The notes under the pieces are model-generated. The model ran no database searches and was not told the origin of the DNA. It saw nothing but the letters and a program-made list of their open reading frames with translations. 35,687 bases of DNA from an uncultured Chlorobiaceae bacterium (lineage in GTDB: Bacteria > Bacteroidota > Ignavibacteria > UBA10030 > SZUA-254), in contig CAYGZY010000060.1 in NCBI GenBank assembly GCA_964354485.1, positions 1-35,687 on the forward strand, given 5' to 3'. The position numbers and the translations under genes were made by a program. Position 1 is the stretch's first letter; each line of letters begins with the position of its first letter. Of the stretch, positions 1 to 35,687 are shown in pieces.

Positions 1-482
1 GCTACCTTGTCGCATCATCCGTGGGATTGATGAGCGTTGGAATATTCGGCCCGAAGAACGAAAAAACGAAGGAGTATGCGATCAATCTCGGTATAGCGCT
101 TCAGCTGACTAATATCATTCGTGATGTTGCATGCGATGCACAATACGGAAGAATTTATCTTCCTCTCGAGGATATGCAAAAATTTGGATACTCTGAAAAC
201 GATCTCTTCGCTTGCCGGTACAATGAAGCGTTCGTCTCACTGATGGAGTATCAGGCAAGTCGTACCGAGGATTACTATTCACGGGCGAGAGAAAGTCTTC
301 CAAAAGAAGACCGGAGAGCCATGTTTGCCGCGAAGATAATGGAGAGGATCTATTACCATATGCTTATCCGGATACGGGAAAAAAGGTATAATGTTTTTAC
401 GCGCCCCATATCCCTTCCCAGATTAATTCAGATTCTCATCGCATTGAAATACTGGGTAAAGCAGCGGATCTTCGGATTGTGA
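1..482 (+). CDS. hpnD: Squalene/phytoene synthase family protein, C-terminal part (HpnD-like presqualene diphosphate synthase). The 5' end lies outside the window.
   Basis: The ORF is open from the window edge, in the same frame as track ORF 21..482. It contains LGIALQLTNIIRDVACDAQYGRIYLPLEDM, typical of head-to-head isoprenyl diphosphate synthases. A GTGA overlap (479-482) joins it to the downstream hpnE-like gene, matching the usual hpnC-hpnD-hpnE order. Confidence 0.7.
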   Translation, partial: YLVASSVGLMSVGIFGPKNEKTKEYAINLGIALQLTNIIRDVACDAQYGRIYLPLEDMQKFGYSENDLFACRYNEAFVSLMEYQASRTEDYYSRARESLPKEDRRAMFAAKIMERIYYHMLIRIREKRYNVFTRPISLPRLIQILIALKYWVKQRIFGL

Positions 483-1816
483 CAGATGTACTCATAATAG
501 GCGGAGGGCTAAGCGGACTCGCATCTGCGGTAAAACTGGCTTCGGAGGGGATACGTGTGCGTCTCGTTGAACGGTCTGTCCGGCTCGGTGGAAGATGTTA
601 CTCGTACAAGGATAATGCCACCGGAGATGTTGTGGATAACGGTCAGCATGTTTTACTCGGCGCTTACCACAACCTCCTCCATTACCTTGATCTCATCCAA
701 ACTCGACATCTCCTGATGAGTGAGTCAAAGCTCCGGCTTCCTCTGTATCATCCAGAAAAAGGCTTCGCTGAATTCAGTATTAAGCGACTGCCTAAACCTT
801 TCCATCTCACGGCAGGATTGATGAGCTTTCCGCTCCTTTCTATGACCGATCGCAGACGTATGATCGGGATCGGCCTGGAACTTCAGCGGCTTGATTCGAA
901 AACCGAAGAACGATTGAAAAATAAATCCGTCGATCAGTGGCTTACAGATCACAAACAATCGATTACTGCAAAGAAAATTTTTTGGTACCCAATAGCGTTA
1001 TCGGTCATGAATGAACTCCCAGAAAGGGCATCGGTACTCCTTTTCGCACGGTCACTGAACAAAGCGTTCTTCGGCACCAGATCCGATTCTGCAATTCTCA
1101 TACCGAAAGTCGGTCAGACCGAACTTTATGCGGATGGAGCTGTTGATTACCTTCGGGACAGGCACTGCAAAGTCGACATGAATACTGAAGTTCATTCACT
1201 CGTATGTGAAGGTGACAGAGTAGTCGGAGTACGACTTGCCGATGGCTCAATTGTGAAAGGGGGCTCCGTCATCAGTGCCGTTCCGTTTCATGGTGTTGCC
1301 AAGCTTCTCCCTCACCGATTACGGACAGCAGAACCGTTCAAGAATCTTGCCCGGTTTGAATCTTCTCCGATCATCTCATTTCACCTATGGTTTGAATCTG
1401 CTTTCACGGAAATTGATTACGTCGGTTGTATCGACTTCAGCTTGCAGTGGATATTCAACAGGCGAAAAATATTCGGTGAACCGGAACGGCTTCCTCTCTA
1501 CATTACAGCAGTAATCAGTGGAGCTCATAAGTACATCAATATGCAAAAGGAGGATCTGATCTGGCTGGCTCTTAAGGACATTCAGCAGATCTTTCCGGAG
1601 AGCAGGGGAGTGAGGTTGGTCCATTCTGTTATCATAAAAGAAAAGAACGCGACTTTCTCAGCCACGCCGGCCGTTGAATTCCTCAGGCCCACCTCTGAGA
1701 CTCCACTGCGCGGTTTCTTTCTGGCAGGCGATTGGACAGCAACCGGCTACCCTGCAACTATCGAGGGAGCCGTTCTGAGCGGTTTCAGGACCGCTGATAG
1801 GATAATGGACAGATAA
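479..1816 (+). CDS. hpnE: FAD-dependent hydroxysqualene dehydroxylase (amine-oxidase / phytoene-desaturase fold)
   Basis: N-terminal dinucleotide-binding motif VLIIGGGLSGLASA...VERS..LGGR, followed by DNGQHVLLG. C-terminal FLAGDWTATGYPATIEGA. GTG start overlaps the stop codon of the squalene-synthase-like gene. Confidence 0.8.
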   Translation: MTDVLIIGGGLSGLASAVKLASEGIRVRLVERSVRLGGRCYSYKDNATGDVVDNGQHVLLGAYHNLLHYLDLIQTRHLLMSESKLRLPLYHPEKGFAEFSIKRLPKPFHLTAGLMSFPLLSMTDRRRMIGIGLELQRLDSKTEERLKNKSVDQWLTDHKQSITAKKIFWYPIALSVMNELPERASVLLFARSLNKAFFGTRSDSAILIPKVGQTELYADGAVDYLRDRHCKVDMNTEVHSLVCEGDRVVGVRLADGSIVKGGSVISAVPFHGVAKLLPHRLRTAEPFKNLARFESSPIISFHLWFESAFTEIDYVGCIDFSLQWIFNRRKIFGEPERLPLYITAVISGAHKYINMQKEDLIWLALKDIQQIFPESRGVRLVHSVIIKEKNATFSATPAVEFLRPTSETPLRGFFLAGDWTATGYPATIEGAVLSGFRTADRIMDR

Positions 1817-2051
1817 ACTTTATTATGCAGAATGATGGGATATGATGGATATGATAAAAATATAAATCTTTTCGAATCGAGAATAACTTAAGATAGATAA
1901 TCGATAAACTGATAAATTTTGTAAGTTTAATTTCGTTCGCCGCGCGATTATGGTCTAATTATCTTTTCTAGATATTACTATTTGGTTTTTCAGCGGGAAG
2001 GTAGTAATTTATCACACTGTAATACATCGGGGTAGTATTGAAGGAGATTGA

Positions 2052-3326
2052 ATGCAAGATTTTTATAAGGAAATAGAGTGGAGAGGATTCGTTCACACGA
2101 GTACGCCGGGTGTTGACAAGCATTTACGTGCCGCGCCGGTCACAGCATATATCGGTTTCGACCCAACCGCTCCCAGTTTGCACGTTGGCTCACTCCTTCC
2201 AATCATGGGTCTCGTCCATTTCCAACGGTCGGGCCATTTACCGATAGCCGTATCCGGCGGAGGAACCGGTATGGTAGGAGATCCGAGCGGCAAGACGCAG
2301 GAGAGGAAACTTCTTCCGCTTGATGAGCTCAGATTTAATCTCGAAGGAATTCAGAAACAGCTTTCCCACTTCCTCGACTTTGAAATAAAATCAAATCCTG
2401 CGAAAATGGTCAACAACGCAGAATGGTTGACGACAGTTACACTCATGGATTTTTTACGGGAAATCGGAAAACATTTTTCCGTCAACGAAATGCTCGTGAA
2501 GGAGTCGGTAAAGAACCGTGTAGAACAGGAACAGGGTATGTCGTTTACGGAATTTACCTACTCTCTCCTCCAGTCGTACGATTACCTACAACTCTTCGAC
2601 CGCTACCACTGCACACTTCAGATGGGGGGGAGTGATCAATGGGGCAACATTACATCGGGAATTGACATCATCCGCCGACTGCGGAGTGCAGATGCTCACG
2701 CCATTGTATTCCCGCTCATTACAACGTCGGGCGGTGTTAAATTCGGAAAGACCGAGAGCGGGACAATCTGGCTGGATGCTGAGCGCACATCACCGTATCA
2801 ATTCTATCAGTTCTGGTTCAATACCGATGATCGGGATGCCGTCCAGTACCTGAAATACTTCACGCTATTGCCGCGGGAAACAATCGACGAGCTTGAACGT
2901 GCTGTTAAAACCAAACCTGAGAAGCGGGAAGCTCAGGTAGCACTCGCACGAGATGTGACTGGAAGACTCCATGGAGATACCGCGTTGGATCAGGCCGTGA
3001 AGGCATCTGCGATTTTCTTCGGCGGTGAAATTACGGAAGTGAGCGATAAAGAATTATTGGATATTTTCAGTGATGTTCCGTCGTGTGAACTGCGAAAAAG
3101 TATCTTTGATCCGGAAGGTTACCCCATTGTGGAGTTGCTCGTGACGTCAGGTGCGGCAAAATCGAAGGGTGAAGCTCGCCGGTTCATCCAGGGAGGAGGT
3201 ATTTACCTCAATAACCGACGGGTCGAAGAAGTGGAAAAGAAAATTGCACTCAAGGAAACAATTCATGGGAAATATCTTGTACTGAGACGGGGCGGACGTA
3301 ATTACTGGCTCGTGAAAATTCTATAA
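2052..3326 (+). CDS. tyrS: Tyrosine--tRNA ligase
   Basis: HIGH-type region PTAPSLHVGSLLP, KMSKS-type loop KFGKTESG, and a C-terminal S4 domain (KSKGEARRFIQGGGIYLNNRRV). AAGGAG at 2041-2046 lies 5 nt before the ATG. Confidence 0.95.
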   Translation: MQDFYKEIEWRGFVHTSTPGVDKHLRAAPVTAYIGFDPTAPSLHVGSLLPIMGLVHFQRSGHLPIAVSGGGTGMVGDPSGKTQERKLLPLDELRFNLEGIQKQLSHFLDFEIKSNPAKMVNNAEWLTTVTLMDFLREIGKHFSVNEMLVKESVKNRVEQEQGMSFTEFTYSLLQSYDYLQLFDRYHCTLQMGGSDQWGNITSGIDIIRRLRSADAHAIVFPLITTSGGVKFGKTESGTIWLDAERTSPYQFYQFWFNTDDRDAVQYLKYFTLLPRETIDELERAVKTKPEKREAQVALARDVTGRLHGDTALDQAVKASAIFFGGEITEVSDKELLDIFSDVPSCELRKSIFDPEGYPIVELLVTSGAAKSKGEARRFIQGGGIYLNNRRVEEVEKKIALKETIHGKYLVLRRGGRNYWLVKIL

Positions 3327-4597
3327 TGCAAGTTGCAGTACCTTACGGGTGTGGCCAGATCACACTGCAGGCCGACGAGCGAACAGCCGAATGGCACATG
3401 ATCAAAACTGAATCTTGTGAAGCATTAAAAGATCCCCGCCGCAATTTTACTGAAGCATGCCGCACTCCAATTGCATCCCCGCCTCTCCGTGATATCATAA
3501 AACCGACGGATCGCATTGTCGTTGTTACGTCCGACGGAACGCGTCCTTTTCCGAATGATATAATCATTCCCTGGCTCCTCGAAGAACTAAAGCTGGCCGA
3601 CGATAATATCACTATTCTGTTAGGTAATGGTACCCACAGAAAGAACACGCCTTCCGAAATTTTATCGATGTTTGGCGAGGAGATCGTACGACGCATTAAG
3701 ATCGTAAATCATGATTGTACCGAAGCGAATGACAATCGATTCCTTGGGATAACCGCGACAAACGGCAGAATATCGCTCAATCGGTTATACATCGAAGCCG
3801 ATAAGAGAATTGTGTTGGGATTTATCGAGCCTCATTTTTTTGCCGGCTTCTCCGGCGGCGCGAAGGGAATTGTACCGGCTGTAGCGGCTATGGAAACGAT
3901 TATGCACATTCACCGTACGGAGCTGATTGCAGATCCAAAAAGTACATGGGGTGAACTGGAACGGAACCCGATTCAGCATGAGATCAACGAAATGGTTTCC
4001 GCGTGTCCGCCTGATTTTCTGATAAATGTCACTCTCAATTCGGAAAGGAAGATAACGGGTTTTTACTGCGGCGATTACCGTAAGGCACATCTTCGCGGTT
4101 GTGCCGAAGTACTGAAACAATCCACGGTGACCGTAAATGATCGGTTTCCTCTCGTCATTACCTCGAACGGCGGTTATCCTCTTGATCAAAACCTTTATCA
4201 GACCGTCAAGGGTATCTCGGCCGCAGCCCGGATTGTGGAACCGGGTGGTACCATACTTGTCGCGAGTGAATGTCGGGATGGGATCCCGTCGAACGGACAG
4301 TTCGCCAACTTAATGTCGCAGGGATCAACACCGGTTGATATCCTTCGAAACGTCAATTCTTTGAAGGAACCTTCTATCGATCAATGGCAGGTGCAAATTC
4401 TCACAACAATTTTACAGCAAGCCGAAGTCAGACTCTTTTCATCGTTGGAGCCTGACGATGTACGCAGTTGCCATTTGCAACCGATAAGCAATCTGCAGGC
4501 TGAAATCGACAGGCTGATTCGTTCACATAGAAGGATGATGAAGGTGGTTGTCCTCCCCGATGGCCCGTATACTATTCCTTATGTGGAGGGGATGTAA
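3326..4597 (+). CDS. larA: LarA-family nickel-pincer-dependent 2-hydroxyacid racemase/epimerase (lactate racemase-like)
   Basis: LarA / DUF2088 signatures: VVVTSDGTRPFPN, LLGNGTHRKN, EPHFFAGFSGGAKGI and MHIHR. The ATG shares its A with the tyrS stop codon (TAATG at 3324-3328). Confidence 0.8.
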   Translation: MQVAVPYGCGQITLQADERTAEWHMIKTESCEALKDPRRNFTEACRTPIASPPLRDIIKPTDRIVVVTSDGTRPFPNDIIIPWLLEELKLADDNITILLGNGTHRKNTPSEILSMFGEEIVRRIKIVNHDCTEANDNRFLGITATNGRISLNRLYIEADKRIVLGFIEPHFFAGFSGGAKGIVPAVAAMETIMHIHRTELIADPKSTWGELERNPIQHEINEMVSACPPDFLINVTLNSERKITGFYCGDYRKAHLRGCAEVLKQSTVTVNDRFPLVITSNGGYPLDQNLYQTVKGISAAARIVEPGGTILVASECRDGIPSNGQFANLMSQGSTPVDILRNVNSLKEPSIDQWQVQILTTILQQAEVRLFSSLEPDDVRSCHLQPISNLQAEIDRLIRSHRRMMKVVVLPDGPYTIPYVEGM

Positions 4598-4630
4598 TGT
4601 TCCGTATCTACATCGTGATAAAGTGTGAGG

Positions 4631-5328
4631 TCTCGCTCCTATGGAGCTATACATCTTTTTAAACTTATGCTATAAACGTTTCGCTCCTGCGGAGCTCAAA
4701 CATTATAAGGGTTATTTTTTATTGTTCCGTTAGATACGAGATGTTTATAAATGTGGTGTCAGTCCCGTAGGCCTGCCCGCCAACCTAACTGATGGGCTGA
4801 TTGGCATGGACGACATGTTTATAAATTTGGAAGCAGTCCCGTAGGGACGACAGGTTTATAGATAAAAAAAAGAAGAATGCCAAGCTCCGTCAGGAGCGGA
4901 ACTATTATGAACCGAGATTATGATAAATAAAGGTAAACATTTTTTGTGCAAGATTTTGTGTCGCTCCTGCGGAGCTATCCGTTGGGTTATTCCTTTGTTA
5001 TAAACGTTTCGGGGCTGTCTAAAAAGTTCTTTCTGAACATTCGTGTCTTGGTGTCTTTGTGGTTATTGTTTTGAATTTGCATTATAATCAATGTTTTCAT
5101 TTACCACGAAGACTCCAAGAAATAGGAAGAATATTTACTTTTTAGTCAGCCCCTTGCATTGCATATGATCAGAGATTTTTAGTAGAATCCCGTAAGCTTC
5201 CCGCCTTCTTGAATGTGTGTACTGGTCGGCAAGAACGAGATTTTTATAAATCTGGAAGCAGCCCATAGGCTTACCCGCCTGCTCGAACGAGTGGGCTGGT
5301 TGGCGGGGATGAAATGTCTGTAGTGTAA
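4631..5328. repeat. Composite cluster of short interspersed hairpin repeats filling the larA-aroF spacer
   Basis: Family 1 is a GCTCC-N3/4-GGAGC hairpin module at 4635-4647, 4683-4695, 4963-4975 and, inverted, at 4884-4897. Two copies are preceded by TATAAACGTTTCG. Family 2 is an approximately 78-nt unit (GAGATKTTTATAAAT..GG..CAGYCCRTAGGC..CCCGCC....GGGCTGRTTGGC) at 4737-4814, 5171-5236 (diverged) and 5237-5313, with a truncated copy at 4815-4863. Units abut head-to-tail. The track shows no ORF of 60 aa or more except a spurious one overlapping the aroF start. Confidence 0.8.
5011..5153. repeat. 143-nt imperfect inverted repeat (two head-to-head copies of an approximately 60-nt unit)
   Basis: Left arm GGGGCTGTCTAAAAAGT...TCTTGGTGTCTTTGTGGT. 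The reverse complement of the right arm reads GGGGCTGACTAAAAAGT...TCTTGGAGTCTTCGTGGT. The outer 17 nt match 16/17 and the inner block of about 18 nt has 2 mismatches. Confidence 0.7.
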
Positions 5329-5399
5329 TTTCTCATCATTTTTTCTTATCTTTACCGTAATTCAATATTTATGATATTGCGTAACATAACTGAGTTTGT

Positions 5400-6428
5400 A
5401 TGATTATTGTTATGGCGGTAACTGCCGTTGAAGAAGATATTCTCCGAGTGGTTCAAAGAATAGAGGAACTTGGATTTAAACCGCATATTTCGAAAGGTGT
5501 CGAGCTTACAACCATCGGAGTTATCGGTGACGAAAGAAAAATGCTTCGTGAACAATTTTCTACACTGCCCGGAGTTGATAACGTTATCCCTCTTCTTAAA
5601 CCGTACCGGTATGTCAGTCGTGACGTTAAACCGCACGACACAATTGTGAACGTCGCCGGCGTGGAAATCGGCGGCAGGGAGATTATCGTTATCGCCGGTC
5701 CGTGTTCCGTAGAAAATGAAGACCAGATCATCGAAACGGCAACCATGGTAAAAGCCGCAGGTGCGAAATTACTCAGGGGCGGCGCATACAAACCTCGTAC
5801 AAGTCCGTACACGTTTCAGGGATTAGGAGAAAAGGGACTGAAGCTGCTGCTGAAAGCCCGCGAGAAGACCGGACTTGGTATTGTTACGGAAGTAATCGAC
5901 GTATCCGACGTTGATCTTGTGGCTGACTATGCCGATGCCGTGCAAGTCGGTGCTAGAAACATGCAAAATACCCAGCTCCTGAAAAAACTTGCGCGTATCG
6001 GCAAGCCGGTTGTCATTAAGCGAAATTTTTCTGCGACTCTCACAGAGTTTCTCATGAGCGCCGAGTATCTCCTATCCGGCGGGAATGATCAGGTAATTTT
6101 GTGTGAACGTGGAATCAGAACATTTGTAGAATATACACGGAGCACACTCGATCTGAACATCGTTCCTGCAATAAAGCGCATTTCACACCTTCCGATAATC
6201 GTTGATCCTAGCCACGGAACCGGGCGGCATGAATTAGTTGTACCGATGAGCCGCGCAGCCATTGCCGCCGGCGCGGATGGATTACTCGTCGAGGTACACC
6301 CGAATCCTCCCGATGCATATTCGGATGGCGAACAGTCGCTCTCGCCTGAAGAGTTTCAGACTCTCGTTCGACAAATTGAACCAATTGCATCTGCGGTTGG
6401 ACGGACACTAAAAGGCGGCAAGAAATGA
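5400..6428 (+). CDS. aroF: 3-deoxy-7-phosphoheptulonate (DAHP) synthase, type I-beta, with an N-terminal ferredoxin-like regulatory domain
   Basis: Catalytic core GPCSVENEDQ...KAAGAKLLRGGAYKPRTSPYTFQGLG...VDPSHGTG. About 80 aa of extra N-terminal domain, as in Thermotoga-type DAHPS. Confidence 0.9.
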   Translation: MIIVMAVTAVEEDILRVVQRIEELGFKPHISKGVELTTIGVIGDERKMLREQFSTLPGVDNVIPLLKPYRYVSRDVKPHDTIVNVAGVEIGGREIIVIAGPCSVENEDQIIETATMVKAAGAKLLRGGAYKPRTSPYTFQGLGEKGLKLLLKAREKTGLGIVTEVIDVSDVDLVADYADAVQVGARNMQNTQLLKKLARIGKPVVIKRNFSATLTEFLMSAEYLLSGGNDQVILCERGIRTFVEYTRSTLDLNIVPAIKRISHLPIIVDPSHGTGRHELVVPMSRAAIAAGADGLLVEVHPNPPDAYSDGEQSLSPEEFQTLVRQIEPIASAVGRTLKGGKK

Positions 6429-7876
6429 ATCCGTCAATAATAAAGAAAATTAAAGGAGTCGTAGGTCCTGATAATGTACTCGATTCACCGGAATCACGAC
6501 TTGCATTTTCGTACGATTCCTCACCGATTGAACCGCGTTTGCCTGATGCAGTTATTCGCCCGTCCACTCCGGCCGAAGTTTCGGAGATAGTCCGGCTTGC
6601 CAATGAAGAAAAATTTGCGATTATTCCGCGTGGTTCCGGGACCGGCTTGAGTGGGGGAACGCTTCCGGTTGAAAATTCGGTCGTCCTTCTGTTGAATCAC
6701 TGGAATCGTATACTTGAAGTTGATCAGGAGAACCTGACCGTCCTAGTCGAACCAGGTGTTATAACGGCTGCACTGCAGGCACATGTAGAAAAAAGCGGCT
6801 ACATTTATCCTCCGGATCCGGGAAGCGCAAGTATTTCAACTCTTGGGGGTAATGTAGCAGAGAATGCCGGCGGTCTGCGCGGATTGAAATATGGAGTAAC
6901 AAAAAATTACGTCATGGGACTCGAAGTCGTACTGCCGACAGGGGAGATTCTTTTCACGGGCGGGAAATCAGTTAAAGACGTAGCTGGCTACAACCTGAAA
7001 GATATACTTGTCGGTTCTGAGGGTACGCTTGGAATAATCACAAAAATACTTTTACGCATCATTCCAAAACCTGAAACTTCACGGACATTCCTTGCTTTTT
7101 TTCCCGCGATGGAAGATGCGGCACGGACTGTTTCAGCCATTATCAGCGCAAAAATCACCCCGTCGATGCTGGAAGTTATGGATAACACAACGATTCGGTG
7201 TGTAGAAGATTATACGCACATCGGACTTCCCGTAGAAACGGAAGCGATTCTTCTCATCGAGATTGACGGCAAGAAAGCAGTAATTGAGGAGGAGGGAATG
7301 CTGGTGCAGGCGATATGTAAAAGTAACCGTGCAACGGAGATAAAATTTGCGGAGAATGAAAATCAGGCAATACAATTTAAAAGAGCACGTCGTGCGGCAT
7401 TTGCTTCGCTTGCAAGAGCGACGCAGACAACGCTTACGGAGGATGTAGCTGTCCCGAGGTCCGAACTTGCCCCGCTCGTCGCCCGCATTCAGAAAATCGG
7501 AAAAGATTACGGCGTCCGTATAGGTACGTTCGGTCATGCCGGTGACGGCAACCTGCATCCGAATTACATGACGGATAAACGGGATAAAGATGCGTTCCGG
7601 CGTGCGGAGAGGGCGATCATAGAAGTGGAAGAAACCGCCATCAGCCTGGGCGGAACAATAACTGGAGAACACGGTGTGGGTCTGTATAAAAAACGGTTGC
7701 TCGAGAAGATGGTTGGTTCTCCGGCGATGTGTATGATGATGACATTGAAGCAAATGATGGATCCGATGAATGTCCTCAACCCGGGAAAAATATTGGATCT
7801 CCGGCCTAAGTGTGAGGGGCCTTTACCTACAGAACGCGAACAGATTAAGAAGTTTGAGGATGTCGCCTGGATCTGA
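6425..7876 (+). CDS. glcD: FAD-linked oxidase, GlcD family (glycolate oxidase subunit D / D-lactate dehydrogenase-like)
   Basis: FAD_binding_4 region (IIPRGSGTGLSGG), then GITGEHGVGLYKK and MDPMNVLNPGKI at the C-terminus. ATGA overlap with the aroF stop (6425-6428). Confidence 0.85.
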   Translation: MNPSIIKKIKGVVGPDNVLDSPESRLAFSYDSSPIEPRLPDAVIRPSTPAEVSEIVRLANEEKFAIIPRGSGTGLSGGTLPVENSVVLLLNHWNRILEVDQENLTVLVEPGVITAALQAHVEKSGYIYPPDPGSASISTLGGNVAENAGGLRGLKYGVTKNYVMGLEVVLPTGEILFTGGKSVKDVAGYNLKDILVGSEGTLGIITKILLRIIPKPETSRTFLAFFPAMEDAARTVSAIISAKITPSMLEVMDNTTIRCVEDYTHIGLPVETEAILLIEIDGKKAVIEEEGMLVQAICKSNRATEIKFAENENQAIQFKRARRAAFASLARATQTTLTEDVAVPRSELAPLVARIQKIGKDYGVRIGTFGHAGDGNLHPNYMTDKRDKDAFRRAERAIIEVEETAISLGGTITGEHGVGLYKKRLLEKMVGSPAMCMMMTLKQMMDPMNVLNPGKILDLRPKCEGPLPTEREQIKKFEDVAWI

Positions 7877-7908
7877 GGTGTAAAAAGGATCCGGCCGAGA
7901 TAACGCAT

Positions 7909-8583
7909 ATGACGACAGGTAAATCCTCTCTTCTCTACGTCGCGCAACCGCCGCAAATGGATCAGCATGGTAAAGCGCCCGCGCTCGTACTTCTCCACGG
8001 AAGAGGCGCCGATGAAAACGACCTGATGGGACTGGCTCAGTATTTTGATGAACGGTTGTTTATCATCAGTGTCAGAGCGCCGTATCCGTGGATGCACGGA
8101 CAGGGTTTCACGTGGTTTGATATTGAGGATATCGGGTCGCCGGACCCTGCAATGTTTGCCGAGAGCTATGCGAGGTTAATAAACTTTCTCCATGAAGCGC
8201 CGAAACTCTTTCCGATTGATCATGCCAGATTAAATCTCTGCGGTTTCAGTATGGGTGCGATGATGTCATACGTCGCCGCTCTCGCCGAACCTGAACTTGT
8301 AAACGGTGTTATGGCTCTAAGCGGTCTCATCCCTGAAAGTACCATAAAACCTGGTTACAACTGGGAAAAAGTTTTTAAAAAATCTTTTTTCATCGCACAT
8401 GGTGTCCATGATTCGGTAATTCCTGTTTCGTTCGGCCGGCGGGCAAAGGGACTGCTCACCGATGCCAAAGCTATCGTCACATACCGTGAATACGACATGG
8501 ATCATCAGATCAGTGAAGAGACGTTAAACGATATGACAAAGTGGGTAACAAATTTGCTAGACGGCAAAAGAATAATGAGCTAA
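7909..8583 (+). CDS. Alpha/beta hydrolase, phospholipase/carboxylesterase family
   Basis: LLHGRGADENDL, the nucleophile elbow GFSMGAMMS, and downstream HGVHDSVIP and YDMDHQI that fit a Ser-Asp-His triad. Confidence 0.75.
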   Translation: MTTGKSSLLYVAQPPQMDQHGKAPALVLLHGRGADENDLMGLAQYFDERLFIISVRAPYPWMHGQGFTWFDIEDIGSPDPAMFAESYARLINFLHEAPKLFPIDHARLNLCGFSMGAMMSYVAALAEPELVNGVMALSGLIPESTIKPGYNWEKVFKKSFFIAHGVHDSVIPVSFGRRAKGLLTDAKAIVTYREYDMDHQISEETLNDMTKWVTNLLDGKRIMS

Positions 8584-8779
8584 GAGCAAAGAGCAGAGAA
8601 AAGGAAATAGTGAGTAGTGATTGGTGAATATAGAAGGATTAATAATAATAGTAGTGTACGGTCGAAAGACTAATCACTAGTCGCCACTCGCTAACGAACG
8701 ATGACAAATGACTAATGACAAGTTACAAAGTCCCAAGTACAAAGTACCAATTACAAGTTACCAAGTACAAAGTACATCC
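8584..8779. repeat. Phase-locked heptanucleotide array (28 consecutive 7-mers) occupying the whole esterase-rhomboid spacer
   Basis: Read in 7-nt steps from 8584: gagcaaa gagcaga gaaaagg aaatagt gagtagt gattggt gaatata gaaggat taataat aatagta gtgtacg gtcgaaa gactaat cactagt cgccact cgctaac gaacgat gacaaat gactaat gacaagt tacaaag tcccaag tacaaag taccaat tacaagt taccaag tacaaag tacatcc. Most words differ from a neighbour at 1-3 positions, so the word drifts along the array. Confidence 0.75.
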
Positions 8780-8790
8780 TTTTCCGATTC

Positions 8791-9459
8791 ATGATTCCCC
8801 TTCGTGATACAAATCCGTCCCGTACTTTCCCTGTCGTAACATATTGCCTCATGGCGATAAACGTTATCGTTTTTCTGATTGAAATATTGCACGGTCGGGG
8901 AATGGGTGAGGTCATTATGAGATATGGCCTGATTCCATACTCAATAACTTATGATTTTAAGGTCATGGAGGTCGGAGCGGCAACATTCTTACCGCTGCTG
9001 ACATCAATGTTCCTGCATGGAGGATGGCTGCACCTCATCGGGAATATGCTGTTTCTTTATATATTCGGTGATAACGTTGAAGACCGGTTCGGGCACGTCA
9101 GGTATTTCTTTTTCTATATTATAGCCGGTGTGGCGGCAGCGCTCACTCAGGTTTTTATGTTTCCTGAGTCCGAGCTTCCGATGGTTGGCGCAAGCGGTGC
9201 AATTGCCGGTGTGCTCGGAGCATATGTATTCATGTTCCCCAAGGCGAGAATTATGACGTTAATTCCCATCATTTTCTATTTCGAGATTGTTGAAATACCT
9301 GCATTTTTATTTCTCGGGATCTGGTTTCTCATGCAGATATTCAGCGGGGTCTTTTCACTCGGTATCGGTGCAGACGCGGGTGGTGTTGCATGGTGGGCGC
9401 ATATCGGCGGATTCCTGGCAGGTGTTCTTCTCTTCTCACTTTTAAGGAAATCGCGGTGA
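8791..9459 (+). CDS. Rhomboid family intramembrane serine protease
   Basis: Six or seven hydrophobic spans. Motifs HGGWLHLIGNMLFLYIFG, catalytic GASGAIAGVLGAY, and WWAHIGGFLAG (catalytic His). Confidence 0.9.
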   Translation: MIPLRDTNPSRTFPVVTYCLMAINVIVFLIEILHGRGMGEVIMRYGLIPYSITYDFKVMEVGAATFLPLLTSMFLHGGWLHLIGNMLFLYIFGDNVEDRFGHVRYFFFYIIAGVAAALTQVFMFPESELPMVGASGAIAGVLGAYVFMFPKARIMTLIPIIFYFEIVEIPAFLFLGIWFLMQIFSGVFSLGIGADAGGVAWWAHIGGFLAGVLLFSLLRKSR

Positions 9460-10742
9460 CCTCTCAGAAATCTCTGCGGCAGCATCTCGAGGATATTGCT
9501 CAGAAGTGCCTCCATTGCGGCCTCTGCTTGCCGACATGCCCCACCTATTCGATAACACAGAATGAACAATCCTCACCGCGCGGCAGAATTCATCTCATCC
9601 ATGCGGTCCACCGCGGGGAACTGAATCTTACACGAAATTTTGTTGATGAAATGTATTTTTGCCTCGATTGCCAGGCGTGTGAAACAGCTTGTCCGGCCGG
9701 CGTGCGTTACGGTGAACTTGTCGAGGAAACCAGAAATCAGATACGTGAAGAGAAGAGTGACACGCTAGGTTTCCGCATTCTGAAAAGCATATTTCTCAAA
9801 AATATCCTCCCGTCAAAATCCCGTATAAAATATGCAGCCCGTCTGATGAGATTGTACGAGAAGAGCGGTCTGCGCGACGCTGTTGAGCAATCAGAAGTTC
9901 TCAAGCTTTTTTCACCTTCTCTCCATGAGAAGCATATGCTCATACCCCGGATCGACGGGAAATTTTTCGATGACATGTATCCGGAAAAGGTAAATTCGCC
10001 GGATCAGGTAAGGGGTCGTGTCGCATTCCTTACAGGCTGCATCATGAATGTATCGTTCTCAGATATCCACTCGGATGCTCTTGAGGTTCTCCTTTACAAC
10101 GGTTTCGAGGTTGTTATTCCGAGATCTCAGGTCTGCTGCGGATCACTGCATGCTCATAATGGCGAACTTGAGGATGCAAAGGATCTTGCGAGAAAAAATA
10201 TCGATGTATTCGAAAAGTATGAATATGATGCTCTCGTAGTTGATTCGGCAGGTTGCAGTGCATTCATGAAAGAATACGGTAAAGTATTGCAAGATGATCC
10301 GTCATACTGTGAGCGTGCCAAAGCTTTTTCGAAGAAGGTTAAAGAAATTACCGAGTTTCTCGCTGAAGCCGGCTTCAAAACGCCTCTGAAAAGGCTGTCG
10401 GCAAAAGTCACCTACCATGAAGCATGTCATCTCGTGCATACGCAAAAAATAAGCGAGCAACCGAGGAAAGTGATTTCGGCAATTCCGGGAATTGAATTTG
10501 TAGAAATGAACGAATCGACGTGGTGCTGTGGAAGCGCCGGAATTTATAACATCGTCAGGTATGAAGATTCTATGAAAATCCTAGACCGTAAACTGGAAAA
10601 TATTCAAGGAACAACGGCTGATATTGTCGTTACATCAAATCCGGGTTGTCACCTCCAGATCCTCTATGGTATAAAAAAACATGGACTTAAGATGGAAGTG
10701 CTTCACCCCGTAAGTTTATTAGCGCGTGCATATCGGTCATAG
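9456..10742 (+). CDS. glcF: (Fe-S)-binding oxidoreductase subunit, GlcF family (two 4Fe-4S motifs plus CCG domains)
   Basis: CLHCGLCLPTCPTY and CLDCQACETACPAG, with C-terminal cysteine-rich CCG-type repeats (CCGSLHAH, WCCGSAG). I prefer the GTG at 9456: it forms a GTGA overlap with the rhomboid stop and AAGGA lies 7 nt upstream. The track start at 9390 would overlap the rhomboid gene by 70 nt. Confidence 0.8.
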   Translation: MTSQKSLRQHLEDIAQKCLHCGLCLPTCPTYSITQNEQSSPRGRIHLIHAVHRGELNLTRNFVDEMYFCLDCQACETACPAGVRYGELVEETRNQIREEKSDTLGFRILKSIFLKNILPSKSRIKYAARLMRLYEKSGLRDAVEQSEVLKLFSPSLHEKHMLIPRIDGKFFDDMYPEKVNSPDQVRGRVAFLTGCIMNVSFSDIHSDALEVLLYNGFEVVIPRSQVCCGSLHAHNGELEDAKDLARKNIDVFEKYEYDALVVDSAGCSAFMKEYGKVLQDDPSYCERAKAFSKKVKEITEFLAEAGFKTPLKRLSAKVTYHEACHLVHTQKISEQPRKVISAIPGIEFVEMNESTWCCGSAGIYNIVRYEDSMKILDRKLENIQGTTADIVVTSNPGCHLQILYGIKKHGLKMEVLHPVSLLARAYRS

Positions 10743-10748
10743 CATACC

Positions 10749-10777
10749 TTGACAATCATTCCAATTTGCGGTATAAT
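10749..10777 (+). promoter_or_regulatory. Sigma-70-type promoter, perfect consensus
   Basis: TTGACA (10749-10754), a 17-nt spacer, then TATAAT (10772-10777). It sits 34 nt upstream of the ATG at 10812, directly after the glcF stop. Confidence 0.55.
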
Positions 10778-10811
10778 CAGATGTCGTTTAATAAAAAATG
10801 AGGGGTGAAAG

Positions 10812-12317
10812 ATGAAAAAATATTTCTTCTTCATTGTGGTCACTATCATCGGATGCGGCTTTTGCTCTGAGATGTTATCGCAGGAGAGTCTGCGCACACA
10901 GCTGTTCGGCGAGCTCGACAAGCTCATGGAGAGAGCGAAAGATAAGAAAGCCGACATTTATTCGCCGGTGAATTTTGAAAAGGGGATGAGTTATCAAAGA
11001 GAAGCTGAGGATTACTTCAAGCGCGGTAAAAATCTCGAGGATATCCGCGATAAAATTGAAGATGCAAAAGTGTATTTCGCAAAGGCGATAGACGGATGTA
11101 CGATCGGAGAAGTTGCATTCAGCGCAGTAATGGCGGCTCGTGCGGATGCTATCAGCGCCGGCGCTCCGGCTTACTCACCAAGATTATGGAAAGAAGCGGA
11201 GGAAAAACTTCAGAGTGCGAGTCGGGATCTTGAGAGTGGTGATTTGGGGGATGCCAAAGAAGGAGCCGGTGTTGCGGAACAAATATTTCGTTCGGGGGAG
11301 CTCGATGCCATTAAGACAAATTTCCTGAGTCCGGCCCGTGAATTACTCAGGAAAGCTGATGAGATGGATGTCAGCGATAACGTACGGAAGACGATTGAAA
11401 CTGCTCACCGACTCGCAATTCAAGTCGAAAATCTCCTCAAGCAGAACCGTTACGACACCGACGAAGCCCGACAGCTGGCGCAGGAGGCGAAGTATGAAGC
11501 TGCGCATGCAATCTACCTGCATGAATACATAGAAAATATTAAGAAAGAAGAGCTGACATGGGAAGACGTCATCCTCACGAATGAAAGTCAATTTAAGAGA
11601 ATCGCCGCCAGTCTCGATACCGTCGTCCGGTTTGATAACGGAATCGATGTGGCAGTCGCAGAAATCGTCAAAACGATGAAAATCCGAGAAGCCCAGACCG
11701 TGCGGTACGCGGATTCGCTGAGGATGATGGAAGGAATCGTAAATCAGAAAAATGCCGAGGTGGCTAACATCAAGCAACAAGTTGATCTTATGCAGGCGAG
11801 ACTCGGTACTCTCAACGAAGCTGAACGTAAACTTCAGGATGAAGGGAAACAACTTCAGCATAAAGTCGAAAAGAAATCTGAACAAGAGCAAACGATAAGA
11901 CGTGTAACCGGAATGTTCACGGAAGAGGAAGGCGATGTCGTACGTTACGGTGATGAGGTCATCATACGGTTGTACGCCCTGACATTTCCGGTAGGGAAAG
12001 ACATCATCGAGCCGCAGTTCTACCCACTTTTGAAAAAAGTTCAGGATGTAATTAAAAAATTTCCGAATTGCTCTGTCAGGATCGAAGGTCATACCGACTC
12101 CCAGGGCAGCGATGATACAAATCAGACTCTCTCAGAGCGTAGGGCAAAATCTGTTGCAGAGTACCTCATGGCAAACATGGGTGTGGAAATTCCGGTCAAC
12201 CATCAGGGATTCGGAGAGAGCAGGCCTATAGTCAGCAACGATACGCCGGAAGGACGCGCGAAGAACAGACGCATCGATGTTGTTTTTATCCCTGAGTGGG
12301 CAGGCAAAGAAAAATAA
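10812..12317 (+). CDS. OmpA-family lipoprotein with a long N-terminal helical / coiled-coil region (DUF4398-like repeats)
   Basis: Lipobox TIIGC. Two helical repeats of the form YSP..(F/W).....(A/L), then an E/K/Q-rich coiled coil. C-terminal OmpA_C domain RIEGHTDSQGSDDTNQTLSERRAKSVAEYL...NRRIDVVF. Confidence 0.85.
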   Translation: MKKYFFFIVVTIIGCGFCSEMLSQESLRTQLFGELDKLMERAKDKKADIYSPVNFEKGMSYQREAEDYFKRGKNLEDIRDKIEDAKVYFAKAIDGCTIGEVAFSAVMAARADAISAGAPAYSPRLWKEAEEKLQSASRDLESGDLGDAKEGAGVAEQIFRSGELDAIKTNFLSPARELLRKADEMDVSDNVRKTIETAHRLAIQVENLLKQNRYDTDEARQLAQEAKYEAAHAIYLHEYIENIKKEELTWEDVILTNESQFKRIAASLDTVVRFDNGIDVAVAEIVKTMKIREAQTVRYADSLRMMEGIVNQKNAEVANIKQQVDLMQARLGTLNEAERKLQDEGKQLQHKVEKKSEQEQTIRRVTGMFTEEEGDVVRYGDEVIIRLYALTFPVGKDIIEPQFYPLLKKVQDVIKKFPNCSVRIEGHTDSQGSDDTNQTLSERRAKSVAEYLMANMGVEIPVNHQGFGESRPIVSNDTPEGRAKNRRIDVVFIPEWAGKEK

Positions 12318-12395
12318 TCCCCACGGATTTTGGATATGAAATTCCATCAGAAAAGAGTATATTAATTGACTGGTAAATACATTGTGAAAGAGTAA

Positions 12396-13994
12396 ATGGA
12401 ACCGAGGGAAGTACTGACGAAATTAAATTTTGGAAGAGTTGATGCCGAGTCCGATACACGGTTTGAATACTGCTTCATCGGAACTGACATGCTCCGTCAC
12501 GTTTTGACACCGCAGCACTCGCTCGTCCTCGGTAGCAAGGGGTCGGGAAAGAGCGCCGTGTTTCGTCTGCTCTGTACCGATAAGGAGCACCTTAAACCGC
12601 TTATGCCGAAGGGGTACGAAGAAATTTTTCCAATACCCGTTTACGGTTTGTACAACGAGGAATATATCTACGGTACTGAGCTGAGGGAGATGAAAACCGG
12701 ATCGATAGACGATTTTCGGTACTTCTGGCTGTTGATTGTCGGATTGAAGACCGTTTCTTTTTTATCCCAGGATGAAAAAATCCGATCGCTCGTCAATAAA
12801 AGCAAAGACAACGAATTGAAAAATGCCTATAAGGTCATTTGTCAGGTCGTCGATGACCTCGGAATCGAACAGGAGCGGACGACAATCGGCAAGTTAAAAC
12901 AGCGCATAAGTCAACTCGTGAAACCTTCTTCCCGTGACGCAGCGGCAACCGGTGAGTCCGTGTCCAAACTGCTCGAGGGAGATTTCCGGCACAAAACAGG
13001 TATGAGTGTCACGGCGATGCTCGATAAAATTGATATTATTCTCCGGGAGACAAACACGCTCGCATGGCTGATGCTGGATAAACTTGATCTCATGTTCATC
13101 GATGATTTCGAAAAGCTGAAGGCATCGATCACAGGGCTTGTCCAGCTCCTCATTGAACAGAGCAACCGGTTTAAAAACATTCATTTTAAGATATTTCTCC
13201 GATCAGATATCTACCGCCAGCTGCGTATTGTTAATAAATCTCATCTTATAAGTTACACAACGGAAATGAAGTGGAACGATTCGCTTCTCCTTAAACTGCT
13301 TGTCTCACGGGCGGTCGCGGAACCTGTCGTCCAGAAGTACTGTGAGGAACTTGTAGGCGAGGAAGTGAAGGTTTCCGATGTGATAAACGGTGATGATGAG
13401 GATGTGTTGAAATTGTTCTATGCCATTTTTGAATCGACAATGGCGGGAAACGATGATACTGAATATGATATTCCCTTCCTGCACACATGGATGCTCCGCA
13501 ATCTGACCGATGGCATGGATAATGTATATCCGCGCGAACAGATTCACCTGGGTAATCTTGCCGCGGAAAAACAGATAGAAATTAACCGTAAAGAGGGAGA
13601 GCATGCCTCCAAACGGCTGATAAGCTCAAAAGCCCTCCGGGAAGCATTTGCAATGCTGTCGATCTATCGCTGTGATACTTATCTTTATTCAGAATTTCCG
13701 CACCTCACAAAGCACTTCGATGTTTTTCGCGGGATTGAAAAAACACGTTTCACACGCGATGAGCTTTATGGATTATTTGAAAAATTAACGCCAAATAGCG
13801 ATGAAGGTATCCGGGCAGTGTTTGATACCGGACTGCTGAAGCCGATGGGCCGGTCCGTCGACTCGAGTATGGAATTCAAAATCCCGCTCCTCTACCGAAT
13901 CGGTCTCGGCATCACACAATGGGAAGATACCTCAGGATCAGACAGCGGCGGACATCTCGCTTACGGAGACAGCAAGACATACGATCCGGATTAA
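12396..13994 (+). CDS. Standalone P-loop NTPase of unassigned family (KAP / Sll1717 / STAND-like organisation) with a large C-terminal helical region
   Basis: Walker A GSKGSGKS (nt 12531-12554). Walker B-like AWLMLDKLD (nt 13065-13088), followed by KIFLRSDIY. No signal peptide or TM segment. I recognise no partner effector domain. Confidence 0.55.
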   Translation: MEPREVLTKLNFGRVDAESDTRFEYCFIGTDMLRHVLTPQHSLVLGSKGSGKSAVFRLLCTDKEHLKPLMPKGYEEIFPIPVYGLYNEEYIYGTELREMKTGSIDDFRYFWLLIVGLKTVSFLSQDEKIRSLVNKSKDNELKNAYKVICQVVDDLGIEQERTTIGKLKQRISQLVKPSSRDAAATGESVSKLLEGDFRHKTGMSVTAMLDKIDIILRETNTLAWLMLDKLDLMFIDDFEKLKASITGLVQLLIEQSNRFKNIHFKIFLRSDIYRQLRIVNKSHLISYTTEMKWNDSLLLKLLVSRAVAEPVVQKYCEELVGEEVKVSDVINGDDEDVLKLFYAIFESTMAGNDDTEYDIPFLHTWMLRNLTDGMDNVYPREQIHLGNLAAEKQIEINRKEGEHASKRLISSKALREAFAMLSIYRCDTYLYSEFPHLTKHFDVFRGIEKTRFTRDELYGLFEKLTPNSDEGIRAVFDTGLLKPMGRSVDSSMEFKIPLLYRIGLGITQWEDTSGSDSGGHLAYGDSKTYDPD

Positions 13995-14009
13995 CTACAG
14001 GAGGGCGTT

Positions 14010-15437
14010 GTGAATCGCCTGCTCCTTTCTCTTTTTCATGAAAATACTACTCGCAGGGATTTCTTTTTTCTAGTCGTGGCTGTTATAATATCCCGCGTTC
14101 CATTTTTATCTCTCGGTTACGGGTCGGATGGTGATGCCTGGCGATCAGCCTGGAGTGCCCGAACATTGTGGTCAGAAGGGAACTACCACCCATCGAGGTT
14201 TCCCGGATTTCCACTCTTTGAAATATTGAATACACCACTGGTAGGAAGCGGAGGCGCGTTCCTCTCAAATAGTTTTACGCTGTTACTATTCCTCTTGGGT
14301 CTTGTCGTCTTTGCACGCCTACTCGCTCTCCTTGAGGTCCGCTCTGCACGATCAGCGCTCTGGACTTTTGCTTTTTTACCCCTTCTCTGGAAGAATTCTG
14401 CTGTAACGCATGATTATATTTGGGGACTCCTTTTTATTTTGACGAGTTTATTTTTTCTTTTGAAAAATAAGGTGATAATATCAGGGATCTTCTTCGGACT
14501 TGCTGTCGGGGTACGCCTGACGCATTTTATTATTTTAATCCCGATCGTGTACTATCTTTTTTCTATAGGGGACAGGAAAGGTCTTTTACCGTTTGTCCTC
14601 TCCCTCTGCGGAGTGTCGTTTCTCTGCTACCTTCCAGTCTTCCTTAGACCGGAGTTTGCGCATGAGGCGAATAATTACGCGTTTACTGTACAGCGATTTT
14701 CACCGACCGAAATTATAACCTTCTTCGGTTACCGCTCGGTTTATTCGATTGGGTTACTCGGTGTACTGTCGATCCTGGTCGCTCTTCTTTTTAACCGGAA
14801 ACGGGTGTGTAAAATATTTCGATCAGAAATAAAAGTTAGGTTCGTACTCATGGGTATAATGAGCATGCTCCTTCTATTTTTGTTTTCTCCTGATGAGAGA
14901 GAATATCTTATACCACTCATACCATTTCTTCTTATTTATTTATCGTTAGTCTTTCCCGTCCGGTATAGCATGCTCATATATATCTGTTTAGTTAGTTATT
15001 CATTTATTAATATCGACATTATCGAACATGATTTCCGCAACCAGCGTATCGCCCCACGCATTACCAACGGATTTGTTATCGATGATTACCTGAAAAGAAT
15101 AAAAGTACTCAAGATGCGGGAAGAGATAGCACGTTATCCATTTCCGGATTCATCTATCGTTTTAACAGGAATGGGTCCTATACTGTGGTTTGAAAACGAC
15201 AGTTTAGAGTATGTGAGGGATGGTTATAGTAGATTTGGAACCTCGGAAGCTGCAGTCTTTCAGAGCAGAAAAGAGCAGTACATCGTATATGAATTATCCG
15301 AGGAGCACCGCCGACAATTACAGGAGGGGGGTTATAGAATATTTTACATCAGGAGAATGAAGTCCTACATCGAATCGTTTATGCATTTAAATCTTGATAC
15401 TTCTGCCTTCACACCGGTCGAAATTACCGTTCCTTAA
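14010..15437 (+). CDS. Polytopic membrane protein, GT-C-fold glycosyltransferase-like (ArnT/PMT, GT39/GT83-like), with a C-terminal soluble domain
   Basis: About 10 hydrophobic spans. Acidic motif GYGSDGDAW lies immediately after the first span, where GT-C enzymes carry their DxD/ExD motif. A C-terminal soluble tail of roughly 130 aa. GTG start preceded by AGGAGG (13999-14004), 15 nt after the NTPase stop. Confidence 0.45.
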   Translation: MNRLLLSLFHENTTRRDFFFLVVAVIISRVPFLSLGYGSDGDAWRSAWSARTLWSEGNYHPSRFPGFPLFEILNTPLVGSGGAFLSNSFTLLLFLLGLVVFARLLALLEVRSARSALWTFAFLPLLWKNSAVTHDYIWGLLFILTSLFFLLKNKVIISGIFFGLAVGVRLTHFIILIPIVYYLFSIGDRKGLLPFVLSLCGVSFLCYLPVFLRPEFAHEANNYAFTVQRFSPTEIITFFGYRSVYSIGLLGVLSILVALLFNRKRVCKIFRSEIKVRFVLMGIMSMLLLFLFSPDEREYLIPLIPFLLIYLSLVFPVRYSMLIYICLVSYSFINIDIIEHDFRNQRIAPRITNGFVIDDYLKRIKVLKMREEIARYPFPDSSIVLTGMGPILWFENDSLEYVRDGYSRFGTSEAAVFQSRKEQYIVYELSEEHRRQLQEGGYRIFYIRRMKSYIESFMHLNLDTSAFTPVEITVP

Positions 15438-15472
15438 TTGCATATCATGCCCACTCATCGTATCTTCCTACT

Positions 15473-16639
15473 ATGGAACATGTCATTATTGTCCATCATC
15501 ACGAAATTGTTCTCAAGGGAGATAACCGTAATTTTTTTGAAAAACAGCTCCGGAAAAACATCCGGCACGTGCTCGGCGATCTCATTCCGCATGAAGCTAT
15601 ATCGGGCGGGTACGGCAAGTTTGTTATCAGATTGAACGAAGAAAATCTCACCAGTGAAATTATCCTCCGGCTTGGATATATCTTCGGATTGGCAAATATC
15701 TGCATAGGACTGAAAGTCAAACAGGATCTCCAGACTTTCTGTACCGCCGCAGAACGCTTGCTGGATGGGATTGATTTTAAAACAATCAGGGTCCATACAA
15801 AAAGGCCGGACAAATCATTTCCATTGAAATCTGTAGAAGTAAATACTGCGGTTGGAGCTCACATCTGTTCTCATTTCAATACGGGAGTTGATCTCTCGGC
15901 GCCTGATGAGACCATCCGTATCGATATTGTCGATGGCGGAGCGTATGTTTACCGGACGAAAATACCGGGAGCAGGAGGATTACCATCAGGTACAGGTGGC
16001 AGGGTGGTGGCTCTTCTCTCATCAGGATTTGATTCTCCCGTGGCATCTTGGAAAATTATGCGGCGGGGGGCCTCGGCTATTTTTATTCATTTCCACAGTA
16101 TGCCGTATACGAGTCAGGCTTCGCTCGATCAGGTACGAAAGCTCGTACGCCTGCTGACGAGGTACCAGTTTTTATCAAAGTTGTACATCGTCCCCTTTGC
16201 TGATTTGCAGAAAGAAATCGTACTTCAGGCGCCGCAGTCGCTCCGTATCATACTCTATCGGCGGATGATGCTGAGGATTGCCGATGCCGTTGCGCATAAA
16301 GAGGAAGCTGAAGCGCTCGTTACCGGTGAAGCTGTTGGTCAGGTTGCTTCACAAACGCTGAGAAATATCCGGAACATCAATTCAGCAACGTCAATCCCGA
16401 TTCTGCGCCCGCTGTCAGGAACTGACAAGGAAGAGACGATGGCAGTCGCACGCACTATAGGCACGTATGAAATATCGAAGGAGCCGTATGACGATTGCTG
16501 TTCGTTTCTTGCCCCGCGAAGACCGGAAACATGGTCGGACTACCGGCAAATTGAAGAGGCCGAATCGAAACTGGATATTCCTGTGCTGATCGATTCCGTT
16601 ATGGCGAAACTGGAGGTTGAACGTTTTAGTTACCCATAA
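15473..16639 (+). CDS. thiI: tRNA uracil 4-sulfurtransferase ThiI (short form, no rhodanese domain)
   Basis: N-terminal ferredoxin-like/THUMP region and the PP-loop motif ALLSSGFDSPVASW. The length (388 aa) fits the form lacking the C-terminal rhodanese domain. Confidence 0.9.
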   Translation: MEHVIIVHHHEIVLKGDNRNFFEKQLRKNIRHVLGDLIPHEAISGGYGKFVIRLNEENLTSEIILRLGYIFGLANICIGLKVKQDLQTFCTAAERLLDGIDFKTIRVHTKRPDKSFPLKSVEVNTAVGAHICSHFNTGVDLSAPDETIRIDIVDGGAYVYRTKIPGAGGLPSGTGGRVVALLSSGFDSPVASWKIMRRGASAIFIHFHSMPYTSQASLDQVRKLVRLLTRYQFLSKLYIVPFADLQKEIVLQAPQSLRIILYRRMMLRIADAVAHKEEAEALVTGEAVGQVASQTLRNIRNINSATSIPILRPLSGTDKEETMAVARTIGTYEISKEPYDDCCSFLAPRRPETWSDYRQIEEAESKLDIPVLIDSVMAKLEVERFSYP

Positions 16640-16762
16640 TTGAATAGATTATTGATGGGGGACGATATTCTTCGGAAATGAGATGCCCCGCCTTAATTTT
16701 TGCTTTGTTTTTCCGACGGAAGTTTATTATAATCAATAAATTCAGCACAAAAGGAATAATCC

Positions 16763-16969
16763 ATGGGCACTACAATAACGGTAAAAAACAACGGCAGTAT
16801 TCAAGTCGAAGGTGAATTCGATCTCTGCGATCAAAGCGGAAAAAAATTCGACCTCACCGGGAAGAAAACCACATGGCTTTGCCGCTGCGGTTCAAGTAAA
16901 AATAAACCGTTCTGCGACGGTTCCCACAAAACGGTGGGATTTCAGTCGGAGGTTCGGGCACAAAAGTAA
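16763..16969 (+). CDS. CDGSH iron-sulfur domain-containing protein
   Basis: CRCGSSKNKPFCDGSH matches the CDGSH 2Fe-2S signature. AAGGA lies upstream of the ATG. Confidence 0.85.
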   Translation: MGTTITVKNNGSIQVEGEFDLCDQSGKKFDLTGKKTTWLCRCGSSKNKPFCDGSHKTVGFQSEVRAQK

Positions 16970-17004
16970 GCTGATAGACGGAAACGTATAAAAAAGGAGC
17001 GAAC

Positions 17005-17850
17005 ATGATGAGATACTTTTTAGGATTGGCGGGCATGGCGCTATTCTTCGTCGGAACAATCCTTGCCCAATTTGAAGGCATAATGGATATGAAGGTAACG
17101 GGTGCCGATGTAGGGAAAGACGACAACATTCTCTATACTATGACCATCAAGAAAAATTTAATGGCGACGGAGGTAAAAAATCCTACTGATGCCAACGGAG
17201 CTGGTAAATTTATTTTCCGCGGCGATAAACAGGTAGTCTGGATACTGAACGATAAAGAGAAGTCCTACTTTGAAATCTCACTTAAGGATGAGACCAAATC
17301 CGAGAAACGAAAGAAAGAATCTAAAGCGGAGAAGTTTGCAGCGAAAGTCAAAAAAACGGGAAACAAGGAGACAATCCTCGGTTATCTCTGCGAGGAGATT
17401 ATCATAGAGGGTGAAGATGAGATTACGTATATCTGGGGCACTCAGAAATTGGGCGACCTTTACGGCACGATGATGAAATCGTTCAGCGAGATGGGTATGC
17501 AAGAGGGAGGGGACCGCTCACGCGGGTGGGATGATGAAATTGCAAAACTCGCGATGTTCCCCCTGAAAGTCGTTTCCAAAGAAAACAATAAAGTGGTTTT
17601 AACTCAGGAAGTAACGAATATACAACAGAAGAGTATACCGGAAACGGTGTTCGATGTCCCGAAGGATTATAAAAAACAGTCGTTTGATTTCGACATAAAA
17701 AATATGATGAAGCACATGCAGAAAGAAGGTAAAAAGCATAAGGAAAAAGATAAAGATGATCCCGGTGAAAATATCGACATGGAAAAATTGATGAAGCAGT
17801 TAAAGGACGCGCAAAAAGAAGGAGAAGATACAACTGACGGCGGATACTGA
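17005..17850 (+). CDS. Secreted hypothetical protein, DUF4412-like, with a Lys/Glu/Asp-rich tail
   Basis: Signal peptide ending ILAQ-FEG. Pattern FEGIM..K......Y.M.IKKN.....V and ..ILGYLCEE, reminiscent of DUF4412 proteins. AAGGAG lies 6 nt before the ATG. Confidence 0.45.
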   Translation: MMRYFLGLAGMALFFVGTILAQFEGIMDMKVTGADVGKDDNILYTMTIKKNLMATEVKNPTDANGAGKFIFRGDKQVVWILNDKEKSYFEISLKDETKSEKRKKESKAEKFAAKVKKTGNKETILGYLCEEIIIEGEDEITYIWGTQKLGDLYGTMMKSFSEMGMQEGGDRSRGWDDEIAKLAMFPLKVVSKENNKVVLTQEVTNIQQKSIPETVFDVPKDYKKQSFDFDIKNMMKHMQKEGKKHKEKDKDDPGENIDMEKLMKQLKDAQKEGEDTTDGGY

Positions 17851-17961
17851 GCGCACTAAGAACATCAGAATTACCCTGCACATTGAATATTTTGAATTTT
17901 AAGTAAAGCCGAATCGGAATTCAGGCGGATGACATAATATCATTTCAGGAATAAAATATAG

Positions 17962-20229
17962 ATGAAAAAAACACGACGTGAATTTCTCGCAAAACTCGGC
18001 GCCACAGTCGGCGCTATTACGATTGGAAAGAATATCATGCTACAATTTGATGCGCATGCTGAAGAAACTGATGCAACACAGATCCAGGTGCTCGGCGGCA
18101 AGGGAGGAGACCGGGTGCAGGTCGACTTCCGCTATGCTCCCAAGGACTGGCAATCAACATACTGTTTCCCGGATGATCCCCACAAGAGCCTCGTGGGAAG
18201 GTTAGGTGATATGCGGTATGGACATGAAGGGATAGAAAAAGATGAGAAATTCTTCCCGCATGTCATTACCATCGGTCTGAAAGGAAGAGAACCACTCAAA
18301 TACATCGATCAGAAACTCGAATCACCGTGGATACCGATCATCACGACCTCTTTGGACGGCGGGGATGTGATCGTTACGCTAACTACCTTCGCATCGAAAA
18401 ATGAAGATGAGGGACGGGTCGACAATCTCCTTGTGGAAATCAAGTCAAAGGAAGGGGGGAAGATCCAGTGTTCCCCCGAAATATTGCTGAAGTCGGCGGA
18501 CAAATTTCACCTCTTAAGTGACGATGATTATTCAATTGTGCAGGTTGATGATGTTGCAAAGAAAGTATTTTTTATAGTTGACCGGCCTGCAGTAGTATCT
18601 GAGAGTGAGGGGGAAAAACGCTACGACCTCTCAACGTCGGATGTGGAAGGTGAGAAACCAATAAGATGCTTTATCCGGTTCCCGCAAGACGGACAGGAAT
18701 TCGAAAAGCTCGAAGATGGTCTGGAGGAACCTGAAGAACTTCTGGCTGGAACGAAATTGTTTTGGCAGAATCTCAAACCGACTGAAGGAAAGGTCGCATG
18801 GGGACTGATCGATCCGTATGAGAGTTTTTTTGCGGCAAGCGTCCGTAATATTCTGCAGTCACGTGAAGTTAAAAATGGAAAAAAGATTTTTCAGGTAGGA
18901 CCGACCGTTTATAGAGGATTATGGGTGGTGGATGGTCTTTCGATTACTGAGGCGGCGCGTTACCTCGGTTACGACAATGAAGCGCAGGAGGGATTGGAGG
19001 CTATTTGGGAAAAACAGGGAGAGGGTGGAATTTTTAAGGCGGGCGCCGGGGAAGCTCATTGGAAAGATACGGCAGTTGCAGTGTATGCTTTAATTCGTCA
19101 TGCGGAGCTGACACAAAACTGGGACTACTTTAATCAGATGTATCCGGATGCCTTCAACGGACTGATGGCGCTGAAGGATTTACGAGATCGGGCATACCAG
19201 GACGGCACGGCGAATGGCAATTATCGATTACTCCCGAAGGGATACGGAGATAGTGGTATCGGCGGAATAAGGGAAGAGTTTACAAATACAATTTGGGCGC
19301 TGGTCGCTCTTAAGGCACTCGACAGTGTAATATACCGCATCCCTATGCAGAAAAGACCCCTTATCAGAGAATTTTACGGTGAATTGCGTCAGTCATTTTA
19401 TGAAGCCATGCGTCAGGAAAAGCGTCAGCATCCGAATGGATTTTCTTTTCTCCCGATGCTAATGAAGAGCGATCCGAAATGGAACGAGACTGATCTGATG
19501 AAGCAACCGCAATTGCAGGCGGCGCAGATCTATATTTCTCAGGCAATTTTTCCGGGTTTGTTATTCGTCAACGATGATCCGATCGTCACGGGTCACGTGG
19601 AACTTATGAAGGCGATCGTGAAGGAAGATATCCCCGCAGAGACCGGCTGGTTGTCCAATAATGCTGTGTGGCCATATAACGCGGCGATCACCGCGCAGGC
19701 ATTTTTATATCTGGGGATGCCGGATATAGCGCGTAAATTTTTTATCGGATTTTTAAATCACGCTTCGCCGCTGTACGCGTGGCGCGAGGAACAATCCCTG
19801 CAGAGCGCCGAGGTATTCAACTATATCGGCGACATGCCGCATAACTGGGCGAGCGCCGAATGCATAAGGTACCTTCGTCATATGATGGTACTGGAGGATG
19901 ACCGCAACCTGCAACTTTTCCGGGGAATCGGCATACCGGAGTTGAAAGCCGAAAAGGCGATGTCGCTGACTTATACGCCAACCCGCTGGGGGAGAGTTAC
20001 TGTTACCCTTGAACCGGTCGATATCAATACGTGGAAAACGCATTTCAAACGCGAGGATTTCGATGAGAGTACCATGCCTAAAATCGACTACGTCATGATG
20101 CCGAGAAAACTCGCCGGGAAGTATTATTTCGACAAGATTGTCGGTGCAAAAGGATTCAAAGAGGGAGAACGCTCGTTTGTGCGATCGAATGAAACAGAAT
20201 GGGAATGCACATGGAAATCGTTCAGCTGA
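17962..20229 (+). CDS. Tat-exported protein with a probable (alpha/alpha)6-barrel glycoside-hydrolase-like domain; family not assignable by eye
   Basis: Twin-arginine signal KTRREFLAKLGATVGAI. The C-terminal half has helical-hairpin style motifs (IWALVALKAL, NAVWPYNAAITAQAFLYLG, DMPHNWASAE) seen in six-hairpin glycosidases. Confidence 0.45.
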   Translation: MKKTRREFLAKLGATVGAITIGKNIMLQFDAHAEETDATQIQVLGGKGGDRVQVDFRYAPKDWQSTYCFPDDPHKSLVGRLGDMRYGHEGIEKDEKFFPHVITIGLKGREPLKYIDQKLESPWIPIITTSLDGGDVIVTLTTFASKNEDEGRVDNLLVEIKSKEGGKIQCSPEILLKSADKFHLLSDDDYSIVQVDDVAKKVFFIVDRPAVVSESEGEKRYDLSTSDVEGEKPIRCFIRFPQDGQEFEKLEDGLEEPEELLAGTKLFWQNLKPTEGKVAWGLIDPYESFFAASVRNILQSREVKNGKKIFQVGPTVYRGLWVVDGLSITEAARYLGYDNEAQEGLEAIWEKQGEGGIFKAGAGEAHWKDTAVAVYALIRHAELTQNWDYFNQMYPDAFNGLMALKDLRDRAYQDGTANGNYRLLPKGYGDSGIGGIREEFTNTIWALVALKALDSVIYRIPMQKRPLIREFYGELRQSFYEAMRQEKRQHPNGFSFLPMLMKSDPKWNETDLMKQPQLQAAQIYISQAIFPGLLFVNDDPIVTGHVELMKAIVKEDIPAETGWLSNNAVWPYNAAITAQAFLYLGMPDIARKFFIGFLNHASPLYAWREEQSLQSAEVFNYIGDMPHNWASAECIRYLRHMMVLEDDRNLQLFRGIGIPELKAEKAMSLTYTPTRWGRVTVTLEPVDINTWKTHFKREDFDESTMPKIDYVMMPRKLAGKYYFDKIVGAKGFKEGERSFVRSNETEWECTWKSFS

Positions 20230-20465
20230 GGGATAAACCTGCCATTTTATTCCTATGGAAATACTGGATGATACAATTGAACGGTACAGGAAAATATTTG
20301 GTTGTGAACCGCAAATGCAATTGATAGTCTCGTGGAACGAATCAGATCCGGGTATCCACGCCGCGCAGGTCGATTAATGACATTTTATATTGCGAAAACG
20401 GAAGATGGAGCTTCCGTCATGAACATTCGCGATGGAACTGCATCTGTCCCCGTAGTAATGCTTCA

Positions 20466-22736
20466 ATGAAATTCCTGCGATTTCTGTCTCTCCTCTTTTT
20501 ATTATTTGTCCCGCTACTCCGCGCTCAGGAGAAAGTCACACTGCGAATCGTCGACTGGGCCGCCACCGAGGAAATGCCGCTTGATGAACTCGCAATCGAA
20601 GCGTTTGAAAAGGAATACCCATGGATCGATGTCCTTTATGAACCGAATCCGGGGAGGCAGTATGAAGAAAAAATTCTTACAGGTCTGGCTGCAGATTCAC
20701 CCCCGGACGTCTTTCTCCTTGATTCCAAACTGATTCCGACCTTCACAAACAAAAAAGTACTACTCGATCTCACGCCGTATATCCGGAAGCTCGGTATCGA
20801 CACGACTCAATGGTTCCCGAATGTCCTTGCAATAGCACGTCGGGGGAGCAGTCTCTATGCATTTCCCAAGGGTTTTACACCGTTAATGATGTATTACAAT
20901 AAAAGTCTCTTCAGGAGCGCCGGAATTCCGTATCCATCGCCGACGTGGGATTGGAATGAATATCTGAAAATCTCTCAGCAGTTGACTATAGATACCGACG
21001 GTGACGGGCATATGGATCAGTACGGTACAGCATTCACTAACTACTTCTTTCTCTGGATTCCCTGGGTGTGGTCAGCCGGAGGTGATGTAGTTGATCCGGA
21101 CGGAATGCTTTCGAATAATTACCTGAACTCGCCCGTAACAGAAAATGTTTTACGGTTTTTAATTGATTTACGGATAAAGCATAAAGTCGCTCCGGACGTA
21201 GGCACCTGGGTACAGGCGGAAAAAACCGGAACGAATCCATCTCTGTTCGCAAATGGTAAGATTGCCATGATTCTCGACGGGCACTGGCGTATGCCGAAGT
21301 ATGTGAAGTATGTGAACGAAGGAATTCTCGACATTGGAGTTGCTCCGCTCCCCGGATCCCCGTCGGGGAAAAAGGTAAATGTGATGTATGAATCCGGATG
21401 GTGCGTCCCCGTGAACGCGAAGCATTCGGAAGAAGCCGTCATCCTTGCAGCGTTTATGTCGGGCGAGACTGCGTGCCGTATCCGATCAGTCGGTCGGCTG
21501 GAAATTCCTGCCAACATGAAAGTTGCACAGGAAGCAGTTATGAATGATCCTACCGGTATGGAACAGGTGTTCCTCGATGAAGTGCCGTACTGCCGTCAAC
21601 CGTGGGGTTCCATCATCGAACGCTTCAGCGAGATCGAATGGACTATCCAGGATGCCGTCGATGAGGTCATGCTGAATTCAAAACCGATGCACGAAACGAT
21701 GACCTCATATGCAGGTCGAATCGACAAGGAGTTGAACCAGATACGGAGCCACCCACAGCTTGAGTTTAAACCTATAAAGGAACATACGGAAATTCTGTGG
21801 TTCCTTCTCGGAGTATCTGCCGCTGCAGCAGGGATATGTCTGGCTGCATACTTCCTTTCAAAATGGAAGGAACGCAGAACACTTGCGGTTTCACTGACAT
21901 TTATCTCACCGTCACTCATTCATCTGGTGGTGTTTGTATTCACTCCGATAATTTTTTCTGCATATCTCAGCCTTCATCGCTGGGATATCGTCGTACCTGA
22001 GAAACCATTTGTCGGACTCGGAAATTTTTCCGATATGGCGGGAGATTCAATGTTCTGGAACGCCCTGAAAAACACGCTGCTCTACTCGCTCAATGTGCCT
22101 TTCGGCATGGCGCTATCCCTCGTCGTCGCGCTCATGATGCACCGAAAGCTTAAGGGACTCAGTATTTTGAGGACGCTCTACTTCCTGCCGAGCGTGACAT
22201 CATTCGTGGCTATTGCACTTGTGTGGATGTGGATCTACCATCCGACGTTCGGCGCTGCCAATTTTTTCCTTAGTCTGGTTGGATTGCCTCCCCAGCAATG
22301 GTTGAATTCATCGGGGAGCGCCATGATTTCTATAATGATTTTTACTATATGGATGGGAATCGGATACCAGATGGTTATATTTCTGGCGGGTCTTCAGGGG
22401 ATTCCGGAGGAATTCTACGAAGCGGCTCGCATCGACGGAGCTTCGCGGTGGCAGAGATTCTGGTCAATCACACTGCCGCTGCTGAAACCGACTACATTTT
22501 TCATTCTTGTTACATCGTTCATAGCATCGTTCCAGGTTTTCACGACGGTCTATATCATGACTGCAGGCGGTCCTGTGAGGAGTACCGACGTGATTGTCTA
22601 TCATATCTACCAGTCGGCATGGGAACAACTGCGGATGGGCTACGCATCAGCAATGTCGTGGGTCCTCTTTCTGATCATCATGATCGCAACCTGGATCCAG
22701 TTTAAACTCATGGGCAAAGGTGTGGATTATACATGA
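20466..22736 (+). CDS. Fusion protein: family-1 extracellular solute-binding protein + linker TM + carbohydrate (CUT1-type, MalF/UgpA-like) ABC permease
   Basis: Signal peptide ending LLRA-QEK, then an SBP_bac_1-like domain of about 430 aa. An extra TM span ILWFLLGVSAAAAGICLAAYFL lies at nt 21792-21857. This is followed by a 6-TM permease with the EAA loop EAARIDGASRWQRFWSITLPLLKP. Confidence 0.8.
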   Translation: MKFLRFLSLLFLLFVPLLRAQEKVTLRIVDWAATEEMPLDELAIEAFEKEYPWIDVLYEPNPGRQYEEKILTGLAADSPPDVFLLDSKLIPTFTNKKVLLDLTPYIRKLGIDTTQWFPNVLAIARRGSSLYAFPKGFTPLMMYYNKSLFRSAGIPYPSPTWDWNEYLKISQQLTIDTDGDGHMDQYGTAFTNYFFLWIPWVWSAGGDVVDPDGMLSNNYLNSPVTENVLRFLIDLRIKHKVAPDVGTWVQAEKTGTNPSLFANGKIAMILDGHWRMPKYVKYVNEGILDIGVAPLPGSPSGKKVNVMYESGWCVPVNAKHSEEAVILAAFMSGETACRIRSVGRLEIPANMKVAQEAVMNDPTGMEQVFLDEVPYCRQPWGSIIERFSEIEWTIQDAVDEVMLNSKPMHETMTSYAGRIDKELNQIRSHPQLEFKPIKEHTEILWFLLGVSAAAAGICLAAYFLSKWKERRTLAVSLTFISPSLIHLVVFVFTPIIFSAYLSLHRWDIVVPEKPFVGLGNFSDMAGDSMFWNALKNTLLYSLNVPFGMALSLVVALMMHRKLKGLSILRTLYFLPSVTSFVAIALVWMWIYHPTFGAANFFLSLVGLPPQQWLNSSGSAMISIMIFTIWMGIGYQMVIFLAGLQGIPEEFYEAARIDGASRWQRFWSITLPLLKPTTFFILVTSFIASFQVFTTVYIMTAGGPVRSTDVIVYHIYQSAWEQLRMGYASAMSWVLFLIIMIATWIQFKLMGKGVDYT

Positions 22737-23596
22737 CAGGAGGTATTCGCATAACAGGTATGGGCAAACGGGGTGTGATGAAGGCCGGACTGCCGATCAT
22801 AATATCGATTGTGCTGTTTCTTCTTGCGTGTTCCATGCTTATCCCGTTTATATGGATGGTAAGCACGTCATTGATGAGCGAGCTCGAGGTCTATCAGTTC
22901 CCTCCAAAGTTTCTGCCGACGAGCTGGAGATGGTCAAATTTTATTGAAGCAATGACATTACAACCGTTCGGCCGATTTTTTCTGAATTCCGCCATCGTCG
23001 CCGCCGCTTCTGTAATCGGTCAGTTGATATTTTGTTCCATGGCAGCATATGCATTTGCCCGTCTGCCCTTCCGCGGCCGCGAGAAACTTTTTGCTTTGTA
23101 CCTCTCGACAATGATGATTCCCGCAATCGTCACGATTATTCCCGCATTCCTCATTATCAATGCATTCGGGTGGATGAATACCTACTGGGCGCTCTTTACG
23201 CCGACCCTTTCGAGTGTCTGGGGGATTTTTCTTTTACGGCAGTTTTTCCAGACTATCCCCAAGGATCTTGAAGATGCCGCACGTGTGGACGGCGCTTCTG
23301 AATTTACTATCTTCTGGAAAATCGTCATGCCGCTATCGAAACCGGCCCTCGCAACGCTCGCAATTTTTGCCTTCATGGGAAGCTGGAAGGATTTTCTCTG
23401 GCCCCTCATCGTAACCAACAGGAATGATATGAGAACCGTGGAAGTGGGGATTGCCAACTTCAGCTCGCTTTATACGACCGACTGGCCGCATCAGATGGCA
23501 GCCGCTGTGATCGTTATGTTGCCCATCATCGTGGTTTTTATATTTGCACAGAAGTATTTTGTACGCGGTATAACGCTCACCGGACTAAAGGGATAG
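22733..23596 (+). CDS. Carbohydrate ABC transporter permease (MalG/UgpE-like)
   Basis: EAA loop DAARVDGASEFTIFWKIVMPLSKPAL and six hydrophobic spans. ATGA overlap with the upstream fusion gene. Confidence 0.85.
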   Translation: MTGGIRITGMGKRGVMKAGLPIIISIVLFLLACSMLIPFIWMVSTSLMSELEVYQFPPKFLPTSWRWSNFIEAMTLQPFGRFFLNSAIVAAASVIGQLIFCSMAAYAFARLPFRGREKLFALYLSTMMIPAIVTIIPAFLIINAFGWMNTYWALFTPTLSSVWGIFLLRQFFQTIPKDLEDAARVDGASEFTIFWKIVMPLSKPALATLAIFAFMGSWKDFLWPLIVTNRNDMRTVEVGIANFSSLYTTDWPHQMAAAVIVMLPIIVVFIFAQKYFVRGITLTGLKG

Positions 23597-23759
23597 ATAC
23601 CGTTATCTACTGGGTTATGTAATTTTTCCAAGTGACCGTCAAAACAGCTTCCCATGTTATGTGAATGGTTGTACCCGGTATCTGGAATATCATCCCTTAA
23701 TTATGTAGATTAAAATTAGAAAAACGTCGAACTATAGGATCGGAAGGAGGATGTATAGC

Positions 23760-25853
23760 ATGATGAAGCGTGTGTTCTTACTGGTTGCCATTTTGATGTC
23801 TGTCCAGTCCTTGCTGGCGCAATATCAGAATATCCGCATCAGTAAAATTACAAGCACGACACCTGAAGAAGTTACCATCACTATTAATCCTGTGCACAAA
23901 AACAATCTCGCCGCAGGTGCAAATCTCAACTTTTCATACTACTCGTTGGATAGCGGTTATACATGGATAGAGCAAAAATTAACCTCAAGTGACTTCGGTG
24001 TTTGGGGGGATCCTTGTGTCGTCTTTGACGCGCAAGGAAATTTACATTTTGGCCACCTCTCTAATCCACCTTTATCCGGTTACTGGATCGATCGGATCGT
24101 AGTTCAGCGCTCCACAGACGGCGGTGCGACATGGAACAACGGTGTTGGCGTCGGATACAACCCACCGGATAAAAATCAGGACAAGGAGTGGATCGCAGTC
24201 GATTTGACCAACTCCTCATACCGTAACAATATCTACATGGCATGGACTGAATTCGACGATTATGGCAGCAGCCTGCCTTCGGACAGCACGAGAATTTTAT
24301 TTTCACGGTCGACAGACGCAGGACTAACGTGGGTGTCACCCGTACGTCTGAGCGATCAGGGTGGTAACTGTATCGATAGTGACAGTACCGTGGAAGGAGC
24401 GGTACCCGCCGTTGGGCCGAATGGTGAAGTGTATGTAAGCTGGTCGGGACCTTTGGGGATCGTATTCGATAAATCAACTGACGGGGGTGTAACATTCGGT
24501 CAGGATATTTTCGTTACCGACCATCCCGGTGGCTGGGATTTTAATATCCCGGGTATCTATCGGTGCAACGGAATGCCGGTTACCGCGTGCGACGCCGGCA
24601 ACTCGCCTTTTAGGGGAAACATTTACATCAATTGGTCGGATCAGAGATATGGAGAGAATAATACGGATATTTTTCTTATCAAGTCGACAGATGGCGGTAA
24701 CACGTGGGGATATGTAAAGCAGGTGAATGATGATCTATCCGGTCGGCATCAGTTTTTCACATGGATGACTGTCGATCAACTTAATGGATATTTATATATA
24801 GTATTTTACGATCGGCGAAATACTTTAGGTGATACGACTGATGTGTATGTCGCGCGGTCTGTGGATGGCGGGGATACATTTACAAATATTAAAGTAAACA
24901 CCGCATCATTTGTTCCCCAATCAAATGTCTTTTTCGGCGATTATACAAACATTGCAGCGCTCAACGGAAGAGTATATCCAATGTGGATGCGTATGGACGG
25001 CGGATCTTTAAGTGTATGGACAGCTATCATCGATGAGCGTCTTACACGTGAGATGTATGTTAATGAAGGATGGAATCTCATGTCGGTACCGATGTACCTC
25101 GAAGATTATGCGAATGAAATGGTGTTTCCATCAAAAGTCTCTGACGCATATCGGTACGACGGAACGTACCATGGTGTGGAGTCTAGTGGAAGAAATTTCG
25201 GATTTTGGATGAAGTTTGATGAAACCCAGACAGTTGATATAACGGGCGTCGATGTTTTCTTTGATTCAATCCGCTTGAATGCTGGATGGAATATAATAGG
25301 TTCGATAAGTACACCGGTTGCGGTGTCAACTATCGAGAGTGATCCGCCGGGCATGGTTTTATCGGAGTTTTTTACATACAGGGATAGCAGTTATTCGAGC
25401 GTCGATACTCTGTATCCATGGAATGGGTATTGGGTTAAATCCGACAGGGTGGGGAAGCTGGTCATCGGTGAAAATACGGTTGTATCGTCTGCAAATCGGA
25501 TTATTATTCGCTCCGACGGAGAATTGCCTCCACCGCCGCCTATCGACGCTGAGCAGGCAATCCCGCATCGATTTGTGCTTTATCAGAACTATCCAAACCC
25601 GTTTAATTCCACGACCAAGATGTCATTTGTCATTAGCTCGCCCGCCGGCTCTTTGGCGGGTAATTTATCATTTGTGACGTTGAAGATATATGATTTACTC
25701 GGGAGGGAAGTTGCGACACTCGTGAATAAAGTTTTGCACTCTGGTATTCACTTTGCTGAATGGGACGCGGGTAAATATCCAAGCGGTGTCTATTATTATC
25801 GTCTGAGCGCAGGAAGTTTCACCGATGTAAAGAAAATGGTGCTCATCAGATAA
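23760..25853 (+). CDS. BNR-repeat (sialidase / beta-propeller-like) secreted protein with a T9SS C-terminal sorting domain
   Basis: Five Asp-box repeats: STDGGATW, STDAGLTW, STDGGVTF, STDGGNTW and SVDGGDTF. Signal peptide ending LLAQ. C-terminal YQNYPNPFNSTTKMSF...VTLKIYDLLGREVATLVN...GVYYYRL...KKMVLIR. AGGAGG (23745-23750) favours the ATG at 23760 (9-nt spacing) over the track start at 23751. Confidence 0.8.
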   Translation: MMKRVFLLVAILMSVQSLLAQYQNIRISKITSTTPEEVTITINPVHKNNLAAGANLNFSYYSLDSGYTWIEQKLTSSDFGVWGDPCVVFDAQGNLHFGHLSNPPLSGYWIDRIVVQRSTDGGATWNNGVGVGYNPPDKNQDKEWIAVDLTNSSYRNNIYMAWTEFDDYGSSLPSDSTRILFSRSTDAGLTWVSPVRLSDQGGNCIDSDSTVEGAVPAVGPNGEVYVSWSGPLGIVFDKSTDGGVTFGQDIFVTDHPGGWDFNIPGIYRCNGMPVTACDAGNSPFRGNIYINWSDQRYGENNTDIFLIKSTDGGNTWGYVKQVNDDLSGRHQFFTWMTVDQLNGYLYIVFYDRRNTLGDTTDVYVARSVDGGDTFTNIKVNTASFVPQSNVFFGDYTNIAALNGRVYPMWMRMDGGSLSVWTAIIDERLTREMYVNEGWNLMSVPMYLEDYANEMVFPSKVSDAYRYDGTYHGVESSGRNFGFWMKFDETQTVDITGVDVFFDSIRLNAGWNIIGSISTPVAVSTIESDPPGMVLSEFFTYRDSSYSSVDTLYPWNGYWVKSDRVGKLVIGENTVVSSANRIIIRSDGELPPPPPIDAEQAIPHRFVLYQNYPNPFNSTTKMSFVISSPAGSLAGNLSFVTLKIYDLLGREVATLVNKVLHSGIHFAEWDAGKYPSGVYYYRLSAGSFTDVKKMVLIR

Positions 25854-25855
25854 CG

Positions 25856-26000
25856 AGCAGAGCTTGCAAACCTTGCGAAGGTTAACTCTGCTTAAGCTTC
25901 ACAGACCTTCGCAAGGTTCGCTAGACAACCAAAGCAAACTGAGTAAACCTTTCGAAGGATTGCTCTGCTTGAACATAACAAACCTTCGCAAGATTCGCTA
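25856..26000. repeat. Four copies of an ACCTTCGCAAGGT-type palindromic module
   Basis: Nested hairpin at 25856-25892: agcagag...aaccttgcgaaggtt...ctctgct. Further modules: accttcgcaaggt (25905-25917), ccttTCGaagg (25948-25958) and aaccttcgcaagattcgcta (25981-26000). Module starts at 25869, 25904, 25946 and 25981 are separated by 35, 42 and 35 nt, all multiples of 7. Confidence 0.7.
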
Positions 26001-26019
26001 AAATAATCAGGAGTTCAAG

Positions 26020-28584
26020 ATGATAAAAAATATTTTACTGGTTTTTATTTGTTTCTTCACAGTTTCTTTTGCGCAGATAAAGGTTAAAGAAACTACTATA
26101 CCATCGTTTGAAATTAAACAAAATGACCTCGAGCTTACACGCCTCGCTCAACCGTATCAATACTTCGATAAAATCGGTCCCAGAGCGGGATTGATGGGAT
26201 ACGAGAGCGGAACATTCGAGATGTGGGTATGGCCCTGGAAACCGCTGAGGAATTTTGAATTACAATTTCTTCTCGGCACTACTACTCAACCGATACTCGG
26301 GAAGGATATTGTCCGTACGATATCTGTCACGCCTGAAGTAACAACATTGACCTACACATACGAATCCTTCACGGTAAAAGAATATATCCTTATACCGAGA
26401 GATGAGCCGGGTGCCATTCTTCTTCTCGATGTTCATACCACAACCCCGCTCGCTATCATACCGGGATTTATTCCGGTGATGCAGCCGATGTGGCCTGCCG
26501 GCATAGGCGGACAATTCAGTTATTGGGAAGATGAGATGCATGGCTATGTGATATCCGAAGCCCAATGGCGTGCTGTAGTGTTCTGCGGTTCGCCGGCAGG
26601 GCAGCAGATGGCAGCGCCGCCCGCACACATGTTCGGCGATAATCCGCTACAGTTTAAAATAGAAGTGAAACCGGGTGAAACCGAAGGAAAGTTCATACCG
26701 ATCATCATCACGGGTGCGGTGCCGAATTCCACCGACTGGAAAATGAAGATGGACTCGGTGAAGGCGATTTATACAAGATTATGGCAGAACGCTGAAAAAT
26801 ATTATCGTGAGAACTATGATTATTACCGGAATCTTCGTAGCTCGACGATGCAGATTGAAACACCCGACAAGGAAATCAATCTTGCATACGAGTGGGGTAA
26901 AGTGGCGCTTGATAATTTAATGATCAAGAATCCCCGGCTCGGTTACGGCATGGTCGCAGGCATCGGACTTTCGGGCGGCGGCGCGCGCCCAGGTTTCGCA
27001 TGGTACTTCGGCGGCGATGCGTTCATCAATGTGCTTACACTGAACAGCGTCGGAATGTTTCAGCAAGCCAGAGATGCACTCGCATTCACCCAAAAGTGGC
27101 AGAGACAGGATAATTTTCCGATTCGCAAAAAGAATCCGGGCGATCCTCCAAGGGATGTAGGCAAGATGTCCCATGAGCTGTCGCAAAGCGACGGTATCTG
27201 TGATTGGTGGAACGATTATCATTACGGTTACAACCATGCCGACACATCGCCATGGTATCTCGTGGCAATGGGGGATTATGTGCGTACCAGTGGTGATGTG
27301 GAGTTTCTGAAACAGAACTGGAAATCGGTGAAGCAGGCTTACGAATGGTGCTTAAGTAAAGACAGCGACGGCGATGGATTGATGGATCTCAAGGGGGCGG
27401 GTCTGGGCGCGTTGGAGTTCGGCAAGCTCGTCGGCATCTACGCTGATCTGTATACCTGCGGCATATTTGTGCAGGGCATAAAAGAAATGAAATATATGGC
27501 GGAGTTAGTCGGTGATGATTCGACGGTAACTCAGGCAGATACACAGCTCAAAAAAGCACAACCACGATTGGAAGAATTATTCTGGTTAGAAAAAGAAGGT
27601 TACTATGCTTACGGCGCGACCGAGAAGGGCGAGCAGGTGCGTGAGAAAACTCCGTGGTCCGGTATTGCTATGATGTTTGGCTTATTGAGCGAAGAGCGGA
27701 CAGCGGAGAGCATAGAGAATTTTAATTCGGCGGATATGTGTACGGATTGGGGGATTCGGACACTTTCGAAGAAATCAGACCTATTCGATCCGACAAACTA
27801 CAACTACGGTGCGGTCTGGCCATTCATATCGTCGTTTTTTAACACGGCACAGTTTAAGCATAATTATGCATTACCGGGTTATCAGCTGCTTCGCTCAACA
27901 ATCAAACACGCGTTCGATCATGCGCTCGGAGTGGTGCCGGAAGTCTTTTCGGGCGAGTTGAATGAGAAACTTGGTGAAGGTTACCACCATCAGGGTTTCT
28001 CAACAACAGGATACCTGCTGCCTCTGGTGAGAGGATTGTTGGGATTGGAGAGAAACGCTCTGCTCAATCATCTCGATGTTAAGCCGGGCATACCTATGAC
28101 ATGGGATTCGGTGACGATAAGGAATTTAGTAATCGGATCACAGTCACACGATTTAGTAATTCATAATCACAGCAGCGGGAGCTCGCTAAGTATGTTGGAT
28201 AAAAATCCCACTGCGATTGATGTGAGCTTCCAGCCGATGTCAGTTGCAAATCGGGGATTAAATAGCTCCCGCCTGATAGCGCCTGAAAAAATCACGAAAG
28301 TAGATTATCCCCCCATTCCCGTGATCGAATTACCGGAACCTGATGGGAAAATAGGAATAACCAACAGCGGTCTAAGAATCGTTTCTTCACGACTTGAGGA
28401 AAAAAGAATTATTTACCTGGCCGAGGGTTTAGGAGGTAAAACATATCGGGCTATCCTGAAAAATCCGTATTTGGTGATGAAAGTTGAGGGAGCGAAAGTA
28501 GAAAAGGATGAGCTGATAATCTCATTCGAGAATACTTCCAAAACAGACTTTGCTCGGAAAGAGATAATCATTACATTCAAATAA
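26020..28584 (+). CDS. Secreted glycoside hydrolase-like protein, glycogen-debranching-enzyme C-terminal (GDE_C / amylo-alpha-1,6-glucosidase) type (alpha/alpha)6 barrel
   Basis: Signal peptide ending SFAQ. Motifs GFAWYFGGDAFI and HADTSPWYLVAMGDYVRTSGDVEFL resemble the YFGRD and DATLWF..A...Y...TGD motifs of GDE_C proteins. AGGAG lies upstream of the ATG. Confidence 0.55.
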   Translation: MIKNILLVFICFFTVSFAQIKVKETTIPSFEIKQNDLELTRLAQPYQYFDKIGPRAGLMGYESGTFEMWVWPWKPLRNFELQFLLGTTTQPILGKDIVRTISVTPEVTTLTYTYESFTVKEYILIPRDEPGAILLLDVHTTTPLAIIPGFIPVMQPMWPAGIGGQFSYWEDEMHGYVISEAQWRAVVFCGSPAGQQMAAPPAHMFGDNPLQFKIEVKPGETEGKFIPIIITGAVPNSTDWKMKMDSVKAIYTRLWQNAEKYYRENYDYYRNLRSSTMQIETPDKEINLAYEWGKVALDNLMIKNPRLGYGMVAGIGLSGGGARPGFAWYFGGDAFINVLTLNSVGMFQQARDALAFTQKWQRQDNFPIRKKNPGDPPRDVGKMSHELSQSDGICDWWNDYHYGYNHADTSPWYLVAMGDYVRTSGDVEFLKQNWKSVKQAYEWCLSKDSDGDGLMDLKGAGLGALEFGKLVGIYADLYTCGIFVQGIKEMKYMAELVGDDSTVTQADTQLKKAQPRLEELFWLEKEGYYAYGATEKGEQVREKTPWSGIAMMFGLLSEERTAESIENFNSADMCTDWGIRTLSKKSDLFDPTNYNYGAVWPFISSFFNTAQFKHNYALPGYQLLRSTIKHAFDHALGVVPEVFSGELNEKLGEGYHHQGFSTTGYLLPLVRGLLGLERNALLNHLDVKPGIPMTWDSVTIRNLVIGSQSHDLVIHNHSSGSSLSMLDKNPTAIDVSFQPMSVANRGLNSSRLIAPEKITKVDYPPIPVIELPEPDGKIGITNSGLRIVSSRLEEKRIIYLAEGLGGKTYRAILKNPYLVMKVEGAKVEKDELIISFENTSKTDFARKEIIITFK

Positions 28585-28688
28585 CTTCTACGCACTTTCT
28601 TCACCGCTCTGGTATATTGATTAATTTGTATCCAGGACAGCAAAGAAAAATAATTTGTGTAACATCAGAATAACCCTCACCCTGTAAC

Positions 28689-28712
28689 CCCTCTCCCGAT
28701 TTCGGGAGAGGG
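28689..28712 (+). promoter_or_regulatory. Perfect 11-bp hairpin (CCCTCTCCCGA-tt-TCGGGAGAGGG) just upstream of the hydrolase start
   Basis: 28689-28699 is the exact reverse complement of 28702-28712. The 3' arm contains the only purine-rich SD-like sequence (GGGAGAGGG) ahead of the ATG at 28724. No T-tract follows, so it is not a classical terminator. Confidence 0.4.
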
Positions 28713-28723
28713 TGGAACACGAA

Positions 28724-31141
28724 ATGAAAAAACTAAACATCCTCAAATACTTAGAACGAAAAGACAAATGGTACCTTGGCGGAGGCAACCGTCTCATCTG
28801 GACGCCGCCGTTTCCTGTCTGGCTTGATTATCCCGGTTTCTGGGATAAGGCGCATTACTACAACTACGAGATCGAACCGGTTTATACATGGACGATACTA
28901 GATGAGGATGGAGTAGAAATTCCTCTAAGAGGGGAGGAGAGAAAGTGGGATCCGTCGAAGCTTGTGATGGAGCTAAGAGCTGAGAGCATAGAGCAGAGAG
29001 CCGAGAGTAAGGCACAAAGAACAAAGTACAAACAACAAAGTACAAATAGCGATGAGCGGGGAGCGTTGAGTGTTGAGGAATCAAAATGCTGTTTGCCGAA
29101 CGATGTGCTGACATCGGTTATCAGCATTAAAAACAATTCTAAGAATTCAAGGAAGCTGCATCTCATTGCATGGACTGTCCAACCGAACTATCCTTCAAAA
29201 AAAACGTCCCGGTTATCGGATATTAATGTCGGGAGTAATCATATTCTCTTCAGAAAACATCTTCACAGAGATAACGCTCCAGTCCTACCTGTTGATTGTG
29301 TCTTTGGTATAAATCGAAAAATCAAATCGTATTCCGTCAACCTCAGCGAAGGATCTGCAATTCAACCGTACTGGCGATTGACTCCGTTTGCCGAAAAGTT
29401 CAGGAACGACAGATTACCAAATGAGAAAAAATTGTCGGGGATAAATAAGGATGGGTTGGTTTTTATGGCTTTGCATAGGAGCATAGAGCTTAGAGATGAG
29501 AGCAGAGAATCGGTGGCTGTCTTTTTTACTGCCGCACCTGGCAGAGCTGAGGCGAGTAAGAATTATTCTACCGCATCAAAATTAAAAGATCCCCTCAATA
29601 CAAGCGGGAAAAATTGGACCGATTACTTTGCGAGCTTGCCGTACTTCCGTTGTTCAGATGAATACCTTACTCGCTATTACTGGTACCGGTGGTACGGACT
29701 AAAATTGATGACCATGGACGGAAAAGAGGGGAACTACAAGTATCCGTCGGTGTGCGAAGGAATCGGATACTTCAGAGCGCCAATCTCCTACAGTGCCATG
29801 TGTCATATGCTCGAGAATCGATGGCGCCGTGATCCAAATCTCGCACAGGGAAGTCTTCTCACATTCATCGATAATCAGCGGAAGGATGGAGGTTTCCGCG
29901 GATACATCGATATGAACTATTACCGACAAGAAATGCTTGGGGTGAGCATAGTCGAACCCTTTTACCATGCAAATTGGGGGAATGCCGTTCGGGAGTTGTA
30001 TCGTATCCATCCTGATAAAGAATTCCTGAAGAAGGCATATAACGGATTGGTTAAGTATGTCCGTTATTTTGATCGTGAACGTGATCCGGAAAGGAGCGGA
30101 TTATACGACATCGATAACCATTACGAAACAGGGCAGGAGTACATGCATCGGTATCTTGCAGTTGATCCTGGCGCCGATAAAGATAATTGGGGAAGAGTGT
30201 TTCGATTGAAGGGTGTGGATGTCACTGTTTATATTTATGAGTTGAAGAAAACGCTGGCTTGGATGGCGGAGGTTCTAAAACGCAAAGGCCTGCCCGCCTA
30301 CGGTGCCCGCCATACCCGCTCGACCGATACGATCGGGCGAGCCGATGACGGGCTGGTTCAGGTGGGCGCAGAGATTGTAAAGTGGCGCAAAGAGGCGGAG
30401 AAAATAAAACAGGCGATCGTTGAAAAAATGTGGGATCCGAAAGAGGAAATGTTCTTTGACATTAATCCAAAAACAGGCAAGAGAACAAAAGTAAAAGCGG
30501 CAGTTTGTTTCTACCCTTATATGACGGACATCGTTTCAGAAAAACATTTACAAGGTTTGAAAAAGCATCTTCTCAATCCGGGAGAATTCCGGACAAAATA
30601 TCCCGTCCCGTCATCATCGGCGGATGATAAATATTTCTCTGCGGAATCCGAATGGAAAGGGAAAAGAATGAATTGTCCGTGGAACGGGCGCGTATGGCCC
30701 ATGACGAACAGTCATATGGCGGAAGTACTGGCGCAGTGTGCGATTAGATTTAAGAGCAAAGAGCTGAGAGCGATGAGCGGGGAGTTTATTTACAAGTATA
30801 TCAGGATGATGTTTTTTAATAACGATCCAGGACGTCCGAATTGCTTCGAGCACTACAATCCGATCTCAGGCGAACCCTCTGTCTATCGCGGAGTGGATGA
30901 TTACCAGCATTCGTGGATTGTGGATCTGCTCATTAAATACCTCGCAGGTGTCCGACCGGAAGAGAGACAAATTGTAGTAGATCCGTTTCCGTTTCAGGCG
31001 GATTACTTTACGCTCGATAACCTCTTTATCTGTGGGAGGAAGTTAAAAATTGTCAAGCGATCGCGAAGAGTCACAGTTTGGATCAACGGAAAGAAATACG
31101 GTACCTCAACTACGGGAAAATGCGTCGAGGTACCGCTGTGA
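28724..31141 (+). CDS. Cytoplasmic (alpha/alpha)6 glycoside hydrolase, GH63 / MGH1-like or GH37-like
   Basis: No signal peptide. Motifs DIDNHYETGQEY, FIDNQRKDGGFRGY and NCPWNGRVWPMTNSHMAEVL are typical of trehalase / mannosylglycerate-hydrolase-like six-hairpin enzymes. I prefer the ATG at 28724 to the track GTG at 28712, which lies inside the hairpin stem. Confidence 0.55.
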   Translation: MKKLNILKYLERKDKWYLGGGNRLIWTPPFPVWLDYPGFWDKAHYYNYEIEPVYTWTILDEDGVEIPLRGEERKWDPSKLVMELRAESIEQRAESKAQRTKYKQQSTNSDERGALSVEESKCCLPNDVLTSVISIKNNSKNSRKLHLIAWTVQPNYPSKKTSRLSDINVGSNHILFRKHLHRDNAPVLPVDCVFGINRKIKSYSVNLSEGSAIQPYWRLTPFAEKFRNDRLPNEKKLSGINKDGLVFMALHRSIELRDESRESVAVFFTAAPGRAEASKNYSTASKLKDPLNTSGKNWTDYFASLPYFRCSDEYLTRYYWYRWYGLKLMTMDGKEGNYKYPSVCEGIGYFRAPISYSAMCHMLENRWRRDPNLAQGSLLTFIDNQRKDGGFRGYIDMNYYRQEMLGVSIVEPFYHANWGNAVRELYRIHPDKEFLKKAYNGLVKYVRYFDRERDPERSGLYDIDNHYETGQEYMHRYLAVDPGADKDNWGRVFRLKGVDVTVYIYELKKTLAWMAEVLKRKGLPAYGARHTRSTDTIGRADDGLVQVGAEIVKWRKEAEKIKQAIVEKMWDPKEEMFFDINPKTGKRTKVKAAVCFYPYMTDIVSEKHLQGLKKHLLNPGEFRTKYPVPSSSADDKYFSAESEWKGKRMNCPWNGRVWPMTNSHMAEVLAQCAIRFKSKELRAMSGEFIYKYIRMMFFNNDPGRPNCFEHYNPISGEPSVYRGVDDYQHSWIVDLLIKYLAGVRPEERQIVVDPFPFQADYFTLDNLFICGRKLKIVKRSRRVTVWINGKKYGTSTTGKCVEVPL
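28970..29081. repeat. 16 phase-locked heptamers embedded in-frame in the hydrolase CDS
   Basis: gagctaa gagctga gagcata gagcaga gagccga gagtaag gcacaaa gaacaaa gtacaaa caacaaa gtacaaa tagcgat gagcggg gagcgtt gagtgtt gaggaat. This is translated as ELRAESIEQRAESKAQRTKYKQQSTNSDERGALSVEE. Confidence 0.7.
30286..30370. repeat. Copy of the CCCGCC/GGGCTGGTT intergenic repeat family embedded in-frame in the hydrolase CDS
   Basis: aggcctgcccgcc (30286-30298) is identical to 4769-4781 in the larA-aroF spacer. gggctggtt (30350-30358) is identical to 5293-5301. An internal hairpin gctcga-ccgat-acg-atcgg-gcgagc lies at about 30317-30343. Translated as GLPAYGARHTRSTDTIGRADDGLVQVGA. Confidence 0.6.
30754..30788. 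repeat. Five phase-locked heptamers embedded in-frame in the hydrolase CDS
   Basis: gagcaaa gagctga gagcgat gagcggg gagttta. taagagcaaagagc (30751-30764) is identical to 8581-8594. agcgatgagcggggag (30769-30784) is identical to 29048-29063. A further short run, gagcata gagctta gagatga gagcaga, lies at 29479-29506. Confidence 0.6.
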
Positions 31142-31145
31142 AAAC

Positions 31146-32231
31146 TCAGATGTTCGTCCCCTCCTCGTTATAAACAGCTATCCCATTATCGGTTCCGATC
31201 CATAAATTCTTCCGGATAGGGTCAAAGAAGAGAGACTGGATATTGTTGCTCGGTAATGCAGGAGTATTTGACTGTGTATAGATAGTCCAGGTTGTATCCT
31301 TAAGCTGGACCAGTCCCACGCTTGTTCCAAACCATCGTATATCATATAAGTTCGTAGTTGCTGCATTGATATATGCATTAGGGAGTATGTTCCCCGTGTT
31401 TCCGGGAATGTAATTATTTTCCACCGCGGTACCCGGATTATATTCCGTCACTCCATAAAACTTTCCGGCCCACATGGTATTGGAATAATCAACTGCGAGT
31501 GAGTAAACCGGAGATATATATCCCGGTTGCAGATCATGAAAGGACCACGACCAGGGCGAAGATCGAGTGTTGACGTATGCCACACCTTCCGGAGCGCCAA
31601 AGAAGACCCATTCGTTGAATGGATTGGTAGTGATGCATCGCACTAAGCTTGATCTGAACTTATCAGGGGATTCCTGTACAAATTGTCCGTCGAGAGGATC
31701 TTCTGTCGCTAGCGTGGGCGGGACGTACCGGTGAACACCGTTGTTGTTCACAGCTGTCCAGACATCACCGTTAACTGATTTTAACGCACCAATCCCGTCG
31801 ATAACATTACCAGAGAAATCGAATCGCTTCCATGTCTTAAATGACCCGCTGGTTTTATAGCGGTTATATGCTCGCAGTCCGCCGCCGGCAAGACCGAACC
31901 AGAGGATCCCGCCTCTACCTTCAGCAATCGTATTGACTACATATTGAGTGCGTCTCGGATTGTAAACAGTCCAGGCCAACGAATCCCTAAAGGTTGTCCA
32001 TCGGCCGGTGGTATATTTTGATGCGCCGCTGTCGGTTCCGAACCAAATCGATCCTTCTCCGTCCTTGGTGATGCAGTGAATGTAATTGCTCATCAGACCC
32101 GGGGCAACGGCGGATGTGATCGTTATCCAGACAGGACCCCTGTCTTTGCCGTCTTTACTGTTATCCTTGCAGGATGTGAACATCAGTGAGAATGTTAATA
32201 TTGCCGTAAATAAAAGATATGGTGCTTTCAT
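31146..32231 (-). CDS. Lipoprotein with two-component-regulator-propeller (Reg_prop) type beta-propeller repeats; no kinase or response-regulator domain
   Basis: Lipobox LMFTSC. Repeats IHCITKDGEGSIWFGTDSGASKY, AEGRGGILWFGLAGGGLRAYN and DPIRKNLWIGTDNGIAVYNE. This is the only minus-strand gene. It is convergent with the hydrolase gene, with a 4-nt gap. Confidence 0.7.
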   Translation of the reverse strand: MKAPYLLFTAILTFSLMFTSCKDNSKDGKDRGPVWITITSAVAPGLMSNYIHCITKDGEGSIWFGTDSGASKYTTGRWTTFRDSLAWTVYNPRRTQYVVNTIAEGRGGILWFGLAGGGLRAYNRYKTSGSFKTWKRFDFSGNVIDGIGALKSVNGDVWTAVNNNGVHRYVPPTLATEDPLDGQFVQESPDKFRSSLVRCITTNPFNEWVFFGAPEGVAYVNTRSSPWSWSFHDLQPGYISPVYSLAVDYSNTMWAGKFYGVTEYNPGTAVENNYIPGNTGNILPNAYINAATTNLYDIRWFGTSVGLVQLKDTTWTIYTQSNTPALPSNNIQSLFFDPIRKNLWIGTDNGIAVYNEEGTNI

Positions 32232-32394
32232 GTTTGGATTTTTTTGTAAAAAATGGTATTTATACGTTTGACGTAATTTACGAAAGAAAGTTTCATCAAC
32301 AAAATGGATATTTTTTAGGATATTTCATTAAATCACTTAGAGGTTACCGTCCTGCACAGGGGTATTAAAAACCTGTTAAATGGCAGTAAAAAAC

Positions 32395-32423
32395 TTGACT
32401 TGAATATATTTTTTTCCTATACT
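32395..32423 (+). promoter_or_regulatory. Sigma-70-type promoter candidate for the lipoprotein-TBDR operon
   Basis: TTGACT (32395-32400), a 17-nt spacer, then TATACT (32418-32423). It lies 56 nt upstream of the ATG at 32480, in an AT-rich divergent spacer. Confidence 0.5.
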
Positions 32424-32479
32424 ACACTTGTAATTAAATCGTTAACGATTCCCCCTAACTGCCACGTCGGGTTAAATAT

Positions 32480-33073
32480 ATGAAGACATACAAACGATTT
32501 ATCTCCTGGGTCGCGGTCATAACTGTCTTACTTTTACATCTCTTAGTGAATATCGGGTGTCAGTACGAATACTCATCCCCTCTTCCGGGTGTAATTGAAA
32601 TTCGTCTGAAAACAATTTCCGACACGACACAGATAGATTTCTCGCCCCTTAATAGTTTCACACTAAAGATTTCACAGCAAATGACCATTCGGTCAAGCGG
32701 CTCGAAGGTTCTGATCTACAGCGATATTAAAGCCTTCGAAACGAAACCGATAATTGTTAACACGCTGGATCCTCGGGCGAGAGATTCAACGCTGGTAATC
32801 GGACAGACATACGCACCCCCGGACGAATACATCGGCGTCGATGTTCTGCTTGAGCCCGCGGAGGAAGTAATTTTGCGTGGATATCAGGTGATCGATGTCC
32901 TGAGACCGGAAGGATTCACTGCGCTCTTGTCATTCCGAAAACCATTCCATGTCACTGAAGGCAAACAAACGATAATCACGCTGACTATCGATCTTTCAAA
33001 ATCCCTGCAGAAGGGTGCATTCACTTATATGTTTGTTCCCTACTACGAAATTACGAGCATTCAATATCAATGA
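32480..33073 (+). CDS. Small lipoprotein, possibly DUF4382-like
   Basis: Lipobox VNIGC. The all-beta-looking mature part begins PGVIEIRLKTISD. The function call is weak. Confidence 0.4.
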   Translation: MKTYKRFISWVAVITVLLLHLLVNIGCQYEYSSPLPGVIEIRLKTISDTTQIDFSPLNSFTLKISQQMTIRSSGSKVLIYSDIKAFETKPIIVNTLDPRARDSTLVIGQTYAPPDEYIGVDVLLEPAEEVILRGYQVIDVLRPEGFTALLSFRKPFHVTEGKQTIITLTIDLSKSLQKGAFTYMFVPYYEITSIQYQ

Positions 33074-33099
33074 ACGTCCAAGTATGAGGAAAACCCAGA

Positions 33100-34950
33100 A
33101 TGAAAAAGTCAACAATTTTTTTTGTTAATCTGGTTACGGCGGTTCTTTTCCTGGTCATTACCGCCATATCGTGGAATTGTGAACCGAAGGAAATAGGAGA
33201 TTTTAATCCGAATGTTCCCCCCGTCACCAGATTGTCGAATGTACCCCCGCCTGATGATACAACGCGAACGACGAGTCCCCGTGTATCGCTGAACTGGGTG
33301 GGAGATGATCCTGACGGATATGTAGCGGGATACAGATACAGATGGAATTTCCGGTTATCGCAATCACAGCCGTTTGAGTACAAACCCTACAGCATCGTGC
33401 TTAATATAATCATCAACGAGTTTACACTCATGGTGACGACCGAGGATCCTTTAATTGTTCCGCCGGTATACAAATATTTTGCAACTCTTCCACCGGAAGG
33501 TCTCGATTTGAATCGGATCGATTCTCTTGCGCGAGGTGATACTATACGTGTTGAGGGAGTCGGTGTGTTTGCATCAAATCCTGATTCCATCAGAATTCAG
33601 ACAGGGGCAAGGATTAAATACAGTTTTCCTGTCCATGTCAACCCCAACAGCGGAACATTTATTTTCGATTCGCAGGACACTGTAAATTTCCATACGTTTG
33701 AGATCACTGCGATCGATAATATGGGTGACACCTCGTTGTTCGGACCTCCAAACATCCGGAGGATATCATTTGAAACGCCGCAAGTACCTCCGCCCGTCAC
33801 ATCTATTGACTATTACCCGGTGGATACGGCCCTGGTCGTTATGAATCAAACTCCGACGTTCAGAGGTCTTCGGTTTCAATTCACAGGAAATGATCCGAAC
33901 AGTCGGACGATCGATTACCGCTGGGTGGTCGACAGGGATCTCAGGATAGCGGACGGTGACACCGTTCCGTGGTCGCGGTTCGGTCCGTCAGAAAATGCTT
34001 ATGTGGTTGCCAGCGATTTTTACGATCCGTATGCGACTGAACACATATTTACTGTTCAGGCGAGGAATGAATTCGGATCGATCGACACCGTAGGCGGCAG
34101 TGTCACTTTCAGAACGATTTATCCGCAGTTTGCAAGGCAAGATTTACCGCCGCAGTTTAAAGTTCTTTTCCTGAACATAGGGTACCCGGAACCGCCAATA
34201 CCACCCACATGGCCCGGAACACCCGTATATCCGCTGCGTGAAACGGTGGATCAATTCTACCACGAGATATTTAACTCGCTTGGCATTCATGATTCGGTAA
34301 TCGTGGCGTGGCATATCAAGAAAGATCCGCCTCTTGATTTTCCATCGTTGGGCGAAATCGGCAAGTACAACCTCATTTTTCTGTATGGTGATGCTGTTAA
34401 TGAATATTTCATGTGGGGTAATTACCCTGCGCTCGCGAGCACGCGGCAGAATATTATCAGAGATTACTGCTACGTCGGCGGCAACTTCATCACAAGCGGA
34501 TGGGCACAAGTCAGTCCGTACAACACACCGCTTCAGCCGGAATTCATGCTGAATATCCTTCATGTCAGCATAACAGCACCTCAGAATCCGCACGTGGTTC
34601 AATCTCACGAATTCAAAGGGGCACACGGATTCCTCGGGTATCCGAACATACTGCTCGATACGACGAAATGCGATACGGCATGGAAAAATTCCGGAAGCGG
34701 TCAGTACGCACTACGAAATATGTGGACATGCTCGCCGTACGGTTTTGGAGAGATCATTCACAAGTTTATATCCGCAGCGCCGCCCCCGTTTAATGCAGAG
34801 AATCAAATTCTCTCTATCAGATATCTGGGAGTAACTTTTAATGCGGTCTATTTCGGTTTTCCGCTTTACTACATGCAGCGACCAGCGGCAGATTCCACAA
34901 TCGCTAAAGCATTACGCGATGTTATAGATTGGAAAGGAGCAATACGATGA
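33100..34950 (+). CDS. Large hypothetical lipoprotein: two Ig/FN3-like repeats plus a C-terminal alpha/beta (flavodoxin / GATase1-like) region
   Basis: Signal peptide with Cys (AISWNC). There is an internal duplication: PPVTRLSNVPP...VSLNWVGDDPDGYVAGYRYRW and PPPVTSIDYYP...RFQFTGNDPNSRTIDYRWVV. The C-terminal part has KVLFLNIGY...YNLIFLYGD...GGNFITSGW. No family recognised. Confidence 0.6.
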   Translation: MKKSTIFFVNLVTAVLFLVITAISWNCEPKEIGDFNPNVPPVTRLSNVPPPDDTTRTTSPRVSLNWVGDDPDGYVAGYRYRWNFRLSQSQPFEYKPYSIVLNIIINEFTLMVTTEDPLIVPPVYKYFATLPPEGLDLNRIDSLARGDTIRVEGVGVFASNPDSIRIQTGARIKYSFPVHVNPNSGTFIFDSQDTVNFHTFEITAIDNMGDTSLFGPPNIRRISFETPQVPPPVTSIDYYPVDTALVVMNQTPTFRGLRFQFTGNDPNSRTIDYRWVVDRDLRIADGDTVPWSRFGPSENAYVVASDFYDPYATEHIFTVQARNEFGSIDTVGGSVTFRTIYPQFARQDLPPQFKVLFLNIGYPEPPIPPTWPGTPVYPLRETVDQFYHEIFNSLGIHDSVIVAWHIKKDPPLDFPSLGEIGKYNLIFLYGDAVNEYFMWGNYPALASTRQNIIRDYCYVGGNFITSGWAQVSPYNTPLQPEFMLNILHVSITAPQNPHVVQSHEFKGAHGFLGYPNILLDTTKCDTAWKNSGSGQYALRNMWTCSPYGFGEIIHKFISAAPPPFNAENQILSIRYLGVTFNAVYFGFPLYYMQRPAADSTIAKALRDVIDWKGAIR

Positions 34951-35687
34951 AAGCAATAATGAAGGGTTTAGGAATTCTTTGTTTCTTCGCACTTCTGAGC
35001 GTTCATCTCTATGCGGGCAACACCGGGAAAATAATCGGTACAGTCACCGATGCAGTTTCCGGCGAAGCGGTTATCGGAGTGAACATTTTGGTTGTCGGTA
35101 CAACGAGAGGCGCCGTTACCGACTTTGATGGAAAATACACAATCATCGGCGTACCGATCGGTACGTATGTCGTGCGCGCAAGCCTTGTGGGTTATTCGCA
35201 GGTCGAGTACAAGGACGTGAAAGTGGGAGCCGATGAAACGACATCCCTTAATTTTAAAATGACGTCGGGCGAAGTCACGCTGCAGGGTGTGACGATCACG
35301 GCAGACAATCTTCTCGTCAATAAGCTTACAACCTCCTCAACTCAGACAGTCGGTGAAAAATCTATCCAGAGCATCCCGAACGTGAAAAGCGTGGAGGATG
35401 TATTAAAACTGCAGGCGGGCGTCGTTAAGCAGGGGAACAATCTCTTCCTGCGCGGCGGCCGGTCTAATGAAATACAGTATCTCGTAGACGGCGTTCCGAC
35501 CAACAGCATCGTCGGCAACTCCGGCGATCTTCTCGCCACGAGCAGCGCAAATCAACAGCTCGCGCAGTTGTACGCCGGCGTACAATCGGGCGTCATCGGC
35601 GGCGGTGAAAGCGGACTTGCAGTATCGGCAAACGCGATACAATCGGTAAGCGTGCAACCGAGCGGGTTCGACGCCGATTATGGTAAC
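34947..35687 (+). CDS. TonB-dependent receptor, N-terminal part (CarboxypepD_reg domain + plug). The 3' end lies outside the window.
   Basis: This gene is not in the ORF track because no stop codon is reached; I translated it by hand. Translation: MKAIMKGLGILCFFALLSVHLYAGNTGKIIGTVTDAVSGEAVIGVNILVVGTTRGAVTDFDGKYTIIGVPIGTYVVRASLVGYS...VEDVLKLQAGVV..GNNLFLRGGRSNEIQYLVDGVP...SGFDADYGN. ATGA overlap with the upstream stop, and AAGGAG lies 7 nt before the ATG. 741 nt are open to the window end. Confidence 0.85.
   Translation, partial: MKAIMKGLGILCFFALLSVHLYAGNTGKIIGTVTDAVSGEAVIGVNILVVGTTRGAVTDFDGKYTIIGVPIGTYVVRASLVGYSQVEYKDVKVGADETTSLNFKMTSGEVTLQGVTITADNLLVNKLTTSSTQTVGEKSIQSIPNVKSVEDVLKLQAGVVKQGNNLFLRGGRSNEIQYLVDGVPTNSIVGNSGDLLATSSANQQLAQLYAGVQSGVIGGGESGLAVSANAIQSVSVQPSGFDADYGN

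Follow-up and report, generated by a model that had tools for sequence, protein, structure and literature searches.

How can a gene for a conserved enzyme stay open while carrying DNA that resembles the repeats lying between the genes of the same genome? The question is raised by a 35,687-nt stretch of DNA (hereafter the window) from an uncultured Ignavibacteria-like bacterium, in which a hydrolase gene had been predicted to contain four in-frame insertions of intergenic repeat families. At two of the four places, repeat DNA of the non-coding kind is indeed translated, as flexible loops on the protein surface; the remaining segments are ordinary parts of the enzyme, considered below.

The hydrolase gene and its repeat-like segments

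28724–31141, + strand: GH63-like glycoside hydrolase gene (MGH1-like or trehalase-like), an open reading frame of 805 aa
28970–29081, + strand: site 1, an in-frame array of 16 heptamers with lag-7 periodicity, hypervariable in length among orthologues
29479–29506, + strand: site 2, four GAGCNNA-phased heptamers encoding residues 252–261 in a conserved beta-hairpin, with no indel
30289–30366, + strand: site 3, an imperfectly palindromic 78-nt module, in frame, encoding 26 aa (residues 522–547)
30754–30788, + strand: site 4, where helix 679–694 begins and five heptamers are in GAGC phase, with no indel

The reading frame is intact, as had been claimed, and in profile comparison its 805-aa product matches the Pfam family MGH1-like_GH (PF22422) at 1e-43. 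The protein, 539 homologues of which are mostly 744–750 aa long, combines a beta-sandwich at its N terminus with an (alpha/alpha)6 barrel, and Foldseek searches with its AF2 model (pTM 0.81) led to GH121 and to the GH63 protein YgjK. All four segments are present as described (16, four and five heptamers at sites 1, 2 and 4, respectively, and the CCCGCC copy at site 3), and so are four exact shared strings (8581–8594 and 30751–30764; 29048–29063 and 30769–30784; 4769–4781 and 30286–30298; and gggctggtt at 5293–5301 and 30350–30358). As support for a common origin these are of unequal value: the 16-mer is significant (two repeated 16-mer pairs in the window against 0.07), but a 13-mer or 14-mer match is not significant on its own (simulations gave 13 and 4 repeated pairs, where the window holds 37 and 15).

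At lag 7, 127 intervals of the window were strongly periodic (at least 23 of 35 matches), compared with 0–4 at any other lag between 1 and 12; once merged, these intervals form five segments, two of which are sites 1 and 4. The motif (GAGCNNN)2GAGC, with at most one mismatch, was matched 14 times against 0.06 expected, always on the + strand, and these matches are located at sites 1, 2 and 4 and in two further places.

8577–8599, + strand: intergenic GAGCNNA array, the first unit of which contains the stop codon of the gene at 7909–8583
27687–27717, + strand: GAGC-phased heptamer patch in the neighbouring GH116/MGH1-like gene (26020–28584), encoding conserved SEERTAESIE, with no indel

Contrary to what had been thought, the repeat families are thus not strictly non-coding elsewhere in the window, since one of these places lies within a gene and the other overlaps a stop codon.

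A fast-changing heptamer array between two beta-strands

28988–29008, + strand: 21-nt block (three heptamers), present or absent among conspecific alleles by allele comparison, its placement being ambiguous by repeat phase
29012–29053, + strand: 42-nt sub-block (six heptamers) of NNACAAA type, an in-phase gap in the nearest species
8701–8777, + strand: intergenic ATGACAA and AGTACAA heptamer arrays, sharing a unit family with the 42-nt sub-block

Site 1 is a real hypervariable heptamer array, a lineage-specific in-frame addition that forms a low-confidence loop. It is made up of (GAGCNNA)6, (NNACAAA)5–6 and (GAGYGNN)4, and the only sense frame free of stop codons is the frame in use. The encoded residues 83–119 lie in the turn of a beta-hairpin (strands 79–86 and 115–124), with an AF2 pLDDT below 50 at residues 89–112, between the two strands. 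Among 82 orthologues the length of the region ranges from 18 to 44 aa, and distant orthologues have a turn of merely 2–4 residues. At least eight further species-representative genomes (one of which, L008, has the gene cut at its 5' end) carry other heptamer units in the same loop, at gene offsets of +177 to +280, so that the units found there across species include GAGCNNA, CCGAAAT, AGGTNNN, TTCAAGA, CTCAAAA and CGCAATC. Length classes step by 7 aa (42/28, 39/32 in two pairs, 30/23 and 29/22).

L002, L203 and L204, all assembled independently and from the same species, likewise contain the array. Two of these alleles (P0123/L203, from JGI, and P0124/L204, from ENA) encode 798 aa and lack exactly the 21 nt of 28988–29008, while the nearest species, L001 (86% amino acid identity), lacks the 42-nt sub-block, the gap again being in phase. 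This sub-block and the intergenic array at 8719–8777 represent one unit family, with TACAAAG and ACAAAGA consensus units in both. All this suggests a microsatellite driven by slippage, rather than an inserted palindromic element. Pure slippage would not, however, predict the situation in L005, L009, L011 and L081, where the array is an inverted pair with a strong hairpin (z = -2.8 to -3.9), that of L081 containing a nested 21-nt hairpin; the array of the window is one-armed and unstructured (z = -0.8).

Might site 1 be a contingency locus, at which slippage by one or two heptamers would frameshift the gene OFF and back ON to give a phase-variable glycosidase? The unit length (not a multiple of three), the position of the array in the 5' third of the gene and its copy-number polymorphism within the species would all be suitable, and cycles of +1/-1 slippage could also homogenise the units. 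Nevertheless, every complete allele or orthologue recovered from the sub-clade keeps the frame (805 aa in three, 798 aa in two and 765 aa in one), the observed differences are of 21 and 42 nt only, and the loop phenomenon is conserved across many free-living species. Moreover, the units are imperfect and few have identical neighbours, which implies that slippage is slow. We therefore consider phase variation very unlikely.

A palindromic module inserted between two helices

4772–4808, + strand: intergenic 37-nt CCCGCC...GGGCTGRTT unit, nested in a GTCCCGTAGG–GACGAC hairpin module
5270–5306, + strand: intergenic 37-nt CCCGCC...GGGCTGGTT unit with a CCCGCC/GGCGGG stem, nested in a module of the GTCCCGTAGG–GACGAC type
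5197–5233: a third, more diverged, intergenic copy of the CCCGCC unit
4836–4851, + strand: GTCCCGTAGG–GACGAC, an 'empty' paralogue of that host module in which the CCCGCC unit is lacking, marking the insertion junction

Site 3 is a clean, recent, in-frame palindromic insertion of 78 nt, found only in the window species and disordered in the model. It lies between helices 498–517 and 549–569, and AF2 pLDDT falls below 50 at exactly residues 522–547. In 80 orthologues the corresponding region has 13–15 aa, and a length of 41 aa is confined to the window protein and its 97% relative; the insertion was seen in the window, in the conspecific L002, L203 and L204 and in the fragment P0122, and was not found in the 86% relative or in 79 other orthologues. 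The module is predicted to fold into a hairpin (MFE -44.5 against -36.6 ± 3.4; z = -2.3), as is the intergenic unit at 5270–5306 (z = -1.9). Its architecture and 5' junction (AGG–CCTGCCCGCC) match the intergenic copies, the junction being common to three of them, and the pattern CCCGCC-N8–38-GGGCTGRTT has three matches in the window (4776, 5274 and 30306) against none expected.

In the intergenic host module, both filled and empty sites for the CCCGCC unit are visible. Only three or four copies of the module (37–78 nt long) were seen, all within the window, with none among about 200 other loci (about 165 distinct sequences), and no transposase genes are encoded in the window; given these small numbers, the mobility of the module is something that we infer from one comparison of filled and empty sites.

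All the data come from metagenome assemblies, in which repeats are prone to misassembly, so could the segments be artefacts, or the gene a decaying pseudogene? Against this, four independent assemblies (one from NCBI, two from ENA and one from JGI) have an open frame of 798–805 aa, the same site-3 insert and, apart from the clean 21-nt indel, the same array. Between the window and L002, the 720 codons outside the inserts differ by 24 non-synonymous and 20 synonymous substitutions (from which dN/dS is estimated at about 0.4), and the AF2 model is confident except in loops. Artefact or decay is therefore extremely improbable. In the 63 inserted codons all six substitutions are non-synonymous, and on these six the inserts appear to be roughly neutral.

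Further modules in and before the gene

29936–29959, + strand: fifth site, a 24-nt in-frame mini-module encoding LGVSIVEP between conserved RQEM and FYH
28689–28712, + strand: 5'-UTR hairpin CCCTCTCC..GGGAGAGGG, from allele comparison

The fifth site, overlooked in the original prediction, is patchy in length (8 aa in 72 orthologues, 16 in six, 12 in two and 20 in one). It falls in a region with pLDDT below 50 (residues 395–413 in the AF2 model) and forms the highest peak of synonymous conservation in the gene (0.69); in L005 the mini-module has an additional nested CCCGCCAACGGCGGG hairpin. Upstream of the gene, the 5'-UTR hairpin of the window is without a 41-nt block (a 32-nt hairpin and a 9-nt direct repeat of GGGAGAGGG) that every other allele (L001, L002, L203 and L204) carries.

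Heptamer-like DNA in conserved core segments

Sites 2 and 4 are ordinary, conserved, well-folded parts of the protein core, neither insertions nor loops. Site 2 is 15 aa long in 81 of 82 orthologues and belongs to a beta-hairpin (strands 244–256 and 261–271) with pLDDT about 90 in the AF2 model; site 4 is 17 aa long in 73 of 82, and its residues L681 and E687 are invariant in a 27-sequence alignment. The original prediction had named homologous, conserved residues in orthologues as the observation that would speak against insertion, and such residues are what the orthologues have at these two sites. Of the four, only sites 1 and 3 are lineage-specific additions, and of the encoded peptides only theirs are loops, those of sites 2 and 4 lying in a beta-hairpin and a helix.

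Do sites 2 and 4, and with them the patch in the neighbouring gene, simply resemble the array by chance, leaving only sites 1 and 3 as repeat DNA? Peptides of the ExRAxSE type in helices or strands, when encoded by common codons, would give GAGC every 7 nt. The absence of indels at sites 2 and 4 and their conserved, structurally ordinary residues are consistent with this; besides, the neighbouring patch barely reaches the lag-7 threshold, and, given its protein sequence, site 4 would show the heptamer pattern with a probability of 0.126. On the other hand, the corresponding values are 0.016 for site 2 and 0.006 for the neighbouring patch, the joint probability of the three patches being about 1e-5 given the protein sequences and the codon usage of the window, and 13 matches were observed against 0.48 expected with the protein fixed. 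The arginine codon of site 4 is AGA in six of six orthologues with the heptamer form and CGN in all four non-heptamer orthologues that have arginine there; AGA use of 6/6 and 6/6 in heptamer-form orthologues compares with a gene-wide frequency of 0.08–0.29. Codon identity at site 2 is 0.68 against a gene mean of 0.45, the second-highest peak among 624 intervals of the gene (above the 99th percentile). Two non-homologous heptamer-like sites are alike at about 27 of 30 nt across species, and the 16-mer common to sites 1 and 4 occurs in the window lineage only, where it corresponds to five clustered nucleotide changes by which site 4 differs from L001. Coincidence is thus quite unlikely, and a common DNA origin is favoured for sites 2 and 4, at which codon choice is far more heptamer-like than the protein requires.

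This excess suggests that short patches were converted, or else that selection acts on the nucleotides themselves. The synonymous conservation of site 2 persists in L007 and L009, where the site-1 array is not of GAGC type, and the species compared share only about 60% identity, with site-1 arrays that are unrelated. Conversion from site 1 accounts for this less readily than nucleotide selection does. Proximity speaks for conversion, as the GAGC patches cluster no further than about 2 kb from the big array. Every patch is on the sense strand, however, and they are concentrated in a pair of neighbouring glycosidase genes, which could indicate a function at the RNA level.

Such a function would make the (GAGCNNN)n tracts sense-strand cis-elements (in mRNA or single-stranded DNA) of a two-glycosidase operon, read by a protein with a 7-nt register and maintained by nucleotide selection, with the coding sequence adapted around them. 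HutP provides a precedent with its NAG-N4 repeats. CspB has also been reported on heptamer repeats (PMC4679880). The strand bias, the deviant codon choice and the conservation of site 2 would all follow, as would the concentration of matches at four places within the two neighbouring genes; of 82 sequences scanned (81 loci and the window), 68 have no match. It is harder to reconcile with this idea that other orthologues have quite different site-1 units, and lack the site-4 form, without the gene being visibly lost, that the copy number of the site-1 array varies within the species, and that intergenic arrays of many unrelated units coexist. There is no match in Rfam and no candidate binding protein visible in the window, and we know of none for GAGC tracts. 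Such an element seems to us unlikely.

How the repeats may have entered the gene

We prefer, with a probability of about two in three, an explanation in which repeat DNA of non-coding origin was accommodated in loops where the structure of the hydrolase permits it, through two processes and with a side effect on nearby DNA. The host gene would encode a functional GH63-like hydrolase. At site 1, a heptanucleotide array would have been seeded in the turn early within the Ignavibacteria-like clade, and would change by replication slippage or unequal exchange in a 7-nt register. As a heptamer does not hold a whole number of codons, selection would let pass only changes of 21 nt (three units) or multiples, and only stop-free unit variants would persist; the outcome would be a fast-changing, disordered, roughly neutral loop of 10–37 aa, with units turning over between species. 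At site 3, a 78-nt palindromic module, like REP, SDR or RPE elements in behaviour and of one family with the modules found nested in other intergenic hairpins of the genome, would have entered an inter-helix loop recently and in frame. Sites 2 and 4 and the neighbouring patch would be native core segments of conserved length, the DNA of which has been pulled towards GAGCNNA while the encoded fold stayed unchanged; the likeliest cause would be gene conversion over short patches, or template switching, with arrays in the vicinity.

Comparison with known repeat systems

The closest known kinds are bacterial heptanucleotide simple sequence repeats and in-frame palindromic elements such as the RPEs of Rickettsia. 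Among the former, papers citing Mrazek (2007) mention the cyanobacterial STRR, GGGNATC in Xanthomonas and Nostoc, and TAACTGA in Beggiatoaceae, Cyanobacteria and Bacteroidetes (PMC4679880; PMC4692102). Heptamer arrays were common in metagenomes and mostly outside long ORFs, as in the literature (PMC4679880; PMC4692102), where TAACTGA repeats within ORFs are translated as a 7-aa repeat (PMC4679880). Shared features are 7-nt units arranged head to tail, several types of unit in one genome, copy number varying between strains, and a mainly intergenic location, often abutting stop or start codons and occasionally within ORFs. What differs here is the Ignavibacteria-like lineage, the units (GAGCNNA and NNACAAA), the location in an enzyme that is both annotated and conserved (not in a hypothetical protein or at the end of a gene), the recurrence of unlike units in one protein loop across many species, and the 21-nt quantum directly visible at site 1.

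The P6b stem-loop of the Nostoc tRNA-Leu(UAA) group I intron is likewise a hypervariable heptamer region at a fixed, permissive position in a functional gene, in which repeat classes have been replaced repeatedly between lineages, with side insertions in the repeats and hairpins of complementary repeat classes (PMC4476775), as in L005, L009, L011 and L081. Its host is a structured RNA and not a protein-coding frame, so there is no reading-frame filter, and the one-armed array of the window differs from it.

REP and REPIN elements with RAYT transposases are also short, GC-rich imperfect palindromes clustered intergenically, but are extragenic by definition (PMC3116915; PMC3733652). The host module in the window contains a GTAG tetranucleotide; no RAYT gene is present in the window, and doublet (REPIN) organisation is not evident for its modules. 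The SDR of Nostoc punctiforme, which go back to Elhai and colleagues in 2008, are reportedly hairpin modules of tens of nucleotides, nested in other repeats with precise junctions. To judge by their description in citing papers (PMC4390886; PMC3116915), they resemble the 37-nt unit inside GTCCCGTAGG–GACGAC, the 21-nt hairpin in the L081 array and the 12-nt addition in the L005 mini-module, and differ in phylum and sequence, and in that module mobility is here inferred.

The original analogy with RPEs does not extend to site 1, which is not RPE-like whatsoever. As summarised by a paper citing Ogata et al. (2000), RPEs are about 100–150 bp long, form families with tens of members that encode a conserved peptide, and belong to an obligate intracellular alphaproteobacterium (PMC10969869), whereas the CCCGCC element of site 3 is 78 nt long, in a family of only three or four copies seen, of 37–78 nt. 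The likeness is one of behaviour, no sequence relationship being expected: like the RPEs (PMC10969869), site 3 is a translated palindromic repeat, in frame in an unrelated metabolic gene and placed where the fold tolerates insertion.

The host gene and its setting

The repeat-bearing segments considered here lie in an ORF (28724-31141, + strand) that is open throughout and specifies 805 aa, its predicted translation including such peptides as AESIEQR, TKYKQQSTNSDER and STDTIGR. The protein matches the Pfam family MGH1-like_GH (PF22422, 1e-43) and, weakly, Trehalase; an AlphaFold model (pTM 0.81, mean pLDDT 77) gives it a beta-sandwich and an (alpha/alpha)6 barrel, and the closest structures retrieved with this model by Foldseek were GH121 6m5a (4e-25) and GH63 YgjK (1e-19). 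By family profile and predicted fold, then, the gene is a putative GH63-like glycoside hydrolase. Its 539 detectable homologues, most of them 744-750 aa long, occur in metagenome-assembled genomes labelled as Ignavibacteria and Bacteroidota; a protein alignment was made with 27 of them, and a gene alignment with orthologues from 80 species-representative genomes and two close relatives.

Around the gene is a sugar-utilization cluster (20466-31141), comprising genes for a fused solute-binding/permease ABC component, a second permease, a BNR-repeat protein with a T9SS sorting tail, a GH116/MGH1-like protein and the GH63-like protein itself, the last two being side by side in many orthologous loci. 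No Rfam families or tRNAs were found in the window. Directly before the glycosidase start (28689-28712), the 5' UTR lacks a 41-nt block that is kept in three conspecific loci (L002, at 1010-1059, L203 and L204) and in the nearest species, the 86%-identical relative L001 (3632-3681). The block is made up of a 32-nt hairpin, GTGCTCCGTCCCGATTCATCGGGATCGGAGCG, and the second copy of a 9-nt repeat, GGGAGAGGG, and at the sequence level it looks as if a small hairpin module between direct repeats had been precisely lost or excised.

Heptamer periodicity in the window

The following features are discussed.

8577-8599 and 8701-8777: intergenic heptamer arrays
27687-27717, + strand: patch of GAGC heptamers in the adjoining GH116/MGH1-like gene (26020-28584), the neighbour patch
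28970-29081, + strand: site 1, heptamer array in the GH63-like gene
29479-29506, + strand: site 2, heptamers in the same gene
29936-29959, + strand: mini-module in the same gene
30289-30366, + strand: site 3, copy of the CCCGCC module (CCCGCC...GGGCTGRTT) in the same gene
30754-30788, + strand: site 4, heptamers in the same gene

All four segments of the original prediction, and the four exact strings that they were said to share with other parts of the window, are where they had been placed. Tandem units of period 7 were detected at site 1 by TRF, and the unit read-out bears out its description as 16 phase-locked heptamers. Across the window, 127 lag-7 windows had at least 23 of 35 matches, compared with 0-4 for any other lag from 1 to 12, and (GAGCNNN)2GAGC, with up to one mismatch, was found 14 times (0.06 expected), always on the + strand; CCCGCC-N8-38-GGGCTGRTT was found three times (0 expected). 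The 7-nt periodicity is not a matter of chance. Of the shared strings, the 13-mer and the 14-mer are not significant when taken alone. Nor are the repeat families strictly non-coding outside the hydrolase gene, as had been supposed: a GAGC patch is present inside the neighbouring gene, and the stop codon of another gene (7909-8583) falls within the array that begins at 8577. The two intergenic arrays were found in 35.7 kb of genome examined, and many related loci also have intergenic heptamer arrays. The 8-mer GAGCATAG, for which we estimate about 0.5 occurrences per strand, is present on the + strand at 27708 (neighbour patch), 28984 (site 1), 29479 (site 2) and 29947 (mini-module), and in three of these four cases runs on as GAGCATAGAG.

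Orthologues and predicted structure divide the four sites

Lengths of the four regions in the window and in orthologues

Site 1 region: window 44 aa; orthologues 18-44 aa
Site 2: window 15 aa; 15 aa in 81/82
Site 3 region: window 41 aa; 13-15 aa in 80; 41 aa only in the window and a 97%-identical relative
Site 4: window 17 aa; 17 aa in 73/82

The proposal of four in-frame insertions, which was to fall wherever orthologues had homologous, conserved residues, stands for sites 1 and 3, which are lineage-specific loop additions. It falls for sites 2 and 4, because such residues are present there: the length is the same in 81 and 73 of 82 orthologues, respectively, the aligned residues are conserved, and L681 and E687 do not vary among the 27 aligned sequences. 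The predicted structure divides the sites in the same way. Confidence is low (pLDDT <50) at residues 89-112 of site 1, flanked by strands 79-86 and 115-124, and at exactly residues 522-547 of site 3, flanked by confident helices 498-517 and 549-569. Site 2 is modelled as a confident beta-hairpin (strands 244-256 and 261-271) and site 4 as the start of helix 679-694, so that the idea of loops outside the enzyme core applies to sites 1 and 3 and fails for sites 2 and 4, which belong to the folded core. The neighbour patch likewise is not an insertion, as it aligns to orthologues with no indel. What had been observed is confirmed, and its interpretation was half right.

Site 1: a heptamer array in a protein loop

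Of particular interest at site 1 are a conserved array slot, unit turnover between species, and a directly observed 21-nt polymorphism within a species. Eight other species-level orthologues exceeded the lag-7 threshold at the corresponding place in the gene (offset +177 to +280; the L008 gene is cut at its 5' end), the units differing from one to another; distant orthologues have only a tight turn at this position.

Heptamer units at the site-1 loop of orthologous loci

L004: GAGCNNA
L005: GATGTNN and CCGAAAT
L007 and L008: AGGTNNN
L010: TTCAAGA
L011: GGTTTGN and CTCAAAA
L013: CGCAATC

The lengths of the loop form a series with steps of exactly 7 aa (42/28, 39/32 in two pairs, 30/23 and 29/22). 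In the nearest species (86% aa identity), exactly 42 nt, or six heptamers, are absent in phase, and the extra block in the window, (NNACAAA)6, is of a unit family found also in the intergenic array at 8719-8777. Within the species, 798-aa alleles from two independent assemblies (JGI 3300035659 and ENA ERZ27247688) lack exactly 21 nt, or three heptamers, in the GAGC sub-array. Site 1 is therefore a heptanucleotide simple-sequence array, with tandem 7-nt units, similar arrays dispersed elsewhere, and copy number changing by whole units. The simplest mechanism would be slippage or unequal exchange in the 7-nt register, with selection passing only 21-nt quanta and stop-free units. The array is stop-free only in the sense frame that is used. 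A phase-variable contingency locus, which might be thought of for such an array, is very unlikely: the units are imperfect, and all the recovered alleles are in frame, in steps of 21 nt. Between the window and the 97%-identical relative, sites 1 and 3, with 63 inserted codons, have six substitutions, every one of them non-synonymous; the 720 codons of the rest of the gene have 24 non-synonymous and 20 synonymous substitutions. A neutral passenger peptide would be expected to show such a pattern, but the counts are small.

The array appears to have been born in situ rather than inserted, since in L007 and L008 its units visibly derive from native flanking codons (AGGTTTGAGG being present on both strands of the hairpin), and in L004 the entire loop is in phase with its native flanks. 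Four orthologous loci (L005, L009, L011 and L081) have, as the DNA of this loop, two arrays in inverted orientation that form a strong hairpin (z = -2.8 to -3.9), and in them the palindrome of the DNA falls where the protein has its beta-hairpin. The window array is not of this kind, being one-armed and unstructured (z = -0.8). Long intergenic hairpins, in which an array is followed by its reverse complement, as in (GGTCATG)n ... (CATGACC)n, are also found in distant genomes (Rhodothermales and Chloroflexi: L058 5379-5512 and L076 1846-1937), so this architecture is widespread. A metagenome scan for (GAGCNNN)4GAGC found GAGC-core arrays in a heterogeneous set of contigs with GC 0.36-0.72, mostly with no long ORF on the array strand. 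In L081 (gene 1697-4030), the (CCGAAAT)n array is broken by a 21-nt hairpin, CCCGCCTGCCGGACGGGCAGG, whose in-frame translation is RPACRTG and which the related array of L005 lacks; it is a micro-insertion nested inside a coding heptamer array.

Site 3: a palindromic module between two helices

The 78 nt of site 3 (26 codons, with the frame kept) are present in all four conspecific assemblies and in the conspecific fragment P0122, and nowhere else. They fold as a long imperfect hairpin, with an MFE of -44.5 kcal/mol compared with -36.6 +/- 3.4 kcal/mol (z = -2.3; 4 of 200 shuffles as good). The start of the site, AGG|CCTGCCCGCC, matches that of the intergenic copy at 4772, and GGGCTGGTT is found both within the site and in the copy at 5270. 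Three intergenic 37-nt CCCGCC copies are nested in a second module, of which an empty form, GTCCCGTAGG|GACGAC, is present at 4836-4851, the two making a filled/empty pair with a sharp junction. At site 3, a small palindromic module has recently been inserted in frame. A target-site duplication was looked for and rejected, as the spacing of the apparent CGCARAG repeats is 86 nt and not 78. The CCCGCC family has three to four copies of 37-78 nt, all inside the window; pattern searches and blastn-short over about 200 other loci found no further copies of this or the other intergenic modules outside the window and the conspecific locus L002, and no transposase or RAYT was found among the 22 window proteins scanned. 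The status of this group as a family, and its putative mobility, have support that is still thin.

The 800-nt intergenic region at 4598-5399 is crowded with small modules. It has four GCTCC-N3-4-GGAGC hairpins, and three units of the form TTTATAAAT...CCCGTAGG, two of which contain a nested CCCGCC unit, as does a CCCGTAAG site at 5190. At 5011-5153 there is an element of about 143 nt that looks MITE-like, with 17-nt inverted termini (GGGGCTGTCTAAAAAGT and ACTTTTTAGTCAGCCCC). Farther along, at 25860-26005, between the genes for the BNR/T9SS-tail protein and the GH116-like protein, are two 56-nt direct copies (82% identical), each with the palindrome AACCTTGCGAAGGTT; they make up another local family of hairpin repeats, one that has no match in the other loci.

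A fifth in-frame addition, missed in the original prediction, is the 24-nt mini-module CTTGGGGTGAGCATAGTCGAACCC, encoding LGVSIVEP (aa 405-412) in a low-confidence loop. Its patchy distribution among orthologues may reflect either several precise losses or repeated insertion at one site. In L005, a further 12 nt complete a nested CCCGCCAACGGCGGG hairpin.

Sites 2 and 4: array-like DNA in the folded core

The DNA of sites 2 and 4 is array-like beyond what the protein needs. With the protein held fixed and codons drawn at the frequencies of the window itself, one or more (GAGCNNN)3 matches arose with a probability of 0.016 for site 2, 0.126 for site 4 and 0.006 for the neighbour patch, with 13 matches observed in total against 0.48 expected. 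The Arg of ELR is encoded by AGA in six of six heptamer-form orthologues at each site (the gene-wide share of AGA among Arg codons being 0.08-0.29), and the four non-heptamer orthologues with Arg at site 4 use CGN. In distant pairs, identical residues share their codon with a frequency of 0.45 over the gene as a whole and about 0.9 at site 2; for this codon identity in 9-codon sliding windows (n = 624), the mini-module (0.69) ranks first, site 2 (0.68) second and the 5' flank of site 1 (0.61) third. Outside the closest clade, GAGC-phased patches are almost absent, and 68 of the 82 scanned sequences lack them altogether. The patches cluster no more than about 2 kb from site 1 in either direction, on the coding strand throughout. 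The 16-mer AGCGATGAGCGGGGAG is common to sites 1 and 4 in the window lineage only (L002 has a 12-mer), and at site 4 it represents five clustered changes relative to the nearest species.

This apparent recasting of core codons in array-like form is, with the findings at site 1, the result of most interest. We read sites 2 and 4 as possible products of short-patch conversion or template switching between array-like sequences. The synonymous conservation of site 2 holds, however, in species with another type of site-1 array, and therefore argues rather for selection on nucleotide sequence or for donors elsewhere in the genome. The general idea, that large heptamer arrays are not inert but act as donors for short-patch conversion or are part of a sense-strand 7-nt recognition code, is unlikely though not negligible (we would give it roughly one chance in five). 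Either process would 'heptamerize' nearby coding DNA, the codons of sites 2 and 4 and of the neighbouring gene being drawn towards the array sequence with length and fold kept; if so, arrays would shape the synonymous and some of the non-synonymous sequence of adjacent genes over long evolutionary time.

Significance, and comparison with known systems

The origin, dynamics and reason for the 7-nt unit of heptamer repeats are unexplained (PMC4679880; PMC4692102). Unlike intergenic arrays, one held inside a conserved enzyme provides a fixed, alignable frame across dozens of species, a structural readout, and a selective filter through which only 21-nt steps and stop-free units survive; this locus shows unit turnover at one loop, the 21-nt quantum within a species, nested micro-insertions, and possibly the spread of array sequence to neighbouring codons. 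In-frame 'selfish DNA in proteins' is best known from Rickettsia, and its range is widened here to a lineage that is free-living and Ignavibacteria-like, and to modules of far smaller size. For annotating metagenomic enzymes and predicting their structures, the case is a warning. Should the inserts be no more than tolerated passengers, this is a tidy example and not a new principle; conversion, or a reading as cis-elements, would raise its interest if borne out by a census and read data.

PMC4679880, summarizing Mrazek 2007, and PMC4692102 describe heptanucleotide repeats as the most abundant class of long simple-sequence repeats in many bacterial genomes, mostly intergenic, and propose polymerase slippage with a 7-nt contact length as their cause. 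TAACTGA repeats have been described in Beggiatoaceae, in Cyanobacteria and in a small number of Bacteroidetes, occasionally within ORFs (PMC4679880). Site 1 is like these in kind, but its units (GAGCNNA and NNACAAA) differ from TAACTGA, GGGNATC and the named cyanobacterial STRR units. The P6b region of the Nostoc trnL intron is closely analogous to site 1: there too, heptamer repeats occupy a slot in a functional gene, one class of repeat has been replaced by another time and again, and side insertions occur (PMC4476775).

The best-known palindromic elements to be found in frame are those of Rickettsia (Rickettsia palindromic elements, RPEs), and ERIC and BOX elements also occur within genes (PMC10969869). 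The likeness to RPEs that had been seen in all four segments is retained for the behaviour of site 3 (lineage-specific, in-frame, palindromic and between helices), in a smaller module of a family that is so far tiny beside RPE families, which run to tens of copies and encode a conserved peptide; in its Ignavibacteria-like host, site 3 would be an analogue of RPEs, not a member. REP/REPIN elements differ, in that they are extragenic while the site-3 copy is intragenic, and no RAYT is encoded among the 22 window proteins scanned. Small dispersed repeats (SDRs) of Nostoc reportedly consist of nested micro-modules, which those described here seem to recall. Because it shows no defining feature that depends on sequence identity with any of these families, the locus is best regarded as a variation on known kinds of repeat, in a new lineage.
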